NCBI GenBank assembly: GCA_015233115.1
Contig: JADFYJ010000006.1
Location: 65,801-129,800, forward strand
Length of the DNA stretch: 64,000 nucleotides
From: Candidatus Omnitrophota bacterium
GTDB lineage: Bacteria > Omnitrophota > Gorgyraeia > Zapsychrales > Zapsychraceae
Direction of reading: 5' to 3'
The notes under the pieces are model-generated. The model was not told where the DNA came from. It saw only the letters and a list, made by a program, of their open reading frames with translations, and searched no databases. Below, one piece after another: positions 1 to 64,000 of the stretch; within the stretch, counting starts at the first letter, position 1; every line of letters starts with the position of its first letter. Both the position numbers and the translations under genes were made by a program.

Positions 1-1
1 A

Positions 2-169
2 TACGGCATGCACACTATGGATAAAAGTTTGGCGGTTCTTTACGAACGCGGATTGATTACCTATGAGGATGCTTTTGCTCAGGTTAAAGATCTTCAGGAA
101 TTTAAACAATTGCTGCATCAAAATTTGAGTCAGCAAAAAGGGCCAGGTAAGGAAAAAGACGAGAGATGA
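2..169 (+). CDS. 3' fragment (C-terminus) of a PilT/PilU-type twitching-motility ATPase. Partial at the window edge.
   Basis: Frame 2 translates to YGMHTMDKSLAVLYERGLITYEDAFAQVKDLQEF...*, typical of a PilT C-terminus. Stop TGA at 167-169. Confidence 0.45.
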   Translation, partial: YGMHTMDKSLAVLYERGLITYEDAFAQVKDLQEFKQLLHQNLSQQKGPGKEKDER

Positions 170-272
170 GGCTGTCCGTATATCTTCTGTAAAATAATCC
201 GCATAAATTCTTTATACTTTATCTTTTTTAAACTATATTCTATACTTTATATTTAATAGTTTGTAATCTGTT

Positions 273-420
273 GTAGGGGCGATCTCCCGATCGCCCGCAC
301 TATAAAAGATTTATAAATTTAACATTCCAGGGGTTTTTGGTTTAGTTTCATTTAAGTAAAAAAAACGAAAATTTTGTAAGCGGGCGATCGGGAGATCGCC
401 CCTACGACCAAGGACGTAAT
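273..420. repeat. GC-hairpin repeat element. Two perfect inverted copies of GTAGGGGCGATCTCCCGATCGCCCGC (273-300 and 380-406) around an 80-bp AT-rich spacer, then the tail GACCAAGGACGTAAT.
   Basis: Exact reverse complements were read directly. The same unit recurs at 15731-15859 and 48719-48757. Confidence 0.8.
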
Positions 421-497
421 GTCCGCGTAGTACCAGGAGCTCCGCGAGTGGTGCAAAACTTTGTGCTCTCTACTTTTTTATCAAGAAAGGTTTTTTT

Positions 498-1694
498 ATG
501 CATGAATCAATGATTGAAGAAGCAAAACAAAAATTTGGGGCTTTACTTTTGGACCAGTGCAAACGGGTAGAGAAGATGAAGCAGAATGCTGAAAAAGTTG
601 ATTTTTCTAAACTTAAACCTATTGTAATAGGGTCTTGCTGGGGAGATGGCATCGGGGAAGTTATTTCAAAATTAAGCCAGGAAGTTCTGACGTTTGTTTT
701 AAAGGATGATATGAAGGCCGGACGAGTGGTGATCAAGGATATCGCGGGCTTGACCATAGAGAACCGAGTCAAACACATGAAAGCAATTCCCGATGCTGTT
801 TTAGAAGAAATTAAGTCATGTCACGTTATTTTAAAAGGCCCGACGACTACACCGCAGGCCGGAGATCCCTGGCCTAACATCGAAAGCGCGAATGTCGCCA
901 TGCGCCGCGCTTTAGATTTATTTGCGAATGTCCGGCCGGTAAAAATTCCGCAAATGGGAATTGATTGGTGTTTTTTTCGGGAGAATACTGAAGGGGCATA
1001 CGTGCTGGGATCAAAAGGTTTTGATGTCACCGAAGATATCAGTGTCGATTTTACCGTAGCTACGGAGCAAGGTTCAGAACGGATCATTCGGATGGGATTT
1101 GAATACGCGCGGATGAACGGAAAGACGCAAATTACGATTGTGACCAAGTCAAATATAATTAAAACCACTGACGGCCGTTTTTCTAAAGTGGCCAAACGTA
1201 TAGCGCAAGAATATCCCGGAATCAAAATGGAAGAATGGTATGTGGATATTATGTCCGCGAAATTGATTGATCCGGAACGGCAAAAAGATTTCCAAGTGAT
1301 TATTCTGCCGAATTTATACGGCGATATTTTAACGGATGAAGCCGCGCAGATTCAAGGCGGAGTAGGGACAGCGGGAAGCGCCAATATTGGAAATCGGTGG
1401 TCCATGTTTGAAGCCATTCATGGCAGTGCGCCGCGCATGGTTAAAGAAGGCAGAGCCAAGTATGCTGACCCTTGTTCCATGATCCGCGCCAGCGCAATGT
1501 TGTTACGTCATATCGGATATATGGAGCAAGCGGAAAAAATTGAAATGGCTTTGGATGTGTGCGGTCAGTTTGAAAAGAACATGGTCATAACCGGGCGGGA
1601 TACCGGAGTGACGGGTAAAGAATTTACCGAGTATGTGTTGTCATGGATTAATAATCCGAAGTTGAAGCAAGCGTGGATGGATGGAATCGCGTAG
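498..1694 (+). CDS. Isocitrate/isopropylmalate dehydrogenase family protein (NAD(P)-dependent beta-decarboxylating dehydrogenase).
   Basis: GDGIGEV nucleotide-binding motif and NLYGDILTDEAAQIQGGVGTAGSANIG family signature. The N-terminal 30-40 aa may be over-called; an alternative start is M27. Confidence 0.75.
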   Translation: MHESMIEEAKQKFGALLLDQCKRVEKMKQNAEKVDFSKLKPIVIGSCWGDGIGEVISKLSQEVLTFVLKDDMKAGRVVIKDIAGLTIENRVKHMKAIPDAVLEEIKSCHVILKGPTTTPQAGDPWPNIESANVAMRRALDLFANVRPVKIPQMGIDWCFFRENTEGAYVLGSKGFDVTEDISVDFTVATEQGSERIIRMGFEYARMNGKTQITIVTKSNIIKTTDGRFSKVAKRIAQEYPGIKMEEWYVDIMSAKLIDPERQKDFQVIILPNLYGDILTDEAAQIQGGVGTAGSANIGNRWSMFEAIHGSAPRMVKEGRAKYADPCSMIRASAMLLRHIGYMEQAEKIEMALDVCGQFEKNMVITGRDTGVTGKEFTEYVLSWINNPKLKQAWMDGIA

Positions 1695-1972
1695 AGTGAC
1701 AAAGTAACCGAGTAACAGAGTAACAGAGAAAATGCGATTGATGGTAAAGCGATGATGGCACAGCAATAATAAAACTTTGTTATTTGTTTTAAAATTTTTT
1801 GAAAATATATTTTTTAGTTATACTCGTTTTATTAAATTATTTTTTGCAACGCCACGTTTATGCTTTGTTTTATAAATTTAACGTTTTTGTGCTGTCACAA
1901 TATTACGTTGTTGCTTTGTATTTCTGTTACGCTGTTGCTTTGTTACTCTGTTACTCGGTTACTCTGTTACTA
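1694..1972. repeat. Intergenic palindromic element, GTAACNGA arm subfamily. Forward arm 1694-1728, core AAAATGCGATTGATG, reverse arm about 1908-1970.
   Basis: Tandem GTAACCGA/GTAACAGA units and their reverse complement TCTGTTAC/TCGGTTAC. Fills the whole idh-lipB intergenic space. Confidence 0.8.
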
Positions 1973-1978
1973 TAAATT

Positions 1979-2623
1979 ATGACAAATTATTTGTGCCAAT
2001 TCTTGGATTGGGGTTTGATTTCTTACCAGGATGCGTATCAGCGTCAGAAAGAATTGGTTGATAAAGTCAGCAGGAATGATCCGCAGAAATTAATAGTCTG
2101 CGAGCATCCGGCGGTTTTGACGTGCGGCCGGACATCCAAACCCGGCAATCTTCTGGTGAATGAAGAGATCCTTAAATCCCGGGGGATTGAGGTTCTTCGC
2201 GTTGACCGAGGCGGGGATATTACTCTGCACAGTCCGGGGCAAATGGTGATTTACCCGATATTTGATCTTAATTTTTATGGACGGGATCTGCATGTTTTTT
2301 TGAGAAAATTAGAGCAAGTAGTCATTGATTTATTAAGTGATTTTGATATAGTGGCTATAAGAATTCCCGGGAAGACGGGTGTATGGGTCGGCGGGAAAAA
2401 GATCGCGTCAATCGGTATCGGGGTTCGTAAATGGGTTTCTTTTCACGGCGTGGGTCTTAATATTGACACGGAATTATCTTTGTTTTCTGTGATGCGGCCC
2501 TGCGGACTTGATGTGGAAATGACTTCTTTGGCGCGGATTAAGGCAACATCAATTGATAAAATTAAACTTGTATCCCGTTTGAAAGAAAACTTTCGGCGGG
2601 AATTTAATTTAACATTTGGTTGA
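1979..2623 (+). CDS. lipB: Lipoyl(octanoyl) transferase LipB.
   Basis: RGGDITLHSPGQMVIYPI motif (LipB RGGxxTxHGPGQ), catalytic C/K context, about 214 aa. Confidence 0.85.
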   Translation: MTNYLCQFLDWGLISYQDAYQRQKELVDKVSRNDPQKLIVCEHPAVLTCGRTSKPGNLLVNEEILKSRGIEVLRVDRGGDITLHSPGQMVIYPIFDLNFYGRDLHVFLRKLEQVVIDLLSDFDIVAIRIPGKTGVWVGGKKIASIGIGVRKWVSFHGVGLNIDTELSLFSVMRPCGLDVEMTSLARIKATSIDKIKLVSRLKENFRREFNLTFG

Positions 2624-2626
2624 AAC

Positions 2627-2771
2627 GGTAATAGGTGAAAGGTGAGACGTGAAAGGTTAATTGTATTGTTCGCTGGTGCTCCAATGAAAAAACAATTGAT
2701 TTTAAAAAAGAATAATCCAAAATAATCAGCTAAACATTTTTTTACATTTCACTTTTCACATTTCACTTTTT
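2627..2771. repeat. Intergenic palindromic element, GTGAAAG arm subfamily. Forward GGTGAAAGGTGAGACGTGAAAGG, core AAAAAACAATTGATT, reverse CATTTCACTTTTCACATTTCAC.
   Basis: Inverted tandem heptamers flank an AT-rich spacer between lipB and the lipoyl-domain gene. Confidence 0.7.
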
Positions 2772-2788
2772 TCTTTTTAGGATAAGAT

Positions 2789-3040
2789 ATGTCAAAACAT
2801 ACATTATACGAATTAAAATTGCCCTCTTTGGGAGAAGGCATCAAATCGGCCACGGTCGTGGAATGGCTGGTCAAAGAGGGCGACATGGTTCAAGTTGACG
2901 ACGATCTGCTGGAGATTGCCACGGACAAAGCGACGTTCAATGTTCCGTCTGAGCATAAGGGACAATTGAAAAAAATAGCTGTAAAAGCAGGCGAAGACAT
3001 AGTGATCGGCGGGAAATTAGCGATCATTGAGGAGGCATAG
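2789..3040 (+). CDS. Stand-alone lipoyl-attachment domain protein (E2-type lipoyl domain, 83 aa).
   Basis: LPSLGEGI...EIATDKAT: lipoyl-lysine in a TDKA context. Immediately downstream of lipB. Confidence 0.6.
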   Translation: MSKHTLYELKLPSLGEGIKSATVVEWLVKEGDMVQVDDDLLEIATDKATFNVPSEHKGQLKKIAVKAGEDIVIGGKLAIIEEA

Positions 3041-3043
3041 ATC

Positions 3044-4177
3044 ATGACCGCGGTTGAAACAAAACGCAAACGTGTTTTATTAATGTATATCACCAAAGTA
3101 TCCGGCCATAGGCAGGCGACGATTGCGATTCAAAAATCTCTCAAAGCCATTGATCCGACGCTGGAAACGCCGGCGATTAATGGTTTTGGTTATACTTATC
3201 CCATCCTTGAAAAAATGGTCAATCAGGCCTATATGAGCGTGATCAAAACCACGCCTCAATTATGGGATTATTTATACGATAATCCGAAATTTTTTAAACG
3301 GTCGCAGAATATAAAAAAGTTTTTGTTTAAAAGCAGTCATGCCAAACTTGAGCGTTTATTTAAGCGGCATGATCCCAGTGTGGTGGTATGCACCCAAGCT
3401 TTCCCGTGCGGAATGGTCGCGGACTTTAAACGCCAGCACAATTTGGATTTCAAAATTGTCGGGGTATTAACGGATTTCGCGCCGCATTCTTATTGGATTA
3501 ATGACGGGGTGGATTATTATGTGGTGCCGTCTCAAGATTCTAAAGAGCGTTTTATGGCCAAAGGCGTCCCCGCGCCAATGATTAAAGTATACGGGATTCC
3601 GGTTAAGCATAAATTCGCGCAAAAGCATGAACAGCATACGGCGGCTCGCAACCTGGGATTAGATCCGTCCATTCCTTTGATTTTAGTGATGGGCGGAGGA
3701 CAAGGGTTGGGACCGATTAAAAAAATTGTTAAATCTTTGAGCAAAATTAATACAGCGGTTCAGATTGTGGTTTTGGCCGGTAATAACAAAAAGGTTATTG
3801 ATAAATTAAAAAAACTGGTTAAAAAATCTGAAAATAAAATTATGCCGATGGGTTTTTTAAAGAATGTGGATGAGTATATGGACGCGGCCTCAGTCATCAT
3901 CACGAAACCCGGCGGGATCACCACAGCTGAATCGCTGGTTAAGGGTTTGCCTATGGCGATCATTGATCCTTTGCCTGGCCAGGAAATGAGGAATACGGAT
4001 TTTTTAATTAAAAATGGCATCGCGATCCGTGTAGACAGCGCCAGTGATATTGGGGAAGAGATCGAAGTGTTATTGAAGACTCCGTCCCGGCTGGCCGCGA
4101 TGCGTAAAGCCGCGTTGGAATTTTCTTATCCTGATTCCTCCATGGATATCGCGCGTTTGATCATGGAACAACTGTAA
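3044..4177 (+). CDS. MGDG-synthase / MurG-like (GT28) glycosyltransferase, a diacylglycerol glycosyltransferase-like protein.
   Basis: N-terminal MGDG_synth-like region. C-terminal GT-B motif ITKPGGITTAESL...PGQE. Confidence 0.6.
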   Translation: MTAVETKRKRVLLMYITKVSGHRQATIAIQKSLKAIDPTLETPAINGFGYTYPILEKMVNQAYMSVIKTTPQLWDYLYDNPKFFKRSQNIKKFLFKSSHAKLERLFKRHDPSVVVCTQAFPCGMVADFKRQHNLDFKIVGVLTDFAPHSYWINDGVDYYVVPSQDSKERFMAKGVPAPMIKVYGIPVKHKFAQKHEQHTAARNLGLDPSIPLILVMGGGQGLGPIKKIVKSLSKINTAVQIVVLAGNNKKVIDKLKKLVKKSENKIMPMGFLKNVDEYMDAASVIITKPGGITTAESLVKGLPMAIIDPLPGQEMRNTDFLIKNGIAIRVDSASDIGEEIEVLLKTPSRLAAMRKAALEFSYPDSSMDIARLIMEQL

Positions 4178-4183
4178 AAAATC

Positions 4184-4317
4184 GGTTGATGGTTGTTGGT
4201 TTGTGGTTAAAACATTAGTTTTTTTTAAAAGCACAATGTCATTATATTATTGGTTTTTAGTTGTTGGTTAAATTATTCGTTTTGTCCAAAAACCAAAAAC
4301 AATCAACCATCAACCAT
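4184..4317. repeat. Intergenic palindromic element, GGTTGTTGG subfamily. Outer perfect 12-bp IR GGTTGATGGTTG / CAACCATCAACC; inner 68-bp unit 4251-4317.
   Basis: Inner unit GGTTTTTAGTTGTTGGTT...TTGTCCAAAAACCAAAAAC...CATCAACCAT is nearly identical to 6873-6940. Confidence 0.8.
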
Positions 4318-4334
4318 AATAATTTTTTAATACC

Positions 4335-5204
4335 ATGCTCAGATTTATATTTTTTAAATTTTTCAAATTTCTGGTCAATGTTCTTCCGTTAACATGGTCT
4401 TATAAAGCGGCGGAAGGGATAGCCAAAGTTTATTGTTTTTTTAAACGAACCGAGCAAGAGGCTGTTAAACGCAATCTCCTCGCCATTGATCCGGAGATGA
4501 AGAATTTAGACGCGGCATCCCGGGCCGTGTTTCAGAATTTTAGTTGTTATCTGGTCGAATTTTTAATGATGTTCCGGTTGGTTAATGATAAGGATTTGGG
4601 TCAGAGGTTTGAATTCCGGGGTTTTGAGCATATTGAGCAATATGTCAAAACAGGCAAGCCGGCGATTATATTAACGGCGCACATCGGGAATTGGGAATTG
4701 GGCGGCGCTCTGCTGGCTAAAAAAGGGTGCGCGGTTACGGCTGTGGCCTTACAGCACAAAGAATCATTAGTTAATAATTTTTTTGATCAGCAACGCTTGT
4801 TGTGCGGTATCGAAGTGGCGTCAACTGCTTACGCGGTCAAGGAGTGTTTGAAGGCTTTAAAAAACAACCGCATTGTCGCCATTGTCGGCGATAAGGATTT
4901 TACGGGAAGCGGCAGTCCGGCTGATTTGTTCGGGCACAAAATTGTTCTTCCTCGCGGCGCGGCATTGTTCGCCCAGCGTGCCCATGTTCCGGTTATCCCG
5001 ACATTTTTAATTAGGCAGGGGCAAGGGCATTTTGTTTTGCATGTTTATCCGCCGGTCACGCCTGAAGATATTAAACTTGAAAAAAATAAAAAATTCGGGG
5101 TTTATGAAGATTTAATTATCCATCAGTATACCGAGGCATTGGAAGACATTATTAAAAAATATCCATCGCAATGGATTGTTTTTAAGGAGTTTTGGCAATC
5201 ATGA
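4335..5204 (+). CDS. Lipid A biosynthesis lauroyl/myristoyl acyltransferase family protein (LpxL/HtrB-like).
   Basis: HIGNWE acyltransferase motif, family size, overlapping stop/start with the downstream GT2 gene. Confidence 0.7.
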   Translation: MLRFIFFKFFKFLVNVLPLTWSYKAAEGIAKVYCFFKRTEQEAVKRNLLAIDPEMKNLDAASRAVFQNFSCYLVEFLMMFRLVNDKDLGQRFEFRGFEHIEQYVKTGKPAIILTAHIGNWELGGALLAKKGCAVTAVALQHKESLVNNFFDQQRLLCGIEVASTAYAVKECLKALKNNRIVAIVGDKDFTGSGSPADLFGHKIVLPRGAALFAQRAHVPVIPTFLIRQGQGHFVLHVYPPVTPEDIKLEKNKKFGVYEDLIIHQYTEALEDIIKKYPSQWIVFKEFWQS

Positions 5205-5875
5205 GAGTTTGTATTTTGATCCCAGCTCATAATGAGATCAGAGCTATTGGTGTTTTGGTAACAACTTTACGGGCCCAAAATCTGGAAGTGTTGGTGGTTG
5301 ATGACGGGTCAACGGATGGCACATCAGACGCGGCTAAAAATGCCGGTGCAGTTGTGCTTCGCAATGAAGAATGCAAAGGCAAAGGATTTTCGCTCAGACA
5401 AGGATTTAATTGGGTTCTCAATCGTGGTTATCAGGGAGTGGTAACTATGGATGGCGACGGTCAGCATGATCCGGAGGATTTATCTAAATTTTTAGCTAAA
5501 GCTGAATCTAAAGAATGCGGGATTATCAATGGTGACCGCCTCTCGAATGCTAAGGGTATGCCATTACTGCGATATACTGTCAATTGCTTGATGTCATGGA
5601 TAATTTCATTGGTATGTAAACAAAAAATTGCTGATAGTCAATGCGGGTACCGGTATATATGTTGCGATGTCTTGAAATATTTCGAACTCAATACGGACGG
5701 ATTTGAAATTGAATCTGAACTTTTGATCAAGGCCGCCAGGAGGCGGATAAAAATTGACGCGGTCCCGGTCAAGACGATCTACGGCCAGGAACTTAGCAAA
5801 GTCCGTCCCGTCCGTGATACAATAAAATTCATCCAGTTTTTAACAAAACAATTAATAGGAGACAAAAGGCAATAA
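5201..5875 (+). CDS. Family 2 glycosyltransferase (DPM1/bactoprenol-glycosyltransferase-like).
   Basis: ILIPAHNE...VVDDGSTDGT...TMDGDGQHDP motifs. ATG at 5201 preferred over the TTG at 5192. Confidence 0.75.
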   Translation: MRVCILIPAHNEIRAIGVLVTTLRAQNLEVLVVDDGSTDGTSDAAKNAGAVVLRNEECKGKGFSLRQGFNWVLNRGYQGVVTMDGDGQHDPEDLSKFLAKAESKECGIINGDRLSNAKGMPLLRYTVNCLMSWIISLVCKQKIADSQCGYRYICCDVLKYFELNTDGFEIESELLIKAARRRIKIDAVPVKTIYGQELSKVRPVRDTIKFIQFLTKQLIGDKRQ

Positions 5876-5905
5876 GAGGGCATAGCCTATCGCCTGTTTT
5901 ATTAT

Positions 5906-6598
5906 ATGTCCAATCGTATTTTTACATTTTGTTTGATAAGTTCTTTGGTGATCCATATCGTTTTGATACTGGGGTTGAGCTGGCATATCCATTTGCTTTC
6001 TGTTCATCAGAAACAAGCTGTTGAAGTGACTTATAATGTGTCCCGGAATAAATCCAAAGCGATTATTGAAAAACAACTGGAAATGGCGAAAAAAAACTTT
6101 AAACCGGATCCTAAAAAAGATTTGGATATTCTTTCTAAAGATTCTTCCAAATTAGCTTTTGATAAAACTAGTTTTAAAAGTATCGAAAAAACTCCGACAG
6201 ATTTTAAACTGGACCACGATTTTAGTCATGTCACCCGGCACATGACAAAAGAAAAAGTATCCATTCCGCTTTTAGATTCCCAGGAAATTAGTAATCCTAA
6301 ATATCAGAATTATAATCAGGTGATACGCCAACGCATCAAAGAGCATGCATATTATTATGTGGATCATCCGGATTTTCGTTCAGGAGAAGTTTATTTGACT
6401 TTTGTGATTAATGGTCGCGGCGAATTAGCGGCAGTGCGGGTGATTGAATCCCGTACGCGGGCGAATGATTATTTAAAGACTATTGCCATGCAAAGTGTAA
6501 AAGATTCCGCTCCATTTCCGGCGTTCCCAACAGATTTGAAATATCCGGAATTGACGTTTAATGTGGTGATATCATTTGAAGTGGATGGACAGAAATAG
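5906..6598 (+). CDS. TonB-family energy transducer-like protein: N-terminal TM helix and TonB C-terminal domain.
   Basis: Hydrophobic N-terminus, a K/D/P-rich linker, and a C-terminal YYVDHP...GEVYLTFVINGRGEL...FPAFP TonB_C-like segment. Confidence 0.55.
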   Translation: MSNRIFTFCLISSLVIHIVLILGLSWHIHLLSVHQKQAVEVTYNVSRNKSKAIIEKQLEMAKKNFKPDPKKDLDILSKDSSKLAFDKTSFKSIEKTPTDFKLDHDFSHVTRHMTKEKVSIPLLDSQEISNPKYQNYNQVIRQRIKEHAYYYVDHPDFRSGEVYLTFVINGRGELAAVRVIESRTRANDYLKTIAMQSVKDSAPFPAFPTDLKYPELTFNVVISFEVDGQK

Positions 6599-6619
6599 GA
6601 TAATATTGAAAGGAGATAT

Positions 6620-6868
6620 ATGGAAATTGATTTTTTGAATTATGTTTTGAGTTTGGGATATCAAGCTATGGTTTTCTTAGGAGAAATACCTAATCCGTCG
6701 ACCAACAAAGAAGAAAAAAATTTGGATCAGGCGAAATTATTGATTGATACCTTGGTGATGTTGAAAGAAAAAACCCGGGGCAATCTTACTGAAGAAGAAG
6801 CGAATTTGTTAGAAAATTCACTCGCTGAATTGCAAATGAAGTACGTGGAGGCTGGAGCCAAAATATAA
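6620..6868 (+). CDS. DUF1844-family small protein.
   Basis: 82 aa; MEIDFLNYVLSLGYQAMVFLGEIPNP pattern typical of DUF1844. Confidence 0.5.
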   Translation: MEIDFLNYVLSLGYQAMVFLGEIPNPSTNKEEKNLDQAKLLIDTLVMLKEKTRGNLTEEEANLLENSLAELQMKYVEAGAKI

Positions 6869-6872
6869 AAGC

Positions 6873-6940
6873 GGTTTTTAGTTGTTGGTTGTTGAAAGTG
6901 TTTTTGTCCAAAAACCAAAAACTATAATCCATCAACCATG
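6873..6940. repeat. 68-bp GGTTGTTGG-subfamily repeat unit, near-copy of 4251-4317.
   Basis: GGTTTTTAGTTGTTGGTTGTTGAAAGTGTTTTTGTCCAAAAACCAAAAACTATAATCCATCAACCATG compared against 4251-4317. Confidence 0.8.
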
Positions 6941-6954
6941 AAAAGAGACAAGAC

Positions 6955-7392
6955 ATGAAAAGAATTCTTGTAATCAATGGACCGAATTTGAATTTGCTGG
7001 GCGAGCGGGAGACTGGTATTTACGGAAAAGTCTCGCTCGAAGATATTAATAAACTTCTTACTGTCGCAGCCAAAACGCATCAGGTATCTTTGGAGTTTTT
7101 CCAATCTAATCATGAAGGTGAAATTGTAGATAAAATTGGTCAAGTTAAAGCCGAAGGTTTTAGCGGCATCTTGATCAACCCCGCCGCTTACACTCATACC
7201 AGCATCGCGATCCGTGACGCGGTTGCTGCTGTTGTGATTCCTACTGTCGAAGTCCATTTATCCAATATCCATGCCCGGGAAGAATTTCGTCATAAATCGC
7301 TTATTGCACCTGTGGCACAAGGCCAAATCAGCGGTTTTGGCCCCCAAAGTTATGTCTTAGGTCTGCAAGCATTGGCAGGGATAATAAAATAA
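6955..7392 (+). CDS. aroQ: Type II 3-dehydroquinate dehydratase.
   Basis: [16 protein letters not shown]...[14 protein letters not shown] signature motifs; about 145 aa. Confidence 0.92.
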
Positions 7393-7425
7393 ATAGGTCT
7401 GTCCCTAATTATTGGAGCTAAACAT

Positions 7426-7923
7426 ATGAACAAAAAAAATGGCATTGTTTTACTTGGATTGCTCTTATCAGTTTCTTTGGCATGGGCACAAGCACAAAAT
7501 TTAGATTCCGCTGATACAAAAATTATCCTGGAGCGCAGAGGGTGCTTTGGGACTTGCCCTGCTTATAAATTAACCATTTATCCTGACGGGAAAATTAATT
7601 TTTTAGGAAAAGAATATGTGAAGGCCATGGGGCCGCATGTTAAAAGAATATCTTCCGATAAGCTGGCTCTGATATGGCGTGAACTGGAGAATACAAAATT
7701 TTTTGATTTGGATGGCAAATATGATTGTGAAGATGTGACAGATCAGGCGACAACTATAACAACGGTTATAAAAGACGGCAGTATAAAACAAATTGTCCAT
7801 TACCAGGGCTGTATGTCCGCGAATAAAAAAGAACTCTCTGCGTTGACTAAATTGGAAGATAAAATAGATAAGCTGGCAGGGATTGATGATTGGCTTTTAT
7901 ATGAAAAAAGAAAAAAGAAGTGA
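7426..7923 (+). CDS. Secreted or lipoprotein-like hypothetical protein with a C-x-G-x-C motif.
   Basis: Signal peptide MNKKNGIVLLGLLLSVSLAWAQA. No recognisable family. First gene of the putative inserted cassette. Confidence 0.45.
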   Translation: MNKKNGIVLLGLLLSVSLAWAQAQNLDSADTKIILERRGCFGTCPAYKLTIYPDGKINFLGKEYVKAMGPHVKRISSDKLALIWRELENTKFFDLDGKYDCEDVTDQATTITTVIKDGSIKQIVHYQGCMSANKKELSALTKLEDKIDKLAGIDDWLLYEKRKKK

Positions 7924-7940
7924 GAAGTAGATCCTTGATT

Positions 7941-7962
7941 GTGTACGGGATTTGTAGTACAC
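7941..7962. promoter_or_regulatory. Inverted repeat GTGTACgggatttgtaGTACAC upstream of relB, a candidate TA autoregulation operator.
   Basis: Palindrome lies 23 bp upstream of the antitoxin start codon. Confidence 0.4.
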
Positions 7963-7984
7963 TTTATTTGGAAAGGATAAAGAG

Positions 7985-8245
7985 ATGATAAAGCAATCAA
8001 GGGTTGAGGCCAGAGTCGCTTTGAAATTAAAAAATGAAGTCGGATCTGTATTAAAAAGACTGGACATTTCTGAATCGGAAGCGATTCGGATATATTTTAG
8101 GCAAATTGCTCTTACCAAAGGCATTCCTTTTGAAATAAAAATCCCTAATAAAGAAACGATCAGCGCGTTAAATGAAGTAACCACGGCTAAGTTAAGGGAA
8201 TTCAAAAGTTTTGATGAGTATCTTAAAGGTATCGATGCCGAATGA
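7985..8245 (+). CDS. RelB/DinJ-family antitoxin.
   Basis: 86 aa; ribbon-helix-helix-like N-terminus; overlaps the downstream RelE/YafQ toxin gene (ATGA). Confidence 0.65.
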   Translation: MIKQSRVEARVALKLKNEVGSVLKRLDISESEAIRIYFRQIALTKGIPFEIKIPNKETISALNEVTTAKLREFKSFDEYLKGIDAE

Positions 8246-8508
8246 GAATTATTTCTCCTACCAGACAATTTGACCGTGATTTAAAAAAATTATTAAAACG
8301 CAAAAAAGAAATATCAAAATTAAAAGCTGTGGTTGATTTGCTTTCGGGTGAAGGCCGACTGCCTTTAAAATATAAACCGCATGCATTAGTCGGTGATTGG
8401 ATCCCGTGTTGGGATTGTCATATAGAACCAGATTGGCTATTAATTTATCAAGTGACTGAGACTCACGTGTATTTATTCCGAATCGGTAGTCATTCAGATT
8501 TGTTTTAA
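8242..8508 (+). CDS. RelE/YafQ-family type II toxin (mRNA interferase).
   Basis: 88 aa; C-terminal HVYLFRIGSHSDLF resembles YafQ/RelE; 4-bp overlap with the antitoxin. Confidence 0.7.
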   Translation: MRIISPTRQFDRDLKKLLKRKKEISKLKAVVDLLSGEGRLPLKYKPHALVGDWIPCWDCHIEPDWLLIYQVTETHVYLFRIGSHSDLF

Positions 8509-8581
8509 TATATAGGGACAGTCCGTATTTATTCAAAGTTGTGTGTTAAGGCAGGAAGCGTTGGCAGGGATAATAAAATAA

Positions 8582-9595
8582 ATGAAATTAACTAAACGAT
8601 TTGACCATCAATTTTCAGACGTCATTAAGATGATTCACGCGTCTCGGTATAACGCCATCAAAAGCGTTAATGCTGAGCTTGTGAAGCTGTATTGGAGTGT
8701 GGGTGAGTACATCAGCAAGAAACTTGCTTCGGCTGAATGGGGAGATTCTGTTGTTGACAATCTTGCTGATTTTATCCAGGCTCACCACCCTGAATTTAAA
8801 GGTTTTACCCGTCGCGGTCTTTATCGGATGCGGCAGTTTTACGAATCCTATCGGGGTAGTAAATTTGTGTCAACACTGTTGACACAAATAAGCTGGTCCA
8901 GTCACTTGCATATACTTGCCAAAACTAAAACCATTGAAGAAAAAGAATTTTATCTGCGCCTCGCTATTAAAGAGAAATATTCTGTTCGTGAACTGGAGCG
9001 TCAGATTGATAGCGGCTATTTTGAGCGAGTGATGATCTCAAAGAAAAAAGTGTCACCACTGTTGACACAAATTCGTCCGGATGCTGTAGATGTGTTCAAA
9101 GATACCTATATCCTCGATTTTCTCAACCTCCCCGAAGCGCACAGCGAGAGCGATTTAAATCGAAGTATTGTTTCTAACCTTAAAGACTTTATTCTTGAAT
9201 TCGGCAAGGATTTTGCGTTTGTCGGCCAAGAATATCGTTTGCAAATAGGGAAAAGCGATTATTTCATTGATCTGCTATTCTTTCATCGTGGTCTGCGTTG
9301 CCTGGTTTTATTCGAGTTGAAAATAGACGATTTCAAGCCGGGATATATCGGTCAGTTGAATTTTTATCTTGAAGCGCTTGACCGTGATGTCAAAAAGCCG
9401 GATGAAAATCCCAGTGTAGGCATCATTCTGTGTAAGTCGAAAGATGATGAAGTGGTAGAATACGCGCTGAGCCGAAATCTTTCTCCAGCCTTGGTAGCTG
9501 AGTATAAAACAAAGCTTATTCCTAAAAAGATATTGGAAAAGAAATTGCATGAATATTACTTATTGGGCGAGTCTGTGAGAGAGAAGGAAAAATGA
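8582..9595 (+). CDS. YhcG-like PDDEXK nuclease (DUF1016 family).
   Basis: Internal duplicated LLTQI segments and a C-terminal D...EYK PD-(D/E)xK-like core; about 337 aa. Confidence 0.65.
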   Translation: MKLTKRFDHQFSDVIKMIHASRYNAIKSVNAELVKLYWSVGEYISKKLASAEWGDSVVDNLADFIQAHHPEFKGFTRRGLYRMRQFYESYRGSKFVSTLLTQISWSSHLHILAKTKTIEEKEFYLRLAIKEKYSVRELERQIDSGYFERVMISKKKVSPLLTQIRPDAVDVFKDTYILDFLNLPEAHSESDLNRSIVSNLKDFILEFGKDFAFVGQEYRLQIGKSDYFIDLLFFHRGLRCLVLFELKIDDFKPGYIGQLNFYLEALDRDVKKPDENPSVGIILCKSKDDEVVEYALSRNLSPALVAEYKTKLIPKKILEKKLHEYYLLGESVREKEK

Positions 9596-9643
9596 AGAGT
9601 TGGGGGCGAAATACTTACTGCGCGGAATTGCCGAGATAAGTCC

Positions 9644-9967
9644 GTGTCCCCGGAATACCATTCTTTGGAGGAATCAGGAATGCATACAAATGAATACTAT
9701 GCAGCTCTCGAAAAAGAATTGAAGGAAATCTTGCTCGTTGTCGGCGGCTCCTTGCCTGCCGATGATCAAGAAGAAATCACGGGATTTATTGCGCATGGGG
9801 AATATGGTTTGGCTTTTGAAACCTTGTGCCTGAGCTTTAAACTAAAATGCTCCAAAATGCCTTTGGAAGTGCGAGCCTCGGTTGAGCGGCTCGGCCGAAA
9901 GATGAAATTAGAACCTTCGTTGTGGGAAGAAATTATTTCTGAAAACAACTCAGGGACCTGTATTTGA
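9644..9967 (+). CDS. Hypothetical small protein, possibly immunity-protein-like. Local GC is visibly higher than surrounding sequence.
   Basis: 107 aa; no confident family. Last gene before the conserved pepP-efp-accBC block resumes. Confidence 0.35.
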   Translation: MSPEYHSLEESGMHTNEYYAALEKELKEILLVVGGSLPADDQEEITGFIAHGEYGLAFETLCLSFKLKCSKMPLEVRASVERLGRKMKLEPSLWEEIISENNSGTCI

Positions 9968-9998
9968 ATTCAGTTAATTCAGGACACAATACATAATT

Positions 9999-11060
9999 AT
10001 GCCAAAGCATATTTCCACCTTAAAATCTAATTTCCATAAACATCAAATCAACGCCTATCTGATCAACCGTGATGTGAATATCCGGTATCTGACCGGGTTT
10101 CCTGCCAGCGAATCATGGTTTTTGGTTACGAGTAAACAAGATTTTTACATCACCGATGGCCGGTATAAGCTCGAAGCCCAGAAAGGTTTACCTAAGTCTG
10201 TAAAAGTTCAGCTTTTTGAAAATTCTAAGTTTGAAGAAAGCTTAAAACTGGCTCATAGCCAAGGGGTTAAGGTCTTGGGATATGATAGCCGTTATGTGAC
10301 GGTTTTTGAGTTTTCACATTTAGAACGATTTGCTAAAAAGGCGAAAATTAAACTCAAAGCTTGCAATAATTTGGTGGAAGATATGCGGGCGATCAAGACT
10401 CCGGAAGAGGTGGATTATATCCGCCAGGCTTTGCAGATTCACCAAAAGGTATTAAGTATGCTAAAACGCCGGATCAAGCCTGGACTTACGGAAAAAGACA
10501 TACTTATCTATTTGAAGAAGTTTATTGAAACAAATAATACTAATTTTTCTTTTGATTCTATTATTGCTTCGGGGGGCAATTCCTGCTATCCTCATGCCCT
10601 GGTAACTGAGCGGAAAATCCTTGATAATGAAGCAGTTCTGGTGGATATCGGTTTCGAATATAAAGGTTACAAGTCTGACTTGACACGTATGTTTGTTTTG
10701 GGTAGAATAGCCGAACTTCAAAAGGAAGTTATTGAGCATGTTCGTCAGGCTCAAGCGTGTGCGATACGAATTATCCGGGATGGCGTTCCAGTAGCAGAAG
10801 TGGATCGGCAAGCTCGTAATTATCTGGAAAAGAATGGTTTGGCGAAGTATTTTTGTCATTCAACCGGTCATGGTGTGGGGCTGGAGATTCATGAGGCGCC
10901 GGCTTTATCTTCAAAAAGTGACGCGGTCTTAAGAGCGGGTATGGTTGTAACTGTGGAACCGGGGGTGTATATACCGGGAAAATTTGGGGTTAGATTAGAA
11001 GAAATGATTTTAGTCAAAAAGCAGGAAGGAGAATTGTTAAGTGGCAATTTCAATCAATGA
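9999..11060 (+). CDS. pepP: Xaa-Pro aminopeptidase (M24B family).
   Basis: Creatinase/M24 motifs HSTGHGVGLEIHEAP and GMVVTVEPGVY. Confidence 0.8.
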   Translation: MPKHISTLKSNFHKHQINAYLINRDVNIRYLTGFPASESWFLVTSKQDFYITDGRYKLEAQKGLPKSVKVQLFENSKFEESLKLAHSQGVKVLGYDSRYVTVFEFSHLERFAKKAKIKLKACNNLVEDMRAIKTPEEVDYIRQALQIHQKVLSMLKRRIKPGLTEKDILIYLKKFIETNNTNFSFDSIIASGGNSCYPHALVTERKILDNEAVLVDIGFEYKGYKSDLTRMFVLGRIAELQKEVIEHVRQAQACAIRIIRDGVPVAEVDRQARNYLEKNGLAKYFCHSTGHGVGLEIHEAPALSSKSDAVLRAGMVVTVEPGVYIPGKFGVRLEEMILVKKQEGELLSGNFNQ

Positions 11061-11607
11061 GATCAGTAGCGGCATCGGGTTAATGGTAGACGGCAATATT
11101 TTTGTGGTTGAAGATTATAGCCACGTGAAGCCTGGTAAAGGCAGTGCTTTTGTCCGCGTCCGCATGCGTAACATGAAAACCCAGCAGGTTTTGGAAAGAA
11201 CCTTTAAAACTTCGGAAAGATTAGAAGACCTTCCTTTAGAAGAACGCAAACTGCAGAGCCTCTACCGCAGCGGTGATGACTATCATTTTATGGATTTGAC
11301 TTCTTATGAAGAAAAAATTGTTCCAGTTAGTATGATGGGAGATGGGGTTCGTTTTTTACAGGAAAATTTGGAAGTGGTTGGCACAGTTTATAATGAAAAT
11401 ATTTTGAAAGTGCATTTACCGACTTTTATCATCACGGAAATTGTTCAATCAGATCCTGGTCTTAAAGGGGATTCTTCTAAATCAAGCACTAAAGCGGCGA
11501 CGATTGACACGGGCGCGACAGTGCAAGTGCCTTTGTTCATTAATGTGGGGGATAAAATCAAAGTTGATACCCGCAGCGGTACTTATATCGAAAGGGTCAA
11601 GCAATGA
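11041..11607 (+). CDS. efp: Elongation factor P.
   Basis: HVKPGKGSAFVRVRMRN KOW/EF-P N-terminal motif; GTG start overlapping the pepP stop. Confidence 0.85.
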   Translation: MAISINEISSGIGLMVDGNIFVVEDYSHVKPGKGSAFVRVRMRNMKTQQVLERTFKTSERLEDLPLEERKLQSLYRSGDDYHFMDLTSYEEKIVPVSMMGDGVRFLQENLEVVGTVYNENILKVHLPTFIITEIVQSDPGLKGDSSKSSTKAATIDTGATVQVPLFINVGDKIKVDTRSGTYIERVKQ

Positions 11608-12065
11608 ACCTAAAAGAAATTAAAGAACTTATTAAATTGATGAATGAGAATGAGCTTGGAGAAGTGGAAGTTGAACAGGAAGGGTCTAAGCTTAAACTCA
11701 AGAAATTAGCTGCCAGTTTACCTACATCAGTGGCTATGCATCCGTCATATATGGCGGCCCCAGCCCTAGCGGTTAAAGGACCAGCAGAGGCGGAAGTCAA
11801 GCCGGAAGCCGCTTCAAAAGATCATTTAAAAAAGATTATTTCTCCGATGGTGGGAACTTTTTATCGTGCTCCATCACCGGATGCCTCGCCTTACGTGGAA
11901 ATCGGGCAGGTCGTGGAACCCGGACAAGTGGTTTGTATCGTTGAAGCTATGAAGTTGATGAACGAGATCAAATCTGAAGTCCGCGGTAAAGTGGTAGAAA
12001 TTCCGGCGGAAAATGCCCATCCAGTCGAATTTGGCCAAGTATTATTCTATCTCGAACCAGTTTAA
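11604..12065 (+). CDS. accB: Acetyl-CoA carboxylase biotin carboxyl carrier protein.
   Basis: C-terminal biotinyl domain with the EAMKLMNEI (AMKM-type) biotinylation motif. Confidence 0.85.
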   Translation: MNLKEIKELIKLMNENELGEVEVEQEGSKLKLKKLAASLPTSVAMHPSYMAAPALAVKGPAEAEVKPEAASKDHLKKIISPMVGTFYRAPSPDASPYVEIGQVVEPGQVVCIVEAMKLMNEIKSEVRGKVVEIPAENAHPVEFGQVLFYLEPV

Positions 12066-12135
12066 CCTTTGAATTTGCGATAAATTTTGGCAAATGCAAA
12101 ATTCAGGTTTAATCAAAAAGAGAGTTTTATAAAAT

Positions 12136-13488
12136 ATGTTTTCGAAAATTTTAATCGCTAATCGCGGTGAAATTGCTTTACGTATTATCCGTGCTTGCCG
12201 TGAATTAGGAGTCAGGACTGTCGCCGTTTATTCTGAAGCTGACCGGGATTCTTTGCATGTGCGCCTGGCTGATGAAGCCGTCTGTATAGGTCCGGCCAAA
12301 AGTAAAGATAGTTATTTAAATATTCCGGCGATTATTTCTGCCGCTGAAGTGACGGATGTGGAAGCGATTCATCCGGGATACGGATTTTTATCTGAGAACG
12401 CACATTTCGCGGAGATCTGTGAGTCTTGTAAGATTACGTTTATCGGTCCGTCGCCAGAGAGTATCCGGATGATGGGGGATAAAGTGGTAGCTAGAGAGAC
12501 GGTCAGAAAAGCTGGAGTGCCGGTCACGCCGGGCTGTGAAGGTATTATTGAGGATAAAGAACAAGCTTTGGCCATTGCTAAACAAATCAAATATCCAGTT
12601 ATTATCAAAGCTGCCTCAGGCGGCGGTGGTAAAGGGATGAGGGTTTGTCATAATGATGTGAGTTTGGTGAGTTCATTTATCGTCGCGCAGAATGAAGCGG
12701 AAGCGAATTTCGGTAATCCAAATGTTTATATTGAAAAATATATTGAGGATCCCCGTCATATAGAGTTTCAGATCATGGCTGACCAATTCGGAAATACCAT
12801 CCATTTGGGAGAACGTGATTGCAGTATTCAAAGACGGCATCAAAAACTGCTGGAAGAAGCTCCTTCGCCTGCACTCACTCCGGAATTAAGAAAACAAATG
12901 GGAGACGTAGCTGTCAAGGCGGCAAAAGCGGCTCATTATAAAAGCGTAGGAACGATAGAATTTTTACTTGATAAGCACGGTGATTTCTTTTTTATGGAAA
13001 TGAATACCCGGATTCAGGTCGAGCATCCTGTCACAGAAATGGTGACTGGGGTCGATCTGGTCAAGGAACAGATCAAGATTGCGTGCGGAGAAAAATTAGC
13101 GTATACTCAAGAAGATATTGTCATCAGAGGCGCGGCTATTGAATGCCGCATTAACGCTGAAGATCCGGATAAAAATTTTATGCCGTCGCCCGGAACGATC
13201 GAACATCTCAATCTTCCCGGCGGTAATGGTGTGAGAATTGATACGCATATTTATCCGGGATATAAAATTAGTCCTTTTTATGATTCGATGGTCGCGAAAT
13301 TGGTCACTTATGGGCGTAACCGTAATGAGGCCATAGCGATTATGAACCGGGCTTTGCAGGAGTTTTATATCAGCCCGATTAAAACGACGATTCCGTTGCA
13401 GTTAAAGATTATGAACCACCCTTCGTTTATTCAAGGGAAGGTTTCAACTCATTTTCTTGAGAAGTTCATGAAGGACCACGAGGGCTAG
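12136..13488 (+). CDS. accC: Acetyl-CoA carboxylase biotin carboxylase subunit.
   Basis: ATP-grasp biotin carboxylase motifs ([40 protein letters not shown]); 450 aa. Confidence 0.95.
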
Positions 13489-13510
13489 TGCGTCGAAGGA
13501 TTTCTAAAGC

Positions 13511-13864
13511 ATGGAAGACAAGAGTCAAGAAATTGGTGTTGTTCAGGTACACAATGTTGTCTTAGCGCAGATTATCCGAGCTGCGGTGGACAAAGTCGAC
13601 GGAGCACATCTATACCGTTCTGGAAGTTTTTGGTCCAAGATCCTATCTATTTTTGATAAATCTGCAGCTGAGGGTTTATCAATTCGGGTTGATTCCACTA
13701 ATAATTTCACAGTTAAAGTTAATTTGGCTGTTCGTTATGGCTTAAATGTTAATGACACGGCCAAGTTAGTTCAAAATCAAATCAAAGAAGATATTCTTAA
13801 ATCTGTCACCATTAATATCAAAACCATTGATATTCGCGTTTGGAGCATCGAAAGGGGGAAGTGA
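13511..13864 (+). CDS. Asp23/Gls24-family alkaline-shock or envelope-stress protein.
   Basis: 117 aa; VVLAQIIRAAVDKVDG pattern typical of Asp23. Confidence 0.7.
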   Translation: MEDKSQEIGVVQVHNVVLAQIIRAAVDKVDGAHLYRSGSFWSKILSIFDKSAAEGLSIRVDSTNNFTVKVNLAVRYGLNVNDTAKLVQNQIKEDILKSVTINIKTIDIRVWSIERGK

Positions 13865-14478
13865 TGAAATTTTTTATGAGATTGGCGGTTTTGTTTTATG
13901 TAACTTTGGTTTTATTCTTAACAGCCTTTTTATTATTGTTTGTTTTCCGCTGGTTGGATTTTCGCTATTTGGTGAAATTGGCGGCTATGGCGTATACCAT
14001 GGACCAGATCCGTTTAATCATTGCGATCACTGCAGGTGTTATGCTTTTTATTAATTTCTTGTTTTATCGTTTTTGTTCCGTCAATGTCAGACGGGATAAG
14101 ATCATTGCGTTTGACAATCCTTATGGCCGGGTGAGTGTGTCATTAGCCGCGCTGGAAGAATCTGCCCGCCGGGCTGTACTCCGGTTGGATGAGATCAAAG
14201 AAGTGAGAGCCAGTATTGAAGCCTCCCGCGGACATCTGCGTTGCCGTCTTAAAATTAATTTAAATAAAGAAGTTAATATTCCTGAATTAACCTCGCGTGT
14301 TCAAGTGTTAGTGAGGGATAAAATTCAAGACGCGATCGGTTTGGAAGAAAAGATCGATGTCATGGTGTATGTCAGTCGGATTATTCCTTCGTATGTCAGC
14401 CGTACGCCGAATGAAGAAAAGAAAACCGACTCAACAAATGCGGAACCTCATATTCCGTTTAGAGGATACCGAATATAG
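13864..14478 (+). CDS. Membrane protein downstream of Asp23 (AmaP-like anchor protein candidate).
   Basis: Two N-terminal TM helices. Strong SD (AGGGGGA) before the ATG at 13864, so start trimmed from 13840. Confidence 0.45.
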   Translation: MKFFMRLAVLFYVTLVLFLTAFLLLFVFRWLDFRYLVKLAAMAYTMDQIRLIIAITAGVMLFINFLFYRFCSVNVRRDKIIAFDNPYGRVSVSLAALEESARRAVLRLDEIKEVRASIEASRGHLRCRLKINLNKEVNIPELTSRVQVLVRDKIQDAIGLEEKIDVMVYVSRIIPSYVSRTPNEEKKTDSTNAEPHIPFRGYRI

Positions 14479-14486
14479 AAATTTAA

Positions 14487-14663
14487 GTAACAAAGTAACC
14501 GAGTAACAGAGAAAAAACGATTGGTTGAAAAAACATTGGGGTAGAAAACTTATATCCGGGTTTAGTTAATTTTTTTGTTTGGGATTTTTTAATGACTGAG
14601 TTTTTGTTTTTTATGTTTTTTTGTTGCTTTGTTACTCGGTTACTTTGTTACTCGGTTACTTTT
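14487..14663. repeat. Intergenic palindromic element, GTAACNGA subfamily. Forward arm 14487-14511, core AAAAAACGATTGGTTG, reverse arm 14621-14663.
   Basis: Tandem GTAACAAA/GTAACCGA/GTAACAGA units with their inverse at the other end; ends 17 bp before the pfkA ATG. Confidence 0.8.
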
Positions 14664-14679
14664 AAAATGAGGAGAAGTT

Positions 14680-15696
14680 ATGCGAAAGATTGGTATATTG
14701 ACAGGCGGTGCGGATTGTCCCGGACTGAATTCTGTAATCCGGGCGGTGGTGAGAAAAGCTATGCAGGAAGGGTTTGTAGTTACTGGAATTAAAAATGGCT
14801 GGAACGGGTTGATTGACAATGACATGAAGATTTTGGATCTTCGTATGACGTCAGGCATTTTAGACCGTGGTGGTACGATTTTGGGAACCAGCCGTTTAAA
14901 GCCGCCGTTATATCCGGAAAAAGAAGCTAAAGTTGTGGAAAATTTTAGGCGTAGCGGCATCGACGCCATCATAGCTGTGGGCGGCGAAAATACTCTACAG
15001 ATTGGGCTGGATCTTTATAAAAAACACTCTATTCCAGTTGTCGGTGTTCCGAAATCTATTGATAATGCTTTGTGCGGGACTGATTACGCGTTTGGATTTG
15101 ATACAGCTGTCAACGTGGCAACGGAATGCATTGACCGTTTGCATACTACTGCCGAAAGCCATCATCGGATTATTGTCATCGAAGTTATGGGCAGATATAC
15201 AGGGTGGATTGCTCTTGAAGCAGGGATTGCCGGTGGCGCGGATATTATTTTAGTTCCGGAAATTCCGATCGATATCGAAGAAACATGTGCTTTAGTTAAG
15301 GCTCGTCATCGCCGAGGAAAAAATTTCAGCTTGATCGTGGTATCTGAAGGTGCCAAAATTAAAGGAACGGTTGAGCCTGAACGGGGGCAAACGCTCATCC
15401 ATACTCCCCACATTGGCGAGATTATTGGTAAATGCGTTGAAGAAGAAACCGGTTATGAAACCCGGGTCAGTGTTTTAGGACATATTCAACGGGGCGGGAC
15501 GCCAAGCGCGTATGACCGTTTGATTGGGACACAGTTCGGAGTGAAAGCGGTTGATCTGGTTAAAGAAAGCAATTTTGGCCAAATGGTGAGTTTACATGAT
15601 GGTCAAATCTGCTCAGTAAGTATCGCCGAAGCGGTAAGAAAACATAAAGCCATAGATCAGGCTTTGTTTGAAATCGCGAAATTGTTTTCTGATTAA
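14680..15696 (+). CDS. pfkA: 6-phosphofructokinase (ATP- or PPi-dependent PFK-A family).
   Basis: GGADCPGLNSVIR, GGENT and MGRYTGWIA motifs; 338 aa. Confidence 0.85.
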   Translation: MRKIGILTGGADCPGLNSVIRAVVRKAMQEGFVVTGIKNGWNGLIDNDMKILDLRMTSGILDRGGTILGTSRLKPPLYPEKEAKVVENFRRSGIDAIIAVGGENTLQIGLDLYKKHSIPVVGVPKSIDNALCGTDYAFGFDTAVNVATECIDRLHTTAESHHRIIVIEVMGRYTGWIALEAGIAGGADIILVPEIPIDIEETCALVKARHRRGKNFSLIVVSEGAKIKGTVEPERGQTLIHTPHIGEIIGKCVEEETGYETRVSVLGHIQRGGTPSAYDRLIGTQFGVKAVDLVKESNFGQMVSLHDGQICSVSIAEAVRKHKAIDQALFEIAKLFSD

Positions 15697-15697
15697 A

Positions 15698-15912
15698 ATA
15701 GGTAATAGGCAATAGGCTAGAGGTGACGCTGTTGTAGGGGAGATCTCCTGATCTCCCGTTGCAAAATTATCGTTTTTTGGTTTTTATTTAAAAACGATTG
15801 ATGCGGGCGATCAGGAGATCGCCCCTACGAATAATTTTGTATGCGACCAAGGACGTAATTTAAAAAAGTTTTTTATTGGATTTTTTACCTATAGCCTATC
15901 GCCTATGACCTC
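15698..15912. repeat. Composite nested element. Outer ATAGGC-type inverted arms (15698-15724 / 15890-15912) enclose a GC-hairpin pair (15731-15758 / 15804-15829), core AAAAACGATTGATG and tail GCGACCAAGGACGTAAT.
   Basis: Read directly. Unit 1 carries compensatory changes (GGGAGATC...GATCTCCC) relative to the GGGCGATC...GATCGCCC unit. Confidence 0.8.
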
Positions 15913-15925
15913 GTAAGGAATATAT

Positions 15926-16489
15926 ATGTTAAATAAATTAAAAAAAATTTGCGATGAATCCAATGCCGTAAAAACAGCGGCGTTTTCTGAAAATGCCGAT
16001 ACGATTGTGCGGGTGGTCAACGCCATCATAAAGGCTTTAAAAGCGGGTCATAAAGTTTTATTTTTTGGGAATGGTGGGTCAGCTGCGGATTCTCAGCATT
16101 TGGCCGCGGAACTGATCGGCCGTTTTCAGAAAGAACGCGTTGCTTTTCCCTCGATCGCTTTAACGACAGATACTTCGATTATTACTGCTTTAGGGAATGA
16201 TTATGGTTTTGACGTGATTTTTGAACGGCAGATGGAGGCTTTAGGAAATGCCGGAGATGTCGCGGTCGGCTTATCAACGAGCGGGAATTCTGAAAATGTC
16301 ATTCGCGCCATTAAAAAAGCCAAAGCTAAAGGATTGATCACTGTATCCATGACCGGCCGTGACGGCGGTAAATTAAAATCCCTGACGGATATGAGTATTG
16401 TCGTTCGCGATCAAAACACTGCCCGCGTCCAGGAATCACACATCTGCATCGGCCATGCTATATGTGAATTGGTGGAAAGTGGTATTTAA
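15926..16489 (+). CDS. gmhA: Phosphoheptose isomerase (SIS domain).
   Basis: SIS-domain motifs FGNGGSAADSQHLAAEL and GLSTSGNSENV; about 187 aa. Confidence 0.85.
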   Translation: MLNKLKKICDESNAVKTAAFSENADTIVRVVNAIIKALKAGHKVLFFGNGGSAADSQHLAAELIGRFQKERVAFPSIALTTDTSIITALGNDYGFDVIFERQMEALGNAGDVAVGLSTSGNSENVIRAIKKAKAKGLITVSMTGRDGGKLKSLTDMSIVVRDQNTARVQESHICIGHAICELVESGI

Positions 16490-16492
16490 AAT

Positions 16493-16978
16493 ATGGACAG
16501 TTCCAAGAAAATTTTATCTCCGGCAGCGTTGAAGCGTAAATTGAATGCGCTGAAAAAATCCGGCAAGAAAATTGCGTTTACAAACGGTTGTTTTGATATT
16601 TTACATTTCGGGCATGTGACGTATTTGGAGCAAACGAAAAAAAATAACCGGATTTTGGTGATCGGGGTCAATAGTGATAAATCTGTGCGATCTATTAAAG
16701 GAACCAAGCGTCCGATTATCGCAGAAGGCGGACGTTTAAGATTATTGGCTGGTTTAGAGTGTGTGGATTTTGTGACGTTTTTTGACGAAGATACTCCGCA
16801 AAAGTTAATTGAATTTTTAAAGCCGGATATTTTGATTAAAGGAGCGGATTGGAAAGGGAAACCTGTCGCCGGCTCAGACGCGGTCATTGCTAGCGGCGGC
16901 AAAGTTGAATTTGTCGAATATGTGGATGGGTTTTCAACAACGAATATAATAAAAAAGATTTTAGATTGTGAAAGTTAA
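16493..16978 (+). CDS. rfaE: D-glycero-beta-D-manno-heptose 1-phosphate adenylyltransferase (RfaE domain II / HldE C-terminal-type cytidylyltransferase).
   Basis: AFTNGCFDILHFGHVTYL nucleotidyltransferase motif; next to gmhA. Confidence 0.8.
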   Translation: MDSSKKILSPAALKRKLNALKKSGKKIAFTNGCFDILHFGHVTYLEQTKKNNRILVIGVNSDKSVRSIKGTKRPIIAEGGRLRLLAGLECVDFVTFFDEDTPQKLIEFLKPDILIKGADWKGKPVAGSDAVIASGGKVEFVEYVDGFSTTNIIKKILDCES

Positions 16979-17384
16979 AACCGCAGACCCAATTATCCGC
17001 GTCATCGACGCGAATTTAAACCGCGCTAAAGAAGGGTTGCGGGTTTGTGAAGATATTTGCCGGTTTATTTTGGATAGCAAGCCGCTCAGCCGGCAATGCA
17101 AAGATTTACGGCACCAGTTAAATGCGGTGGTTGAAAAATTAGGGCCAGCGGCCCTGGTAAATAGTCGCGATATAGAAAATGATGTGGGCAAACCGTCCAC
17201 AACGACCGAGATGGCGCGCAGTAAAGTGGCGGATATTTTTTATGCCAATTGCCAAAGAGTCAAAGAATCCGTACGGGTGCTGGAAGAATTTTTTAAATTA
17301 GTGGACAAAAAATTGGCGGAAGATTTGAAGAAAATCCGCTATCAGGTCTATGCCGTTGAAAAAAAAGTTGTTGAACGAATCTAA
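16968..17384 (+). CDS. Hypothetical protein translationally coupled to thiE, possibly a ThiE-associated accessory domain.
   Basis: 138 aa; GTG start overlapping the rfaE stop; overlaps the thiE start. No confident family assignment. Confidence 0.35.
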   Translation: MKVKTADPIIRVIDANLNRAKEGLRVCEDICRFILDSKPLSRQCKDLRHQLNAVVEKLGPAALVNSRDIENDVGKPSTTTEMARSKVADIFYANCQRVKESVRVLEEFFKLVDKKLAEDLKKIRYQVYAVEKKVVERI

Positions 17385-17985
17385 TTTATACGTGATCTTG
17401 GATGCTCAAGTTAACACGTATGAAGAATTGTTTGAAATTGTGAAAAAGTCCGTCGGAAGCGGAGTAGATATTCTGCAATTAAGGGATAAGATTTCGTCGG
17501 CGAAAAAGGTGTTGGAATTTTCGCGGAAAATTGTAGAATATATAAATCATAAACTGCTTTTTATCGTAAATGATCGGGTGGATATTGCCTTGTTAAGCGG
17601 GGCTGACGGCGTGCACGTGGGGCAAAACGATATTTCTGCAGGGGATGTGCGGCGATTAACGGGGAAAAATTTTTTGATCGGAACCTCGGCGCAAAGGTTG
17701 GAACATTGCCGGGCGGCTGAAGAGGCAGGAGCGGATTATATTGGATTGGGATCAGTTTATAAAACGAAAACCAAACCTGAACGCTGTCCGATGGATCAAA
17801 CGCTTCTAACTGAGGTAGCACGGTCAATCCAGATACCGGTTTTTGCGATTGGCGGAATTGATCAGACCAATGTCCGGCAAATCGTCGATAAAGGTTTAAA
17901 ACGGGTTGCGGTATGCCGTTCATTATGCTGCTCAGATAATTTTTTGGAAGAAGTAAGTTTATTAAAGAAAATTTTGCGAGGGTAA
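17350..17985 (+). CDS. thiE: Thiamine-phosphate synthase.
   Basis: ILQLRDK, GADGVHVGQND, IGLGSVYKTKTK and IPVFAIGGI motifs. Confidence 0.85.
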   Translation: MPLKKKLLNESNLYVILDAQVNTYEELFEIVKKSVGSGVDILQLRDKISSAKKVLEFSRKIVEYINHKLLFIVNDRVDIALLSGADGVHVGQNDISAGDVRRLTGKNFLIGTSAQRLEHCRAAEEAGADYIGLGSVYKTKTKPERCPMDQTLLTEVARSIQIPVFAIGGIDQTNVRQIVDKGLKRVAVCRSLCCSDNFLEEVSLLKKILRG

Positions 17986-18046
17986 TTCAGTGGCAGAATG
18001 TAAGCTTCCCAAGCTTAATATGCGGGTTCGATTCCCGTCCCTCGCT
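17976..18046 (+). tRNA. tRNA-Gly (anticodon CCC).
   Basis: Manual cloverleaf: acceptor GCGAGGG/CCCTCGC, D arm ATTC-AGTGGCA-GAAT, anticodon stem TAAGC/GCTTA with loop TTCCCAA, T arm GCGGG-TTCGATT-CCCGT; 71 nt, no encoded CCA. The 5' end overlaps the last three codons of thiE. Confidence 0.8.
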
Positions 18047-18056
18047 CTGAAAAAAT

Positions 18057-18228
18057 CGTATGTGGTATGGGGCATGTAGTATGTAGTAAAAAACGATTGT
18101 GTGAAATGAAAAGGATAGAGAATATAATCTAAATACTTAATGTTTTTTGGGGTGATTAATTTTAAATTCTTTATTTTTTTATCAGTTGATTTTACTACAT
18201 ACGACATACTACGTACTACATACTTAGG
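18057..18228. repeat. Intergenic palindromic element, GTATGTRG subfamily. Forward arm 18057-18089, core AAAAAACGATTGTGTGAAATG, reverse arm 18191-18228.
   Basis: GTATGTGG/GTATGTAG tandem units and the inverse CTACATAC units; between tRNA-Gly and the M23 peptidase gene. Confidence 0.8.
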
Positions 18229-18242
18229 ATGCGATAAATTTT

Positions 18243-18929
18243 ATGACTTTTAAAAAACTGACTTTACTGATTTTAGTCGCATCCTTAGGATTGTTGGCCG
18301 GATGCTCTACTGTTACTCCGACGGAAAATGGGGGGATGGCGAATTATCCGGAGCCGGAACGGCGCGGGGTGTATCATAAAATCCGGGGTAATGAAACGCT
18401 TTGGAATATTTCAAAAACTTATGGGGTGGCTTTAGAAGATATTATCCGGGTTAATAATATTCCAGATGTGGCGAAGCTGGAAAAAGATCAGTTGCTTTTT
18501 ATACCAGGTGCAGATACAGTAAAAGAAATTGTTCCTCAAGTATCGTCCAAAGATAAAGAGTCAGGGGATTTTTCCTGGCCGGTTAATGGAAAAGTGACAG
18601 GATATTTTGGGAACCGGCGGCAGTATTTGGCGAACAAAGGGATTGATATTCAAGTTCCCGGAGGCACCAGGGTCAGGGCCGCACGTTCTGGGAAAGTTGT
18701 TTTAGCTGGTTATTTGCCGGGTTATGGTAATTCATTGATTCTTGATCACGGCGACGGATATCGGACAGTTTACGCGAACAATGCGCAGTTGAAAGTCCGG
18801 TTGAATGATCGAGTGGCTAAAGGACAAGAAATAGCGGTGGTAGGGGGGGACAGCGGTAAAGGGTCGTATTTGCATTTTCAGATACGAAAAGGTTCGATTG
18901 AGCATAATCCGTTATTTTATTTGCCATAG
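18243..18929 (+). CDS. LysM-domain M23 family metallopeptidase lipoprotein (NlpD/EnvC-like).
   Basis: Lipobox LLAGCS, LysM (YHKIRGNETLWNISKTYGV), M23 motifs (GIDIQVPGGTRVRAARSGKV, LILDHGDGYRTVYANN). Confidence 0.8.
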   Translation: MTFKKLTLLILVASLGLLAGCSTVTPTENGGMANYPEPERRGVYHKIRGNETLWNISKTYGVALEDIIRVNNIPDVAKLEKDQLLFIPGADTVKEIVPQVSSKDKESGDFSWPVNGKVTGYFGNRRQYLANKGIDIQVPGGTRVRAARSGKVVLAGYLPGYGNSLILDHGDGYRTVYANNAQLKVRLNDRVAKGQEIAVVGGDSGKGSYLHFQIRKGSIEHNPLFYLP

Positions 18930-18952
18930 GGATTGATGCCTGCGTCCCCGAA

Positions 18953-20602
18953 GTGCAATTAGGTTTTTTTATGACTATTGATAATGACCAAAATTTTTTT
19001 GGCCGTCGAGAGGCCATAGATTTATTACGTAAAAGGATTAGCGATTGTAAAGAAGGCTGCCGGCAGAATGTCGCCCTTCTAGGCGCTCCTTTTGTAGGTA
19101 AAAGTTCACTTCTGCAATATTTATACCACAATTCCGACGACACGAGTGTAGTAACCGTCTATTTAGACTTGGAAAATAAAGATTTTTCTTATTTCTGCAT
19201 TAAATTCATCACCTGTCTTCTTTATGATTTTGGCCGGATTAAAAATATCCCTTTGCACGACGATATTTCGCTTTTGATGGAAAGCCTGAAGAAAACGATT
19301 CCGCATTCTATTGAATTGATCCGGGGTATTCAGAAAAATCTTACCGACGGAAAATGGAATGACTGTTATTTGGGTTTATTGATGCTCATTGAGGTGTTCA
19401 CCGCGGAAGCCAATAAATGTTGTGTGCTGATGATCGATGAGTTTCAAGTGATTGATAGTTTTGGTCTGCCCCACGCGTTTCAGGTTTTGGGGAAAAAGAT
19501 TATGACTCAGAAAAAATGTTTGTATATTATCGCGAGCTCTCATCCGACGCAGGCGCGCGAGATCCTGGGTGAAAAACTTTCCTTATTGTTTGGGAGTTTT
19601 GAGGAGGTGGAAATATTTCCATTAGATCCACAAGTGAGTCAGGATTTTATAGGTTTTCATTTAAAAGATTTGCGGATTAGTGAGCTTTTAAAAAGTTTTT
19701 TAGCGGATTTTTGTGGCGGGTATCCATTATATTTAAATCTGATTTGTCAGGAATTGATCAATTTAAGCGCCGTCCTCTCTCAATCTGAAGTGTACTTGCC
19801 GATTTTGACCCAGGCGGTCGAAGATACTATTTTCAACCGTTGGGGGGTCATCAGCCGGCATTTTGAGCTGATAATTAATGAGCTCTGCCATGATAAGCAC
19901 CGTCCAATGATGTCGTCGGTTTTGATGGTAATCGCCAATGGCAAAAGTAAGTTTCAGGATATTGTGGATGAAACCGGGTTTTCAAAATCGCAGGTGAATC
20001 TTAAAATCAACCGGCTTTTAGAACAGGGAGTGGTGCGCAAGAACGGTAATTATTATTATTTTCAGGATAAACTTTTTAAATATTGGGTTAAATATGTGTT
20101 TCAGCGCCGGTTAAAAGATGTGGTGGTTTTTCCTGAGAAACAACGGCTTTCATTTAACGCGGAATTTTACGCCATATTCGATAATTTTAAACTTTGCGCT
20201 CAAAAAACTTTACCGGATCGGATTGTGGATTTGTTGATGTGTTTTGATAATGAATCATTTGATCTGAATGGACGCAAGTATAAATTGCCGGTATTTTCCG
20301 AAGTTGAAATCGTGCAATTAGAGAGCAAAACCGGAGGAGTATTTGACGCGATTATGGCCAAAACTGCGGAACAGAGTTGGTTTATTATCACCAAAAAAGA
20401 ACATCTGGCGGAAAGTGATGTTTCGGAAATCCTTTTAGCTTCTCAAAAGATTCCGCGGCCGGAACGATGCGTTATTATTTCATTGGCGCATATTGAAGAT
20501 AATGTCCGTATCCGCGCCCTGCAAGAACATTTTTGGGTTTGGAATGAATGTGAACTGAATATTTTATTAGCCTTATTTGACAAACCATTGATATCGATAT
20601 GA
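18953..20602 (+). CDS. Archaeal-type ATPase (ATPase_2/Arch_ATPase-like P-loop NTPase) with a DUF234-like C-terminal domain.
   Basis: FFGRREAIDLLRKRI...VALLGAPFVGKSSLLQYL (N-terminal FxxRxxEl + Walker A), DE Walker B (VLMIDEFQ), winged-helix-like middle, DUF234-like tail. Start may be M7 (18971). Confidence 0.6.
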   Translation: MQLGFFMTIDNDQNFFGRREAIDLLRKRISDCKEGCRQNVALLGAPFVGKSSLLQYLYHNSDDTSVVTVYLDLENKDFSYFCIKFITCLLYDFGRIKNIPLHDDISLLMESLKKTIPHSIELIRGIQKNLTDGKWNDCYLGLLMLIEVFTAEANKCCVLMIDEFQVIDSFGLPHAFQVLGKKIMTQKKCLYIIASSHPTQAREILGEKLSLLFGSFEEVEIFPLDPQVSQDFIGFHLKDLRISELLKSFLADFCGGYPLYLNLICQELINLSAVLSQSEVYLPILTQAVEDTIFNRWGVISRHFELIINELCHDKHRPMMSSVLMVIANGKSKFQDIVDETGFSKSQVNLKINRLLEQGVVRKNGNYYYFQDKLFKYWVKYVFQRRLKDVVVFPEKQRLSFNAEFYAIFDNFKLCAQKTLPDRIVDLLMCFDNESFDLNGRKYKLPVFSEVEIVQLESKTGGVFDAIMAKTAEQSWFIITKKEHLAESDVSEILLASQKIPRPERCVIISLAHIEDNVRIRALQEHFWVWNECELNILLALFDKPLISI

Positions 20603-21081
20603 GAATCGGTGTTTTATCGGATACCCATTCAAAAATTTTACCTTCCGTGATGATTGAAGATTTCAAAACAGTTGATCTCATCATCCACGCGGGTGACATC
20701 TGCACTTTAGATGATTTAAAAGTCCTTCAGCCTTTGGCGAAATTAGAAGGAGTTCAGGGCAACATGGATGATGCTGGGGTCAAGAATATGTTCCCCCGGA
20801 AAAAGATATTGCGCTGCGGTAAAAAATTAATTGGCGTGTATCATGGCGAAGGCCCGTCGAAACGTGTTTTGGATTTTGTTAAAAAAGAATTCGCTGATGA
20901 CAAGGTGGATGTGGTGGTGTTTGGCCACTCTCATTGCCCGTGTCAGGAAAAAATTAATGGAGTTTTGTATTTTAACCCGGGCAGTCCGACGGATCAAGTT
21001 TGCGCGCCATATTGTTCATATGGAATATTAGATATTGAAGATGATCAGGTGACAGGGAGGATCATAAAAATTGAAGAGTGA
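20599..21081 (+). CDS. YfcE/MJ0936-family metallophosphoesterase.
   Basis: MRIGVLSDTHS, HAGDI, GNMD and GHSHCP motifs; 4-bp overlap with the ATPase gene. Confidence 0.75.
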   Translation: MRIGVLSDTHSKILPSVMIEDFKTVDLIIHAGDICTLDDLKVLQPLAKLEGVQGNMDDAGVKNMFPRKKILRCGKKLIGVYHGEGPSKRVLDFVKKEFADDKVDVVVFGHSHCPCQEKINGVLYFNPGSPTDQVCAPYCSYGILDIEDDQVTGRIIKIEE

Positions 21082-21580
21082 AAATCAAAGATTATGGGCG
21101 CCTTGGCGGGATAAATATATCACACAGGATATTAAAAATAATAAAGAATGTGTATTCTGCCGGATGCTTAAACAGAAAAAAGATAAACAAAATTTTATTG
21201 TGATGAGAGGCGAGGCATGTTTTGCGGTATTGAATTTATATCCGTATAACAACGGCCATCTTTTGATTATGCCGATCCGTCATGTGAGCGAGCTGGAAAA
21301 AATGACTCCGGCGGAAAAAAAAGAACTTTTTGGTTTAGTAGAGCGGTTTAAATTAATTCTCGATGAGGTTTTAGAGCCGGCAGGTTATAATATCGGGATC
21401 AATTTGGGGCATGTGGCCGGTGCCGGGGTTCCGGGTCATTTGCATGTTCATATTGTTCCGCGCTGGTGCGGCGATGTTAATTTTATGCCGGTGATTACCG
21501 GTACCAAAGTTATATCTCAATCATTAATAACCTTACACAAAATGCTAAGCGATGCGTACCAGAGAAGAAATAGAAAGTAA
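21071..21580 (+). CDS. HIT-superfamily nucleotide hydrolase/transferase (Ap4A phosphorylase / GalT-like branch).
   Basis: CVFC...NLYPYNNGHLLIMPIRH...VPGHLHVHIVPRW histidine-triad-like motifs; TTG start overlapping upstream gene by 11 bp. Confidence 0.6.
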   Translation: MKSENQRLWAPWRDKYITQDIKNNKECVFCRMLKQKKDKQNFIVMRGEACFAVLNLYPYNNGHLLIMPIRHVSELEKMTPAEKKELFGLVERFKLILDEVLEPAGYNIGINLGHVAGAGVPGHLHVHIVPRWCGDVNFMPVITGTKVISQSLITLHKMLSDAYQRRNRK

Positions 21581-22730
21581 TGAAAATAAAGTTTTAGCTC
21601 CTTACGCCATGCATAGCCGGGACTGCGTTGGCCGCGAATTTGCGGAACCGCTTAGCAGCAACCGGACGTGTTATCAGCGTGATCGGGATCGAATTGTGCA
21701 TTCGGAGGCGTTTAGGAAACTCGAATATAAGACGCAGGTTTTTGTTATATTCGAGGGAGATTATTACCGCACCCGTCTGACGCATACGATCGAAGTGGCG
21801 CAGATCGCGCGTACCATTGGGCGTAATCTAGGGCTTAACGAAGATTTAATCGAGGCGATCGCGTTGGCGCATGACTTGGGCCATTCACCATTTGGCCATG
21901 CCGGCGAAACCGCGCTTAACGATATCATGAAAGAAGTGGGCTTAGGCTTTGACCATAATTTCCGTAGTTTTGAAATTGTGACCCGTCTGGAAAAAAGGTA
22001 TCCTCAATTTGACGGACTTAATTTGACGGAAGACGTTCTGGTGGGAATATTGAAGCATGAGACAGATTACGATCACCACGGCCCAACCGGCCGCTTTAAA
22101 GATAAAGGCCCGACTTTGGAAGCTAAGGTCGTGGATATCGCGGATTCTTTAGCGTATTTATCGCATGATATTGACGATGGAATAACGTCAGGATGTATAA
22201 CGCCGGAAGATTTGAAAGAAAGTATTTTGTGGCAGGAGGCTTGCCGCAGTCTGCCAGTGACGGTGGGGCAGGACAATAAAGAAATGTTTAAATATCAAAT
22301 CGTGCGGGCCTTGATTGACCGCCAGGTTAGCGATTTGTTGAACGCGTCAGAAAAAAAACTTATCCAATTAAATTTTCTTTCTTCGCAAGACATAAAAGAC
22401 TATAATTTGAAATATATAGATAATCCGGTGATTAATTTTAGCGACGGGATAAAAACCCAGCGTGATTATTTACAGAAATTAGTTGAGGAAAAATTTTATT
22501 TTCATTATCGTATCTTAGGTATGACAGCGCAGGCCCAGCGGGTTATCCAGACATTGTTTGAAACGTATTTAAATAATCCTAAACAATTGCCGTATAGCAT
22601 TTACCCGCGGGATAAAAAATTCGACAAAAAAGAGAAGCACGAAATCATTTGCAATTATATTGCCTCCATGACGGATAGAATGGCGTTAAATGAGTATAGA
22701 AAAATCTTCGAGCCATATCAAAAGATATAA
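21552..22730 (+). CDS. dGTP triphosphohydrolase-like HD-domain protein.
   Basis: AHDLGHSPFGHAGE HD motif and dGTPase-family architecture; overlaps upstream gene by about 29 bp. Confidence 0.75.
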   Translation: MRTREEIESNENKVLAPYAMHSRDCVGREFAEPLSSNRTCYQRDRDRIVHSEAFRKLEYKTQVFVIFEGDYYRTRLTHTIEVAQIARTIGRNLGLNEDLIEAIALAHDLGHSPFGHAGETALNDIMKEVGLGFDHNFRSFEIVTRLEKRYPQFDGLNLTEDVLVGILKHETDYDHHGPTGRFKDKGPTLEAKVVDIADSLAYLSHDIDDGITSGCITPEDLKESILWQEACRSLPVTVGQDNKEMFKYQIVRALIDRQVSDLLNASEKKLIQLNFLSSQDIKDYNLKYIDNPVINFSDGIKTQRDYLQKLVEEKFYFHYRILGMTAQAQRVIQTLFETYLNNPKQLPYSIYPRDKKFDKKEKHEIICNYIASMTDRMALNEYRKIFEPYQKI

Positions 22731-23760
22731 ACGGTTATTGTCAGCCGTGCATATGGTTTACCGACTGGTCAATTCGACCTACAATTTGCGTGAGCTGACG
22801 CTGCGGCTGACGCGTCTGTTATGCCAATTTATTGATTCTAGCTACGCGTCCGTGCATATCTTAAATCGCGAGAACAATAAAGTTGAGCTGATCGCTGTTT
22901 TTAACAATAAAATTAATATTCTTCTTACCAAGAAAAAAGAACTGCAGCAAATAACCGCTAAAGAAAAAAAGATTTCGAAAGGGTTTGTAGTTTTTGAAGA
23001 ACATTTTATCGGTCTACCTCTGGTTGCCGACGACAATATTGGCGCTATTTTTGTTAAACGGGAAAAAAATAAACCGGCTTTTACCGAAGCGGACTGGGAA
23101 ATGCTGAAGGTCGTGGCGGAGCAATCTGTAACCGCGATCCGTAATATTCAGCTCAGCGAGCAGCAGCAAAAAATTATTTTAAGCAGTGTGAAATTTATTG
23201 GACAGCTTTTGGAGCGGCATGGACATTCCTTTGCCACGCCGCATACCCCGGCGTATTTTAAGATCGTCGAGGCTTTGGCTAAAAAATTAAATGTCGGGCA
23301 GGAAGGGCTGGATGCCTTGTTTTACGCGAGTGTGCTGCGTGACGCGGGGGCGGTGGATGTCCCTTATGAAATTTTATCCAAACGCAGTCAATTGACGCCG
23401 CAGGAATTTAAAGTTATTCAGGAACAGCCAACGAAATGCGCGGAGCTGATTCGGCCCGTCGAATTTTTAAAACCGGTTTTGCCGATTATTCTTTACCGTC
23501 ATGAAAAGTATGATGGTTCAGGTTATCCGTCGGGGTTAAAAAAAGAACAGATCCCGCTCGGAGCCAGTGTCATGGCGGTCGTGGACGCGTTTGAAGCGAT
23601 GACGACGGAACGGCCATATAAAAAGTCTTTGTCCGTCGATTCAGCTATCGCGGAATTGAAAACTCATAGCGGCACGCAATTTAATCCGGATGTGGTCAAC
23701 GCATTCATAGATTTAGCTCAACAAAAAAAAATAAAAAATTACTTGAGTTTTAGAGAGTAA
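22690..23760 (+). CDS. GAF-domain plus HD-GYP-domain protein. The HD dyad reads RD, so it is probably a degenerate c-di-GMP phosphodiesterase.
   Basis: C-terminal YRHEKYDGSGYPSGL...VDAFEAMTTERPYKK (HD-GYP core) but ASVLRDAG where (A)LLHD(I)GK is expected. Start may be 22753. Confidence 0.65.
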   Translation: MSIEKSSSHIKRYKRLLSAVHMVYRLVNSTYNLRELTLRLTRLLCQFIDSSYASVHILNRENNKVELIAVFNNKINILLTKKKELQQITAKEKKISKGFVVFEEHFIGLPLVADDNIGAIFVKREKNKPAFTEADWEMLKVVAEQSVTAIRNIQLSEQQQKIILSSVKFIGQLLERHGHSFATPHTPAYFKIVEALAKKLNVGQEGLDALFYASVLRDAGAVDVPYEILSKRSQLTPQEFKVIQEQPTKCAELIRPVEFLKPVLPIILYRHEKYDGSGYPSGLKKEQIPLGASVMAVVDAFEAMTTERPYKKSLSVDSAIAELKTHSGTQFNPDVVNAFIDLAQQKKIKNYLSFRE

Positions 23761-23790
23761 AACAAATATAATGATCTCTGGGGGGAGAAC

Positions 23791-24387
23791 ATGGGATACG
23801 AATCGCAATTCGAATTGTTTCCAGATTCGGCGAAACAGGCTAGCCAATCTGTCGAAACTCGCTATCAATTAAAAAGCTTGACAGTAACCGCGGAAAACAT
23901 TATTGTCTTATGCATTATTTTCGTGGTTACAGGTGTGATCTGTTTTTCGGTAGGAGTTGAACGCGGAAAGAACGTGGCGGTACAAGATTTTGTTTCCGGG
24001 TCTTCACCTAAGGAAACAGCTTTACCGGTGGTTCCAAAACCGATTTCCGCTAATGCTGAAAATTTAGAGCTTTTGGCTGCCAGTCGCGGCCCGGTTGATT
24101 CATCGCAGTCGAGAGTCAAGACGGATAAGCCGCAAGGGCCTATGCGGCTCGCGGAAGTGAACACGGAAAACGTTTATACGGTTCAGGTTGCTTCGTATCA
24201 ACAGGGAGGAATGGCTCAAAAAGCCGCTTCCAACTTGAAAGGCGCGACCGGCCAAGAAACTTTTGTGATGAACAAGGGTAAGCACGTGATCGTGTGCGTT
24301 GGTAAGTTCGATGGAAAACAGGCGGCTTTGCAGTTTACTTCAAAATTAAAAAAGAAATACAAAGATTGTTTAGTAAGGAGAATTTAG
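23791..24387 (+). CDS. SPOR-domain membrane protein (DedD/FtsN-like).
   Basis: Single TM helix (IIVLCIIFVVTGVICF), C-terminal SPOR-like YTVQVASYQQGGMAQKAASNLK. Confidence 0.55.
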   Translation: MGYESQFELFPDSAKQASQSVETRYQLKSLTVTAENIIVLCIIFVVTGVICFSVGVERGKNVAVQDFVSGSSPKETALPVVPKPISANAENLELLAASRGPVDSSQSRVKTDKPQGPMRLAEVNTENVYTVQVASYQQGGMAQKAASNLKGATGQETFVMNKGKHVIVCVGKFDGKQAALQFTSKLKKKYKDCLVRRI

Positions 24388-24390
24388 AAA

Positions 24391-24624
24391 ATGTCGTTAC
24401 ACCCCTCATTAAGAGTATCATTGGCAGGATCTGAGCAGCGTTCGGTTATGACCCGTATTGAACGCATCAAAGATATGATGAAAAAAGGTTCTTGGGTTGA
24501 AGGTCAGGATGTGACTGCTCTGCCTAAGACAAAAAGTATACGGGTAAAAGCTAGACGTAAAGCGGCTAAAGCTCCGGAAGAAGCAGACAAGAAAGACGAA
24601 AAGAAACCAGCGGCTAAAAAGTAG
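24391..24624 (+). CDS. Small basic hypothetical protein (Lys-rich C-terminus).
   Basis: ORF of 77 aa in an operonic position; no family recognised. Confidence 0.3.
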   Translation: MSLHPSLRVSLAGSEQRSVMTRIERIKDMMKKGSWVEGQDVTALPKTKSIRVKARRKAAKAPEEADKKDEKKPAAKK

Positions 24625-24641
24625 TTTTCTGATTTGTCTTC

Positions 24642-25472
24642 ATGAGTATGTCTTTAAAAAAAATAGTTATATTTTCTTTTTGGTGCGTTTTCGCACTCAC
24701 TTCACTCATGTCAAATGTGGTCTCTGCCGAAGAACAGTTTCCCTTCGTTGCAGAGGCCGTTTCTGACAATACCCATATTCGGGCCGGTCAAAGCTCAGAT
24801 TTCGAATCCCTCTATCAAGCCAATCATAACACTCAGTTTGTCGTGGTCGGAAAATTATACTCTTGGTACAAGGTTGAATTGCCTGCGGATGCGGTTTCAT
24901 TCATTGCGGTGAAGTATGTCCTACCTGGCGCGGATAATAAGGAAGGTCTGGTTCTGGGAGATAAGGTGAATGTCCGTGCCAAAGCGGATATTAATGGAAC
25001 AGCGGTAGGGAAAGTCGTAAAAGGGGACACAATATCTATTATAGAAAAGAAGGATGAATGGTATAAAATTCGTTCGGTTCCTAATAGCTTTGGGTGGGTC
25101 AAAATAGATTCAGTAAAGTTTGTCAACCAGGATGTGGAAAGTTTTAAACAATCCGTACAATTAGCTTTAATAAAACCAACCCAAGAGGTTATCCCTGCGT
25201 TTTGTCCTATTCCTGCTAAATCTAATTCTGCTCCGGAGCAAATTAATAAATTGAGTTTTATAGGTATCCTTGAGCCGGTGAAAGACATATCGCTGGAAAA
25301 TGTTAAATACCAGGTGACAGATAATGGCCAGGTTGCTTGTTATATTTTTGGGTTGAATGAATTACTGCCTAAATTCGCGAATTTTACAGTTAAGGTCGAA
25401 GGGACGGCAATGGAAAAATATACCGCTTCAGCTCCTGTCCTGGAATTAGATACCATCAAATTACAATTGTAA
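24642..25472 (+). CDS. Secreted bacterial SH3-domain protein.
   Basis: Signal peptide; two SH3b-like segments (YSWYKVELP and DEWYKIRSVPNSFGWV). Confidence 0.55.
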   Translation: MSMSLKKIVIFSFWCVFALTSLMSNVVSAEEQFPFVAEAVSDNTHIRAGQSSDFESLYQANHNTQFVVVGKLYSWYKVELPADAVSFIAVKYVLPGADNKEGLVLGDKVNVRAKADINGTAVGKVVKGDTISIIEKKDEWYKIRSVPNSFGWVKIDSVKFVNQDVESFKQSVQLALIKPTQEVIPAFCPIPAKSNSAPEQINKLSFIGILEPVKDISLENVKYQVTDNGQVACYIFGLNELLPKFANFTVKVEGTAMEKYTASAPVLELDTIKLQL

Positions 25473-25479
25473 TAAAAAA

Positions 25480-25695
25480 GTATGTGGTATGTGGTATGTC
25501 GTATGTGGTGAAAAAAGCGATTTGTGAAAAGTATTAATGGTGATTACTAGCAGGAAAAATTTTGGATGTTTATATTAAATAATATATTTTAGTAGATGTT
25601 TATTTTTTAGGTTTTTTTTTAATTTATTTTTTTATTGGTCATTTGCTTATCGGTTTTTGTTTTTGCTACATACGACATACCATATACCACATACG
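25480..25695. repeat. Intergenic palindromic element, GTATGTRG subfamily. Forward arm 25480-25510, core AAAAAAGCGATTTGTGAAAAG, reverse arm 25663-25695.
   Basis: Tandem GTATGTGG units and the inverse CTACATACGACATACCATATACCACATACG. Confidence 0.8.
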
Positions 25696-25710
25696 TTACC
25701 AGGATTACTT

Positions 25711-26334
25711 ATGTTATTAGAACTTTTTTCCGTCATTATTATGTTTTTTTGTTCTATGGTTATTCACGAATATGCCCATGGGTGGGTGGCGTGTCGTTTG
25801 GGTGACCCTACGGCAAAAGAAGCAGGACGGTTGACTTTGAATCCATTGAAACATATTGATCCTCTTGGCACGATTATATTACCGGGAGTGTTAATGCTTT
25901 TAAATTATTTAGGTATGAATCTTTTTGTCTTTGGTTGGGCGAAGCCTGTACCTGTGAACTTTTTTCGCCTGAACAATCCTAGACGGGATATTATTTGGGT
26001 GGGGTTAGCTGGTCCGGTAGCTAATGTCATGTTCGCGGCTGGTTTATTAGCGATACGCAAGTTTTTTCCTATGGGAATGGCGCAGGATGGATTGGGTATT
26101 TTTGTGATTATTAATTTAGGGTTCGCGGCATTTAATATGGTTCCAATTCCACCTTTAGACGGTTCCCGCGTGGTTTTGGGTTTATTGCCTAAAGCCATAG
26201 CGCTTCAGTATGCACGGCTTGAACGTTATGGAATTATTATTATAATTATCTTGTTGTATCTGGGACTCATGAATCGCATTGTGTGGCCGTTTGTCGAATT
26301 ATTAGCTAAAATTCTTAATGTGAATTTAACTTGA
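25711..26334 (+). CDS. Site-2 protease family (peptidase M50) membrane metalloprotease.
   Basis: HEYAHGWVA (HExxH) motif and multiple TM helices. Start moved to the ATG at 25711 because 25657-25710 lies within the repeat arm. Confidence 0.7.
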   Translation: MLLELFSVIIMFFCSMVIHEYAHGWVACRLGDPTAKEAGRLTLNPLKHIDPLGTIILPGVLMLLNYLGMNLFVFGWAKPVPVNFFRLNNPRRDIIWVGLAGPVANVMFAAGLLAIRKFFPMGMAQDGLGIFVIINLGFAAFNMVPIPPLDGSRVVLGLLPKAIALQYARLERYGIIIIIILLYLGLMNRIVWPFVELLAKILNVNLT

Positions 26335-26351
26335 AATTTGTTTTAAATGGA

Positions 26352-26380
26352 TTATAAATTATAATTGAAATTATAATTTA
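26352..26380. promoter_or_regulatory. AT-rich palindrome TAAATTATAATTGAAATTATAATTTA upstream of vapB, a candidate TA operator.
   Basis: Perfect inverted repeat directly upstream of the antitoxin SD (AAGGAGGG). Confidence 0.4.
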
Positions 26381-26384
26381 TACG

Positions 26385-26645
26385 GTGTATACTTTGTTTA
26401 AGGAGGGAATAGTTATGTCGCAAGTGACAATATATTTACAAGATAATTTAATTTCTAAACTGAAAAAAAGAGCTCAACTAAAAAAAGAATCGTTATCAAA
26501 ATATATTACCAGTATTTTAGAAAAAAAAGAAATTGACGAATGGCCGGAAAAATATTTATCTTTATGCGGGAGTATCAAAGAGGATAACTTTGTCCGGGCT
26601 CATCAAGGCTCTTATGAACAGGATGTTACAAGGAAAGAAATGTGA
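26385..26645 (+). CDS. VapB-like antitoxin.
   Basis: 86 aa; stop overlaps the GTG start of the PIN-domain gene (ATGTGA). Confidence 0.55.
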   Translation: MYTLFKEGIVMSQVTIYLQDNLISKLKKRAQLKKESLSKYITSILEKKEIDEWPEKYLSLCGSIKEDNFVRAHQGSYEQDVTRKEM

Positions 26646-27040
26646 TTTTTTTCCTGGATACAAATATTTGTATTGATTTTTTAAAAGGGCATAAAGATGT
26701 TATTGAACATTTAATAAAGTATTATCATCCGAGTCAAATAAAAATATCCACTATTGTCCGCGCGGAATTGATTCATGGAGCATTTAAGAGCCAAAATAGT
26801 CATAAAAATTTAGAAAAGGTTAATTCTTTTTTAGAGCCCTTTGAAGTTGTTTCTTTTGATATAAAAGCATCAAATATTTACGGCCAAATTAGAGCGGAAT
26901 TAGAAAAAAGAGGAGAGATCATTGGGCCTATGGATTTATTAATTGCGGCTACAGTAATTAGCCATGAAGGTGTTTTGATAACTGAAAACAAAAAAGAATT
27001 TTTAAGGATTGAACAGTTAAAAATTTTTACGTCAATTTAG
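26642..27040 (+). CDS. vapC: VapC PIN-domain toxin.
   Basis: FLDTNICIDFL N-terminal PIN motif with conserved acidic residues; 132 aa. Confidence 0.75.
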   Translation: MIFFLDTNICIDFLKGHKDVIEHLIKYYHPSQIKISTIVRAELIHGAFKSQNSHKNLEKVNSFLEPFEVVSFDIKASNIYGQIRAELEKRGEIIGPMDLLIAATVISHEGVLITENKKEFLRIEQLKIFTSI

Positions 27041-27047
27041 GATCATA

Positions 27048-28130
27048 GTGAAAACAATTCAAGTCAAAATAACGTCTAATCCCTACTTTATTATCGTCGG
27101 AAACGGTATATTAAAAGATATTGGCCAGCATATCAAAGCTTTAAAATGCGGTCAGGACGCGGTCATTATCACGAATTCCGCGATTAATAAATTATACGGC
27201 GGAATAGTATCTAAGAGTTTAAAAGCGCAGGGCATATCGTCGCATGTCATTGAAGTGGCGGACGGGGAAAAGAGCAAGCAATTTAAGGTTGCCATTGATG
27301 TCATTCAAAAGATCGCGCAGTTTGATGTGTATAAAAAACCATTTATTATCGCTTTAGGCGGGGGAGTGGTGGGGGATTTGTCCGGTTTTGTCGCGTCGAT
27401 CTATAAGCGCGGCATTCCTTATATTCAAGTGCCAACGACCTTGCTCGCGCAAATTGATTCCGCGATTGGCGGAAAAACGGCGATAGACCTTCCAGTGGGG
27501 AAAAATTTGGTAGGCGCCTTTTATCAGCCGCGGATGGTTTATTCCGATGTGGCCGTTTTAAAATCTTTGGATCAGCGGCAAATTTTAAACGGTTTTAGCG
27601 AAGCTGTAAAATACGGTGTGATTTGTGATGTCAATTTGTTTTCATTTTTGGAAAAGCATTATTCCAAATTGCTTCAAGCTGATCTGAAATTGTTAGAGTT
27701 AGTGGTGGCAGAATGCAGTAAGATCAAAGCCGAGGTTGTTGCTCTAGATGAAAAAGAAACCATAGGCTTACGCACGATTCTTAATTTTGGCCATACAGTG
27801 GGGCATGCGGTCGAGGCCGCCAGTAAGTTTGGCCGTTACCAGCATGGAGAGGCAGTAGCGCTTGGTATGCGCGCGGCAGCCATGATTTCTCTAGAATTAA
27901 AATTAGTTCCTAAAAAAGATGTTGTCCGCTTAAATCAACTCTTAACTGATATGGGCCTTCCGGAAACTATTCAAAATGTCCAATTATCCGATATCATGAG
28001 TCTAATGCGGCGTGATAAAAAATTCATATCCGGCAAGAATCGCCTGGTTCTTATGCGTAAAATTGGTAAAGTAGAAGTGATTGAAGCCATCCCCAGTCAT
28101 ATCATTGAATCCGCTTTGCGACAGATTTAA
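27048..28130 (+). CDS. aroB: 3-dehydroquinate synthase.
   Basis: GGGVVGDLSGFVAS, the LNFGHTVGHAVE metal-binding motif, and QHGEAVALGM. Confidence 0.85.
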   Translation: MKTIQVKITSNPYFIIVGNGILKDIGQHIKALKCGQDAVIITNSAINKLYGGIVSKSLKAQGISSHVIEVADGEKSKQFKVAIDVIQKIAQFDVYKKPFIIALGGGVVGDLSGFVASIYKRGIPYIQVPTTLLAQIDSAIGGKTAIDLPVGKNLVGAFYQPRMVYSDVAVLKSLDQRQILNGFSEAVKYGVICDVNLFSFLEKHYSKLLQADLKLLELVVAECSKIKAEVVALDEKETIGLRTILNFGHTVGHAVEAASKFGRYQHGEAVALGMRAAAMISLELKLVPKKDVVRLNQLLTDMGLPETIQNVQLSDIMSLMRRDKKFISGKNRLVLMRKIGKVEVIEAIPSHIIESALRQI

Positions 28131-28295
28131 TCCTCCTTTTGAGCAGTAAAAATAAATATTTTAAATTTTTTGTGCTCTCATCGTCTAAGAAAACGTTTTC
28201 TTGATATTGGCGTTTAACCATTGTTTGAATGTTTTAATGTGGCTTACTTAGTTCAGGGGTTGAATTTTGGTAGAATGACAACAAGGAGGAATAAA

Positions 28296-28928
28296 ATGAA
28301 GAAGGTATTAAAAATCGTTTTTTTAGTTTTAATTTTGGCAGGAGCGGTGAAATTAGGGTTAGCGGATATGGTGTTTAAATATCAACCGTATGACGCAGTG
28401 ACCAAAGGAGACATTACCACAAATTCAACTTCAATGGCTGGGGAAGTTATCATAACTAATACTTCAGATAAAGATTTTTCCAATAAGATTCATTTATCAA
28501 AATTGGAAATTTATGCTGTAGGGCAAGAAGCTCCTTTGAAGAGTTTTAAAGTGGAAATGTTTCCTCGGGATGATTCGACTTTAACAGATCCCGGCGTTCC
28601 ATCATTTGGATCAAGAGCTTATATTATATATCCTATGTCCATGCGTGTGTTAACAGAAGGAAAGTATTTAGTGCGGTTATATTTTGAGAATTATGATACG
28701 ATCTTAAAGAAGTTTGCAATTGCGCAAATTATGGAAGTTAAGAGCCCGGATACTATTCAAGATGTTGCGAGGGGAATTGTTCAAGTTCAGTCAACAATGA
28801 AGACTGTTAGCACAAAAACAGATATTCAGACAGTTGGTCAGGCTATGGGAAAAGTCAATGACAATGTTAGCCAAATTTTAAGTAAAGTAAATAGTCTCGC
28901 GCCTTCATCGACGCTTGGCGGTAGATAA
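28296..28928 (+). CDS. Secreted or membrane-anchored hypothetical protein.
   Basis: SD AAGGAGG then ATG at 28296 (MKKVLKIVFLVLILAGAV signal/anchor). Start trimmed from 28221. Confidence 0.45.
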   Translation: MKKVLKIVFLVLILAGAVKLGLADMVFKYQPYDAVTKGDITTNSTSMAGEVIITNTSDKDFSNKIHLSKLEIYAVGQEAPLKSFKVEMFPRDDSTLTDPGVPSFGSRAYIIYPMSMRVLTEGKYLVRLYFENYDTILKKFAIAQIMEVKSPDTIQDVARGIVQVQSTMKTVSTKTDIQTVGQAMGKVNDNVSQILSKVNSLAPSSTLGGR

Positions 28929-28946
28929 CCTCAGATTAAAGTATAA

Positions 28947-28980
28947 CAAAAGCGCTGGTCTTAACTGACCAGCGCTTTTT
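28947..28980. terminator. Bidirectional rho-independent terminator AAAAGCGCTGGTC-ttaact-GACCAGCGCTTTTT between convergent genes.
   Basis: Perfect 11-bp stem flanked by an A-run and a T-run. Confidence 0.7.
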
Positions 28981-28988
28981 AAATAGTA

Positions 28989-29240
28989 TTACTCGCCATA
29001 ATGCGTCTTAGCGCGTTCAATGTAAACAATTTTTGCTTTTTCATCTATCGAATAAACCAGACGGTCTTTTATGTTGAGGCGAAATGAATAACTTCCAAAG
29101 AGATCACCGATTAATTTTTTTCCAGAATACGGATCTAGGGCGATCAGATTAATGAGGATTTCTTTGAGTTTTAATTTAAGCTTCGGAGTGAGTTTTTCAA
29201 TGTCTTTTTTTGCTTGGTGAGTGATTTGGATACTGTACAT
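28989..29240 (-). CDS. RelE/ParE-family type II toxin.
   Basis: 83 aa; RelE/ParE-like YSFRLNIKDRLVYSIDEKAKIVYIERAKTH; translationally coupled to the upstream Phd/YefM gene. Confidence 0.7.
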   Translation of the reverse strand: MYSIQITHQAKKDIEKLTPKLKLKLKEILINLIALDPYSGKKLIGDLFGSYSFRLNIKDRLVYSIDEKAKIVYIERAKTHYGE

Positions 29241-29245
29241 GATAG

Positions 29246-29500
29246 CTAGTCTTTAAAAACATCATCCATTGAATAAACTTTGCCTTGTTTGATTTCTTTT
29301 TTCGCTTGCTGGACGCTTTTAAGAAGTCCCGGCTCTGATAACAATTCCAGGGTTTCCATTAAATCTTCATAATCATTTTCTGACAACAAAACCGCATTCC
29401 CGTCTTTAGATGTAATATGCACAGGATTATGCCCGTTTATGGATTTTTTTATCAATTCAAACCAATTATTTCGCGCGTAGGTCGCTGTAATTAAATTCAT
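29246..29500 (-). CDS. Phd/YefM-family antitoxin.
   Basis: 84 aa; N-terminal ITATYARNNWFELIKK...VHIT and C-terminal DYEDLMETLELL Phd/YefM pattern. Confidence 0.7.
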   Translation of the reverse strand: MNLITATYARNNWFELIKKSINGHNPVHITSKDGNAVLLSENDYEDLMETLELLSEPGLLKSVQQAKKEIKQGKVYSMDDVFKD

Positions 29501-29512
29501 AATTATAACCTC

Positions 29513-29538
29513 CTTATGTACATAATATAGTACATAAG
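29513..29538. promoter_or_regulatory. Inverted repeat CTTATGTACATAATATAGTACATAAG immediately upstream of the - strand phd/relE operon, a candidate operator.
   Basis: Near-perfect palindrome adjacent to the antitoxin start. Confidence 0.4.
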
Positions 29539-29608
29539 AGCTTTATTGTCAATGTGGGTCAGTATTTTTTAGTTTTTGGCTATATGCTACATGCCATATG
29601 CTATTTAA

Positions 29609-30145
29609 TTATTTCGCCACTTTTAGCGTAAGCTCCACGCCGTCTTTCACTAATTTTACGGATTGCAGGTCTATGGATTGGATTGTGTAACCATCTATCT
29701 CTGCGCCGGTCTCGTACACTTCACCATTAATGAGCGCGACTTTTTTAGTGCCGGTTGACATGATGCCGCTAATCACAAAAGTCGGCGCTTGTGTCGGCGG
29801 AGCAGTATGCACGATAGGAGGCACCGAAGCTGTGGGTAATGCTGTGATTGCTTGAGTTGACACTTTTGATGCCGTAACCGGTGAAGGCGATTTTTGTGTT
29901 AAATTTTTTGATTTGTGATTGATCGCGACAGTGTTGTAGACCGTGATGCATAAAAGGACAAGACAGACACCCACCAAGATCTTGATCATGATTCCATGAT
30001 TTTCATTGTTGGGCTCTATTGGCAACGGCGAAATAAATGATTGGTCATTTCCAACCGGATTCGGTTGTTCAGTTGGTTGGTTGGTTTGCGTGTTCTTTTG
30101 CATAACATTTTGGGTTTTTTTAAGCGCGTCATTAATGATGCTCAT
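29609..30145 (-). CDS. GspB/ExeB-like general secretion pathway accessory protein.
   Basis: MSIINDALKK N-terminus typical of GspB, one TM helix, and partnered with gspA upstream with 4-bp overlap. Confidence 0.5.
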   Translation of the reverse strand: MSIINDALKKTQNVMQKNTQTNQPTEQPNPVGNDQSFISPLPIEPNNENHGIMIKILVGVCLVLLCITVYNTVAINHKSKNLTQKSPSPVTASKVSTQAITALPTASVPPIVHTAPPTQAPTFVISGIMSTGTKKVALINGEVYETGAEIDGYTIQSIDLQSVKLVKDGVELTLKVAK

Positions 30146-30954
30146 TTGATAAATACCTCCTCGGCACTGTTCTGTACCATATTTTCATCGATGACGGTTG
30201 ATTCCGCGATAAAACCCGCCAATAAAGCCCGGTCGCACAAAATGTTGACCAGCCGTGGTGTGCCGTTGGATAACTGGTAAATTTGTTCAAGCGCTTTAGA
30301 TGAAAAGGTAATTTTACAAGGGAGAGAGTGGGAGGCGATTTTTATGCGGTGATGAATATAGTCCGACATGTCAGCTTTTTCTAAAGGCGCTAAGTGATAC
30401 CGTACAAAAATACGTTGATTGAGTTGGGTCAATTCCGGAAGATTTAGCATGTAATTGAGTTCCGGCTGTCCGACGAGAATTATTTGCAATAATTTTTCTT
30501 TTTCTGTTTCCAGATTGGAAAGCATGCGGATTTGTTCCAGCTGTCGCGGCTTTAAGTTTTGCGCTTCGTCAATGATTAGGACGACATTATGATTTTTATT
30601 CGTCTCTTCAATGAGAAAATCATTTAAGGCGTTCATCAGATCAAATTTATTTTTAAATTTACCGGTAATACCGAGATCTTTGAGGATTAGGTTTAAAAGC
30701 TGAAGGTCTGTGAAGCTGGGATTTAAAATCAGCGCGGTCTTGACGGTTTTATCTAGTTTATTGAGGAGTATCCGGCAAAGCGTAGTTTTTCCGGTTCCAA
30801 TCTCACCAGAAATAACAATAATCCCTTTCCGGTTCATGATCCCGTACTTGAGGTGACTGAACGCTTCCTCATGTTTAGGACTGGAAAAATAAAATCCCGG
30901 ATCAGCTGTGATACTGAAAGGATTTTCCTTAAGATGGTAAAAGGCTTTATACAT
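30142..30954 (-). CDS. gspA: GspA/ExeA-family AAA ATPase.
   Basis: FYHLKENPFSITADP...GIIVISGEIGTGKTTLCR (ExeA N-terminal motif and Walker A), Walker B VVLIIDEAQ. Confidence 0.8.
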   Translation of the reverse strand: MYKAFYHLKENPFSITADPGFYFSSPKHEEAFSHLKYGIMNRKGIIVISGEIGTGKTTLCRILLNKLDKTVKTALILNPSFTDLQLLNLILKDLGITGKFKNKFDLMNALNDFLIEETNKNHNVVLIIDEAQNLKPRQLEQIRMLSNLETEKEKLLQIILVGQPELNYMLNLPELTQLNQRIFVRYHLAPLEKADMSDYIHHRIKIASHSLPCKITFSSKALEQIYQLSNGTPRLVNILCDRALLAGFIAESTVIDENMVQNSAEEVFIK

Positions 30955-31093
30955 TAAGTGAATTATAGCACAGATTAAAAATAAAGATTAAGCAAAAAAA
31001 GCAAAATTTTATTTTTGCTTTTTTCGGTGAATTTTACTAGGCAAAACCCGGGTTTATGTTATAATTCACACGAAAATCGGGAAGAGGTGAAAA

Positions 31094-31414
31094 GTGTTTG
31101 CACAGTATGAGAAACGACAAAGTAACCGTATTCGGTTTCATGAGCCAGTGCAATATCAACTGAAAAAGCCCGGGCATTTTGGCGGGTGTTTATCATGCGA
31201 TTTAAGCGTGGGCGGATTGCAGATCAATTTTTCTCAATTTGTGCCGGTGGGGACTGAAATGTTGCTGACTGTTCCGCTGGGTCGGGAACAGATCGTGGAA
31301 TGTGAAGGAAAAGTGGCGTGGGTGGAACAGCTCGCGGATGACCGTTTTCATGTGGGCGTCAAGTTTGTGCAGGATACATTTTCCTCGAAAGTATTAAAAA
31401 AATTTTTAGAATAA
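31094..31414 (+). CDS. PilZ-domain protein.
   Basis: RQSNRIRF (RxxxR) and DLSVGGLQI (DxSxxG) c-di-GMP-binding motifs. Confidence 0.65.
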   Translation: MFAQYEKRQSNRIRFHEPVQYQLKKPGHFGGCLSCDLSVGGLQINFSQFVPVGTEMLLTVPLGREQIVECEGKVAWVEQLADDRFHVGVKFVQDTFSSKVLKKFLE

Positions 31415-31440
31415 CATAATTAGCAAGGAGTAGAATCAAA

Positions 31441-31593
31441 ATGGCAGATGAAGTTGCAGTCGTTAAAAATTGTGCTGGTTGTAAAAAAATTATGAAAAAG
31501 CAGAAACGTTATTATCGTAACGGCAATTATTATTGCAACAAGAATTGTTTCAATAATAAACAAGCTGAAGAGTCAAAACCCTCAGCCGCGTAA
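31441..31593 (+). CDS. Small C4 zinc-ribbon protein (50 aa).
   Basis: SD AGGAG 9 nt upstream; CxxC-N16-CxxxC. Not in the ORF track because it is under 60 aa. Confidence 0.35.
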   Translation: MADEVAVVKNCAGCKKIMKKQKRYYRNGNYYCNKNCFNNKQAEESKPSAA

Positions 31594-31604
31594 GGAGCAG
31601 TCTT

Positions 31605-31976
31605 GTGAATGTTAATAAACCAAATACAGAACGTCGTCAGCATCAACGGATCAAGAATAATGTTCCTTTAAAGCTTTCGCATGATTTGGGGGATTCAGTC
31701 ACTGAGACTTTCAATTTAAGCCGTTCCGGCGCTTATTGCCAGGTTCAAGGTTATATCGAGCCTATGACTAAGATGAAGATCCAATTATTATTGCCTCTTC
31801 AGAAAAATGGTAAAACCGTGAGTAAAAAAATGATTTGTCAGGGCGTGGTCGTGCGGGTGGAACCGTCAGACAAAAAAGATCATTTTAACGTGGCGGTCTT
31901 TTTTAATGAGATGTCGGATAAAAATTCCGAAGCCTTGGCTGATTATGTTAATCATGTTTTGAAAAAGAATGTCTGA
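31605..31976 (+). CDS. PilZ-domain protein.
   Basis: RRQHQRIKNNV and NLSRSGAYCQV motifs. Confidence 0.6.
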   Translation: MNVNKPNTERRQHQRIKNNVPLKLSHDLGDSVTETFNLSRSGAYCQVQGYIEPMTKMKIQLLLPLQKNGKTVSKKMICQGVVVRVEPSDKKDHFNVAVFFNEMSDKNSEALADYVNHVLKKNV

Positions 31977-31983
31977 TCATTGA

Positions 31984-32679
31984 ATGGCTCAATCTATTAA
32001 ACTCATTCCGGTAGTCTATTCTGATGATGAGCTGATGATTTTTAATAAGCCTGCCCGTCTTTTGGTGATCGCCACTCCCAAGGGGGAAGATCATACTTTA
32101 ACGAATATTGTGAATGAACAGTATTCAAAAGATCAGAGTAAACTGCATCCCTGCCATAGGCTGGACCGGGATACTTCCGGTCTGATTATTTATGCCAAGG
32201 GTAAAAAAAATCAGCAGAAGATGATGGATTTGTTTCATCAGCATAAAGTGAATAAAAAATATCTTGCGTTCGTTCAGGGATTGCTGAAAAATAAAACCGG
32301 GGAATTCAAAAGTAAAGTTGTGAATTTGGAGCAGCAGCATTTTGGTATTAACGACGGAAAAATGGCAGTCACGCAATATCAGGTTATTGCTCAGGAAAAA
32401 ACTTTTGCCATTGTTTTAGTCAATATATTGACTGGACGGACAAATCAGATTAGAATTCATTTTAGCGATAAAGGGTATCCATTGCTTGGAGACCGTAAAT
32501 ATGGACGCGGCCGTGATTTTCAGTTGAGCTTTCGCAGAACCGCGCTGCACGCAATGTTTTTAGATTTCCCGCATCCGGTGACGGGTCAAGTTGTTTCCGT
32601 GAAAGCTGAGCTGCCCGAAGATATGAAAAGTTTCTTGCAAAAGCAGGGTGTGATCTTAGATAATATTTTGTTAAGTTAA
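31984..32679 (+). CDS. RluA-family pseudouridine synthase.
   Basis: HRLDRDTSGLIIYAK catalytic-Asp motif. Confidence 0.8.
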   Translation: MAQSIKLIPVVYSDDELMIFNKPARLLVIATPKGEDHTLTNIVNEQYSKDQSKLHPCHRLDRDTSGLIIYAKGKKNQQKMMDLFHQHKVNKKYLAFVQGLLKNKTGEFKSKVVNLEQQHFGINDGKMAVTQYQVIAQEKTFAIVLVNILTGRTNQIRIHFSDKGYPLLGDRKYGRGRDFQLSFRRTALHAMFLDFPHPVTGQVVSVKAELPEDMKSFLQKQGVILDNILLS

Positions 32680-32710
32680 GTTTTTTGTGACTTTATTGTT
32701 TTTATGCGTT

Positions 32711-32755
32711 TTGACTTTGTTACTCTGTTGCAGGGTTACTTTGTTACTCTGTCAT
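32711..32755. repeat. Solo reverse-type GTAACNGA arm (TTGTTACTCTGTT...GGTTACTTTGTTACTCTGTCA) with no forward partner.
   Basis: Same 8-mer units as the arms at 1936-1970, 14621-14663, 35355-35394 and 43428-43467. Confidence 0.6.
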
Positions 32756-32778
32756 TTTTTAATTCAGGAGGTTTCTGC

Positions 32779-33276
32779 ATGTTGAAGAAGCTTTTAACCA
32801 TAGGATGCGCAATATTATTGACGGGATGTTCAACGGCTTCAGTTCCGAAATATCTTCAGTCTAAAAATCCTTATGTTAAAAGATTCTACGGAAATTATGA
32901 TCAGACTCTCGATGCTGTCCGTTCCGCGATGAAAGAAACTGGCTGGGCCATTGAAAAAGAAGTGCCGCCTACGATTTATGAATATAGTACCTCATCGGAA
33001 TTTGGCGATAAACGTCAGCTTTTGATATTGAGCAATGTGAGAGCGACTCCATATTTTGTCGGCACCCGTTACAGCCGGATCAATGTGTATATCCGCGAAG
33101 GATCGGCTGATCAAACCGAGGTTGAACTGCGTTATCTGAAAGTCAATTCTTTCCCTTTCAAAGGTTTTTATCGCTACGGCCGTAAAGAATTTTCTCAGAC
33201 GTTTTTTGATTCCATCGAGAAAACACTGGCCGGACGAAGGATCAATAACCTAGACATTAATCAAACTCTAAAGTAA
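32779..33276 (+). CDS. Lipoprotein of unknown function.
   Basis: SD AGGAGG then MLKKLLTIGCAILLTGCS lipobox. Start trimmed from 32704. Confidence 0.5.
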   Translation: MLKKLLTIGCAILLTGCSTASVPKYLQSKNPYVKRFYGNYDQTLDAVRSAMKETGWAIEKEVPPTIYEYSTSSEFGDKRQLLILSNVRATPYFVGTRYSRINVYIREGSADQTEVELRYLKVNSFPFKGFYRYGRKEFSQTFFDSIEKTLAGRRINNLDINQTLK

Positions 33277-33278
33277 AA

Positions 33279-35264
33279 TTGAACGCTTTTAAATTAAAAA
33301 GTCCATTTAAACCAGTGACTGAACAATTGGATGCGGTTGAGCGATTGTATCAGGGCATGAAAAATGGTTCCAAAGCGCAAGTGCTTTTAGGTGTCACTGG
33401 TTCCGGGAAAACTTTTACTCTGGCGAATGTCATTGAACGCTTAAACCGTCCGACCTTAGTAATTTCCCACAATAAAACTTTAGCAGCCCAACTGTATTCT
33501 GAGTTTAAAGAATTTTTTCCTGAAAACGCGGTGGAATATTTCGTAAGCTATTACGATTATTATCAGCCTGAAGCGTATGTTCCCCAAACTGATTTGTATA
33601 TTGAAAAAGACGCGGCTATTAATGACCGGCTCGACCGTCTGCGTTTATCATCAACCACCAGTCTCATGACCCGCCGGGATGTGATCGTGGTGGCCAGCGT
33701 TTCATGCATTTATAATTTAGGTTCACCGGAAGATTACACTCAATATCTGCTGCAGATGAAGGTGGGTCAGGAAATTGATCGGGATGAAATGGTTCGTCAA
33801 TTAGTGGATATCCAATATGAACGTAATGACGTGGATTTTAGCCGCGGAAAAATCCGGGTGAGAGGGGACACTGTGGAAGTGTTTCCGGCTTATCGTCAGG
33901 ATGCGTTACGGATCAGGTTTTTCGGCGATGAAATAGAACGGATTAGCCAAATCGACCCTTTAACCGGCGACGAACAAGTCCGCTTAGACCAAGCCGCGGT
34001 TTATCCGGCCAAACATTTTATTATTTCTCATCCCCGTCTGGAAATAGCTTGTCTGCAGATTGAGAATGAAATGAAAGAACAAGTTGCCTTGCTGCAGAAA
34101 GACGGAAAATTGGTGGAAGCTCAGCGATTAGAGTCCCGGACCAGATATGATTTAGAAATGATGAGGAGTATTGGGTATTGTAATGGCATTGAAAATTACT
34201 CACGGGTTTTGTCTGAGCGGCCCCCAGGCAGTCGTCCGTCTTGTTTGATTGATTATTTTCCTAAGGATTTTATTACCTTGATTGATGAATCTCATGTGAC
34301 GGTCCCGCAATTAAATGGAATGTACGCGGGCGACAGGGCAAGGAAAGAAACTCTGGTTAGATACGGCTTTCGTTTACCGTCGTGTTTGGACAACCGGCCG
34401 CTTAAATTTACGGAATTTGAAAAAGTGGTGGATCAACGCATTTATGTGTCTGCCACGCCTAGCCCGTATGAGATTAAAGATGCCCAGGGCCAAGTCGTGG
34501 AACAGATTATCCGTCCGACCGGGATCGTTGACCCCATGATTGAAGTCCGCCCGACCACTGGCCAGATTGAGGATTTGTTAAAAGAAATTAACAGCCGCGC
34601 AGAGCGTAATGAACGCGTTTTAGTGACGACCTTAACCAAACGAATGTCTGAGGACTTAAGTGAATTTTTAGCGGATCGCGGCGTTAAAGTGAAATATCTG
34701 CATTCGGATATTCAAACCATAGACCGGACTAAAATTTTAAAAGATCTACGGTTGAAGAAATACGATTGTCTGGTGGGAGTGAATTTGTTAAGGGAAGGGC
34801 TTGATTTACCTGAGGTGTCTCTCGTCGCGATTTTGGATGCGGATAAGCAAGGTTTTTTACGTTCTGAAACCTCTTTGATTCAGACTTCAGGCCGCGCCGC
34901 GCGTAATGTGAACGGCATTGTCATCATGTACGCGGATACAGTCAGCCAGGCTATGGCCAAGACTATTTTTGAATGCCAGCGTCGAAGAAAAATTCAGCTG
35001 GCGTTTAACATGGAGCATCATATTACACCAACCACCATTATTAGAGCTTTGAGTGAAGGGATTGAAAGTTTGGCCGTTGAAGAGGGTGACGAAGTGCTAC
35101 TTGACGCAGTAGGCCAAAGTGAGGCAGAATATAACCTTAGTTCTTATATCAGTGAACTTGAAGCAGACATGGAACAGGCCGCGCGAAATTTACATTTCGA
35201 AAAAGCCGCGCAAATAAGGGATAAGATTGAAGAAGTAAAAAAAAGTAACCGAGTAACAGAGTAA
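33279..35264 (+). CDS. uvrB: Excinuclease ABC subunit B.
   Basis: GVTGSGKTF Walker A, helicase motifs, beta-hairpin region, C-terminal UVR domain (LHFEKAAQIRDKIEE). The last 6 codons (SNRVTE) lie inside the repeat arm. Confidence 0.95.
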   Translation: MNAFKLKSPFKPVTEQLDAVERLYQGMKNGSKAQVLLGVTGSGKTFTLANVIERLNRPTLVISHNKTLAAQLYSEFKEFFPENAVEYFVSYYDYYQPEAYVPQTDLYIEKDAAINDRLDRLRLSSTTSLMTRRDVIVVASVSCIYNLGSPEDYTQYLLQMKVGQEIDRDEMVRQLVDIQYERNDVDFSRGKIRVRGDTVEVFPAYRQDALRIRFFGDEIERISQIDPLTGDEQVRLDQAAVYPAKHFIISHPRLEIACLQIENEMKEQVALLQKDGKLVEAQRLESRTRYDLEMMRSIGYCNGIENYSRVLSERPPGSRPSCLIDYFPKDFITLIDESHVTVPQLNGMYAGDRARKETLVRYGFRLPSCLDNRPLKFTEFEKVVDQRIYVSATPSPYEIKDAQGQVVEQIIRPTGIVDPMIEVRPTTGQIEDLLKEINSRAERNERVLVTTLTKRMSEDLSEFLADRGVKVKYLHSDIQTIDRTKILKDLRLKKYDCLVGVNLLREGLDLPEVSLVAILDADKQGFLRSETSLIQTSGRAARNVNGIVIMYADTVSQAMAKTIFECQRRRKIQLAFNMEHHITPTTIIRALSEGIESLAVEEGDEVLLDAVGQSEAEYNLSSYISELEADMEQAARNLHFEKAAQIRDKIEEVKKSNRVTE

Positions 35265-35394
35265 CAGAGCAAAAGCGATTGCTGGAAAAAACGATAGGCG
35301 ATATAAAATAATTTTTTTGAGGTTTTGTTTAGAGATTTTATATAATTTTTTTGTTTTTACTTTGTTACTCTGTCACTTGGTTACTTTGTTACTA
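35244..35394. repeat. Intergenic palindromic element, GTAACNGA subfamily. Forward arm 35244-35269 overlaps the uvrB 3' end; core CAAAAGCGATTGCTGG; reverse arm 35355-35394.
   Basis: AGTAACCGAGTAACAGAGTAACAGAG versus AGTAACAAAGTAACCAAGTGACAGAGTAACAAAG (reverse complement). Confidence 0.8.
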
Positions 35395-35426
35395 TTTAAA
35401 CCTTTCAGGCAAGATCGGATAATAAT

Positions 35427-36197
35427 ATGTTACTAGGGATTGATATTGGAAATACCTCGATTTCATTCGGGGTAATGAGAAAAGGAAAGGTGGTTGACAA
35501 TTTCTCCATCCTTTCCAAACAAACCAAAACTGCTTTGGCTTCATCATTGGACAAGGTTTTATCCCGGATCCATAAACAATATCCCTTGATTACCCAATGT
35601 TTGATGTGCAGTGTTGTGCCCAAAATTAATTCCATTGTTATCCGCTATGTTCAAGGAATTGTGGATATTAATGTGGAACGAATTGGGAAAGATATTATCG
35701 TGCCTATTGCCAATCATTATCATGAGCCTTCACAAGTTGGGCAAGACCGTTTGCTGGTAGCTTATGCCGCGAAATGTTTATATGGGACCCCTACTGTGGT
35801 CATTGATTTAGGTACAGCCATAACTTTTGATGTGGTTTCGAAAAAAGGAACTTACGAGGGAGGAATGATTGTGCCCGGTATCCGCTTGTCAGCCGAATCG
35901 CTTTTTAAAGGAACAGCTTTACTTCCGCAATTAAAAGAATTTACCAAGCCTAAACATTTGATTGGCAAAAACACTAAAGACAGTATTTTGAGTGGTTTGT
36001 TCAACGGTTATTCCGCCATGTGCGACGGGTTAATAAAACAATTTCAGGAAATATTGGGACCCAAAACCAAGGTTATCCTTACCGGCGGTTACGCGCCATT
36101 AATCCGCAAAGGTTTGCCTCCGTATTGTGTGTATGATCAGGATTTGGTGTTTAGGGGCATGAGTATGCTAGTCTTCGGTATGAAATGTTTTAGTTGA
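35427..36197 (+). CDS. coaX: Type III pantothenate kinase.
   Basis: MLLGIDIGNTSISFGV N-terminal ASKHA motif; 256 aa. Confidence 0.8.
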   Translation: MLLGIDIGNTSISFGVMRKGKVVDNFSILSKQTKTALASSLDKVLSRIHKQYPLITQCLMCSVVPKINSIVIRYVQGIVDINVERIGKDIIVPIANHYHEPSQVGQDRLLVAYAAKCLYGTPTVVIDLGTAITFDVVSKKGTYEGGMIVPGIRLSAESLFKGTALLPQLKEFTKPKHLIGKNTKDSILSGLFNGYSAMCDGLIKQFQEILGPKTKVILTGGYAPLIRKGLPPYCVYDQDLVFRGMSMLVFGMKCFS

Positions 36198-36246
36198 CAA
36201 ATTCATTTTTTTTGGTAAATTAGCACTCTGGCGAAAGTAGTGCTAA
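36194..36246 (+). promoter_or_regulatory. groESL promoter region with a CIRCE operator TTAGCACTC-N9-TAGTGCTAA (36220-36246) downstream of a TTGACA -35 box (36194-36199).
   Basis: CIRCE consensus TTAGCACTC-N9-GAGTGCTAA matched with one mismatch; 54 bp upstream of groES. Confidence 0.7.
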
Positions 36247-36299
36247 TAACGTATTTTTATACATTTTTCGTTTAATTCCATAAATCAAGGAGGAGGAGC

Positions 36300-36593
36300 A
36301 TGAACATTCAACCATTAGGAGACAGGATCCTGGTCAAAGTACTAGCAGCAATGGAAACGACCAAGGGCGGTATTGTGTTGCCTGACACAGCCAAAGAAAA
36401 ACCACAAGAGGGTGAAATCGTGGCAGTTGGTAAAGGCCGCAAAGATGACAAAGGCAATGTGATCGCGTTGGAAGTCAAAGTGGGCGATAAGGTTTTGTAT
36501 GGCAAATATAGCGGTACTGAACTGACCACCAAAGAAGGCGAAGAATATTTAATTATGCGCGAAGAAGATGTTTTCGCAATAGTCAAAAAATAA
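36300..36593 (+). CDS. groES: Co-chaperonin GroES.
   Basis: [12 protein letters not shown]...GGIVLPD...GEIVAVG pattern. Confidence 0.95.
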
Positions 36594-36617
36594 TAAATAG
36601 GGGAACATGATGTTTTA

Positions 36618-36702
36618 TTGTTGATGGTTGATAGTTTTTGGTTTTTGGAAAAAACGGATGATTTCAACAGCAAAATCAACAACCAACAACCAAAAACCGA
36701 CA
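36618..36702. repeat. Intergenic palindromic element, GGTTGTTGG subfamily. Forward TTGTTGATGGTTGATAGTTTTTGGTTTTTGG, core AAAAAACGGATGATTTC, reverse AACAACCAACAACCAAAAACC.
   Basis: Lies between groES and groEL. Confidence 0.75.
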
Positions 36703-36749
36703 CTTTAAATTTCGTGTCCCCCGACAAATAAAAATACGGAGGATATAAA

Positions 36750-38402
36750 ATGGCTAAACAATTAATTTATGATGATGAAGCAAGACGCGCGATATTGCGC
36801 GGCGTGGAACAATTGGCCCGCGCTGTCAAAGTGACATTAGGACCAAAAGGCCGTAATGTGGCGATTGACAAAAAATTCGGCTCACCGACTGTCACCAAAG
36901 ACGGTGTGACTGTAGCCAAAGAAGTTGAGTTAGATGACCCATTCGAAAATATGGGCGCGCAAATGGTCAAAGAAGTCGCTGAAAAAACTTCTGATATCGC
37001 TGGCGATGGTACTACCACAGCCACCATTTTGGCTGAAGCGATTTATAAGGAAGGTTTGAAAAACGTAACAGCCGGCGCTAATCCAATGGCTTTAAAACGC
37101 GGTATTGATAAAGCCGTGATTAAAGTGATTGAAAAAATTGGTAAATTAGCCAAGAAAATTGATGCCCGCAACACTAAAGAAGTTGAACAAGTGGCATGCA
37201 TCGCGGCTAACGGTGATGCTGAGATCGGTAAAAAAATTGCTGAAGCTTTCGACAAAGTAGGCAAAGATGCTCCAATTACGGTCGAAGAATCTAAAACCAT
37301 CCATACTGAATTAAAAGTGGTTGAAGGGATGCAATTCGATCAAGGATATCTTTCTCCGTATTTTTCAACAGATATGGAAAAGATGACTTGCTCAATGGAA
37401 GATCCTTTCATTTTGATCTACGAAAAAAAGATCTCCAATATTAAAGACATGCTTCCGCTTTTGGAAAAAGTCGCTAAAGCTGGCCGTTCTTTAGTCATTA
37501 TCGCTGAAGATGTGGAAGGTGAAGCATTAGCTACTTTAGTTGTGAACAATATGCGCAAAACCTTATCTTGCGTAGCTGTTAAAGCTCCGGGTTATGGCGA
37601 TCGTCGTAAGGCGATGTTGGAAGATATCGCTGTTTTGACCGGCGGCAAAGCTATTACGGAAGAATTAGGTATCAAGTTAGAAAATGTGAATGAAACTTAT
37701 TTAGGAAGCGCAAAAAAAGTGCAGGTTGATAAAGATAATACCACCATCGTAGAAGGTCACGGCGATCAAACCGCGATCAAAGGCCGTATTAAACAAATCA
37801 CCGCGCAGATTGACGCGACTGATTCTTCTTATGATAAAGAAAAATTAGTAGAGCGCAAAGCTAAATTAGCCGGTGGCGTGGCCATTATCAGTATCGGTGC
37901 TGCGACTGAAACCGAAATGAAAGAAAAGAAAGCCCGCGTAGAAGACGCGTTACATGCAACCCGCGCGGCCTTAGAAGAAGGTATTGTTCCTGGAGGCGGA
38001 GTGGCATTACTGCGCACCTTAGGTGTATTCGATACTTTGAAATTAGATGGCGACGAGAAAACCGGCGCGGAAATTGTTAAACGCGCGATAGAAGAACCGA
38101 TCCGCCAATTAGCCAAGAATGCTGGTGTCGAAGGTTCTGTGATTGTCGACAAATTAAAGAATGAAAAAGATAACATTGGTTATGACATGAACAAAGATGT
38201 TTACGGCGACATGATCGAATCCGGTATTATCGATCCGGCCAAGGTGACCCGTACTGCGTTACAAAACGCCGCATCTATCGCGTCATTATTGTTAACCACT
38301 GAAGCCTTAATTACTGACCTTCCTGAAAAAGATAAGGGCGGAATGCCGGGTGGAATGCCTCCGGGTATGGGCGGCATGGGTGGCATGGGCGGAATGATGT
38401 AA
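36750..38402 (+). CDS. groEL: Chaperonin GroEL.
   Basis: Full-length Cpn60 with a C-terminal GGM repeat tail ([10 protein letters not shown]). Confidence 0.97.
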
Positions 38403-38503
38403 AAAAAATGGTGTCTGCTCTCGACTAAAAAACATAAGACAGCGCTTTGCGCTGTCTTATGTTTTTTAAACAAGTGTTTAAAGTCGAGATCTGACACCAT
38501 TTT
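38403..38503. terminator. Compound terminator. Inner hairpin CATAAGACAGCGC-tttg-GCGCTGTCTTATG (38437-38466) with a T-run, nested inside the outer inverted repeat AAAAATGGTGTCTGCTCTCGAC / GTCGAGATCTGACACCATTTTTTT.
   Basis: Both pairings were read directly. The outer-arm motif GGTGTCTG.TCTCGA recurs at 39901-39926. Confidence 0.65.
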
Positions 38504-38504
38504 T

Positions 38505-39689
38505 TTGGAAGATAGACAAGCAACAAAAAACAAAATAACATCAACAATCGCTTCTAATCTATCTTCTCCCGTCTATTCTCTATCATCTGACAATTTAGCC
38601 ATTCCTCCAGATCTATTAAGCAAGGTCTGGATCGTTCCAGCCCACGCGAAAGTGTATGAAAACGGCTCAACTGCGTATGTGGTAGAGGCTAAATTGAAGG
38701 TCATGCTGGAAGATGAATATTTTAAAGAAAATAGAAAAGAGAAAATAGACGATAGACAAGCCACAAAAAACAAAACAACATCATCAGCCGCTTCTAATCT
38801 ATCTTCTCCCATCTATCGTCTATCATCTTTTACAAAACAAATTATCATTCCTGCCATAGAAAAAGAAGTCAATGAAGGCGCGCATTTTGCCCAGCTTCGG
38901 CAAATTTATAGCGCTATGGTTTTGGCTACCTGGTATAAACAAAGAATGAAAGAGTCTCTGCTCGGCCAAATCTTTGTTAATAAAAATAAAACCAAAGGGT
39001 TTGATACGAGCGACAAACAGATCACCCGAAAAATTTATGACCAGTATTTAGAATCTTTTAAAAAAGGTGTGGCGAATTATATTAAAGAAGAATATGACCC
39101 TCTTAAACAGGAAATGGTCAGCCGCAAATATTTTACCGGTGGAGAGGATTATGCTCAGTTGAATGAGACAACAGCAATTGTTCCTATAAGTCAAATCTCG
39201 GATCAGGATAAAGCGGTTTTAAGTCAAACGAATAACAGTTTGGTCGTAGTTTCTTTGCATGAACTGAATGTTAGTCTGAAAGGGGCGAATCAAGTTGTCA
39301 GAGAACAAGTTATTCATCCGGAAATGGTAGAAGAACTTTGGCGGCGAATTCAAGAAATTGATAGACGCTTATCTATTTCCAGAGCGGCTATGAATGGTGA
39401 AAAAGTAGCAATAACAAATATTTTTGAAGAATTATTGCGTATTATAAATTTTGATAAGAAAAATTTAACTACAGGAAAAGATCAAAAAAATCAATTAACA
39501 TTGCTAAAACGCGCTAAAATTGCGGCATTTTACGTAATTTTGAATGCCGGCTCAGATAAGATTCACCGTGTTGAAATCCGCACATTCATAAAATCCTTGA
39601 CTCTGGACCATCGGTGTTTTAAAGTTTCAAAAGTGTTATACATGGCGTATCCTTTCTGTTCTGGGCTGACATGGGTCAACCCTGGTTGA
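38505..39689 (+). CDS. Hypothetical protein carrying the same unassigned conserved domain as residues about 175-330 of the 2696-aa protein, plus an internal 82-bp in-frame duplication.
   Basis: Both proteins share LSKVWIVP, AKLKV, IPAIEK.VNEG, LRQIY, LATW, DKQ, KIY.QYL and FIKEEYDP...YFTGG. No ATG in frame near the 5' end (TTG at 38505), so the start is uncertain. Confidence 0.5.
   Translation: MEDRQATKNKITSTIASNLSSPVYSLSSDNLAIPPDLLSKVWIVPAHAKVYENGSTAYVVEAKLKVMLEDEYFKENRKEKIDDRQATKNKTTSSAASNLSSPIYRLSSFTKQIIIPAIEKEVNEGAHFAQLRQIYSAMVLATWYKQRMKESLLGQIFVNKNKTKGFDTSDKQITRKIYDQYLESFKKGVANYIKEEYDPLKQEMVSRKYFTGGEDYAQLNETTAIVPISQISDQDKAVLSQTNNSLVVVSLHELNVSLKGANQVVREQVIHPEMVEELWRRIQEIDRRLSISRAAMNGEKVAITNIFEELLRIINFDKKNLTTGKDQKNQLTLLKRAKIAAFYVILNAGSDKIHRVEIRTFIKSLTLDHRCFKVSKVLYMAYPFCSGLTWVNPG
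38507..38829 (+). repeat. Two 82-bp direct repeats (38507-38588 and 38748-38829, about 90% identical) inside the CDS. Each encodes DRQATKNK.TS..ASNLSSP.Y.LSS.
   Basis: GATAGACAAGC.ACAAAAAACAAAA.AACATCA.CA..CGCTTCTAATCTATCTTCTCCC.TCTAT..TCTATCATCT was read in both copies. Confidence 0.8.
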
Positions 39690-39946
39690 TATATCCAAAC
39701 AGAAAGATACGCCTTTTTAAAAATCTTGCAACTGGATCCCCGATTAAAGCGTTCGGGGATGACAAAGATCGAATTTACACACTTTATGGTATATCACCTT
39801 AAAAAATCAAAAGTTGACAATTGAAGGCAAAACTAATATAGTATATCTTTCCAAATAATATATATTTAGCCCTTAAAAGAGATAATAATCGCATAAACAT
39901 GGTGTCTGATCTCGATCTGACACCTTTTTTAAAATGGAGGATTTAC

Positions 39947-41107
39947 ATGGGTGAATGGATCGGGATAGACCGGCGGGCTCGTAGATGTTACGGTTTTGAT
40001 GAAATTTCGCTTGTGCCGGGCATGCAAACTATAAATCCCAATGAAGTGGATGTGACTCTTAAAATTGGTAATATGAAATTTGGCATCCCCATTATGGCTG
40101 CGGCCATGGATGGTGTGGTTGATGTGAACTTTTTGATTGCTATGGGTAAGTTAGGCGGTATTGCGGTGTTGAACTTAGACGGTGTTCAGACCCGCTATGA
40201 AGATCCCAGCCAGATTTTAAATGAAATCGCAGAAGCTTCGACTGAAAAAGCTACGGAACTTCTTCAAAAATTATATCAGCCCGCTATAAAAGAATCTTTG
40301 ATTTCAAAACGGATTGAGCAGATTAAAGCGGCGAATGTACCGGCTTTTATCAGCTGTATTCCTCAGCACGCGGAACGTTTTGGTAAAATATCTCAAGAAG
40401 CCGGGGCAGACTGCTTTGTGGTTCAATCCCAGGTATCTTCAGCCAAACATATTTCCACGGAATATAAAGTGTGTGATTACGGTGAGTTATGTTCGGGATT
40501 AAAAATTCCGGTTATGATTGGTAATGCTGTTACATACAAAATGACGTTATCTCTTTTGGAATTAGGCGCCAGCGGGGTTTTGATTGGTGTTGGTCCTGGA
40601 GCGGCATGTACGACCCGCGGGGTGTTGGGAATTGGTGTACCGCAGATTACAGCTACGATAGACGCGTCAGCAGCCCGCGATCATTATTATAAGAGGACCG
40701 GACGCTATGTTCCGATTATCACAGATGGCGGCATGCGTATAGGAGGAGAAATTTGTAAAGCTTTTGCTTCAGGTGCTGACGGGGTCATGGTCGGGTCGGC
40801 TTTTGCTAAAGCGAAAGAAGCTCCGGGCCATGGTAATCATTGGGGTATGGCTACGTCTCACGCGAATTTACCACGCGGTACACGGGTCAGGGTGGGAACG
40901 ACCGGAACTTTAGAGCAAATTCTTTTGGGACCAGCGAATGTGGATGATGGTTCACAAAATTTGGTCGGTGCTTTAAAAACGTCCATGGGATCTTTGGGTG
41001 CTAAAAATTTGAAAGAAATGCATGATGTGGAGATGATTATTGCTCCATCGATTCAGACCGAAGGAAAAGTGTTTCAGGTAGGCCAGCGGGTGGGGATGGG
41101 GAAATAG
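39947..41107 (+). CDS. IMP dehydrogenase/GMP reductase family protein without a CBS pair (GuaB-like).
   Basis: TIM-barrel IMPDH motifs (GVGPGAACTTRGVLGIGVPQ catalytic Cys loop; ITDGGMRIGGEI). SD GGAGG before the ATG at 39947; 39899-39946 lies in the hairpin repeat. Confidence 0.7.
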   Translation: MGEWIGIDRRARRCYGFDEISLVPGMQTINPNEVDVTLKIGNMKFGIPIMAAAMDGVVDVNFLIAMGKLGGIAVLNLDGVQTRYEDPSQILNEIAEASTEKATELLQKLYQPAIKESLISKRIEQIKAANVPAFISCIPQHAERFGKISQEAGADCFVVQSQVSSAKHISTEYKVCDYGELCSGLKIPVMIGNAVTYKMTLSLLELGASGVLIGVGPGAACTTRGVLGIGVPQITATIDASAARDHYYKRTGRYVPIITDGGMRIGGEICKAFASGADGVMVGSAFAKAKEAPGHGNHWGMATSHANLPRGTRVRVGTTGTLEQILLGPANVDDGSQNLVGALKTSMGSLGAKNLKEMHDVEMIIAPSIQTEGKVFQVGQRVGMGK

Positions 41108-41114
41108 TGAAACA

Positions 41115-41279
41115 GTATGTGGTATGTGGCATGTAGTATGTAGTATGTAGTATGTAGTATGTAGGGAAAAGCGATTGGTGTGAAATGCTATGGAGAACTC
41201 AGCTCTTCCTGTATAAAAATTTTTTTTATATTTTTTAATTTTTTTACTACATACGACATACTACGAACTACATACTATC
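41115..41279. repeat. Intergenic palindromic element, GTATGTRG subfamily. Forward arm 41115-41164 with 6 or more tandem TATGTAG units, core GGAAAAGCGATTGGTGTGAAATG, reverse arm 41240-41279.
   Basis: Read directly. Confidence 0.85.
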
Positions 41280-41305
41280 AAAACTATTAAATGAGGCATG
41301 CATCT

Positions 41306-43036
41306 ATGGTAAAAAAACAAGTGAAAAAAGAACAAAAAAAACAGGCAGTCGCAGCGAAAAAGCAAGTGATGAAACCCGCACAAGTCATGAAACCGGCTAA
41401 ACGTAAAGGCCTTTTTAGATCTGGCCATCATGCTGGACTTGGATCTAAGGTCAAGGTCAAAGGTTTTGGACTTTCTGTCCGGGTTAAAAAACAGAAAAGC
41501 AAAGATCTGATCATTGTGCTTGATTTTGGTTCTCAATATACTCAGCTGATTGCCCGGCGTATCCGCGAAGCTAAAGTATACAGCAAGATTGTTCCTTACA
41601 CTATTACGGTAGATGAAATAAAAGAGATGCAGCCGAAAGGGATTATTTTGTCCGGCGGGCCGATGAGCGTTTATGATCAAGGCGCGCCTATTCCTCAAAA
41701 AGGGTTATTCGAATTAGGCATTCCGGTTTTGGGTATTTGTTACGGGATGCAGGTGATTAGTCATATATTCGGTGGAAAAGTTCAGGGAAGTAAAGAACGC
41801 GAATTTGGACGCGCGGAGTTATTTGTGGATAGTAATTTAGATTTGTTCGCGAATCTACCGACGAACATGACCTGCTGGATGAGTCACAGCGATGAAATCA
41901 AGGTTATGCCAAAAGGTTTCATGAAGATTGCCCATACTCTGAACGCGGAAGTCGCGGCGATTGCTAACCGGAGTAAGAAAATATATGGGGTACAGTTTCA
42001 TCCGGAAGTTATTCACACGCAGCGCGGCGCTCAGATATTGAGCAACTTCGCGAATAGTATTTGTGGATGTTTACCTCGTTGGACCATGGATAAATTTATT
42101 GATAATGCTATCCGTTTGATTAAAGAACAGGTTAAAGATGGCAAAGTGGTGTTGGGTTTAAGCGGCGGAGTTGATTCATCCGTGGCTGCGATTTTACTTC
42201 ATAAAGCCATAGGGAACCGTTTGTATTGCATTTTTGTTGATAACGGTCTTTTGCGTAAAGATGAAGCGTCTAAAGTTCAAAAAACTTTTAAGACTAACTT
42301 TAACATGAACATGAGCACAGTGAACGCTGAAACCAATTTCTTGAAGCGGTTGAAAGGCGTGACTGATCCGGAAGAAAAACGTAAAATTATTGGCGATGAA
42401 TTTATCAATGTGTTCACGGAAAAAGCCAATAAGATTAAGAATGTAAAATTTTTAGCTCAAGGCACATTATATCCTGACGTGATCGAATCCATATCACCCA
42501 AAGGCGGGCCTTCAGCTGTGATCAAGTCGCATCACAATGTGGGCGGGCTTCCTAAGTCTTTGAAAATGGAATTGATTGAGCCTTTTAGAGAATTGTTTAA
42601 AGATGAAGTGCGAATTATCGGCAAACATTTGGCTATGCCGGATACAGTGTTGAACCGTCAGCCATTCCCAGGACCTGGATTAGGAATACGTATTTTGGGC
42701 GAGGTTACGCGCGAACGTTTGGAGATTTTGCGCGAAGCCGATGAACGGGTGGTGGAAGAGATTAAAAAAGCTGGTTTATATAATCAAGTATGGCAGTCAT
42801 TCGCGGTATTGCTTCCGGTCAAGACTGTTGGAGTCATGGGTGACCAGCGTACATATGAAAATGTCATCGCGATCCGCTGCGTGACTAGTATTGACGGCAT
42901 GACAGCTGACTGGGCGCAAATTCCTTATGAAGTGTTAGGAAAAATATCCAATCGCATTATCAATGAAGTCAAAGGCGTGAATCGTGTCGTATATGACATT
43001 AGCTCGAAACCGCCGGCAACGATTGAGTGGGAATAG
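41306..43036 (+). CDS. guaA: GMP synthase (glutamine-hydrolysing) with a Lys-rich N-terminal extension of about 65 aa.
   Basis: GATase (GICYGMQ), ATP-PPase SGGVDSSV, C-terminal dimerisation domain. SD GAGG before the ATG at 41306; the canonical GuaA start ([12 protein letters not shown]) is about 70 aa in. Confidence 0.9.
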
Positions 43037-43042
43037 GAAAAA

Positions 43043-43467
43043 GTAACCGAGTAACCGAGTAACAGAGTGACAAAGAAAAAACGATTAATGCTAAAAACGT
43101 CTATGGGAAAAAGGTTACAAGATATAGGCAAAAAAATATATTTGGATGATAGAAAACAAGCAATAGGAAAAATTGTATTTAATTTGTTAATTTTGTGATT
43201 TTGGTTTAAATTTTATATAAGATTATTAATTATTTATATTATTGTTTTTATCGGTTGTTTTGGGTTTTTATGGTTGCTATAATTTTTAAATTTTATTTTA
43301 GGTTTGTAAGGCTATTTTTTTAATTTTTGGGTTATTGATAACCTTTCACTTTGTTGCTTTTTGAGGGGATTTTTGTAATTTTTTAAAGCTTTATTTTTTT
43401 TTGTTTTTTTAAAGTTTTATTATAAATTTTGCTCTGTTACTCGGTTACTCGGTTACTTTGTTACTCT
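43043..43467. repeat. Intergenic palindromic element, GTAACNGA subfamily, with a long (about 350 bp) AT-rich spacer. Forward arm 43043-43075, core AAAAAACGATTAATGC, reverse arm 43428-43467.
   Basis: GTAACCGAGTAACCGAGTAACAGAGTGACAAAG versus its inverse. Occupies the entire guaA-dnaE intergenic region. Confidence 0.8.
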
Positions 43468-43489
43468 TTTACGAGCTGCCCATTTTAAT

Positions 43490-46400
43490 ATGTCCAATTT
43501 CGTCCATCTTCATGTCCACACCCAATATAGTCTTCTCGACGGTGCTTGTCGGGTAGATGACATTATGCGTAAAGCTGTTGAATATCAGATGCCAGCTGTG
43601 GCCATGACGGATCATGGCAACATGTTCGGCGCTCTGGATTTTTATTTAGCGGCTAAGAAGAAAAATATTAAGCCTATCTTGGGCTGCGAAGGATATGTCG
43701 TAAAAAAAGGCAGCCGGTTTGACCGCTCCAATGAACAACGGGGGAATTTGTCGCATCTCGTCCTGTTCGCCAAAAATAATCAAGGGTATCACAATCTCAT
43801 TAAATTAGTTTCGCATGGTTATCTGGACGGATTTTATTATCATCCGCGCATGGATAAAGAATTGCTGGCTCAGCATTCAGAAGGATTGATCGCCTCATCC
43901 GCGTGTTTAAAAGGGGAAATCGCGCAATGCATCAGAGACGGCAATTTTAATTCCGCGTTAAAAATCGCGGATGAAATGCAATCATTATTCGGACGGGGAA
44001 ATTTTTATCTTGAACTCATGGACCATGGGATTTCCGAACAAATGGTGGTGAACCGGGAAATTTTAAAAATCGCCAAAACTTTGGATATACCGGTGATCGC
44101 GACCAATGATGTGCATTATATTGAGCAGAGTCAATCCCGCGCGCATGACGCGCTGTTATGTATCCAAACGCAAACCACTCTCGATGATCCCAAGCGGATG
44201 CGCATGTCGTCCGACCAGTTTTATTTCAAAAGTCCGGATGAAATGTTTTATCTTTTTAAGGAAGTTCCAGAGGCATTGTCGAATACGTTAAAGATCGCGG
44301 AGCAATGCGCGGTTGATTTTAAATTTGGTGAATATCATCTGCCTGTTTTTACCCCGCCTGAAGGCAAGACTCAATCTCAATATATCCGGGAATTATGTGA
44401 ACAAGGGATGGTTCGCCGTTATCCTAACGCGACACCGGAATTGAAAGAGCGTTTAGATTATGAATTACGGGTTATTGAAAAAATGGGATTCATTCCATAT
44501 TTTTTAATTGTCTGGGATTTTATCGCGTATGCCAAGAGTCAGGGAATTCCGGTTGGTCCAGGCCGCGGTTCTGCCGCCGGAAGTATTATCAGTTATCTGC
44601 TGGGCATTACAGATTTGGATCCGATTAAATACGGTCTTATCTTTGAACGGTTTATGAATCCTGACCGGAAAGGGATGCCGGATATTGATATCGATTTTTG
44701 CTTCGAACGCAGGCAGGAAGTTATTGACTATGTGAACCGCAAGTATGGCAGGGAAAATGTTGCCCAAATTATCACGTTCGGAACTATGAAAGCGAAAGCT
44801 GTGATTCGTGACGTGGGACGGGCTTTTGGCGTCCCTTACTCGGATGTGGACCGGATCGCGAAATTAGTGCCGAACGAATTAGGGATCACGCTTGATCAGG
44901 CTTTGGAAAAAGAACCGAAATTAAAAGAGCTTTGTGAGACGGACCGGGCTGCCGCGGATATTATGGAGATTGCTAAAGTGCTGGAAGGATTGAACCGTCA
45001 CGCCGGAATGCACGCGGCAGGAGTCGTGATCGCGGATAAACCATTGATGGAATATGTGCCGTTGTATAAAACGGCTGATGACCAGATTACGACAGGGTTT
45101 GAAAAAGATTTTGTGGAGAAGATCGGCCTCTTAAAAATGGATTTTCTGGGGCTAAAGACTCTGACGCTTATTCATGACGCTTTGCGGATTATCAAAGAAC
45201 GGAAAAAACTGGATATCAATATTCTTAATATTCCGCTGGATGACAAGAAAACTTTTCAGCTATTGTGTGCGGGAAACGCGTTTGGAGTGTTTCAGTTGGA
45301 AAGCGCGGGTATGCGTGATTTGTTGCGCAAATCTCAACCGGATCAGTTCGAGGATATCATCGCTATTGAAGCGCTTTACCGTCCTGGTCCTATGGGCAGC
45401 GGCATGCTGGATGACTTTGTGAAACGTAAACGCGGGGAAATGTCTTTTCAATATGATCACCCCAAGATGGAGCCGATCCTGAAAGACACTTACGGCATCA
45501 TGGTCTATCAAGAACAGGTTATGAAAATTCCAGTCGCGCTGGCCAATTTTACCATGACTCAGGCAGACCATTTACGCCGGGCTATGAGCAAAAAAGACCA
45601 GGGTGTTATGCAGGACATGCGTAAATCTTTTGTTGAGGGATGCCAGACCCACAGTCAGATTCCGCCGGAAAAAGCGGAACGTTTATTTGATCTGATTGAC
45701 CATTTTTCCGGATATGGTTTTAACCGAAGCCATTCCGCGACTTATGCTTTGATCTCTTATCAGACGGCTTATTTGAAGGCCAATTATCCGGTTGAATTTA
45801 TGTGTGCTTTGCTTAACAGCGAAATTGCGAACACGGATAAAATCGTGGAATACGTCAAAGAAACTGACGCTATGGGAATTGAAGTCCTGCCTCCGGATGT
45901 TAATGAGAGTCAGAAACGGTTTAGTGTGATCAATGAAAAAGCCATCCGTTTTGGATTGTTAGCCATAAAAAATGTCGGAGGGACAGCTATTGACTCTTTG
46001 ATTGAAAACCGGGGCAGCGGGTACAAGACACTTTTTCAATTATGTGAAAAGGCTGATTTGCGTTTAGTCAACAGGAAGGTATTGGAAAGTCTCATTAAAG
46101 CCGGGGCTTTGGATTGTTTAAAAATATTCCGTTCCCAGCTTATGGCTGTGTTGGATCGTCATTTGGAACTGGCGGGAAAGAATCAGAAAGAAAAATCCAG
46201 CGGCCAGGTTTCGTTTTTTGATATTTTGGGAAGTGATAACAGTTTTAATAATGATGTGGGAAAAATTCCTGATATCCGTGAATGGGACAAGAATCAAATG
46301 CTGGCTTTTGAAAAAGAAATTTTGGGCTTTTACGTGAGCGGACATCCTTTGATGCAGTATCAGGTTGAAATACAAGAGTTTACGGGAATGAACACCAAGA

Positions 46401-46918
46401 AATTAAAGGTGGCTTCAGATGGAGAAAATGTCCGGTTGGTCGGCATGATTATAGGTGTTAAATTGACAGTGACGAAACGCACGCAGGAGAGAATGGCGAT
46501 CCTCAAAGTCGAGGATATGGAAGGCGAGACTGAAGTGGTCTTGTTTCCATCAACGTATGAAAAAATCGGCGACCAGATTCTAGACGGAGAAGTGGTTTTT
46601 ATTACCGGAAAGATCAATATCCGCGATGGTTCAGCCAATATTATTGCCGATGACATCAAACATATACATGACATTTATTCGTCGATCAAGGCCATTAATG
46701 TAGATCTGGCTTTTTCCGGAAGGTCCGTATTTGAAAATTTGAAAGACCGTTTGAGCCATTATCCTGGAAGTGTCCCTGTGTATCTTAAAGTAAAAACCAA
46801 AGATAACCGAGCTGTTCAGATTTTAGTAGAAAAAAATCTATACGTTTCCCCGAATGAAAAATTAATGACAGAACTGAAAACGCTGGTAGGCAAAGAGAAT
46901 GTGACCTTGACGTTTTAA
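43490..46918 (+). CDS. dnaE: DNA polymerase III alpha subunit.
   Basis: PHP domain (FVHLHVHTQYSLLDG), polymerase core, OB fold; 1142 aa. Confidence 0.95.
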   Translation: MSNFVHLHVHTQYSLLDGACRVDDIMRKAVEYQMPAVAMTDHGNMFGALDFYLAAKKKNIKPILGCEGYVVKKGSRFDRSNEQRGNLSHLVLFAKNNQGYHNLIKLVSHGYLDGFYYHPRMDKELLAQHSEGLIASSACLKGEIAQCIRDGNFNSALKIADEMQSLFGRGNFYLELMDHGISEQMVVNREILKIAKTLDIPVIATNDVHYIEQSQSRAHDALLCIQTQTTLDDPKRMRMSSDQFYFKSPDEMFYLFKEVPEALSNTLKIAEQCAVDFKFGEYHLPVFTPPEGKTQSQYIRELCEQGMVRRYPNATPELKERLDYELRVIEKMGFIPYFLIVWDFIAYAKSQGIPVGPGRGSAAGSIISYLLGITDLDPIKYGLIFERFMNPDRKGMPDIDIDFCFERRQEVIDYVNRKYGRENVAQIITFGTMKAKAVIRDVGRAFGVPYSDVDRIAKLVPNELGITLDQALEKEPKLKELCETDRAAADIMEIAKVLEGLNRHAGMHAAGVVIADKPLMEYVPLYKTADDQITTGFEKDFVEKIGLLKMDFLGLKTLTLIHDALRIIKERKKLDINILNIPLDDKKTFQLLCAGNAFGVFQLESAGMRDLLRKSQPDQFEDIIAIEALYRPGPMGSGMLDDFVKRKRGEMSFQYDHPKMEPILKDTYGIMVYQEQVMKIPVALANFTMTQADHLRRAMSKKDQGVMQDMRKSFVEGCQTHSQIPPEKAERLFDLIDHFSGYGFNRSHSATYALISYQTAYLKANYPVEFMCALLNSEIANTDKIVEYVKETDAMGIEVLPPDVNESQKRFSVINEKAIRFGLLAIKNVGGTAIDSLIENRGSGYKTLFQLCEKADLRLVNRKVLESLIKAGALDCLKIFRSQLMAVLDRHLELAGKNQKEKSSGQVSFFDILGSDNSFNNDVGKIPDIREWDKNQMLAFEKEILGFYVSGHPLMQYQVEIQEFTGMNTKKLKVASDGENVRLVGMIIGVKLTVTKRTQERMAILKVEDMEGETEVVLFPSTYEKIGDQILDGEVVFITGKINIRDGSANIIADDIKHIHDIYSSIKAINVDLAFSGRSVFENLKDRLSHYPGSVPVYLKVKTKDNRAVQILVEKNLYVSPNEKLMTELKTLVGKENVTLTF

Positions 46919-46924
46919 AATCGC

Positions 46925-46953
46925 TTGACACTATAAGATGTTGTTGCTACTAT
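46925..46953 (+). promoter_or_regulatory. Sigma70-like promoter for the HU gene: -35 TTGACA (46925-46930), 17-bp spacer, -10 TACTAT (46948-46953).
   Basis: Consensus-like hexamers with correct spacing; SD AAGGAG follows. Confidence 0.5.
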
Positions 46954-46981
46954 ACTTACCGCATTGCAAGGAGAAAATAAA

Positions 46982-47254
46982 ATGACGAAAAAAGATATAG
47001 TTTTGAAGATTACCGACATGACTGGCATCAAACAAGTTGATGTTAAAAAAATTGTTCAAAAGACATTTGATGTTATCATTGAGAGTTTAATGCGGAATGA
47101 AAAGGTTGAGTTGCGTAATTTTGGGGTTTTTAAGATCAAAGAACGCCGTGCCCGTTTTGGCCGGAATCCGCGGACAGGGGACAGTGTTCCGGTTCCTCCC
47201 CGTAAAGTAGTAGTTTTTAAGCCCGGCCTTGAAATGAAACAAAAAATAAAATAA
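46982..47254 (+). CDS. HU/IHF-family DNA-binding protein.
   Basis: MTKKDIVLKITD...RNPRTGDSVPVPPRKVVVFKPG, the HU arm motif. ATG at 46982 with SD preferred over the TTG at 46964. Confidence 0.85.
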   Translation: MTKKDIVLKITDMTGIKQVDVKKIVQKTFDVIIESLMRNEKVELRNFGVFKIKERRARFGRNPRTGDSVPVPPRKVVVFKPGLEMKQKIK

Positions 47255-47289
47255 TTAAAAATTTAGTTTTTATTAAAAATAAATTCTAA

Positions 47290-47315
47290 AAAAGCGGAGT
47301 TGATACTCCGCTTTT
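47290..47315 (+). terminator. Rho-independent terminator AAAAGCGGAGT-tgat-ACTCCGCTTTT.
   Basis: Perfect 7-bp GC-rich stem followed by a T-run, 36 bp after the HU stop. Confidence 0.7.
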
Positions 47316-47320
47316 GAATT

Positions 47321-47390
47321 TAAACAACCACAAATTTACAAAATTTCAATCCAAAAACCAACAACCAAAAACCATTAACCAATCAAAATT
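47321..47390. repeat. Solo reverse-type GGTTGTTGG-subfamily arm (CCAAAAACCAACAACCAAAAACC...).
   Basis: Matches the right arms of 4184-4317, 6873-6940 and 36618-36702. Confidence 0.55.
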
Positions 47391-47396
47391 TATCTT

Positions 47397-48707
47397 ATGA
47401 GTGAAATTTTTTCAGTTCCCAGAGGCACCGCCGATATCCTTCCTGCGGAGATTGGTTTGTGGAATAAAGTCAATTGCCAGGCGCGGTCTGTGCTTAACGC
47501 GTATAATTACAAAGAAATCCGTACTCCTATTTTTGAAGAGACCGGCCTTTTTGCCCGTTCTATGGGGCAGACCAGTGATGTGGTGCAGAAACAAATGTTG
47601 AACTTGGCGAGTCAGGCCAAAGATGAACAGGGACAAATTCAATTATCCGGTTTATCATTACGGCCTGAAGGCACGGCTGCAGTCGTACGTTCCTATATCG
47701 AAAACCGTTTGGATAAAAAAGAAAGCTTAACCAAACTTTTTTATGTGGGGCCCATGTTTCGCGGCGAGCGTCCACAAAAAGGGCGTTTGCGTCAATTTCA
47801 TCAAATCGGGGTGGAAGCGATTGGACCTCAATCCGGTTCGCCTTATTTAGACGCTGAAGTCATATCTTTGAGCATCAATATCTTAAAAAGTTTAGGTTTG
47901 TCCCAGCCAAAATTAAAAATCAATACATTAGGTAGCGCGGAAGATAAAGACAATTTCGCGAAAATTTTAAAAGAAAGAATTCAGCCGTCCGTCATAGAAT
48001 TATGCCCGGATTGTCAAAACCGTTTCGAGCGCAATGTGTTCCGCATTTTGGATTGTAAGAATGAAGCCTGTAAAGCCGTGGTGCGTAAAGTTCAGATTGA
48101 CCGATCTTATTTATCTGAAGCGAGTTTGAAATATTACGAGACAGTGAAAAATCTTTTAACGGATTTGGGCGTGGTTTATGAGGAAAGTTTGAATTTGGTG
48201 CGGGGATTAGATTATTATACTCATACGGTTTTTGAGATTTCAGATTCGTCATTAGGCAGTCAGGATGCTTTGGGCGCGGGCGGCCGTTATAATACTTTAG
48301 TCAGTCAGCTGGGCGGGCCTGAAGTGGAAGCTGTGGGTTTTGCTCTGGGTATGGAACGGATTATGCTTGCTTTAGCTCAACTGCCGGGAGTTGCGTTAAT
48401 TGAAGAGGACAGGGTTGATTTTTATTTTGTCGCTTTTGATGAAAAAACCTTTAAAATAGCGTTTGATCTTATGGCTTTAGCCCGCAGTCAGGGATTTGTG
48501 TGCGATATGGATTTTCGTTCAGGTTCCATGAAAGCTCAAATGCGTCAGGCCGATAAAGCCAAAGCGCGCTTTGTCATGATTATCGGCGAGGATGAAGTGA
48601 ACAAGCAAGCTGTATCCGTAAAAAACATGGATGAACATTCGCAATTCGAATTAGCCTTTGAAGCAGTAAAAAATTTAAGAGGAACCGAATTTTTTAGTGG
48701 TAAGTGA
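47397..48707 (+). CDS. hisS: Histidine--tRNA ligase.
   Basis: Class II aaRS motifs (FRGERPQKGRLRQFHQ, GGRYNTLV), C-terminal anticodon-binding domain. Confidence 0.9.
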   Translation: MSEIFSVPRGTADILPAEIGLWNKVNCQARSVLNAYNYKEIRTPIFEETGLFARSMGQTSDVVQKQMLNLASQAKDEQGQIQLSGLSLRPEGTAAVVRSYIENRLDKKESLTKLFYVGPMFRGERPQKGRLRQFHQIGVEAIGPQSGSPYLDAEVISLSINILKSLGLSQPKLKINTLGSAEDKDNFAKILKERIQPSVIELCPDCQNRFERNVFRILDCKNEACKAVVRKVQIDRSYLSEASLKYYETVKNLLTDLGVVYEESLNLVRGLDYYTHTVFEISDSSLGSQDALGAGGRYNTLVSQLGGPEVEAVGFALGMERIMLALAQLPGVALIEEDRVDFYFVAFDEKTFKIAFDLMALARSQGFVCDMDFRSGSMKAQMRQADKAKARFVMIIGEDEVNKQAVSVKNMDEHSQFELAFEAVKNLRGTEFFSGK

Positions 48708-48718
48708 GTGAACGTCGC

Positions 48719-48757
48719 TGTTGTAGGGGCGATCTCCTGATCGCCCGAACCATAAAA
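48719..48757. repeat. Solo GC-hairpin unit GTTGTAGGGGCGATCTCCTGATCGCCCGAACCATAAAAG.
   Basis: About 90% identical to 271-308, including the ATAAAAG tail; begins 12 bp after the hisS stop. Confidence 0.75.
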
Positions 48758-48880
48758 GAATAAATTTTAATACGATAATATTTTTTGATAAAGAAAATAA
48801 AATCTGTATAATATTACCTTAATCTGTTTGTTTTTGTTAAATGCGTGAAGTATAAAATTTTTTGAAAGGATTTTAAATAA

Positions 48881-50281
48881 ATGTTGCGTACACATACTTG
48901 CGGAGAGCTCCGCAAAGAGCAGGCTAATCAGGAAGTGACGTTGTGCGGTTGGGTTGCGGCACGCCGTGATCACGGGAAATTGATTTTTATTGATATCCGC
49001 GACCGTTACGGGATTACTCAGGTGGTGTTTGTGCCGTCGGTCAGTAAAGAGGCGCATGCTACGGCTGAGAAATTGGGGCCGGAATTTGTGGTCAAAATCA
49101 CGGGAAAAGTTTCAGCGCGCCCTGCCAAAATGGTTAACGCGGATGTCCCGACCGGCGAGATTGAACTTTGCGCGGAAAAATTGACAATATTAAATGCCAG
49201 CGAAGTGCCGGTGTTTGAAATAGAAGATGAAGTTAATGTGGCGGAAGAATTGCGGTTAAAATACCGTTATTTAGATCTCCGTCGTAAAAAAGTATTTAAT
49301 GTGCTGCAGGTGCGGCATAAAATGTGTTCCATTATCAGGGAATGTTTAAATAAACAGCAGTTTATTGAAGTGGAAACTCCGGTGTTAACGAAATCTACTC
49401 CTGAAGGCGCGCGCGATTTTCTGGTGCCTTGCCGTTTGAATCCTGGAACATTTTACGCTTTGCCACAATCGCCGCAATTATTCAAACAAATTTTAATGGT
49501 TTCAGGTTTTGACCGTTATTATCAGATTGTTAAATGTTTCCGCGACGAAGATTTACGGGCTGACCGCCAGCCGGAATTCACCCAGCTGGATATGGAAATG
49601 TCTTTTGTCGACGAAGAAGATATATTCGCATTGACGGAAGGGTTATACAAAGAAATATTCAAACAGATCAAGGGTGTTGATCTTCCGACGCCGTTCCCGC
49701 GCATGACTCACCATGAGGCTATGGAAAAATATCAGAGCGATAAACCGGATATCCGCCAGCCGGGGCAGGAATATGCCTTTTTATGGGTTACGGATTTTCC
49801 GATGTTTAAATATAATGCCGAAGAAAAGCGCTGGGAAAGCGAGCATCATCCGTTCACGTCGTGCAATGACGCGGATATGGAATTATTAAACAAGGGCGAA
49901 TATGCCAAGGCTACGTCTAGAGCGTATGATCTGGTGTTAAACGGAATGGAGATCGGCAGCGGTTCGATCCGTATTCATAACCGGGACATGCAGAAGAAAA
50001 TTTTTGAAATTATTGGCATTGACGAGAAACAGGCATTGGATCGTTTTGGTTTCTTGTTAAAAGCTTTCGAATATGGCGCGCCGCCTCACGCGGGTGTGGC
50101 CTATGGTATTGATCGCCTGGTGTCGGTATTGACCGGTTGTGAATCGATCCGGGATACGATCGCGTTCCCGAAAACACAAAAAGGCAGTTGTCCTATTTCT
50201 GATGCTCCTTCGACGGTGGATCAGAAACAGTTACAGGAATTGGGCATAATGACTATTAAAAAAGGAGATAAAAATGCGTAA
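48881..50281 (+). CDS. aspS: Aspartate--tRNA ligase, a short (466 aa) bacterial-type form without the GAD insertion domain.
   Basis: N-terminal OB fold, class II motifs (FRDEDLRADRQPEFTQLD, GSGSIRIH), bacterial-type C-terminus AFPKTQKG. Confidence 0.9.
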   Translation: MLRTHTCGELRKEQANQEVTLCGWVAARRDHGKLIFIDIRDRYGITQVVFVPSVSKEAHATAEKLGPEFVVKITGKVSARPAKMVNADVPTGEIELCAEKLTILNASEVPVFEIEDEVNVAEELRLKYRYLDLRRKKVFNVLQVRHKMCSIIRECLNKQQFIEVETPVLTKSTPEGARDFLVPCRLNPGTFYALPQSPQLFKQILMVSGFDRYYQIVKCFRDEDLRADRQPEFTQLDMEMSFVDEEDIFALTEGLYKEIFKQIKGVDLPTPFPRMTHHEAMEKYQSDKPDIRQPGQEYAFLWVTDFPMFKYNAEEKRWESEHHPFTSCNDADMELLNKGEYAKATSRAYDLVLNGMEIGSGSIRIHNRDMQKKIFEIIGIDEKQALDRFGFLLKAFEYGAPPHAGVAYGIDRLVSVLTGCESIRDTIAFPKTQKGSCPISDAPSTVDQKQLQELGIMTIKKGDKNA

Positions 50282-50903
50282 CTTATTCGTGAAATTTGCA
50301 GGAGTTGCGTTCTGCACATTAATGTTAAGCGCTTGTTCAACAACTAAAGGCGTCGAGGTCAAGGCTTTTATTGATGACCGTCAACGCGTAGACCAGGATT
50401 TGACTCAGGGAAATGCCGGATATATGGCTGGTACTCCGTCTGCTGCGGAATTGAATAAAGATCGTGAGAAAACCCGTAAAGTTTTTGTCATGGAAGTTAC
50501 CAAACCGGCAAAAGGCGTTGACCAGAAATTTTACGAATATAATTATCAAACCGCAAAAGGCCAGGTAGCAAGCGAGTCGCAACCAAGTGAAGCTTCACAG
50601 CCGGTAGTAGAACACAAAACTGCGGTCGAAGAAGAAGCTCCTAAATTAAATATTCCTAATTTTGATGATCAGGCTCCGGCGGTAAAAGCACATAAAACGG
50701 AAACTGAAGCTGTTGCTCAGCCGTCAGGTGATGGGACTTATACGGCATATACCGTTGAAAAAGATGATACCTTGCAGAAGATTGCTGTGAAGTTTTATAA
50801 GTCGAGTAAAAAATGGTACAAGATTTATCAATTCAACAAAGATGTCATTAAAAATCCTGATCATGTCAAAGCGGGTTTAAAAATTAAGATTCCTAACCTG
50901 TAA
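50274..50903 (+). CDS. Lipoprotein with a C-terminal LysM domain.
   Basis: Lipobox LSACST; C-terminal YTVEKDDTLQKIAVKFY...YQFN LysM. Confidence 0.6.
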   Translation: MRNLFVKFAGVAFCTLMLSACSTTKGVEVKAFIDDRQRVDQDLTQGNAGYMAGTPSAAELNKDREKTRKVFVMEVTKPAKGVDQKFYEYNYQTAKGQVASESQPSEASQPVVEHKTAVEEEAPKLNIPNFDDQAPAVKAHKTETEAVAQPSGDGTYTAYTVEKDDTLQKIAVKFYKSSKKWYKIYQFNKDVIKNPDHVKAGLKIKIPNL

Positions 50904-50915
50904 ACTTGGAGGCTC

Positions 50916-51869
50916 ATGGAACGCAATCTCATTTTTGAAAGTAATTATGATCTTCAGGCGATATTTGGAAAATATGATAAGAATTTGATTTTGATTGAAA
51001 AAGAATTAAACGTCAAGATTTCTCGTCAGAATGAGGGTCTTAAGATTATTGGCGATGAGAAACAGGTGGAAAAATCCTGCCAGTTCTTTGAGTATTTATT
51101 CGGCATAGTTAAAAGTGGTGTCAGCATCAAGACTCGCGATATTGCTTATGCTCTCCGCATGGTTAAAGGCGACGGCGCTGTTGATTTTAAAAAATTGGCC
51201 AAAGGACAGATTGATGTTTCGGTTAAGGGACAGTTGGTCATGCCCAAGACCAAAGGTCAGTTTGAATATGTGGAAGCCATTAAGCAAAATGATATTGTGT
51301 TCGGTATTGGACCGGCAGGCACGGGTAAAACCTACTTGGCTATGGCCATGGCTGTTAACGCGTTTAAAAAAGGCTTAGTCCGCCGTATTGTATTGACCCG
51401 CCCGGCTATTGAAGCCGGCGAAAGTTTAGGATTTTTACCCGGCGATATGGTTGAAAAAGTTTCCCCGTATCTGCGTCCGTTATACGACGCGCTGTATGAC
51501 ATGATGGAAGGGGATAAGGTTGAAGAATTGACTGAGCAGGGTATCATTGAAGTCGCGCCTTTGGCTTTTATGCGGGGACGCACCTTGAACGACGCGTTTG
51601 TTATTTTGGACGAGGCTCAGAATACCACTCCTTACCAGATGAAAATGTTTCTGACCCGTCTGGGTTTTGATTCCAAGACCGTTATTACCGGGGATCCGAC
51701 GCAAAGCGATCTTCCTAAAGGAATCCCTAATGGTTTATCAGATGCTCAAAAAGTTTTAAAAAGCATTGAGGGCATTAAATTCGTTCCTTTGACCGCGGAA
51801 GACGTGGTCAGGCATGAATTAGTGCAGAAGATCATTGAGGCATACGAACATGACCATTCCCGAGCATAA
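50916..51869 (+). CDS. phoH: PhoH-family ATPase.
   Basis: GIGPAGTGKTYLAMA Walker A, DEAQN Walker B; 317 aa. Confidence 0.9.
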   Translation: MERNLIFESNYDLQAIFGKYDKNLILIEKELNVKISRQNEGLKIIGDEKQVEKSCQFFEYLFGIVKSGVSIKTRDIAYALRMVKGDGAVDFKKLAKGQIDVSVKGQLVMPKTKGQFEYVEAIKQNDIVFGIGPAGTGKTYLAMAMAVNAFKKGLVRRIVLTRPAIEAGESLGFLPGDMVEKVSPYLRPLYDALYDMMEGDKVEELTEQGIIEVAPLAFMRGRTLNDAFVILDEAQNTTPYQMKMFLTRLGFDSKTVITGDPTQSDLPKGIPNGLSDAQKVLKSIEGIKFVPLTAEDVVRHELVQKIIEAYEHDHSRA

Positions 51870-53211
51870 AAGCGACAAGGAAAATTTTTCCGGGCCTTTG
51901 ACGGGGTTTTCGTTTTTTGTCTTATTTACTTTTTTTTGCTGGAAAATCGGTTTTCCTTTAAGCATCCCGATTTTATATTTCATCGTCGCGATTTATCTTA
52001 ATTACTTCCATAAAGCCACCACGAAATTGTTCCTCAATTTGGGATTGCTCCTGGCATTATTAATGTTTGTCACGGATTTCATCAGCCACTATACCCAGTT
52101 GTCCGGTTATTATGTTCCGGTCGCGGGATTCTCTATGCTGGTGATTTTGCTGTTTAATGACATCCAATTGACTTTTTTGATAACTTTATTGAGCAGTATG
52201 ACCGCCAGCTTGATCATGGGTGGTAATTTTAATATGATGGTGATCTTTTTAGTGAGCGGGCTGACCGCGGCCATGATCGTTAAAGGTGCCCGCACCCGCG
52301 GCCACTTGATTGGCGCCGGAATCATGGTCAGCGCGGCAGGAGCCATGAGTTTGTTTATTACCGGTTGTGGACTGGAACAGTTTATAACGCAGGATTTTCT
52401 TAATAGTAAATTATATCCTCTGGTATGGAATGGTTTGATATCCGCGGCTATGGTAGCGGCCACACTCAAAATTTTTGAGACTATGTTTGGGGTACTGACC
52501 AATTACAGCCTTTTTGAACTGTCCGATTCCAATCAGCCGCTTTTAAAACGTTTAATCATGGAAGCGCCGGGAACCTATCATCATTCGTTGGTCGTCGGTA
52601 ATTTGGCTGAGGCAGCCGCGGATGAAATTGGCGCGAATCCCTTGCTGGCCAGAGTCGGCGCTTATTATCATGATGCCGGCAAAATAATTAAAGCGGATTA
52701 CTTCGCGGAAAATCAGTTTAATACCCCAAGCAATAAACATGATTTTATCGAGCCTACCATGAGCCGTTTGGTGATTTTAAACCACGTCAAAGAAGGCGTT
52801 GAAATAGCTAAAAAATATAAACTGAACCCCCGTCTGGTTGATTTTATCACCGAACATCATGGTACCAGCCTGGTCCATTTTTTTTATCAGCGTGCCCTGG
52901 AATCTGCTGAGGAAGGGGAAGTGGTTAAGGAAGAAGATTACCGTTATCCCGGCCCTAAACCGCAAAGCCCTGAAACCGCGATCTGCATGCTGGCCGATTC
53001 CGTGGAAGGAGCGGTTCGCTCTGTGGATGATCCTAATCCGGCTAGAATTGAAGAAACAGTTAAGAAAGTGGTTAATAATAAATTCATCGACGGACAATTA
53101 GATGAATGCACCTTGACCTTACAGCAAATCGATAAAATTTCCAAGACGTTTACGCGTATTTTATCAGCTATGCACCACGCTCGTGTTAGGTATCCTGATA
53201 AGAAAACGTAA
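51850..53211 (+). CDS. 7TM-receptor with intracellular HD hydrolase (YqfF/PgpH-like).
   Basis: Seven N-terminal TM helices, C-terminal HD domain (HHSLVVGNLAE...YYHDAGK). Start at 51835 or 51850; overlaps the phoH 3' end. Confidence 0.75.
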   Translation: MTIPEHKSDKENFSGPLTGFSFFVLFTFFCWKIGFPLSIPILYFIVAIYLNYFHKATTKLFLNLGLLLALLMFVTDFISHYTQLSGYYVPVAGFSMLVILLFNDIQLTFLITLLSSMTASLIMGGNFNMMVIFLVSGLTAAMIVKGARTRGHLIGAGIMVSAAGAMSLFITGCGLEQFITQDFLNSKLYPLVWNGLISAAMVAATLKIFETMFGVLTNYSLFELSDSNQPLLKRLIMEAPGTYHHSLVVGNLAEAAADEIGANPLLARVGAYYHDAGKIIKADYFAENQFNTPSNKHDFIEPTMSRLVILNHVKEGVEIAKKYKLNPRLVDFITEHHGTSLVHFFYQRALESAEEGEVVKEEDYRYPGPKPQSPETAICMLADSVEGAVRSVDDPNPARIEETVKKVVNNKFIDGQLDECTLTLQQIDKISKTFTRILSAMHHARVRYPDKKT

Positions 53212-53270
53212 CAACGTGCGCCGTTCGCGGGAGCTCACGGCACTACTCGGACATTGCGTCCTCGGTCGCA

Positions 53271-53345
53271 GAGTAACCGAGTAACAGAGTAACAGAGTCT
53301 AATCAAAAAAAAGCAAAACGCGATAAGCAATAAAATAAAAAATTG
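53271..53345. repeat. Forward-type GTAACNGA arm (GAGTAACCGAGTAACAGAGTAACAGAGT) plus an A-rich core, with no reverse partner.
   Basis: Same units as the other GTAACNGA-subfamily forward arms; preceded by a GC-rich stretch containing CGCGGGAGCTC. Confidence 0.6.
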
Positions 53346-53759
53346 GAAATACACGTTACTAATCTTCAGAATAAAATCAAAATCGACTCCAAGCGGGTCA
53401 TCTTGAACGTCCAGAAAATCTTAAACCAGCAAAAAATTGTAAAAGCATCTTTAAATTTTGTTTTTGTGTCCGGACGGAAAATGCGGTTTTTGAACAGCCG
53501 GTACATGAATCATCATGATACGACGGATGTTCTGACCTTTGACTTAAAGGATAAACCGGACGATCAGCGCGTGCGTGGTGAAATATTTATTTCTGCTGAT
53601 GAGGCGGTTAAAAACGCCCGCATTTATAAAACATCTCCAGATCAAGAACTCAAACTTTATATCATTCACGGCATATTGCATTTATTAGGCTATGATGATC
53701 ACCGTCCAAGTGATATTAAAAAAATGAGAGAAAAAGAGCAACAATTGTTGGGTATATGA
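53343..53759 (+). CDS. ybeY: rRNA maturation endoribonuclease YbeY.
   Basis: HGILHLLGYDH metal-binding motif; TTG start. Confidence 0.85.
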   Translation: MEIHVTNLQNKIKIDSKRVILNVQKILNQQKIVKASLNFVFVSGRKMRFLNSRYMNHHDTTDVLTFDLKDKPDDQRVRGEIFISADEAVKNARIYKTSPDQELKLYIIHGILHLLGYDDHRPSDIKKMREKEQQLLGI

Positions 53760-54487
53760 TTATATCTACAGATGCTATAGTTTTACGAACTTTTGATTAC
53801 CGCGAAACCAGCAAGATTGCGACTTTTTTCACCCTTGAAAAAGGCAAAGTTTCCGGCGTTATGAAAGGGATCCGCAAAGATCCCCGCAAATTCGGCAGCA
53901 GCGTGGACCGATTTTCCGTCAACGGAATTGTTTATTACGAATATAGTCACAGCACTCTGCACCTGATCAGCCAATGCGATTTAAAACAATATTTTTTTAA
54001 ATTGCGGGAAGAATATCGGAAAAATGTGGCGGCAAATTATATTTTGGAATTAGTGGACAGCATTATGGCTCCGGAATTGCCGAATCAGCAAATTTATGAA
54101 TTGATGGTGGATTATTTGAACACTTTGGAGGTATCATCTGATATTGACAAATTGGTCCACGCGTTTCAGATTAAGGTGTTATTATATTCAGGTTTCCGCC
54201 CGCATATTGATTCATGCGTCAAATGCGGCAAAAAAATTGACGGCCGGGTGCGTTTCAGCATGCGGCTAGGCGGGTTGGTTTGCCCGACTTGCCCGACCAG
54301 AGAAACATCTTTTGTAGTCGTATCCAAAGGCGCGATCGCCTCTATGCTCTATATCGAATCGCATAAATGGTCAGAATGCATAAAATTGAAATTGCATAAA
54401 GAAATCCAACAGGAATTAAAATTTATCCTCAATAACTTTTTGGTGTATCATCTGGAGAAACGAATTAAGGCGGGGAAATACCTATGA
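53756..54487 (+). CDS. recO: DNA repair protein RecO.
   Basis: N-terminal OB fold (AIVLRTFDYRETSKI), C-terminal zinc motif CxxC...CxxC; ATGA overlap with ybeY. Confidence 0.8.
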   Translation: MIISTDAIVLRTFDYRETSKIATFFTLEKGKVSGVMKGIRKDPRKFGSSVDRFSVNGIVYYEYSHSTLHLISQCDLKQYFFKLREEYRKNVAANYILELVDSIMAPELPNQQIYELMVDYLNTLEVSSDIDKLVHAFQIKVLLYSGFRPHIDSCVKCGKKIDGRVRFSMRLGGLVCPTCPTRETSFVVVSKGAIASMLYIESHKWSECIKLKLHKEIQQELKFILNNFLVYHLEKRIKAGKYL

Positions 54488-54885
54488 AACTTTGGTACCT
54501 CGTCATGCGCGGGATTTTTATTAATGAGCAAAAACAAGTGCTCATGCTGCAGCGTTCTGCTAAAAGCCGTACTTTTCCTTTGCTGTGGGAATTCCCGGGA
54601 GGGAAAGTTGATCCTGAAGAACATTTTATGGATGCTTTAAAACGTGAATTCCGGGAAGAAACCGGAATGGTCGTCGAACCAGAAAAAGTATTAGGTTCTG
54701 CTGAAATGGATTTTAGCGATTATCAGATGGCCTATTTATTTGCCCTTGTTTCAGGTGACTCCCAAGAAGTCAAAATTACTTCTGAACATGAACAATTCCT
54801 CTGGGCGGATCAAAATATTTTAAAAAATTTACAAATATCATCCCCGCATCTCAATATTTTGCCGTTAGTTTTGTCTTTGTTGTAA
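54484..54885 (+). CDS. NUDIX hydrolase.
   Basis: Nudix box GGKVDPEEHFMDALKREFREETG. Confidence 0.7.
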   Translation: MKLWYLVMRGIFINEQKQVLMLQRSAKSRTFPLLWEFPGGKVDPEEHFMDALKREFREETGMVVEPEKVLGSAEMDFSDYQMAYLFALVSGDSQEVKITSEHEQFLWADQNILKNLQISSPHLNILPLVLSLL

Positions 54886-54963
54886 AAATTTTCAGAGCCT
54901 TGCCAAATCAAGATTATATGGCATACTTGACGTAAATTCCCTTATATATATTAGGTATCTTTC

Positions 54964-57900
54964 ATGTTTAAGCGTGTCCTTAGTTTAATTTTAAGTATTA
55001 CTTTTATATTTTCCGCGTTTGCGCCCTATGCCAATGCGGTCGAACCGCTTTTTGCCGCACCCGCGGTCATGCCATTACTTGCACCGGCCAACATAGAAGT
55101 GCCTTTGCTGAAAGGATTGCGGATCGATCCGGCTTCTCCTTTAAAAATAGATTTCATTTTGGAGGCAGGGAAATCTGAACAAAATGCCAATTATTTAAAA
55201 ATTGAATCTAACCGTTTAATTAAATATTTCCTCGCCGGATTAACTGTCCCAGCTAATGAACTTTGGGTCAACTTAAATCCTAAAGAGCCAAACCGCATCA
55301 CGAGTGAAAAATTCGGCCAAACCGAAATGGGCCGCGACCTCTTAGCCCAGGATTACGTCCTCAAACAATTAAGCGCGAGTCTGCTAAACCCGGACAATGA
55401 AACCGGCCGAAAATTCTGGGATGGTGTGTATAAAAATGTTTCCTCTCCCCTCCGGGGAGAGGGCAGGGTGAGGGGTTTAGATATCCCCATTGGAATTTTA
55501 AGCAAAGTCTGGATCGTCCCAGGTGAAGCTGTAGTGGTCGAAAAAGAGAATGCGGCGTATGTCAAAAGCGCAAAATTAAAAGTGTTATTTGAGGGGGCGG
55601 AGAATACTCAATTAATCAAACAGTTAATTCTTCCCGCCATTGAAAAACAAGTCAACGAAGGCTCCGAATTCTCCCTGCTTCGTCAAATATATCATTCTTT
55701 GATTTTGGCAACATGGATGAAACGTAAAATTGGATTATTACAAAAAAATTATATTAACCAAAACAAAATCTCCGGCATCGACGTTGCCGACAAACAAGCC
55801 AAACAAAAAATTTACGCCCAATATCTCAAAGCCTTTACGGATGGCCTGCATAAATTTATTAAAGAAGAATACGACCCCCAAACCCGGCAGATCGTAGCCC
55901 GTCAATATTTCACCGGAGGAGCAGGATTTGAAAATTTAGACTCAGCCATGGTGGTCAACACTATGCAGGGACCTGTGGTTGCTCAATTTGAAAAACCGTA
56001 TGAAGTTGACGTAGATTTGAAACCGCAAAATTCTGTTGCCATTGATCAGGCCGCATTAGCCGGAACTTTAAAAATGGGGAAAGGGATAAAAGGGTTTTTA
56101 GACCGGGTTTTTGTTGCAGAGGAAGATAAGGAAAAAAAAGAGCGGACGCGCGTGTTAATTGAAAGTTTTTTAAACTCCGATTTTGAGCCAGCAGTCAAAA
56201 TGTTTGAAGAAATAAATCAATTAAGCAATGACAAAAAAATTATTTTAGCCCGCCAGTTATTGAAAACCGCGCCTGGCGCGTTAGCAGAAAATTTAACCTT
56301 AGAGCAATTTTTAATGTTAAAACCGAATGATAATAATGCGTCTTTCTTTCATATTTTTGGACGCTTTATTCTGGCCTTTCATTCTGAGTACAAAGCTGAA
56401 TACCTGAAAATGTATCAAGGTAATCCTTTAGTTTTAAATAATGATATCACCCGTTGGAAAACAGTTTACGCGCTTCTTTGGGCGGCGGAAATTTTAGGCT
56501 CAGACCAAGCCCTGCTGGCGCGTCAAAATATGGACGATATATCGCGCGATTTAATCAATAAACATCAAGCCTTAAGTGACGATGAAATAGCAGCTTTTGA
56601 AAAGGAACTGCCGAATTTTAATTGGCGAATGGCAACTGATGTGCCTTGGGAAGAAGTCATCAGGTCGCCTTCACTACAACCATATGGCCCTACGGATGAT
56701 GAACAATCAGTGCGGCGGTGGGGTTCAATTTATAATCAACAAAATTATTGGAATAATAATGTTGTGGTCCGCAGATATTTTTTGTTTTTAGTCAGAGATA
56801 TGATTCTTAATCCGGAATTTTTTACCCATGATTACGTTCAGCGGATATCGCAGATGCATTCGGCCCTGCGAAGAGCACGCGGTCTTTATGCCTCTGATTC
56901 AGGGCATGATGATGGTTTGCAAACAGGAATTTTAAATTCAACGTCAGAACAAAATAAAAAATTATTCTTAAGCTTAAAAGAATTATTGCAAGAACATAAT
57001 GGCGTTAACAAAAATCTATCTAAAGAAATATCTCAAATTGCAGGATATTATTTGGCTCTTTTACAAGGCTATCTATTCGGTCCTGGACGGGGTAACAACT
57101 CGCTTTACATGAATATGGTGAATGCTCTGATACGGCTCAATAGCTTAAATGGGATAAGTCACGAAAACCTTGATATGGTAATTGCCCTTGTGCATAACAA
57201 ACCAGAAAAATTTCTTTATCCGCGTTTCTTGTCCGAGCTTAAAAAAAGAAATCCGGAAAATAAAGCAGCCCAAAATTTATCCATCAAAGATATTCTGCCT
57301 GAATCAGATCAAGCGATGGTGCGGGATTCTAGAGATCAAGAACGCCTGGCAAAAAGAAAAAATTTATTCAGGACTTTTGATCTGGAAGGCATGCCTCCTG
57401 AAGAAATGCCGCCAGAATTGTTTGAAAACATTAAAGAGCCTTTAACCGCCAAGCAAAAAGAAAACTTAAAGAAGCAATTAGCCGATCATTTCATGATTTG
57501 GGGCTTAGAATCATTTCTTACCATGGAACACCAGGATGAAAGAGTCCTGCAATTTGCGCAAAAACAAGGCTTTAAAATAAATAAAGCATTTTTAGAGCAA
57601 GTTATTAGGGAAATGTTCGCTGAAAAAGAAAAATATTTTACGGCCAAAGTGGTAGAGATCGGAACATCCAACGCAATAAATACAGATCGTGCCTCTTTAG
57701 CCACCACAACTTCAAACGATATTAATCAAGACGACTCATGGGCAGAGAGGTTCGCTTCTTATAGGCATAAAAGAATTATTGTAGCTGATGATCACGCGGA
57801 TTTTCGTCAGGATATGCAGGGAATTTTGTCTAGATATTTTAACAAAGTGACTATAGCTTCATCCATCAACGAAGTAATGGAAGAGTACGCGGCGATGAAA

Positions 57901-60900
57901 GCGGATCAGGTGGCTGATGATGATATTTTAATTTTGATAGATTTTCAGTTTGCAGAGGGACACAATGCGTTTGAATTGGTCAATCAACTGCGCGTTGAAC
58001 GGAATTTTACCGGTAAAATCGGCATTGTTTCCGGCAGTATGGTGTCAGAACTTAATATTCCGGGGTACGATCCTGTTCATCAGGATTTGAATAATGAGGT
58101 CAAGATACGTTATGGTTTGGATTATATTCAGAAACAGCCTGCCGGATTTAAAGATAATTTGTTTGGTTTAATGGATAGGCAATTTAAACAAAAGCCTTAC
58201 CAAAAGCCAGAGGGTTTGGAGCCGTTGGTTGTAGACCATGAACTACATGGAGTTCATGGCCGTGAACCCAGCGTGGTTCACGGTTCTAATTTGGGGTATT
58301 TTTTAAGCGGCATCAATGATAGGGAAATGCATATTGGGGAAGAGTTAGAGAAATCTCTTAATGAAGTGTCTTTGGGGCAGTCTTTAAATACTGGCGCAGT
58401 GCAAAGTTTAATTGAAGAAATCAAAACAGGTATTAAATTTTCGAATGTGCGTCAAGGATTTAATGGATCAGTTGATTCCTATGCTTTTCGTCAAAGTCTC
58501 CACGATCATAAAAATAATATCGCAAGGCTAGGCAGTAAAATTGAAGACCTTCAAGGGCAAATAACAGCTGAGTCGAATGCTGCTCTGGATTCAGTATTAT
58601 CCCGTATTCATGATATGGTAAACGTGTATTTTAATTATACGGATTGGGTCTACCGCATGTTGATTTATTGCGGCCGCCTTGAGTATATTGAGATGATGGA
58701 GCCGCTGCTGCAGTCTGCCATTGTGTCTTACCAAAAAGAATTCGAACGTCGTCATTCCAATCAATTCGATCCTGACGAAGGGATTGCTCAGGCTCTTAAT
58801 CATTTGAAAAACACCAGCGCGGAATTCCGTGGTCAGCACATCGAACCTGCCATGAAATCGTGGGGGATATTATTTAAGGAATATCAGGCTGTCGAAGAAG
58901 GCATGAATAAAATTTTGGGCGATAAAATGAGTTCAAACCAAAACGCGTTTTTAAAATCATTTTCTGACAAATTAAATTTATTTTTCGGCCAATATCTCGT
59001 TACATTCGGAGCCAATGATTTGAATGGCGATTTGCCAGGTAAAGCACTAGGCAGGGTCGTGGTTTTAAGCGGCGATTCATGGGAGGCCGAACAATTTTTT
59101 AAAGATAAGGTTCAGGAAAGCGATATTGTGGTTGTTCGTCAGGATTATTCATGGATTACAGCGGCACGCAGTAAAGCCTCTGCCATTATTTTTGCTCAAT
59201 CCGGCGGTCAGCATATTATCACTCAAGCTCGGATATCAGGAATTCCATTGATATTTTTGCCCAACGCGGATGAGTTTTTTGAGGCAGTTAGGAAAGAGTA
59301 CGAAAGACAGGGAAAGAACAAAGATATTTTTGTAAGAGTAGAAGTTGAAGATGGAAAAGGACGGATTATTCCGGTCAATGAAGTAGGAGAAAAAGTAAAC
59401 CCAATTGACTCTTTACAGGAAATTCAAAAAGTAGAGGTTGATAAGGTCGATGGTTACTCTGGCCCGGATATCATCAGTTCAGAGAGTCCTCTTGATGATT
59501 ACGCGGATACCATGGAAGAATTGCGACCCTGGATGGGAACTAAAGCGCTAAATCAATACATCGTAAAAAAAGACAAAATTTCCGACGTACCGCAGTTTTT
59601 GATGCAAACCTTCCGATTAATGGAACGGTGTTTTAAATTTTCCGACAAATATTATGAAATATTAGATAAGATCCGCGGTTTTTCCGACACATCTTCAAGA
59701 CATGAAGTGGAAACAGTTTTAAAGGAAATGCAAGATTATATTTTCTCTCAGTCGCTCAATGAATTGGATGAAATGTTTTATAAGGCCAGAGCCATTGAAT
59801 GGATTTTTGAAAATCCCTTGGCTATTCGTCTGATTACTAATGATCAGGATTTGGAAAAATATCCCGGTGTGGGCGCGGGGACGTATCTATCACTCGAAAA
59901 TATCCGGGTGAAAAATGTGCAAGAATTAAAGCCCTATTTAAAAGAAGTTTACGCGTCTATGTGGAGTTATGAAGCGTATAAACAGCGGCTGGACCGCGGC
60001 ATCCCTCAGGATGCGGTTTACGGCGCGATTGAAATTCAAGAATATAAATCTGACGCGATATATTCTATGCACATTGAGACGCAAGTTGAAGGCAATCCGG
60101 ATATTTTAAAAATTATGTTTATGCCCGGAGCTGCCCGGTCTATTTCTGCCAAAGATCCACAGTATGGTGGAGAACCGTTTATTTTTTATTTTGATAAAAA
60201 AGCGCAAAATGGAAAAGGCGGATTGATTGGCTGGAGCGATCCCCGAACGCAATATCATCCGGTTAAGGCAGAAAAGGCATATTACGCGTCTTTCGAAAAT
60301 AAAGATCCTCAAAGTTTTAATATTAACAATTATCCTGAACTCAGGATCATGTTTAAATCAAAAAATATGAATGTCAGGCCTTTTATCAACCAATTTGAAG
60401 ATGCTGCCCGCAAGGCGATGAAAATGGAAAAACGTTTTCAATCTCCGCGTGAAATAGAGGCTACTTTAGACTTAACTGGATTTTCTGCCCATCAATGCCG
60501 GAGAATGAAAGTCGTGGGGCCTATTGATATTTCAGCTATTCCTGCAAATGCAGAACAAGATGTGGAATTTTTGGAAAGGGTGATTAGCGAATTAAAGCAA
60601 CGCTCTCCGGAAATCGGTGAATTTATTGAAAAACATGGGGTAAAAGAATTTGATCCGCGAATTGTTTCTGGCGAAGAACTGGAAGAGGTATTACAGGGCT
60701 TACGCATTTTAGATCGATCAAATACTTTAAAAACCCCTTGGGTTTTTTCAATGCTTTTAATTACGGCTGCAGGTGGATCGGAAAGAAAGTTTGATCAGGA
60801 TGCGACGAGAATACTTAAGCTTTTACAAAATAAAGAGTTTGATAGTGTGCGTGGCTCGCTAATGTTTTTGATGGCCTATTTTGTTTTTGGCGGGCATGAA

Positions 60901-63054
60901 TTTATTTGGGATTGGTTGGAATATTTGTCAAACAATGAACCTGAATTGTTTAAACATTTAGCTCCCTATTTTATTTTAAGCGACAGAATAATCAATGCTA
61001 GCCATGCTTGCCGGGATTTAATGCTGTTTCGTTTGTTATCTCCTGAATTTTATGACCGAAGAGAAATTCAAAAAAAGCCACTAAGAGAAAAATTTATTCA
61101 GGCTTTGTCCGTAGATGATATCAGCCATCTTTTAAATAATGCTTTGAAATTTCAACAATCTACTGGAAGTGATTTTAAGGATAAGTATCTCCTGGATTTG
61201 CTAAAAACCCATCCTGATTTTACAGCTATTACCCAATTGGAGAATTTTAAGAAATTATATCCAGAGGAATCAACAGTATCTGTTAAAGAACCGTCGTTGC
61301 CCAAAGATGTCGTTCTTCTCAAAAATGTACTTGAAGAAATTAAAGTAAAGTCTCCGGCTATAAAAAATTTTATTGAACGTTATTCTGGACGGAAGTTCAG
61401 CATGGACGACGTATCTTTTCAAGAGATTAAAAAGATTACTGTTGAAGTGTTCGATCTCACCCAAAGCATTGAAGATCCCAAGATGCAAAGTATTGATGGA
61501 ACATTTTTAATATATTTAATTCATAAATTTGGCAGTGAATTAGGAGATTTTGAAAAGACAAGTGAAGATATTTGTATAGCGCTTCAGCACAAAGATTTTG
61601 ATAATGTCCGCGCTCCCGTGTTGTTTTTAATTTCTTTTTTTGGTTTTAATGGACATGCGTATATGTTTCGGTTTTTGGATAGGTTAGTTGACCGGCGGCC
61701 AGAATTATTTAAAGAATTGATTCCATATTTTATCCTCTCAGATAATTTGATCCAGGGAGTTTATAATGCTCACGGCTCTTTTGGGTTGGAAATTGAAAAT
61801 CTTATGTCTGATCGCATGATCAATGATGCTTGGGGGACAAATCAGGGGAAGAACATTCAGCAGACCTTTATAAATGAATTAACTCTAGAACAGATTGAAA
61901 AATTTCTCGGAAACGCTGTTACCATCAGAGAAACGCATACCAACTATGATACCCAGCGTTTGTTGCTATTGCTTCAAAACCGAAATGATTTCAAGCAGAT
62001 TACAGTGTTGAATAATTTTAAACAACTTTACCCGGATTATAAAGAGCCGGGACCAGATGTCATGACGGATCAAAATAATTCTGGTCTCTCGTCTGAAAAA
62101 ATTGCTTGGCTGCATAAATTAATTGATAATATGAAAAACATGGATTCGGACGACTTTTTAAAAGATTTCTTGGAGAGGCACGCGGGTGGTTCTTTTGATT
62201 TAAAAAATATTTCTCCGGACGATTTTGAGTTAATACGTTTTTGGTTTTGGAACGTGCTTAAGAATTTTAAAAATCAACATGTTGAGGTTGACATGCCTAC
62301 CATGTTTTTAGCATTCGCGATTTATATTTCAGGAGAGAGGCTGGATGATTATAAAAAGGTTTGGACGGATATTCTTCAAACATTGCAAAGCCCTGAGTTT
62401 GACGATGTCCGGGGACCGATAATGTTTTTAATGTCATTTTTTGTTGAAGGCGGACACGAATTTATCTTAGAATGGCTGGATGACCTTTCTGTTCAAAATC
62501 CGGATTTGTTTAAAAAAATAGTGCCATATTTTATCGTGCCGAATGAGATTGTTTATCTCATGCAGGAGCAAAGCACTGGATTTTGGAAGCATAAAGATTT
62601 TATACTTTATCGGCTTTTGTTTGAAAAAGACGCGGAAAGAAGATGGGGAAATCTGCAAAAAAGGTTTATCGCGGATTTAAGCGTTGAAGATGTGAGGAAA
62701 TTGATGGACAATGTGGAAGTTTTTGGAAAACTGGATGAAAAAAATTATAAAGTCACTTTGCTTCACCTGATAGAGCCGCACCAGGAATTTTTAACTATAA
62801 AAGGAACAACAGAATTTAAAAAACTCTATCCGTATTCAGATCAAGCGCAGTTGGCCGATGAAAAAAATAAAGGCGGTATTGACTTAAACACCGAAACCAT
62901 GAATGTGAAAGTCGAATCTGATTCCGCAGTAATTGCTGATCAGGGAAAATTCGATCAGGCCCTTTTAGCCTCTATCCAAAGCATGACAGGTTTTGAACCC
63001 GTCATCGTTTCCATCCGGCCATTAACCAACGTTAACGCGTTTTTTGGCATATGA
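54964..63054 (+). CDS. Giant (2696 aa) secreted or anchored multidomain protein. In order: signal peptide, an unassigned domain shared with the 38505 protein, a receiver-like domain, a PEP-utilizer swivel-His-like segment, a degenerate PPDK_N-like ATP-grasp-like segment, and three C-terminal tandem repeats of about 240 aa.
   Basis: Uninterrupted 8091-nt ORF. MFKRVLSLILSITFIFSAFAPYANA signal. REC-like RIIVADDHADFR...ILILIDFQFAEGHNAFELVNQLR...KIGIVSG (about aa 934-1035). SGGQHIITQARISGIPLIF (aa about 1410-1430). KEVYASMWSYEAYKQRLDRGI...AIEIQEY...YSMHIET (aa about 1640-1720). Repeats at about aa 1870-2105, 2112-2360 and 2375-2630. Confidence 0.7.
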   Translation: MFKRVLSLILSITFIFSAFAPYANAVEPLFAAPAVMPLLAPANIEVPLLKGLRIDPASPLKIDFILEAGKSEQNANYLKIESNRLIKYFLAGLTVPANELWVNLNPKEPNRITSEKFGQTEMGRDLLAQDYVLKQLSASLLNPDNETGRKFWDGVYKNVSSPLRGEGRVRGLDIPIGILSKVWIVPGEAVVVEKENAAYVKSAKLKVLFEGAENTQLIKQLILPAIEKQVNEGSEFSLLRQIYHSLILATWMKRKIGLLQKNYINQNKISGIDVADKQAKQKIYAQYLKAFTDGLHKFIKEEYDPQTRQIVARQYFTGGAGFENLDSAMVVNTMQGPVVAQFEKPYEVDVDLKPQNSVAIDQAALAGTLKMGKGIKGFLDRVFVAEEDKEKKERTRVLIESFLNSDFEPAVKMFEEINQLSNDKKIILARQLLKTAPGALAENLTLEQFLMLKPNDNNASFFHIFGRFILAFHSEYKAEYLKMYQGNPLVLNNDITRWKTVYALLWAAEILGSDQALLARQNMDDISRDLINKHQALSDDEIAAFEKELPNFNWRMATDVPWEEVIRSPSLQPYGPTDDEQSVRRWGSIYNQQNYWNNNVVVRRYFLFLVRDMILNPEFFTHDYVQRISQMHSALRRARGLYASDSGHDDGLQTGILNSTSEQNKKLFLSLKELLQEHNGVNKNLSKEISQIAGYYLALLQGYLFGPGRGNNSLYMNMVNALIRLNSLNGISHENLDMVIALVHNKPEKFLYPRFLSELKKRNPENKAAQNLSIKDILPESDQAMVRDSRDQERLAKRKNLFRTFDLEGMPPEEMPPELFENIKEPLTAKQKENLKKQLADHFMIWGLESFLTMEHQDERVLQFAQKQGFKINKAFLEQVIREMFAEKEKYFTAKVVEIGTSNAINTDRASLATTTSNDINQDDSWAERFASYRHKRIIVADDHADFRQDMQGILSRYFNKVTIASSINEVMEEYAAMKADQVADDDILILIDFQFAEGHNAFELVNQLRVERNFTGKIGIVSGSMVSELNIPGYDPVHQDLNNEVKIRYGLDYIQKQPAGFKDNLFGLMDRQFKQKPYQKPEGLEPLVVDHELHGVHGREPSVVHGSNLGYFLSGINDREMHIGEELEKSLNEVSLGQSLNTGAVQSLIEEIKTGIKFSNVRQGFNGSVDSYAFRQSLHDHKNNIARLGSKIEDLQGQITAESNAALDSVLSRIHDMVNVYFNYTDWVYRMLIYCGRLEYIEMMEPLLQSAIVSYQKEFERRHSNQFDPDEGIAQALNHLKNTSAEFRGQHIEPAMKSWGILFKEYQAVEEGMNKILGDKMSSNQNAFLKSFSDKLNLFFGQYLVTFGANDLNGDLPGKALGRVVVLSGDSWEAEQFFKDKVQESDIVVVRQDYSWITAARSKASAIIFAQSGGQHIITQARISGIPLIFLPNADEFFEAVRKEYERQGKNKDIFVRVEVEDGKGRIIPVNEVGEKVNPIDSLQEIQKVEVDKVDGYSGPDIISSESPLDDYADTMEELRPWMGTKALNQYIVKKDKISDVPQFLMQTFRLMERCFKFSDKYYEILDKIRGFSDTSSRHEVETVLKEMQDYIFSQSLNELDEMFYKARAIEWIFENPLAIRLITNDQDLEKYPGVGAGTYLSLENIRVKNVQELKPYLKEVYASMWSYEAYKQRLDRGIPQDAVYGAIEIQEYKSDAIYSMHIETQVEGNPDILKIMFMPGAARSISAKDPQYGGEPFIFYFDKKAQNGKGGLIGWSDPRTQYHPVKAEKAYYASFENKDPQSFNINNYPELRIMFKSKNMNVRPFINQFEDAARKAMKMEKRFQSPREIEATLDLTGFSAHQCRRMKVVGPIDISAIPANAEQDVEFLERVISELKQRSPEIGEFIEKHGVKEFDPRIVSGEELEEVLQGLRILDRSNTLKTPWVFSMLLITAAGGSERKFDQDATRILKLLQNKEFDSVRGSLMFLMAYFVFGGHEFIWDWLEYLSNNEPELFKHLAPYFILSDRIINASHACRDLMLFRLLSPEFYDRREIQKKPLREKFIQALSVDDISHLLNNALKFQQSTGSDFKDKYLLDLLKTHPDFTAITQLENFKKLYPEESTVSVKEPSLPKDVVLLKNVLEEIKVKSPAIKNFIERYSGRKFSMDDVSFQEIKKITVEVFDLTQSIEDPKMQSIDGTFLIYLIHKFGSELGDFEKTSEDICIALQHKDFDNVRAPVLFLISFFGFNGHAYMFRFLDRLVDRRPELFKELIPYFILSDNLIQGVYNAHGSFGLEIENLMSDRMINDAWGTNQGKNIQQTFINELTLEQIEKFLGNAVTIRETHTNYDTQRLLLLLQNRNDFKQITVLNNFKQLYPDYKEPGPDVMTDQNNSGLSSEKIAWLHKLIDNMKNMDSDDFLKDFLERHAGGSFDLKNISPDDFELIRFWFWNVLKNFKNQHVEVDMPTMFLAFAIYISGERLDDYKKVWTDILQTLQSPEFDDVRGPIMFLMSFFVEGGHEFILEWLDDLSVQNPDLFKKIVPYFIVPNEIVYLMQEQSTGFWKHKDFILYRLLFEKDAERRWGNLQKRFIADLSVEDVRKLMDNVEVFGKLDEKNYKVTLLHLIEPHQEFLTIKGTTEFKKLYPYSDQAQLADEKNKGGIDLNTETMNVKVESDSAVIADQGKFDQALLASIQSMTGFEPVIVSIRPLTNVNAFFGI

Positions 63055-63132
63055 TAAAAGCGGCATGGTTGCATGTAGCAAGCGAAAAAGATTTTTTACT
63101 CATTATCGAATGTTTGATATAATGAAATACAA

Positions 63133-63732
63133 TTGAAAGTTAAAGAATTCATGAAAGACAAAAATATTTATATCATCGCGGGACCCAATGGGGCAGGGAA
63201 AACAACTTTCGCGGTAAAGTTTTTGCCTGATTATGTGAAGTGCCCTAATTTTGTAAACGCGGATCTTATCGCGCTGGGATTGGCTCCGTTTTCTCCCAAT
63301 ACGGCGGCTATTAAGGCAGGGAAATTGGTTCTTCAGCAAATTGATAATTTTGCTAATCAGGGAGTCGAATTTGCTTTTGAGACGACGTTGTCCGGTAAAA
63401 CTTATCTGAGATTATTGAAGGAGTTGAAATTAAAAGGATATAAATTACATCTATTTTTTTTGTGGGTTCCGGATAAACGGCTAGCTTTGGCACGAATCAA
63501 AGATCGAGTCGCAGAAGGCGGGCATAATATCCCGGCTAATGACGCGCGCAGAAGATTTGTCCGAAGTATTTATAATTTTTTATCGGTTTATCGACCCATT
63601 TTTGATTCTTGGATGTTGTTTGATAATTCGGGTACTGCTCCCCGATTAATTGCAGAAGAAAAAGACGGTAAACTTTATGTTGCTGACAAAAAAATGTTTG
63701 ATATAATCACTCGTTCGGTGGAGGCAATTTAA
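63133..63732 (+). CDS. Zeta-toxin-family P-loop kinase-like protein (AAA/zeta toxin domain).
   Basis: IYIIAGPNGAGKTTF Walker A, FVNADLIA, FETTLSGK, and LHLFFLWVP...RIKDRVAEGGHNIP, consistent with the zeta toxin / UNAG kinase family. Confidence 0.65.
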   Translation: MKVKEFMKDKNIYIIAGPNGAGKTTFAVKFLPDYVKCPNFVNADLIALGLAPFSPNTAAIKAGKLVLQQIDNFANQGVEFAFETTLSGKTYLRLLKELKLKGYKLHLFFLWVPDKRLALARIKDRVAEGGHNIPANDARRRFVRSIYNFLSVYRPIFDSWMLFDNSGTAPRLIAEEKDGKLYVADKKMFDIITRSVEAI

Positions 63733-63734
63733 TG

Positions 63735-63902
63735 AAAAAAAATATGACTCTTCAAGCCATGGCCATGTGCGCGCTTAGGAAAGCTGTGCGTGGTGTAATA
63801 TTGCAACATCAAAAGACTGGTCGCCCGTTGTCGATTTGGCGTGACGGAAAGGTCGTCCGTGTTTCTGCAGATGATGTTTTGTTAGGTAACAGAAGATAAG
63901 TA
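63735..63902 (+). CDS. Small ORF (55 aa) immediately downstream of the zeta-like gene, a possible cognate partner.
   Basis: ATG 3 bp after the upstream stop; basic protein; below the ORF-track size cutoff. Confidence 0.2.
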
Positions 63903-64000
63903 ACCGCTTTCCCCAACCTCCGGTTTTACCCCCCAAACAGTAATTTTATATTTTATACTTGTCTTGTAGCGAAAAGGGGCAAGTATGAATAGAAAAGTAT

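What the first reader, a model, noticed from the sequence alone, without database searches (positions are those of the whole stretch)
15698..15912. Nested composite repeat locus with compensatory changes that preserve a local GC hairpin
Outer ATAGGC-type inverted arms enclose two inverted GC-hairpin units. Unit 1 is GGGGAGATCTCCTGATCTCCC; unit 2 and the copies at 273 and 380 are GGGGCGATC...GATCGCCC. The C-to-A and G-to-T changes in unit 1 are complementary within that unit. The local hairpin is kept while pairing with unit 2 is weakened. That is the signature of selection on the local stem-loop. The element also carries the shared tail GACCAAGGACGTAAT, seen at 406-420 and 15845-15859.
Basis: seen in the sequence. 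Interest (0 to 1): 0.6.

Follow-up and report, generated by a model that had tools for sequence, protein, structure and literature searches.

The report
Nested REP-type palindromes in an operon gap
The 229-base gap between two genes of an uncultured Omnitrophota bacterium holds a head-to-head pair of GTAG-tagged REP-type hairpin repeats inside a larger fold-back repeat, which is a known kind of selfish or structural bacterial repeat; the single "compensatory" base-pair change is real but is what such repeats normally show.

Summary
The GC-hairpin unit is non-random in the window: 5 copies against 0 expected.

The units have the anatomy of GTAG-tagged repetitive extragenic palindromes (REPs). 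Each has an unpaired GTAG head, an 8-bp GC-rich stem and a 4-nt loop, and all are intergenic. Two of the three loci are head-to-head doublets (REPIN-like) with 45- and 81-nt spacers.

- **Outer arms:** the "ATAGGC" arms are complementary 7-nt tandem arrays. They belong to a class of about 12 paired fold-back modules that fill gene junctions on this contig.
- **Insertion:** one relative has only 2 nt at the same pfk-gmhA junction, so the whole locus is a lineage-specific insertion pile-up.
- **Tail:** the shared tail is the 5' end of a second GTAG-type element.
- **C-G to A-T change:** it keeps the local hairpin, but it is one event in five copies (shuffle control 102/500). Hairpin-templated mutation could also produce it. 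Hairpin-preserving changes are already described for REPs.
- **Untested:** no RAYT transposase lies in the window, and I could not reach the rest of the genome. My two large database scans used a pattern with one C too many, so they could not match this family.

Verdict: a new member of a known kind, of modest interest. The fold-back module class deserves separate study.

The parts
15697..15724 (+). Outer left arm. It is a tandem array of a 7-nt unit (AATAGGY, about 4 units), starts directly after the pfk stop codon, and carries stop codons in all three + frames.
15729..15758 (+). REP-A unit 1, the variant copy. It has the conserved flank CTGTT, an unpaired GTAG head, the stem GGGAGATC/GATCTCCC (8 bp), the loop TCCT and a closing G. 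An A-T pair replaces the family's C-G pair.
15759..15803 (+). Spacer of the REP doublet. It contains its own hairpin (ATCGTTTTT 15769-15777 with AAAAACGAT 15790-15798) and the box AAAAACGATTGATG (15790-15803). The same box follows the left arm of seven other modules in the window.
15804..15828 (-). REP-A unit 2, with consensus stem and T in the loop. With unit 1 it forms a head-to-head doublet with the GTAG heads on the outside.
15845..15859 (+). A 15-nt fragment: the 5' end of a second repeat, REP-B. It is truncated here before REP-B's own GTAG hairpin.
15887..15911 (+). Outer right arm. It is the complementary 7-nt tandem array (CCTATNG-type units) and ends 14 nt before the gmhA start codon.
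273..405 (+). REPIN-1, a second head-to-head doublet of REP-A. The units lie at 273-298 (+) and 380-405 (-), form a perfect 26-nt inverted repeat with an 81-nt spacer, and both have C in the loop.
406..455 (+). Full REP-B element directly abutting REPIN-1. It has a small hairpin GGACGTAATGTCC followed by GTAG and an imperfect palindrome, TACCA...TGGTG.
48718..48759 (+). Solo REP-A (GTAG at 48723) in the hisS-aspS gap. Over 42 nt it is 93% identical to the left half of REPIN-1, so it looks like a half-doublet remnant.
   Evidence: family D10
53221..53267 (-). Diverged REP-B copy in the opposite orientation. Its stem is TGCCGT/ACGGCG, which differs from the 406 copy by compensated A-T to G-C changes while keeping a T.G wobble.
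5880..5897 (+). Solo fragment of an ATAGGC-type right arm. ATAGCCTATCGCCT matches 15892-15905 at 14 of 14 positions. This shows that the outer arm sequence is itself a repeat family.

Best explanation
The pfk-gmhA gap of this Omnitrophota contig is a pile-up of small non-coding repeat elements. They were inserted into a gene junction that one relative still keeps almost gapless.

**Inner elements.** The two inner GC hairpins are GTAG-tagged repetitive extragenic palindromes arranged as a head-to-head doublet (REPIN-like). In other bacteria such units are thought to be copied as single-stranded DNA hairpins by a REP-associated tyrosine (HUH/Y1) transposase, which recognises the GTAG head together with the stem. 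Once in place they persist as stable stem-loops in DNA and in the operon transcript.

**Outer element and tail.** The doublet sits inside a fold-back module whose arms are complementary arrays of a 7-nt unit. A fragment of a second GTAG-type element lies beside it.

**The double change.** The C-G to A-T change in unit 1 keeps that unit's hairpin, as REP sub-families typically do. The cause is either that only hairpin-competent copies are recognised or retained, or that one arm of a palindrome templates repair of the other.

**Shown:** the anatomy, the repetition, the insertion status and the hairpin preservation.

**Inferred:** mobilisation by a RAYT-type enzyme, and any role in the RNA.
For: **Anatomy**
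- All 5 copies have an unpaired GTAG, an 8-bp GC-rich stem and a 4-nt loop.
- There are 5 copies against 0 expected by chance.
- All 5 copies are intergenic.
- Two of the three loci are head-to-head doublets with 45- and 81-nt spacers. This is within the 20-100 bp range reported for GTAG-REP dimers (PMC3733652).

**Doublet as a unit**
- The two partners of each doublet share the same loop base, C/C at locus 1 and T/T at locus 2.
- The solo copy shares 42 nt at 93% with the left half of REPIN-1 (family D10). This fits singlets being remnants of doublets (PMC3116915).

**Precedent in the literature**
- Stem-variant heterodimers.
- Nesting of GTAG dimers inside long palindromes.
- 'Selection for complementary mutations' in REPs.
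- GTAG REPs in the PVC (Planctomycetes-Verrucomicrobia-Chlamydiae) superphylum.

**Insertion status**
- The same junction is 2 nt in L047, 14 nt in L043 and 90 nt in L048.
- In L042 it is 247 nt of unrelated sequence.

**Alternatives that found nothing**
- No ORF of any size in the gap.
- No Rfam family.
- No promoter or + strand terminator consensus.

**Related observations**
- REP-B, a second GTAG-type element, also shows compensated stem changes, and it occurs on both strands.
- Similar-looking GTAG hairpins with compensated stem variants occur in unrelated genomes: L012, L041 and L001.
Against: - No Y1/HUH transposase domain was found in the 37 window ORFs scanned, nor by a crude motif search of the window and loci.
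- The rest of the genome could not be reached. Genome-wide copy number and the defining association with a RAYT (REP-associated tyrosine transposase) are therefore untested.
- Only 5 copies are known, so the covariation evidence is statistically weak.
- None of the related Omnitrophota loci I fetched carries this unit, even allowing up to 5 substitutions. There is therefore no evidence of spread or age.
- The box AAAAACGATTG occurs both in the doublet spacer and next to the left arm of other modules. The order of nesting is therefore ambiguous: a doublet inserted into a module, or two separate REP insertions around a module core.
Confidence: 0.65

Rival explanations
1. Host-selected RNA element. 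The local GC stem-loops, or the whole roughly 215-nt hairpin, act in the operon mRNA as a stabiliser, a processing site (for example for RNase III) or an attenuator. Selection on that RNA structure would then explain the compensatory change.
For: - The gap lies between co-directional genes and is very likely transcribed.
- The RNA fold is extremely stable: -93.7 kcal/mol, z = -10.3.
- The solo REP sits 15 nt after the hisS stop codon. This is the usual place for a 3' stabilising stem-loop.
- REPs are reported mainly downstream of coding regions, with proposed RNA roles.
Against: - The structure is equally stable on the minus strand, z = -10.4.
- There is no U-tract terminator on the + strand and no Rfam family.
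- The element is absent at the same junction in relatives, so it is not a conserved regulatory feature of this operon.
- REP-B keeps a strand-specific T.G wobble yet occurs in both orientations relative to the genes. That argues against an mRNA-sense function for that sister element.
- The covariation rests on a single event.
Confidence: 0.15
2. The paired substitutions are a mutational by-product rather than a product of selection. A first change was copied to the partner position by intrastrand template switching in the quasipalindrome, by slippage between the two GATCNCC direct repeats, or by both.
For: - Both new bases are the ones dictated by the pre-existing T in the middle GATCTCC segment.
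- After the change GATCTCC occurs twice, 8 nt apart, and GGAGATCTCC is a perfect 10-nt palindrome.
- Template switching in quasipalindromes is an established mutational mechanism in bacteria (general knowledge, not tested here).
- The partner unit 2, only 45 nt away, did not co-change. No force therefore maintained pairing at the level of the doublet.
Against: - This cannot be distinguished from selection with one event.
- Across GTAG-REP families compensated sub-families are common and are usually attributed to a hairpin constraint.
Confidence: 0.3
3. The palindromes are double-stranded DNA binding sites for a host protein, for example a GATC-related or nucleoid or gyrase-type factor of the kind that binds bacterial interspersed mosaic elements. 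They would not be mobile elements.
For: - Each unit carries two GATC sites in a symmetric context.
- REP clusters in enterobacteria bind IHF and gyrase (stated in PMC2817692, seen in the abstract listed).
Against: - There is no positional relation to promoters.
- The copies sit after stop codons at insertion-type junctions.
- The unpaired, asymmetric GTAG head is conserved 5/5, which a symmetric duplex site would not need.
Confidence: 0.07

Closest known systems
GTAG-tagged REPs and their head-to-head (HH) dimers (Nunvar et al. 2010, PMC2817692; Di Nocera et al. 2013, PMC3733652)
   Same: - Unpaired GT(A/G)G head, a 6-13 bp GC-rich stem and a 2-4 nt loop.
- Extragenic location, mostly after coding regions and between co-directional genes.
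- HH dimers 20-100 bp apart.
- Homodimers and stem-variant heterodimers.
- Complementary stem changes that define sub-families.
- Some dimer families sit inside longer palindromes.
- Known in the PVC superphylum.
   Different: - The stem and loop sequence GGGCGATC-TCCY-GATCGCCC could not be compared with the 24 published families, because no GATC-containing sequence appears in the held text of that paper and the figures are not held.
- The host phylum, Omnitrophota, does not appear together with REP terms in the paper library.
- Genome-wide copy number and the cognate transposase are unknown here.
REPINs, REP doublets forming hairpins, replicated by single-copy RAYTs (Bertels & Rainey 2011, PMC3116915)
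   Same: - Two inverted REPs plus a spacer fold into one long hairpin.
- Compensatory changes across the hairpin are described as common.
- A singlet looks like a remnant of a doublet (family D10).
   Different: - Here the compensated change is within one REP and weakens the doublet hairpin.
- Only two doublets are known, and their spacers are only weakly similar (9 of 500 shuffles reach the score).
- No RAYT was found.
Intergenic heptamer tandem repeats: long simple sequence repeats, such as the TAACTGA repeats of Beggiatoaceae, Cyanobacteria and Bacteroidetes (MacGregor 2015, PMC4679880)
   Same: This comparison applies to the outer arms.
- Short arrays of a 7-8-nt unit lie in intergenic regions close to start codons.
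- The forward orientation is full of stop codons, so the arrays can overlap gene ends only slightly.
   Different: - The published repeats are almost exclusively direct: 169 direct sets against 1 indirect.
- Here the arrays come as complementary pairs that bracket the whole gap and fold back on each other.
- The unit sequences differ and vary between module families.
MITEs and fold-back elements
   Same: This comparison applies to the outer module.
- It is short and non-coding, with terminal inverted repeats.
- It is multi-copy, has solo and truncated arms, and is absent from orthologous sites in a relative.
   Different: - I saw no target-site duplication, though I checked only by eye.
- No parent insertion sequence is known.
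- The terminal repeats are tandem arrays.
- All 12 paired modules have the stop-rich arm upstream.

Membership tests
GTAG-tagged REP | Small (20-40 bp) GC-rich imperfect palindrome forming a stem-loop | tested here: met
   The unit is 24-25 nt. An 8-bp stem and a 4-nt loop are predicted for all 5 copies, at -8.1 to -9.9 kcal/mol as single-stranded DNA.
GTAG-tagged REP | Unpaired GT(A/G)G head at one end of the palindrome | tested here: met
   GTAG is invariant in 5/5 copies, lies directly 5' of the stem and is left unpaired in the folds.
GTAG-tagged REP | Extragenic, repeated many times in the genome (typically more than 100 copies) | tested here: inconclusive
   - All 5 copies are intergenic, at three loci in 64 kb.
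- The rest of the genome could not be retrieved.
- My collection scans used a pattern that cannot match this unit.
GTAG-tagged REP | Frequent inverted (HH or TT) dimers 20-100 bp apart | tested here: met
   There are two HH dimers with 45- and 81-nt spacers.
GTAG-tagged REP / REPtron | A cognate RAYT (Y1/HUH transposase) gene flanked by the same REPs somewhere in the genome | tested here: inconclusive
   - No Y1_Tnp hit in the 37 window ORFs scanned.
- No motif hit.
- Absence from 64 kb says little, and the whole genome was not available.
REPIN | Two inverted REPs plus a spacer fold as one hairpin | tested here: met
   The minimum-energy fold pairs unit 1 with unit 2 and also the spacer hairpin, on both strands, z about -10.
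REPIN | Doublets are over-represented and better conserved than singlets (the doublet is the replicative unit) | not testable with these tools
   Only 2 doublets and 1 singlet are available. Hints exist: partners share the loop base, and the singlet matches the left half of a doublet.
Intrinsic (Rho-independent) terminator | GC-rich hairpin followed directly by a T/U run on the transcribed strand | tested here: not met
   No terminator-like site on the + strand in 15600-16000. No T run follows any REP-A copy.
Any curated RNA family (Rfam 15) | Match at the family's gathering score | tested here: not met
   The only gathering-level hit in the window is tRNA-Gly. In the locus there are only microRNA-precursor models, i.e. 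generic long hairpins, at 14-32 bits against gathering scores of 60-297.
MITE (outer fold-back module) | Terminal inverted repeats, a target-site duplication, and relation to a parent insertion sequence | tested here: inconclusive
   - Inverted arms are present.
- A second copy of the arm sequence lies at 5880-5897.
- No target-site duplication was evident in the flanks I read.
- No parent element is known.
Heptamer intergenic tandem repeats (LSSR / TAACTGA-type) | Tandem direct repeats of a 7-nt unit in intergenic DNA near start codons | tested here: met
   - Arrays at 15697-15717 and 15888-15906 have period 7 and about 3 copies each.
- The right arm ends 14 nt before the start codon.
- The unit sequence differs from TAACTGA, and the paired inverted arrangement is not part of that description.

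The most novel reading that the evidence does not exclude
The outer 'ATAGGC' arms may be one instance of an undescribed, genome-wide class of operon-junction fold-back modules in AT-rich Omnitrophota.

**Anatomy of the class (shown)**
- Paired complementary arrays of a 7- or 8-nt unit. Unit sequences differ between families (AGTAACNG, GTATGTRG, GGTTGNT, GTGAAAG, AATAGGC).
- A shared A-rich box, AAAA[AG]CGATTGNTG, just inside the left arm.
- The stop-codon-rich arm abuts the upstream stop codon, and the complementary arm ends 5-47 nt before the next start codon.
- All paired modules have the same orientation relative to the genes.

**Possible meaning (inferred)**
- In the operon transcript the arms would loop out the inserted DNA and bring the upstream stop and the downstream start back together. 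That could preserve translational coupling or create a double-stranded RNA processing site.
- The uniform orientation would then reflect either that RNA role or strand-specific single-stranded-DNA transposition.
- REP doublets such as the one in this finding would be secondary passengers inside these modules.
Probability: 0.3. Interest if true: 0.65.

Novelty: new member of a known kind. Interest (0 to 1): 0.3.

Why it matters
**If the identification is right.**
- GTAG-type REP and REPIN elements extend to Omnitrophota, an uncultured phylum allied to the PVC superphylum with small, gene-dense genomes.
- A clean example is added of REP doublets nested in larger palindromes at what is an almost gapless operon junction in at least one relative.
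- This has practical value for annotation, because such gaps should not be called regulatory RNAs.
- It also matters for MAG assembly, because these repeats can break contigs.
- It gives a starting point for finding the cognate transposase.

**The wider context.** About a dozen tandem-array fold-back modules expand tight gene junctions, all in one orientation. That is the more interesting lead. It bears on how compact genomes tolerate non-coding insertions inside operons.

Tried and rejected
**1. Collection scans with a faulty pattern (my error).** I scanned genome contigs and metagenome contigs with GTAGGGNNNATCTCCNGATNNNCCC.
- I found afterwards that the pattern demands a fourth C, i.e. a 9-bp stem. 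The window's units end GATCGCCC+G, so they cannot match.
- The hits are a look-alike set of GTAG hairpins in other phyla, plus one recurrent motif without complementary arms (GTAGGGCGAATCTCCTGATGAGCCC), possibly coding (not checked).
- I use them only as illustration.
- A corrected pattern run on viral contigs found nothing relevant.

**2. Retrieving the source contig by exact protein look-up.** This failed three times, although the proteins are in the protein collection as MBF0478756.1 and MBF0478793.1.

**3. Looking for a RAYT.**
- A regex for HUH and Y motifs found nothing.
- Pfam on 37 window ORFs found none.
- Pfam on ORFs next to a 9-copy REP cluster in an unrelated contig, L041, found none.

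**4. Homology between the window's pfk-gmhA gap and the 247-nt gap of the nearest relative, L042.** None was found: 106 of 300 shuffles score as high.

**5. Promoter reading of the AAAAACGATTGNTG box.** I considered an A-tract followed by a TTGNNN -35 element. By eye only one module (35271) has a well-spaced -10, and the consensus scan finds no promoter in the locus. Rejected as a general explanation.

**6. Other identities considered and rejected.** CRISPR repeat, riboswitch or small RNA, and small-ORF readings were rejected: there is no array, no Rfam hit and no ORF.

**7. Module-specific co-evolution of the arms.** Arms of different GTAAC-family modules pair with each other as well as arms within one module do. 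For example 1693-1732 with 43428-43467 is 93% complementary, against 84% within module 1. The arms are family-level sequences, not locus-specific covariation.

Full report
**Setting**

The window is a gene-dense stretch of a bacterial chromosome with nearly all genes on the + strand.
- Its GmhA-like and AspRS proteins are 100% identical to NCBI entries MBF0478756.1 and MBF0478793.1. Those entries come from a 149,334-bp contig of a 'Candidatus Omnitrophica/Omnitrophota bacterium' MAG (metagenome-assembled genome).
- The finding occupies the whole 229-nt gap between a phosphofructokinase gene (14680-15696) and a SIS-domain sedoheptulose-7-phosphate isomerase gene (15926-16489).
- The gap holds no ORF longer than 21 codons apart from two minus-strand ORFs (50 and 46 aa) that only run into its edges from the flanking genes.

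**Observation check**

- Units 15734-15758 and 15804-15828 are 92% complementary over 25 nt.
- The outer arms 15700-15724 and 15887-15911 are 88% complementary over 25 nt.
- The tail GACCAAGGACGTAAT is exact at 406 and 15845.
- Aligned, the five units are invariant except at the loop base and the two substitutions of unit 1, which fall on partner columns of the stem.

**What the inner units are**

An invariant GTAG sits directly 5' of the stem and stays unpaired when the unit is folded as single-stranded DNA. It is followed by an 8-bp stem and a 4-nt loop. This is the defining anatomy of GTAG-tagged repetitive extragenic palindromes (REPs):
- a 'GT(A/G)G head', a palindrome-forming sequence and a non-complementary middle (PMC2817692);
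- stems of 6-13 bp, loops mostly of 2-4 nt, and head-to-head dimers 20-100 bp apart (PMC3733652).

Here two of the three loci are head-to-head doublets with spacers of 45 and 81 nt. These are REPIN-like structures (PMC3116915).
- Within each doublet both partners carry the same loop base: C/C at 273/405 and T/T at 15734/15828.
- The solo copy at 48718-48759 is 93% identical over 42 nt to the left half of the first doublet, spacer start included (family D10). This fits the published view that singlets are remnants of doublets.
- The two spacers are only weakly similar to each other (9 of 500 shuffles reach the score).

GTAG REPs are already known from the PVC (Planctomycetes-Verrucomicrobia-Chlamydiae) superphylum, in Opitutus and Rhodopirellula.

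**The tail**

The 15-mer is the 5' end of a second element of about 50 nt, which I call REP-B.
- REP-B is complete at 406-455 (+). A diverged copy lies at 53221-53267 on the opposite strand.
- It consists of a small hairpin (GGACGYAATGTCC), then GTAG, then an imperfect palindrome.
- The two copies have stems TACCA/TGGTG and TGCCGT/ACGGCG. These differ by compensated A-T to G-C changes while keeping a T.G wobble.
- In the finding's locus only the first 15 nt survive.
- The 169-497 gap is therefore a small mosaic of REP-A doublet plus REP-B, and the finding's locus contains a truncated version of the same neighbourhood.

**The outer arms**

Tandem Repeats Finder shows that each outer arm is a period-7 array: AATAGGC x3.0 and CCTATAG x2.7. 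A second fragment of the right-arm sequence (ATAGCCTATCGCCT, 14/14) lies at 5880-5897.

This is not an isolated structure. About 12 gaps in the window are bracketed by complementary arrays of a 7- or 8-nt unit, and about 5 further solo arms occur.
- The unit families are AGTAACNG, GTATGTRG, GGTTGNT, GTGAAAG and AATAGGC.
- In my per-gap test, 12 gaps (10 fold-back modules, the first REP doublet, and the finding's own gap on its inner REP pair) have an inverted repeat that none of 200 shuffles reaches.
- The left arm starts between -26 and +9 nt from the upstream stop codon, and the right arm ends 5-47 nt before the next start codon.
- In 7 of 12 modules the left arm has stop codons in all three frames. 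In 9 of 12 the right arm has none.
- All 12 have the stop-rich arm upstream.
- Seven modules from two arm families carry the box AAAA[AG]CGATTGNTG immediately inside the left arm. Six of the seven exact matches to this box in the window are at such positions, one of them inside the finding's doublet spacer at 15790.
- Whole modules fold as long hairpins, with z = -5 to -7. The finding's gap folds at -93.7 kcal/mol, z about -10, on either strand, with unit 1 paired to unit 2 and the outer arms paired.

**These are insertions**

Gene order is conserved in related Omnitrophota contigs, but the junctions differ.

| Junction | Window | L047 | L043 | L048 | L042 |
|---|---|---|---|---|---|
| pfk-gmhA | 229 nt | 2 nt | 14 nt | 90 nt | 247 nt |
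| Junction before pfk | 201 nt | 12 nt | not compared | 196 nt | 9 nt |

- The 247 nt in L042 are nested palindromes with no detectable similarity to the window's gap.
- None of these relatives carries REP-A, even allowing 5 substitutions.
- Two AT-rich relatives, L048 and L054, have their own tandem-array fold-back modules built from other units (CCAATAAC, GTACTAAG, GAGTYAA, GTGCTAAG). Some of these enclose GC hairpins.

Nesting of small GC hairpins inside larger fold-backs thus recurs in this group. It also has a published precedent: GTAG-15 dimers of Anabaena variabilis lie inside long palindromes.

**The compensatory change**

The C-G to A-T replacement is real and keeps the local hairpin: -8.1 kcal/mol against -9.6 to -9.9. 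By my hand estimate, two independent substitutions would hit partner positions with complementary bases about 1% of the time. The evidence is thin, however.
- There is one event. Seven of eight pairs are invariant, and the shuffle control reaches the observed value in 102 of 500 trials.
- Both new bases are the ones the unit's own middle segment would template. After the change GATCTCC is a perfect 7-nt direct repeat and GGAGATCTCC a perfect palindrome. Slippage or quasipalindrome template switching is therefore an adequate non-selective explanation (sequence reading plus general knowledge, not tested).
- The energetically preferred fold of the locus is still the long unit 1-unit 2 hairpin.

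Hairpin-preserving complementary changes and stem-variant 'heterodimers' are already part of the published description of REPs. The look-alike GTAG hairpins that my scans pulled from other phyla illustrate the same behaviour. Examples are GCGCTC/GAGCGC versus GCGATC/GATCGC in L012, and GGTCGAATC/GATTCGACC versus GGGCGAATC/GATTCGCCC in L041.

**Mechanism**

- **Shown:** the repeat-family status, the GTAG-plus-hairpin anatomy, the doublet organisation, the insertion status, the absence of coding, Rfam, promoter or terminator signals, and the preservation of the hairpin.
- **Inferred from the REP literature:** the units are, or were, mobilised as single-stranded DNA hairpins by a RAYT (REP-associated tyrosine transposase, a Y1/HUH enzyme). 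After that they persist as stable structures in DNA and in the operon transcript.
- **A hint towards a DNA-level rather than mRNA-level constraint:** REP-B keeps a strand-specific T.G wobble but occurs in both orientations relative to the genes. This rests on two copies only.
- **For the outer modules:** the uniform orientation could reflect either an RNA-level role or strand-biased single-stranded-DNA insertion. An RNA role could be looping out the insert so that stop and start codons stay adjacent, or double-stranded RNA processing. The window cannot separate these, because transcription and probably replication run the same way.

**Limits**

- The defining RAYT association is untested. No Y1 transposase domain occurs in the 37 window ORFs scanned, and the rest of the genome was unreachable.
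- My two large scans used a pattern with one C too many, which cannot match the window's own units. They say nothing about how widespread this exact family is.

**Verdict**

The locus is best filed as a new (Omnitrophota) member of the GTAG-REP/REPIN kind, nested in a fold-back module. Interest is modest. The fold-back module class around it is the more novel lead.

Noticed in passing
window 1693-1973, 2621-2770, 4181-4317, 6864-6944, 14485-14665, 18057-18224, 25477-25697, 35239-35395, 36608-36702, 41109-41277, 43038-43472; solo arms at 5880-5897, 29575-29608, 32714-32760, 47345-47387 and 53269-53300: About 12 paired and 5 solo fold-back modules fill gene junctions. Their arms are complementary tandem arrays of a 7- or 8-nt unit, in several unit families. 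All have the same orientation, with the stop-rich arm abutting the upstream stop codon. They are absent at the same junctions in relative L047. They look like an undescribed class of junction-filling elements.
   Followed up: partly
window 1730, 14513, 15790, 18089, 25513, 35271, 41167, 43077: A conserved A-rich box, AAAA[AG]CGATTGNTG, lies immediately inside the left arm of modules from different arm families and also inside the REP doublet spacer. In some modules it is repeated about 16 nt later. Its function is unknown. A promoter -35 reading did not hold up.
   Followed up: partly
window 406-455 (+) and 53221-53267 (-): A second GTAG-type palindromic element, REP-B, has compensated stem changes (A-T to G-C twice) and a conserved T.G wobble. 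It is present in both orientations.
   Followed up: partly
window 38404-38504: After the gene ending at 38402, a 23-nt inverted repeat (GGTGTCTGCTCTCGACT-type arms) encloses a textbook bidirectional intrinsic terminator: an A run, then ATAAGACAGCGC-TTTG-GCGCTGTCTTAT, then a T run. This is another nested palindrome.
   Followed up: no
window 38508-38588 and 38748-38828: An 81-nt direct repeat (89% identical) lies inside a 394-codon ORF (38505-39689) that has no Pfam hit. Each copy contains short period-7 arrays. It is unclear whether this stretch is coding.
   Followed up: no
window 54964-63054: A 2696-aa ORF has no Pfam domain and has internal repeats spaced about 760-800 nt apart (60940, 61699, 62500).
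   Followed up: no
window 7924-9595, 26335-27040, 28929-30954, 63133-63732: These are insertions relative to the conserved Omnitrophota gene order. They comprise small ORFs I read as toxin-antitoxin-like (not scanned), a PIN-domain gene, a YhcG PDDEXK nuclease, a minus-strand AAA_22 ATPase pair and a Zeta-toxin-like gene.
   Followed up: no
L048 6187-6366, 8689-8884, 18543-18740; L054 1570-1788, 3776-3963, 6708-6923: Other AT-rich Omnitrophota contigs carry their own tandem-array fold-back modules with different units (CCAATAAC, GTACTAAG, GAGTYAA, GTGCTAAG). Some have inner GC hairpins and a shared inner motif, GAGTGCG...AAGCACACAATNGCTTA.
   Followed up: partly
L041 6198-7609; L012 5932-7737; L016/L018/L021/L026: Unrelated genomes carry clusters of GTAG hairpins with the same ...ATCTCCNGAT... 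core and a 9-10-bp stem. They show compensated stem variants and T.G wobbles. The hosts are an 800-kb metagenome contig, Gordonibacter and a 43% GC metagenome organism. This suggests a widespread REP super-family sharing this loop-proximal sequence.
   Followed up: partly

What the first reader, a model, noticed from the sequence alone, without database searches (positions are those of the whole stretch)
18953..23760. Five translationally coupled genes: an archaeal-type ATPase with DUF234-like tail followed by four nucleotide-acting hydrolases
The genes are the ATPase (18953-20602), a YfcE-type metallophosphoesterase, a HIT-family enzyme, a dGTPase-like HD hydrolase and a GAF plus degenerate HD-GYP protein. 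Consecutive genes overlap by 4, 11, 29 and 41 bp, which implies obligate co-expression. dGTPase homologs and P-loop ATPases with nuclease-like tails are established components of anti-phage systems, and HIT and phosphoesterase enzymes act on (di)nucleotide signals. An ATPase-led operon made entirely of nucleotide or second-messenger hydrolases is a candidate nucleotide-signalling or defence module. This is a hypothesis; each enzyme could also be housekeeping.
Basis: inference. Interest (0 to 1): 0.65.

Follow-up and report, generated by a model that had tools for sequence, protein, structure and literature searches.

The report
Conserved Omnitrophota ATPase and nucleotide-enzyme operon
The five overlapping genes are real, and their core (an ATPase followed by nucleotide enzymes and a degenerate HD-GYP protein) stays together across the uncultured phylum Omnitrophota, where it behaves as an inherited chromosomal housekeeping or regulatory cluster beside cell-wall genes and not as an anti-phage defence island.

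Summary
The five ORFs and their 4, 11, 29 and 41 nt overlaps are as described. The only correction is that the ATPase most likely starts at ATG 18971, not GTG 18953.

The window is core chromosome of a Candidatus Omnitrophota MAG.

- **Close relatives:** in 67 of 69 species-level genomes the five genes keep this order, but so does the whole ±10 kb of housekeeping genes, so this proves little.
- **Distant relatives (decisive):** in Omnitrophota whose ATPase is only 26-32% identical, the flanks differ. In all 46 loci the ATPase is still followed directly by HIT and/or dGTPase and then GAF-HD-GYP. YfcE is usually absent there.
- **Neighbours:** the cluster lies beside peptidoglycan genes: M23, SPOR and SH3 proteins in the window, and OmpA-like, MurE, MurF and a likely MraY in distant clades.
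- **ATPase:** a PF01637/Orc1-Cdc6-like P-loop domain with conserved Walker motifs, a winged helix, and a C-terminal PD-(D/E)xK fold without conserved catalytic residues.
- **HD-GYP:** no ortholog has more than 6 of the 8 metal ligands, so it is probably a receptor rather than a hydrolase.
- **dGTPase:** it passes the housekeeping model and fails the anti-phage model.
- **Mobility:** the ATPase has no relatives in the viral, plasmid or phage collections.

Verdict: a genuine, undescribed, phylum-wide conserved cluster. Its function is inferred to be regulatory or nucleotide-sensing. Defence is not supported.

The parts
17976..18047 (+). tRNA-Gly(CCC), marking the upstream boundary of the packed gene run
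   Evidence: Found by ARAGORN and Rfam. It sits at the same place, between thiE and the M23 gene, in 41 of 47 related loci.
18058..18223 (.). Intergenic inverted-repeat element. It has 34-nt arms built of GTATGTR heptamers and an AT-rich spacer holding a promoter-like site at 18101-18128.
   Evidence: As RNA it folds at -55.8 kcal/mol, z = -7.0. It is one of three copies in the window and is absent from all 160 related loci.
18243..18929 (+). LysM plus M23 protein of the NlpD/ActS type, with a lipobox-like LLAGCS near its N-terminus. It is the first gene of the packed run in this clade.
   Evidence: Pfam Peptidase_M23 and LysM. The best NCBIfam match is ActS, below its cut-off. It lies directly upstream of the ATPase in 62 of 62 near loci and 12 of 43 distant loci. 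The junction to the ATPase has a median of 3 nt.
18971..20602 (+). Omnitrophota-specific ATPase of 543 aa. It has a PF01637/Orc1-Cdc6-like P-loop domain, helical domains, a winged helix at about residues 311-365, and a C-terminal domain.
   Evidence: AlphaFold model with pLDDT 86.9 and pTM 0.82. Foldseek matches 2qen and 2fna at E about 1e-11 and target-normalised TM 0.71 and 0.69, followed by Orc1/Cdc6. Walker A G43 and K44 are invariant and Walker B D156/E157 about 89% conserved in 129 representatives. About 290 clusters at 50% identity match at E below 1e-30.
20123..20599 (+). C-terminal domain of the ATPase (residues 385-543). It has a PD-(D/E)xK restriction-endonuclease fold and is probably not catalytic.
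20599..21081 (+). YfcE/MJ0936-type metallophosphoesterase. It is the dispensable member of the cluster.
   Evidence: TIGR00040 at 99.6 bits, above its cut-off. The closest solved chains are 2kkn and MJ0936. It is present in 69 of 69 near loci but only 6 of 46 distant loci.
21071..21580 (+). HIT protein of the Ap4A-phosphorylase branch, with an intact HLHVHIV histidine triad.
   Evidence: Pfam HIT. The closest solved structures are 6af2 and Rv2613c (3ano), at E about 1e-40 over the full length. NCBIfam 'ATP adenylyltransferase' scores 168 bits, below its cut-off of 290.
21552..22730 (+). TT1383-type dNTP/dGTP triphosphohydrolase
   Evidence: NF002326 at 427.5 bits against a cut-off of 390. The anti-phage model NF041026 scores 232.9 against a cut-off of 400. 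The closest solved chain is 2dqb, at 297 bits over the full length.
22690..23760 (+). GAF-HD-GYP protein with a degenerate metal site. It is the invariant partner of the ATPase.
   Evidence: HD_5 at 125.9 bits. An alignment to PmGH (4mcw) shows 3 of its 8 metal-ligand positions canonical in the window protein. None of 120 orthologs has more than 6 of 8, while the motif Glu and GYP are invariant. It lies next to the ATPase cluster in 113 of 115 loci.
23791..24387 (+). Membrane-anchored SPOR-domain protein (SPOR is a peptidoglycan-binding domain)
   Evidence: Pfam SPOR. It follows the HD-GYP gene at a median of 19 nt in orthologous loci.
24391..24624 (+). Small basic protein of 77 aa (TIGR04137)
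   Evidence: NCBIfam TIGR04137 at 62.4 bits against a cut-off of 50. Present in 38 of 40 loci at about 64% identity.
24642..25472 (+). SH3-domain protein with a hydrophobic, signal-peptide-like N-terminus. It is the last gene before the next large intergenic gap in this genome.
   Evidence: Pfam SH3_3. Syntenic in 38 of 40 loci.
25477..25697 (.). Second copy of the GTATGTR-heptamer inverted-repeat element, with 38-nt arms
   Evidence: Together with the copy at 18058-18223 it brackets the nine genes from M23 to SH3.

Best explanation
This is a vertically inherited chromosomal gene cluster specific to the phylum Omnitrophota. It is not a mobile defence module.

**Shown**
- The conserved core is an ATPase gene followed by a HIT (Ap4A-phosphorylase-type) gene and/or a TT1383-type dNTPase gene, and then a GAF-HD-GYP gene.
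- A YfcE phosphoesterase gene has been added in the window's clade.
- The cluster sits at the head of, or inside, a run of peptidoglycan genes. These are M23, SPOR and SH3 genes in the window, and OmpA-like, MurE, MurF and a likely MraY in distant clades.

**Inferred**
- The ATPase is an ATP-driven DNA-binding switch of the Orc1-Cdc6/STAND type. It combines a working P-loop, a winged helix and an inactivated nuclease-fold domain used for binding or oligomerisation.
- Its invariant partner, the metal-site-degenerate GAF-HD-GYP protein, acts as a nucleotide receptor or interaction partner through its invariant GYP motif, not as a phosphodiesterase.
- The HIT, dNTPase and YfcE enzymes set the levels of the nucleotides involved (Ap4A-type dinucleotides, dNTPs and phosphodiester products).
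- Together they would couple nucleotide status to expression or activity of the neighbouring envelope and division genes.
For: **Phylum restriction and single locus**
- All named homologs, near and distant, are Omnitrophota.
- 535 stretches in the collection of species-representative genomes encode a relative, and the 80 loci kept come from 80 different assemblies.
- About 290 clusters at 50% identity share the same 540-570 aa architecture.

**Linkage survives loss of the flanks**
- Near loci: 67 of 69 carry all five genes in order.
- Distant loci (46): 22 are ATPase-HIT-dGTPase-HD-GYP, 11 are ATPase-HIT-HD-GYP, 7 are ATPase-dGTPase-HD-GYP and 6 carry all five.

**Vertical descent**
- ATPase similarity correlates with EF-P (rho 0.79), Pfk (0.69), HD-GYP (0.78) and dGTPase (0.74) across the same 46 loci.

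**Not mobile**
- The ATPase has no relatives in viral contigs, plasmids or phages.
- The accessory genes in this stretch of the window (a PIN toxin pair and a YhcG-type nuclease) are window-specific insertions. The five genes are not.

**Protein features**
- ATPase fold and motifs.
- Nuclease fold without conserved catalytic residues.
- HD-GYP degeneracy with GYP invariant.

**Peptidoglycan neighbours in both deep clades:**

**Precedent**
- IniR is an ATPase regulator whose ATPase domain was predicted to resemble SSO1545, and it activates a cell-envelope stress operon (PMC5760070).
Against: - No experiment or transcript data exist for any member.
- The regulatory role, DNA binding, ligand identity and any ATPase/HD-GYP interaction are all inferred.
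- HIT, dGTPase and YfcE are each missing from the cluster in some lineages, so they may simply be co-expressed housekeeping enzymes.
- Two genomes (L064 and L068) break the cluster after YfcE.
- The peptidoglycan neighbours differ between clades, so that association could be coincidental.
- Neighbour-gene order in general is highly conserved in this phylum.
- The alignment of the beta2-beta3 region of the nuclease-fold domain is gappy in distant members, so a shifted active site cannot be excluded.
Confidence: 0.55

Rival explanations
1. There is no functional module. Unrelated housekeeping genes (a dNTPase, an Ap4A-cleaving HIT enzyme, a phosphoesterase, a signalling protein and an orphan ATPase) lie side by side because Omnitrophota genomes are compact, co-directional and slow to rearrange. 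Overlapping starts would then just reflect genome compaction.
For: - The whole ±10 kb is collinear in the 80 nearer species. It includes unrelated functions: EF-P, AccBC, Pfk, GmhA, ThiE and AroB.
- 15 of 52 junctions in the window overlap, and a run of four is not unusual (P = 0.18).
- HIT, dGTPase and YfcE are each dispensable in some clades.
Against: - ATPase-to-HD-GYP adjacency persists in 46 of 46 distant loci at 26-32% ATPase identity, although both flanks have been replaced in many of them.
- Only 2 of 115 loci break the cluster.
- In distant clades the ATPase starts its own unit after a median 242-nt gap.
Confidence: 0.2
2. It is a DNA replication or maintenance module. The Orc1-Cdc6-like ATPase with a winged helix and a nuclease fold would act on chromosomal DNA. 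The dNTPase would tune dNTP pools, and the HIT enzyme would remove adenylates from DNA ends or clear Ap4A made during replication stress.
For: - Orc1/Cdc6 and RuvB are the next-best structural matches after the PF01637 ATPases.
- The C-terminal fold is that of nucleases.
- The dGTPase is TT1383-like.
- The window also carries dnaE and uvrB, although they lie 10-20 kb away.
Against: - The nuclease residues are not conserved.
- The HIT protein resembles Ap4A phosphorylase; no aprataxin appears among its listed solved relatives.
- The invariant partner is a signalling-type GAF-HD-GYP protein, and the constant neighbours are peptidoglycan genes, not replication genes.
Confidence: 0.15
3. It is an anti-phage defence or nucleotide-depletion system. 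The ATPase would sense infection, and the dGTPase, HIT, YfcE and HD-GYP proteins would deplete or degrade nucleotides or signals.
For: - The PADLOC dGTPase model matches at 316.8 bits, and a HIT-family ThsC model matches weakly.
- ATPases with PD-(D/E)xK tails and dGTPase homologs do occur in known defence systems (established knowledge).
- The nuclease-fold matches include Can2 and Card1.
Against: - The dGTPase passes the housekeeping equivalog (427.5 against 390) and fails the anti-phage model (232.9 against 400).
- The ATPase, YfcE and HD-GYP proteins have no meaningful PADLOC match.
- The cluster is phylum-wide, comes from one locus per assembly, is syntenic and is vertically inherited.
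- The ATPase has no relatives on viruses, plasmids or phages.
- The nuclease and HD-GYP catalytic residues are degenerate.
Confidence: 0.05

Closest known systems
PF01637/COG1672 'archaeal ATPases' (PAB2304 2qen, SSO1545 2fna), including relatives with C-terminal PD-(D/E)xK domains (DUF234, DUF1703)
   Same: - The ATPase core plus winged helix is the same. These are the best structural matches, at E about 1e-11 and target-normalised TM about 0.7.
- A C-terminal PD-(D/E)xK-fold domain after the ATPase is the architecture reported for DUF234 and DUF1703 proteins (PMC3424549; PMC1913061).
   Different: - No Pfam DUF234 match in 30 members.
- The window protein is below the ATPase_2 gathering score (19.4 against 33.2).
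- The nuclease motif residues are not conserved.
- The family is bacterial and restricted to Omnitrophota among named homologs. It comes from one locus per assembly and is fixed in a conserved operon.
- None of the PF01637 relatives cited here has a demonstrated function.
STAND-type signal-transduction ATPase regulators (MalT; mycobacterial IniR)
   Same: - A P-loop ATPase is joined to a DNA-binding domain and a further sensor or oligomerisation domain.
- The ATPase domain of IniR was predicted to resemble SSO1545, and IniR activates a cell-envelope stress operon (PMC5760070).
- AAA_16 and nSTAND models give weak hits, and Apaf-1 and a maltose-system regulator entry (8bob) appear among the structural matches.
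   Different: - No MalT-like helical-repeat sensor domain and no LuxR-type helix-turn-helix. Here a winged helix sits in the middle and a nuclease fold at the end.
- The regulatory function is inferred, not tested.
PmGH-family GAF-HD-GYP c-di-GMP phosphodiesterases
   Same: - The GAF plus HD-GYP architecture is the same.
- The closest solved relative is PmGH 4mcw, at E 2e-23.
- The HHExh(D/N)GxGYP region is recognisable and GYP is invariant.
   Different: Only 3 of the 8 PmGH metal-ligand positions are canonical in the window protein, and no ortholog has more than 6 of 8. The HD-motif His is often Arg, Leu or Ile. The protein is therefore probably a receptor or adaptor rather than a hydrolase.
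Rv2613c Ap4A phosphorylase (HIT family) and T. thermophilus TT1383 dNTPase
   Same: - The HIT protein aligns over its full length with Rv2613c (3ano) at E 8e-40 and keeps the histidine triad.
- The dGTPase aligns over its full length with 2dqb at 297 bits and passes NF002326.
   Different: - The HIT protein is below the NCBIfam equivalog cut-off (168 against 290).
- Substrates are untested.
- I know of no report of these enzymes being fixed next to an ATPase and an HD-GYP gene in other phyla (own knowledge, not searched).
Anti-phage dGTPase (dNTP-depletion defence)
   Same: It belongs to the same HD-domain dGTPase superfamily. The PADLOC dGTPase model matches.
   Different: It fails NCBIfam's anti-phage dGTPase model and passes the housekeeping one. 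Its context is core, syntenic and vertically inherited.

Membership tests
PF01637-type archaeal AAA+ ATPase | Intact Walker A and Walker B motifs | tested here: met
   G43 and K44 are invariant. Position 45 is always S or T. D156 is D or E in 129 of 129 and E157 is E in 88% of 129 representatives.
PF01637-type archaeal AAA+ ATPase | Match to Pfam ATPase_2 above the gathering score | tested here: not met
   The window protein scores 19.4 bits against a cut-off of 33.2. AAA_16 sits exactly at its cut-off (32.6). All 30 aligned members hit ATPase_2 at E up to 1, the best at 5e-12.
PF01637-type archaeal AAA+ ATPase | Fold of the solved members (2qen, 2fna): ATPase core, helical lid and winged helix | tested here: met
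   Foldseek E 1.2e-11 and 2.2e-11, with target-normalised TM 0.71 and 0.69, on a model with pLDDT 86.9.
DUF234 (PF03008) C-terminal domain | Sequence match to the Pfam model | tested here: not met
   No DUF234 hit in any of 30 family members at E up to 1.
DUF234 (PF03008) C-terminal domain | PD-(D/E)xK fold (DUF234 is classed in that superfamily, PMC3424549) | tested here: met
PD-(D/E)xK nucleases (active) | Conserved D ... (D/E)xK catalytic residues | tested here: not met
   D459 is kept in 8 of 129 and K475 in 38 of 129 representatives. Only an acidic residue at position 428 (115 of 129) and E481 (88%) are conserved. The alignment is gappy in this region for distant members.
HD-GYP c-di-GMP phosphodiesterase | HD_5/HD-GYP domain with the GYP motif | tested here: met
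   HD_5 at 125.9 bits against a cut-off of 27.2. G, Y and P are invariant in 120 orthologs.
HD-GYP c-di-GMP phosphodiesterase | Full set of metal-binding residues (the HD and HHE motifs and the other ligand positions of PmGH) | tested here: not met
   The window protein has 3 of 8, with RD in place of HD and RHE in place of HHE. All 120 orthologs have 6 of 8 or fewer.
HD-GYP c-di-GMP phosphodiesterase | c-di-GMP or cGAMP binding or hydrolysis | not testable with these tools
   This needs biochemical assays.
Anti-phage dGTPase | Score above the NCBIfam antiphage_dGTPase (NF041026) cut-off | tested here: not met
   232.9 bits against a cut-off of 400. The housekeeping equivalog NF002326 scores 427.5 against 390.
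Anti-phage defence system (any) | Patchy or mobile distribution, defence-island context, and matches to known defence models for the signature proteins | tested here: not met
   - Distribution is phylum-wide, syntenic and from one locus per assembly.
- Divergence tracks that of EF-P.
- The ATPase has no relatives on viruses, plasmids or phages.
- PADLOC matches only the generic dGTPase model and a weak HIT-family model.
Ap4A-phosphorylase branch of the HIT family | Histidine triad HxHxHxx and full-length similarity to Rv2613c | tested here: met
   The HLHVHIV motif is present. The match to 3ano is E 7.8e-40 over residues 3-166.
Ap4A-phosphorylase branch of the HIT family | NCBIfam equivalog NF052622 cut-off | tested here: not met
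   168.1 bits against a cut-off of 290.
YfcE family phosphodiesterase | TIGR00040 above its cut-off | tested here: met
   99.6 bits against 56.25. Metallophos_2 matches at E 2.4e-34.
STAND/MalT-like ATP-dependent transcription regulators (a 'works like' comparison) | Ligand-controlled, ATP-dependent oligomerisation and promoter binding | not testable with these tools
   There is only architectural resemblance and weak AAA_16/nSTAND hits.

The most novel reading that the evidence does not exclude
The ATPase and its degenerate GAF-HD-GYP partner could form an Omnitrophota-specific cell-cycle or envelope regulator placed at the head of the division and cell-wall (murE-murF-mraY) gene cluster. That is the position held by mraZ and rsmH in many other bacteria (own knowledge). 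The pair would sense a nucleotide signal (Ap4A-type dinucleotide, cyclic dinucleotide or dNTP level), whose concentration would be set by the co-encoded HIT, dNTPase and YfcE enzymes. It would use that signal to gate peptidoglycan synthesis or division in these ultra-small bacteria.
Probability: 0.2. Interest if true: 0.7.

Novelty: new variant of a known kind. Interest (0 to 1): 0.45.

Why it matters
Omnitrophota are a widespread, uncultured phylum of very small bacteria about which almost nothing is known at the molecular level.

A protein family and gene cluster that is specific to the phylum, inherited vertically and kept intact down to about 25% identity is a good candidate for lineage-defining biology. 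It is also a useful phylogenomic marker. Its fixed position next to cell-wall genes, and its mix of an ATP-driven DNA-binding protein with nucleotide-handling proteins, gives a concrete hypothesis that can be tested with recombinant proteins.

The result also shows how a plausible 'defence island' reading made from sequence alone can be overturned by checking distribution. Patchy versus universal occurrence, and mobile versus syntenic context, should be tested before a defence label is given.

Tried and rejected
- **Synteny among close relatives.** The first 80 genome loci showed the five genes conserved. They also showed the entire ±10 kb conserved, so this could not separate functional linkage from general collinearity. 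I therefore built a profile of distant family members and fetched 80 metagenome loci.
- **Promoter and terminator scans.** They were uninformative inside the cluster. Promoter-like sites were only modestly above the shuffled expectation and terminator-like sites were not above it.
- **Rfam scan.** It found only the tRNA.
- **Pfam DUF234.** No hit for the tail. The 'DUF234' text search mostly returned unrelated DUF234x papers.
- **Foldseek against AFDB50.** This would have tested full-length similarity to ATPase_2 plus DUF234 proteins, but the library was not available.
- **Exact look-up of ten distant representatives.** It gave almost no organism names. The single label, 'Methanosarcinaceae archaeon' on a 15 kb MAG contig, may be a binning error. 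Taxonomy came instead from a second homolog search.
- **Overlaps as evidence of obligate coupling.** Rejected on window-internal statistics (P = 0.18).
- **The GTATGTR inverted-repeat elements as conserved regulatory sites of the operon.** Rejected, because none of the 160 related loci has them.
- **An active nuclease tail.** Considered and rejected on residue conservation.

Full report
**Observation.** The region holds five + strand ORFs exactly as described: 18953/18971-20602, 20599-21081, 21071-21580, 21552-22730 and 22690-23760. The overlaps are therefore 4, 11, 29 and 41 nt. The ATPase most likely starts at ATG 18971, because that 543-aa product is identical to a deposited protein and 30 orthologs align from that Met.

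The domain calls hold:
- a weak AAA_16/ATPase_2 match plus a winged helix;
- YfcE (TIGR00040 above its cut-off);
- HIT;
- dGTPase (HD plus HD_assoc);
- HD_5 (HD-GYP), with a GAF that is sub-threshold in the window protein but above threshold in distant orthologs.

Two qualifications apply. Overlaps are common in this genome: 15 of 52 same-strand junctions overlap, and a run of four arises in 18% of shuffles. The close packing also extends beyond the five genes, from an M23 gene 41 nt upstream to SPOR, 77-aa and SH3 genes downstream.

**Context.** The window is core chromosome of a Candidatus Omnitrophota MAG. Nearly all genes are on one strand and the GC skew is strong. Neighbouring genes are an M24 peptidase, EF-P, AccB, AccC, AmaP, Pfk, GmhA, the RfaE-II adenylyltransferase, ThiD2, ThiE, tRNA-Gly(CCC), a LysM-M23 protein with a lipobox-like motif, then the five genes, then a SPOR protein, a TIGR04137 small basic protein, an SH3 protein, an M50 protease and AroB. 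DnaE, UvrB, GroEL and GuaA lie further on.

**Near relatives.** A scan of one genome per species found 535 stretches that encode a relative of the ATPase. The 80 loci kept come from 80 different assemblies, are labelled Omnitrophota, 'uncultured Planctomycetales' or simply 'uncultured bacterium', and are 41-57% identical.
- In 67 of 69 loci with enough downstream DNA the order ATPase-YfcE-HIT-dGTPase-HD-GYP is kept.
- The whole ±10 kb is kept as well, so this alone says nothing about function.
- Junction lengths are conserved. Medians are M23 to ATPase 3, ATPase to YfcE -4, YfcE to HIT +1, HIT to dGTPase -23, dGTPase to HD-GYP -41 and HD-GYP to SPOR 19 nt. Of the junctions around the cluster, only ThiE to M23 is large (median 103 nt), and it holds the tRNA.
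- Two genomes break the cluster after YfcE, where a transporter gene and smpB follow.
- Several window genes are absent from all 40 full-flank loci: a DUF6438 gene, a YhcG-type nuclease gene, a DUF6364-PIN pair and an ORF with no Pfam hit. These are the real accessory insertions.

**Distant relatives (the decisive test).** A profile search of 1.84 billion representative proteins found about 290 clusters at E below 1e-30, nearly all full length at 530-600 aa and down to 23% identity with the window protein. Eighty metagenome loci of such distant members (ATPase 26-32% identical to the window's) were fetched. All named homologs of one of these distant members (the L099 ATPase) are again Omnitrophota.
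- In many of these loci the flanks share nothing with the window, yet the ATPase is still followed directly by its partners.
- Of 46 loci with enough DNA, 22 are ATPase-HIT-dGTPase-HD-GYP, 11 are ATPase-HIT-HD-GYP, 7 are ATPase-dGTPase-HD-GYP and 6 carry all five genes.
- The invariant pair is therefore the ATPase and the GAF-HD-GYP protein. HIT and dGTPase are usual. YfcE is confined to the window's wider clade.
- Where no M23 gene precedes it (43 loci), the ATPase follows a median 242-nt gap, and about half of the upstream ORFs are on the other strand. There the ATPase leads the unit.
- Downstream of the HD-GYP gene, 27 of 35 loci carry MurE, MurF and a likely MraY, in most cases preceded by an OmpA-like gene and/or a 168-aa membrane-protein gene.
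- So in both deep branches the cluster lies next to peptidoglycan-related genes.

**Inheritance and mobility.** Across the same 46 loci, ATPase similarity to the window protein correlates with that of EF-P (rho 0.79), Pfk (0.69), M23 (0.77), HD-GYP (0.78) and dGTPase (0.74). This fits vertical descent with the genome. No relative of the ATPase was found in 2.9 million viral contigs, 72,556 plasmids or 50,697 phage records.

**The ATPase.**
- The AlphaFold model is confident, with pLDDT 86.9 and pTM 0.82.
- Residues 1 to about 380 match the PF01637-type archaeal ATPases PAB2304 and SSO1545 at target-normalised TM about 0.7, followed by Orc1/Cdc6, RuvB and Apaf-1. A winged helix lies at about residues 311-365.
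- No member matches Pfam DUF234. DUF234 is itself classed as PD-(D/E)xK fused to such ATPases (PMC3424549; PMC1913061).
- Across 129 representatives the Walker A Gly-Lys and an N-terminal Asn (N33, within a well-conserved RQN motif) are invariant, and Walker B is about 89% conserved. The candidate nuclease residues are not conserved: D459 in 8 of 129 and K475 in 38 of 129.
- I read this as an active ATP switch with a DNA-binding winged helix and an inactivated nuclease-fold domain.

**The partners.**
- The HD-GYP protein is closest to PmGH. Only 3 of PmGH's 8 metal-ligand positions are canonical in the window protein, with RD in place of HD and RHE in place of HHE. None of 120 orthologs has more than 6 of 8. 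The Glu of the HHE motif and the GYP motif are invariant. Inactive HD-GYP domains are known to act as binders or interaction modules (bioRxiv 10.1101/2021.11.05.467447).
- The HIT protein is closest to the Ap4A phosphorylase Rv2613c and keeps its histidine triad.
- The dGTPase is closest to T. thermophilus TT1383. It passes the housekeeping NCBIfam equivalog (427.5 against 390) and fails the anti-phage dGTPase model (232.9 against 400).
- PADLOC gives nothing meaningful for the ATPase, YfcE or HD-GYP proteins.

**Interpretation.**
- Shown: this is a phylum-restricted, vertically inherited, non-mobile gene cluster whose core linkage survives complete turnover of its surroundings.
- Inferred: the ATPase is an ATP-dependent DNA-binding switch working with a nucleotide-sensing, non-catalytic GAF-HD-GYP partner. 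The HIT, dNTPase and YfcE enzymes would shape the relevant nucleotide pools. The output would concern the adjacent envelope and division genes.
- A partial precedent is IniR, an ATPase regulator with a predicted SSO1545-like ATPase domain that activates a mycobacterial envelope-stress operon (PMC5760070).
- The defence reading is not supported.
- The null reading, juxtaposition without a shared function, remains possible for the three enzymes. It is hard to hold for the ATPase/HD-GYP pair.

**Novelty and score.** Three literature searches found no description of this family or cluster. Database names for the ATPase are generic or plainly inaccurate, such as 'ATP-binding protein', 'AAA family ATPase', 'hypothetical protein', 'predicted transcriptional regulator' and 'GTPase SAR1 family protein'. 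It is a new variant of the PF01637 ATPase plus PD-(D/E)xK-tail architecture, fixed in a new conserved neighbourhood. Interest is moderate at 0.45. It is a solid and testable lead in an obscure phylum, but its function is unknown and no member can yet be studied genetically.

Noticed in passing
window 18058-18223, 25477-25697, 41114-41277: There are three copies of an intergenic inverted-repeat element. Each has 34-38-nt arms made of tandem GTATGTR heptamers around a 70-145-nt spacer that is AT-rich in the copy examined. A 15-nt two-heptamer pattern gives 20 hits against 0.1 expected. As RNA, the first copy folds at -55.8 kcal/mol (z = -7). Two copies bracket the nine genes from M23 to SH3. None of the 160 related loci has the motif, so this looks like a genome-specific MITE- or REP-like repeat.
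   Followed up: partly
window 26385-27040: A DUF6364 plus PIN-domain gene pair with a 4-nt overlap, resembling a toxin-antitoxin pair. It is inserted between the M50 and aroB genes and is absent from all 40 full-flank related loci.
   Followed up: partly
window 7426-9595: A DUF6438 gene and a YhcG/DUF1016 PD-(D/E)xK nuclease gene are window-specific insertions into the otherwise collinear block. Both are absent from the 40 related loci.
   Followed up: partly
window 54964-63054: A giant ORF of 2696 aa has no Pfam match at E up to 0.001. Giant ORFs of 3253 and 2150 aa also lie just upstream of the ATPase in distant loci L117 and L131.
   Followed up: no
window 13489-13839: A gap of about 350 nt between accC and the AmaP-like gene is conserved in length (median 355 nt, over 100 nt in 94% of 51 loci). 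It has no Rfam match. It could hold a small gene or an undescribed RNA.
   Followed up: no
window 24391-24624: A 77-aa protein matches TIGR04137 'small basic protein', whose NCBIfam model name (Chlam_Ver_rRNA) points to Chlamydiae and Verrucomicrobia. It is the best-conserved gene downstream of the cluster (about 64% identity, 38 of 40 loci). This would fit a PVC-superphylum affinity for Omnitrophota, which I did not test.
   Followed up: no
window 28948-28979: A strong 13-bp-stem hairpin with T-rich tails on both sides, resembling a bidirectional terminator. It lies where the long + strand gene run meets two - strand genes (29609-30954).
   Followed up: no
L081-L139 (for example L099 13796-19129): In distant Omnitrophota, murE, murF and a likely mraY are preceded by an OmpA-like gene and a 168-aa membrane-protein gene with no family match. 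The annotated stretch immediately upstream of murE shows no mraZ, rsmH, ftsL or ftsI gene, so the head of the division and cell-wall cluster looks unusual in this phylum.
   Followed up: partly
L064 and L068, 11623-13551: These two species-level genomes break the cluster right after YfcE. An auxin-efflux-type transporter gene and smpB follow. The location of their HIT, dGTPase and HD-GYP genes is unknown.
   Followed up: partly

What the first reader, a model, noticed from the sequence alone, without database searches (positions are those of the whole stretch)
35244..35269. The repeat arm supplies the last six codons and the stop of uvrB
The forward GTAACNGA arm (AGTAACCGAGTAACAGAG) is read in frame as ...S-N-R-V-T-E-stop at the end of uvrB. 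This follows the conserved UVR domain (LHFEKAAQIRDKIEEVKK). The element therefore inserted into, or expanded across, the 3' end of an essential gene and now provides its C-terminus and terminator context. At 1692-1694 and 43034-43036 the arm starts exactly at the upstream stop codon.
Basis: seen in the sequence. Interest (0 to 1): 0.5.

Follow-up and report, generated by a model that had tools for sequence, protein, structure and literature searches.

The report
Intergenic repeat hairpin caps uvrB
In this uncultured Omnitrophota bacterium a dispersed hairpin-forming repeat, built from tandem 8-base units, fills the uvrB–coaX gene junction, and its first arm encodes a meaningless six-residue tail and the stop codon of UvrB; repeats are already known to do this to genes, though this repeat family looks undescribed.

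Summary
uvrB (33279-35264) has no stop before the repeat. Codons 656-661 (SNRVTE) and the TAA lie in a 3.2-unit array of AGTAACNG (35244-35269), directly after the UVR motif (residues 622-655). None of about 200 UvrB homologues has this tail. In the closest relative (86% identity) uvrB and coaX overlap by ATGA with no repeat. Homology to that relative breaks at 35238 and resumes at 35439, so about 175 nt were gained here.

The element is an inverted pair of 8-mer arrays around an AT-rich loop. There are four full and two half copies in the window, all intergenic. Because the unit holds TAA and 8 is not a multiple of 3, an arm stops every frame after 0, 3 or 6 codons; uvrB sits in the 6-codon frame.

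Other intergenic regions carry the same architecture with 7-mer units, and they share a loop core (GAAAAAACGATTG). Other Omnitrophota have different array hairpins at the same junction, one again supplying uvrB's last codons.

The tail is most likely an incidental by-product. "Essential gene" and "terminator context" are not supported. What the element does (RNA hairpin or mobile DNA) is unresolved. Repeats that extend gene ends and intergenic heptamer arrays are both known, so interest is modest.

The parts
33279..35264 (+). uvrB coding sequence (661 aa plus TAA), full length with all UvrB domains
   Evidence: ORF list. Pfam hits to ResIII, UvrB_inter, Helicase_C, UvrB and UVR. Identical to database protein P0001, annotated as UvrB of a Candidatus Omnitrophica MAG.
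35142..35243 (+). UVR motif of UvrB (residues 622-655), the last ancestral part of the protein
   Evidence: Pfam PF02151, residues 622-655, profile positions 2-35 of 36. blastn homology to the closest relative L201 runs up to 35238.
35244..35269 (+). Left (forward) arm: 3.2 tandem units of AGTAACNG. Codons 656-661 (SNRVTE) are at 35244-35261 and the TAA stop is at 35262-35264.
   Evidence: A stop is reached in all three frames after 0, 3 or 6 codons.
35269..35303 (+). Loop-proximal conserved core (GCAAAAGCGATTGCTGGAAAAAACGATAGG). It is shared with elements that have other arm units.
   Evidence: Pattern search: ten + strand copies, all next to left arms. Alignment A1. The nhmmer profile matches only in this window.
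35304..35354 (+). AT/T-rich loop with a sigma-70-like site (TTGAGG-18-TATAAT, 35317-35346) just before the right arm
   Evidence: Promoter scan, 10 of 12 matches. This is a consensus match only; function is not shown.
35355..35394 (+). Right (reverse) arm: about 4.6 units of TNNGTTAC, complementary to the left arm
   Evidence: the repeat finder I1, 86% complementary. TRF array at 35357-35393. The RNA fold pairs the two arms, z = -5.5.
35395..35426 (+). 32-nt spacer between the right arm and the coaX start. It has no counterpart in the closest relative and no clear Shine-Dalgarno sequence.
35427..36197 (+). coaX (type III pantothenate kinase), the downstream gene. In four relatives it overlaps uvrB.
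   Evidence: Pfam Pan_kinase. Synteny in L201 and L204-L207.
1693..1971 (+). Full GTAAC element between an isocitrate/isopropylmalate dehydrogenase-family gene and lipB. The left arm abuts the TAG at 1692-1694.
14485..14662 (+). Full GTAAC element between an unannotated ORF and pfk
43042..43472 (+). Full GTAAC element with a 360-nt loop, between guaA and dnaE
32714..32752 (+). Half element (right arm only) upstream of a lipoprotein gene. In relative L201 the two flanking genes overlap (TAATG).
53269..53298 (+). Half element (left arm plus a degenerate core) upstream of ybeY

Best explanation
A dispersed, genome-specific intergenic element was gained at the uvrB-coaX junction after this lineage split from its closest sampled relative. 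The element has two inverted arrays of the 8-bp unit GTAACNNA around an AT-rich loop, with a conserved core next to the left arm.

Ancestrally the two genes overlapped or abutted, so there was no spare intergenic DNA. The new DNA starts at the codon after the UVR motif and replaced the old stop. uvrB therefore reads into the left arm.

The unit contains TAA, and 8 is not a multiple of 3. Three units therefore place a stop in every frame. In the uvrB frame this happens after six codons, giving SNRVTE*. The tail is an incidental and probably neutral by-product, appended to a part of UvrB that varies freely in length and sequence.

Shown: the overlap, the uniqueness of the tail, the filled versus empty site, the all-frame stops and the multi-copy family.

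Inferred: the direction of change (a gain), the neutrality of the tail, and the working mode of the element. The most likely mode is that, on a read-through uvrB-coaX transcript, the two arms pair into a long stem of about 30 bp. That stem would uncouple the two cistrons, acting as a double-strand RNase processing or stability site. Ribosomes finishing uvrB would have to melt the stem, and a promoter-like site in the loop could serve coaX.
For: **Overlap and array.**

**Non-random family.** 21 hits against 0.01 expected. All copies lie in intergenic junctions of same-strand housekeeping genes.

**Unique tail.**
- 0 of 80 and 0 of 119 homologues have it.
- UvrB tails after the UVR motif range from 3 to about 45 residues.

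**Empty sites in relatives.**
- L201 (86% identity): ATGA overlap and no repeat.
- L204, L205 and L207: overlaps. L206: a plain 32-nt spacer.
- Homology breakpoints at 35238 and 35439.
- A second junction (rluA/lipoprotein) is filled here and overlapping in L201.

**Stops in all frames.** After 0, 3 or 6 codons in each of the five GTAAC left arms.

**Independent parallels.**
- In L059 a different heptamer-array hairpin (GTAAAGC) at the same junction also encodes uvrB's last codons and its TAA.
- In L002 the groES stop TAG lies in the first unit of an ATAGCG array hairpin.
- In this window the lipB stop TGA is the first triplet of the TGAAAGG array.

**Hairpin potential.** RNA folds pair the arms, with z = -5.5 and -4.7 and 0 of 200 shuffles as stable.

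**Literature.**
- Small repeats extending the 3' ends of genes is a documented phenomenon (PMC3184786).
- A transcribed heptamer-repeat hairpin processed by RNase III is documented in H. influenzae (PMC12721329).
Against: **Direction of change.** It rests on parsimony over eight relatives of 64-86% UvrB identity. Two of them (L202, L059) also have an array hairpin at this junction, with unrelated units. An old hairpin with fast arm turnover, lost in several lineages, is therefore not excluded.

**Mode of gain.** No target-site duplication or mobilising gene was found, so how the DNA was gained is unknown.

**RNA-level function.** This is not established.
- G:T exceeds A:C mismatches between arms in the window (22:8).
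- The ratio is reversed in relatives' hairpins (6:18).
- The strand test is therefore inconclusive.
- There are no expression data.

**Promoter.** The site in the loop is only a consensus match in AT-rich DNA.

**Left boundary.** It is uncertain by about 8 nt, because the A-run encoding K654-K655 also pairs with the far flank.
Confidence: 0.72

Rival explanations
1. The element is a non-autonomous transposon (MITE-like). Its terminal inverted repeats happen to be tandem 8-mers. It is moved in trans by a transposase encoded elsewhere in the genome. The uvrB tail is simply what is left after an insertion into the stop/start overlap. Any RNA hairpin is a side effect.
For: - Multiple dispersed copies share arms and a loop-proximal core.
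- Filled versus empty sites exist in the closest relative, at two junctions.
- Half copies look like decayed elements.
- The size is 150-430 bp.
- The order of unit variants is mirrored between the two arms of a copy: CCG-CCG-CAG appears in both arms of the 43042 copy.
Against: - No consistent target-site duplication is seen at the four full copies (flanks read).
- The number of arm units differs between copies.
- Elements with entirely different arm units (7-mers) carry the same core, which simple copy-and-paste of one master does not predict.
- Loops are far more diverged than arms (alignment A1, mean column identity 29%).
- No transposase was seen next to any copy.
- Only 64 kb of the genome was available.
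Confidence: 0.3
2. There was no insertion event. The arrays arose and grow locally by replication slippage of short seeds in intergenic DNA, as proposed for bacterial heptamer simple repeats. The left array expanded upstream until it overran the original uvrB stop.
For: - Unit number varies between copies (3 to 7) and units are imperfect.
- Heptamer repeats are known to be over-represented in bacterial intergenic regions and have been ascribed to polymerase slippage (PMC4692102).
- Different lineages have different units at the same junction.
Against: - Slippage alone does not create a matching inverted array 80-370 nt away.
- It does not create the shared non-repetitive core.
- It does not place the same unit at six separate loci.
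- The closest relative has no intergenic DNA at this junction in which an array could have been seeded.

Slippage probably does modulate unit number once an element is present.
Confidence: 0.12
3. The arrays are binding sites on double-stranded DNA for a sequence-specific protein (a regulator, a nucleoid protein or a recombinase). The protein would bracket promoter-containing intergenic regions, and the overlap with uvrB would be tolerated because the site must sit at the edge of the region.
For: - Short units are repeated in both orientations and flank AT-rich, promoter-like DNA.
- A conserved core of two about 16-nt direct repeats lies next to the left arm (listing).
- An HU/IHF-like ORF lies in the window at about 46985-47255 (read; not tested).
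Against: - At least five unrelated unit sequences are used in the same architecture in one genome. That would need as many proteins, or none.
- An 8-bp or 7-bp period places successive sites on different faces of the helix.
- No candidate protein was tested.
Confidence: 0.08

Closest known systems
Small dispersed repeats fused in frame to gene ends (ERIC-like repeats in Enterobacteriaceae, RUP/BOX in S. pneumoniae, BRE in Bordetella, Anabaena MITEs; review by Delihas 2011, PMC3184786)
   Same: A multi-copy intergenic hairpin repeat overlaps a chromosomal ORF and extends or replaces its 3' end, giving a lineage-specific C-terminal tail.
   Different: Here the arms are tandem 8-mers rather than a unique inverted-repeat sequence. 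The stop is guaranteed in every frame by the unit's TAA and by its length not being a multiple of 3.
Intergenic heptamer simple-sequence repeats: cyanobacterial STRR (Calothrix/Nostoc) and GGGAATC / GGGGAYT repeats of Xanthomonas and Nostoc (Rehm et al. 2015, PMC4692102)
   Same: Tandem 7-nt units are strongly enriched in intergenic regions, vary in length between close relatives, and some occur as inverted pairs able to form stem-loops. The window also has many 7-mer arrays.
   Different: - The uvrB element uses an 8-mer that is not G-rich, so it has no quadruplex potential.
- The arrays come almost always as inverted pairs hugging the stop and start codons.
- Elements with different units share a conserved loop core.
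- The host phylum is Omnitrophota. No paper on this was found.
hmw1A 5'-UTR heptamer-repeat hairpin of Haemophilus influenzae (Rapun-Araiz et al. 2025, PMC12721329)
   Same: A tandem 7-nt repeat is transcribed and forms one arm of a long RNA hairpin. RNase III cuts that hairpin, which controls expression. This is the best mechanistic analogue for what the arms could do on a read-through mRNA.
   Different: There only one arm is repetitive and the locus is a single phase-variable adhesin gene. Here both arms are arrays, the element is dispersed among housekeeping genes, and no processing data exist.
REP/BIME and REPIN elements (Bertels & Rainey 2011, PMC3116915, listed; details from memory)
   Same: Abundant extragenic inverted repeats just downstream of stop codons, forming hairpins on mRNA. 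REPINs are inverted doublets separated by a spacer and behave as non-autonomous mobile DNA.
   Different: REPs are GC-rich imperfect palindromes of 20-40 nt mobilised by RAYT transposases. Here the arms are AT-rich tandem arrays, the loops reach 360 nt, and no RAYT was looked for or seen.
Correia/NEMIS elements of Neisseria (from memory; listed as a MITE in PMC3184786)
   Same: Hairpin-forming elements of 100-160 bp inserted between genes. They are co-transcribed, cut by RNase III, and can carry promoter-like sequences.
   Different: Correia elements have unique 26-bp terminal repeats and a TA target duplication. Neither is present here.

Membership tests
MITE (miniature inverted-repeat transposable element) | Terminal inverted repeats | tested here: met
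   Arms of 36 nt, 86% complementary. They are tandem 8-mers rather than a unique sequence.
MITE (miniature inverted-repeat transposable element) | Direct target-site duplication flanking each copy | tested here: not met
   The flanks of the four full copies share no consistent duplication (sequences). Only the 14485 copy shows TTTA on both sides.
MITE (miniature inverted-repeat transposable element) | Filled versus empty orthologous sites in close relatives | tested here: met
   The uvrB/coaX and rluA/lipoprotein junctions are empty (overlapping genes) in L201.
MITE (miniature inverted-repeat transposable element) | A parent IS element or transposase with matching ends | not testable with these tools
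   Only 64 kb of the genome is held, and the 149-kb source contig could not be fetched.
Intergenic heptamer SSR / STRR-type repeats | Head-to-tail copies of a 7-nt unit confined to intergenic DNA | tested here: not met
   The uvrB element has an 8-nt unit (TRF period 8). Sister elements in the same window do have 7-nt units. The architecture is shared but this copy departs in unit length.
Intergenic heptamer SSR / STRR-type repeats | Length and sequence variation between close relatives at the same junction | tested here: met
   The same junction carries GTAACNGA here, GTGGTCT in L202, GTAAAGC in L059 and nothing in L201.
REP / REPIN | GC-rich imperfect palindrome of 20-40 nt as the basic unit, with an associated RAYT gene | tested here: not met
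   The arms are AT-rich arrays. The RAYT gene was not testable. A separate GC-rich palindrome family does exist in the window (15720-15830 and 48715-48750).
Intrinsic (Rho-independent) terminator | Compact GC-rich stem-loop followed by a U-run | tested here: not met
   0 terminator-like sites in 35100-35500. The stem is AT-rich and the loop is 80 nt.
Any curated RNA family (Rfam 15) | Score at or above the family's gathering threshold | tested here: not met
   Only a tRNA passes in the window. On the element, only sub-threshold plant miRNA-precursor models match (26 bits against a 211-bit threshold), which reflects a generic long hairpin.
Rickettsia palindromic element-type in-frame insertions | Element inserted inside a coding region and translated through as an internal peptide segment | tested here: not met
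   The arm terminates translation after 6 codons. Nothing downstream of it is in frame with uvrB.

The most novel reading that the evidence does not exclude
The GTAAC element is one face of an undescribed, lineage-restricted system in Omnitrophota. Gene junctions are colonised by hairpin modules whose arms are tandem 7- or 8-nt units. These unit lengths are never a multiple of 3, and many units contain a stop triplet, so translation is stopped in every frame from either side. Modules with unrelated arm sequences share one loop core.

This would imply a dedicated generating or homing mechanism. One possibility is a small mobile core that targets hairpin loops. Another is templated synthesis of matched arrays. 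Either would differ from ordinary slippage or classical transposition. The modules would act as built-in insulators that split formerly coupled cistrons.
Probability: 0.15. Interest if true: 0.65.

Novelty: new variant of a known kind. Interest (0 to 1): 0.35.

Why it matters
For UvrB itself the consequence is probably nil. The six extra residues follow an intact UVR motif, in a region that varies from 3 to about 45 residues among relatives.

The case is useful as a clean filled-versus-empty-site example. A dispersed repeat splits a translationally coupled gene pair, rewrites a protein's C-terminus and supplies a new stop. This matters for annotating MAGs, where such tails and stop codons are repeat-derived.

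More broadly, the window shows that some Omnitrophota pack many of their intergenic regions with array-armed hairpins. Their units differ between lineages, while their architecture and, within this genome, their loop core are constant. If these act on mRNA as processing, stability or uncoupling sites, they would be a main layer of operon organisation in a phylum with no genetics. If they are mobile, their lack of target duplications and their interchangeable arms would point to an unusual mechanism.

Tried and rejected
1. **Genome-collection scan with UvrB.** It returned only relatives of 66% identity or less, none with the repeat. It was useful as a negative control but too distant to show the direction of change. 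Closer relatives came from the protein search and from contig look-ups.

2. **Metagenome scan for GTAACNNAGTAACNNAGTAAC.** The 120 hits span GC contents of 17-68% and are mostly unrelated tandem repeats. No contig shares other sequence with the window. It gave no information on relatives of this genome. It did show similar inverted-array architectures elsewhere (L088, L148, L156, L169).

3. **Viral-contig scan.** Nearly all inspected hits fall in one family of about 45-kb phage contigs that carry a conserved GGTAACCGAGTAACCGAGTAACCC site in a different context. These were rejected as unrelated.

4. **Strand test for an RNA-level stem.**
   - In the window, + strand folds are more stable and G:T exceeds A:C mismatches 22:8.
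   - In the hairpins of relatives the ratio is 6:18.
   - Pooled, the counts are 28:26, so the test does not discriminate.

5. **Core profile (nhmmer) against all fetched loci.** It matched only the window, so the core cannot be traced outside this genome.

6. **Possible link to four-helix-bundle ('23S rRNA intervening sequence') genes.** Such a gene lies between GTAAC-type arrays in metagenome locus L127, and near an array in L096 and L101. No such gene is in the window (best tblastn E = 2.3), so the lead was dropped for this element.

7. **Look-up of the window's own contig through P0001.** Not on record.

8. **Tails of P0015 (SNKMLDN) and P0009 (QENRVPV), which looked faintly similar.** P0015's DNA has no array and a toxin-antitoxin pair sits at the junction.

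9. **Literature searches for tandem-heptamer hairpins and for Omnitrophota repeats.** No description of this family was found.
Full report
**1. The observation**

The + strand ORF 33279..35264 encodes a 661-residue UvrB that ends ...NLHFEKAAQIRDKIEEVKKSNRVTE*. The DNA from 35244 reads AGT AAC CGA GTA ACA GAG TAA. Tandem Repeats Finder reports an 8-bp array at exactly 35244-35269, with 3.2 copies of AGTAACAG. An inverted array lies at 35355-35394: arms of 36 nt, 86% complementary, 80 nt apart.

Pfam places the UVR motif at residues 622-655, profile positions 2-35 of 36. The repeat-encoded residues 656-661 therefore begin at the first codon after the motif.

The repeat is not a chance feature. 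GTAACNNAGTAAC occurs 21 times in the window against 0.01 expected. With one mismatch allowed it occurs 31 times against 0.67 expected.

It is off by 5 nt for 43034-43036.

**2. Anatomy of the element**

The window holds four full copies: 1693-1971, 14485-14662, 35244-35394 and 43042-43472. It also holds two half copies: a right arm only at 32714-32752, and a left arm only at 53269-53298.

Every copy lies between two + strand housekeeping genes. The pairs are a dehydrogenase gene and lipB, an unknown ORF and pfk, rluA-like and a lipoprotein gene, uvrB and coaX, guaA and dnaE, and a 7TM-HD gene and ybeY.

The layout is constant:
- The forward array starts 0-7 nt after the upstream stop. In uvrB it starts 21 nt before the stop.
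- A conserved core follows, GAAAAAACGATTGnTGGAAAAAAC.
- Next comes an AT/T-rich loop of 80-360 nt.
- The reverse array ends 7-32 nt before the next start codon.

RNA folding pairs the two arms into a stem of about 30 bp. For the uvrB copy the MFE is -58.5 kcal/mol with z = -5.5. For the 14485 copy z = -4.7. None of 200 shuffles folded as well in either case.

No intrinsic terminator is predicted. One good sigma-70-like site (TTGAGG-18-TATAAT, 35317-35346) sits in the loop just before the right arm. No Rfam family matches.

**3. Why the tail is six residues**

The unit contains TAA and is 8 nt long. Successive units therefore shift the frame, and any frame meets TAA within three units. In each of the five GTAAC left arms the three frames stop after 0, 3 and 6 codons. 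uvrB happens to enter in the 6-codon frame.

This also makes the conclusion robust to a miscount of the A8 run at 35237-35244. In every frame the first stop is inside the arm.

**4.

The organism is a Candidatus Omnitrophota MAG.

None of 80 UvrB loci from species-representative genomes carries the repeat or the tail. None of the 119 closest database homologues (70-86% identity) ends in SNRVTE. The stretch after KIKEIK varies from 3 to about 45 residues.

The closest relative is L201 (GCA_015233195.1, 86% UvrB identity). It has the same gene order, but uvrB and coaX overlap by ATGA and there is no GTAAC repeat in 13.8 kb. blastn homology between the window and L201 stops at 35238 and resumes at 35439. 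That is 200 nt here against 25 nt there.

Other relatives give this picture:
- Three relatives at 75-76% identity (L204, L205, L207) have overlapping genes.
- L206 has a plain 32-nt spacer.
- L208 has a toxin-antitoxin pair inserted at the junction.

A second junction, rluA-like/lipoprotein, is filled by a half element here and is a TAATG overlap in L201.

The parsimonious reading is a gain of about 175 nt in this lineage, at a junction that had no spare DNA. The old stop was lost and the arm supplies the new one.

**5. The wider context changes what the element is**

TRF shows that many other intergenic regions of the window are bracketed in the same way, but by 7-nt units:
- GTATGTR / ACATAC, at three loci
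- TTGNTGG / CCANCAA
- AATAGGC / GCCTAT
- GTGAAAG / TTTCAC

Several of these carry the same core next to the left arm. There are ten + strand copies of the core and all are intergenic. A profile of the core finds nothing outside this genome.

Inverted 7-8-mer array pairs were found in 4 of the 8 Omnitrophota loci included in the array-pair scan and in none of the roughly 75 loci from other phyla. The five Omnitrophota loci fetched later were run through TRF alone and show no 7-8-nt arrays. Units differ in each genome.

Two relatives have their own array hairpins at the uvrB-coaX junction:
- L202 has GTGGTCT units, and the TGA stop abuts the array.
- L059 has GTAAAGC units, and the last uvrB codons (…LKLKA) and the TAA lie in the array. 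The coaX ATG abuts the other arm.

In L002 the groES stop TAG is in the first unit of an ATAGCG array hairpin before groEL. In this window the lipB stop TGA is the first triplet of the TGAAAGG array.

Repeat arms supplying stops and short tails is thus recurrent in this group.

**6. How it works**

Shown: the gain, the overlap, the all-frame stops and the pairing potential.

Inferred: on a read-through mRNA the arms form a long duplex between the cistrons. That would replace translational coupling by a structured spacer. Such a spacer is a plausible substrate for a double-strand-specific RNase or a stability element. Ribosomes terminating inside the left arm would have to melt it. The loop may carry a promoter for coaX.

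I tried to test RNA-level selection by mismatch asymmetry. In the window G:T exceeds A:C by 22:8 and + strand folds are more stable. In relatives' hairpins the ratio is 6:18. The test is inconclusive.

For a DNA-level (MITE-like) origin:
- Copies are dispersed.
- Filled and empty sites exist.
- The order of unit variants is mirrored in the two arms.

Against a DNA-level origin:
- There is no target-site duplication.
- Unit numbers vary between copies.
- The same core occurs with unrelated arms.

Pure slippage cannot explain the matched inverted arrays or the shared core.

**7. Relation to known things**

Small repeats that fuse with ORFs and extend their 3' ends are documented for several families (PMC3184786). 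Intergenic heptamer repeats, some in inverted pairs and variable between close relatives, are documented in Xanthomonas and Nostoc, and in Calothrix (PMC4692102). A transcribed heptamer-repeat hairpin processed by RNase III controls hmw1A in H. influenzae (PMC12721329).

The present element differs in four ways:
- It has an 8-nt unit.
- It is strictly paired and codon-hugging.
- Elements with different arm sequences share a core.
- Its host phylum is Omnitrophota.

I found no description of it.

It fails defining tests for a MITE (no target duplication), REP/REPIN, an intrinsic terminator, any Rfam family, and RPE-type in-frame insertions.

**8. Verdict**

The claims of 'terminator context', 'essential gene' and 'starts exactly at the stop' for 43034 are not.

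The tail itself is most likely a neutral by-product. The event type is known. The element family is a new variant of intergenic array or hairpin repeats, and its function and mode of spread are unresolved.

Noticed in passing
window 2621-2770; 4187-4318; 6873-6945; 15697-15906; 18058-18224; 25480-25694; 36608-36702; 41114-41277; 47351-47382: Many other intergenic regions are bracketed by inverted arrays of 7-nt units (TGAAAGG, TTGNTGG, AATAGGC, GTATGTR and others). Several carry the same GAAAAAACGATTG core as the GTAAC elements. The arms differ while the core is shared.
   Followed up: partly
window 15720-15750, 15800-15830 and 48715-48750: A separate GC-rich palindromic repeat (GTAGGGGCGATCTCCTGATCGCCC, a REP-like hairpin) occurs inside the 15697 element, once in each orientation, and again after the gene ending at 48707.
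   Followed up: no
window 36225-36251; L201 12724-12886; L202 12850-13085: A CIRCE-type inverted repeat (TTAGCACTC-N9-tAGTGCTAA, one mismatch in the right half), the HrcA operator, lies upstream of groES here. Similar inverted repeats (imperfect in L202) lie in the coaX-groES spacers printed for two relatives.
   Followed up: no
window 53212-53271: A 60-nt GC-rich stretch lies between the stop of the 7TM-HD gene and the left-arm-only GTAAC array, which is unusual for this AT-rich intergenic DNA. It could be a remnant of a displaced coding end. The ybeY start region (53343 onward) contains one GTTACT unit that may be a decayed right arm.
   Followed up: no
window 29579-29604 (- strand genes): In the only minus-strand gene block, a heptamer array (ATAGCAT-type when read on the - strand) follows a - strand stop codon directly and is followed by AAAAAC. 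This hints that element orientation tracks transcription direction. No right arm was found. A near-consensus promoter (TTGACA-17-TATATT) and a palindromic operator follow on the - strand.
   Followed up: partly
L127 1747-2300; also L096 1720-2052 and L101 2081-2562: In unrelated metagenome contigs, GTAAC-type arrays flank (L127) or lie within about 200 nt of (L096, L101) genes for four-helix-bundle proteins of the '23S rRNA intervening sequence protein' type. L127 has two tandem copies. A fourth contig, L094, has such a gene about 1.4 kb from the array. No such gene is in the window.
   Followed up: partly
L208 4781-5439: In another Omnitrophota relative, a PhdYeFM/PIN toxin-antitoxin pair is inserted at the same uvrB-coaX junction. 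This junction seems to accept insertions repeatedly.
   Followed up: no
L209-L288 (viral contigs): A family of about 45-kb viral contigs, mostly from one sample, carries a conserved GGTAACCGAGTAACCGAGTAACCC site with further GTAACCG copies upstream. It is possibly a protein-binding iteron and is unrelated to the window.
   Followed up: partly
window 7988-8560, 26410-26640, 28990-29600: Small ORFs in the long 'intergenic' gaps look like toxin-antitoxin pairs (RelB/RelE-like by eye). An HU/IHF-like ORF lies at about 46985-47255, and a 2696-aa giant ORF at 54964-63054. None was run against a family library.
   Followed up: no
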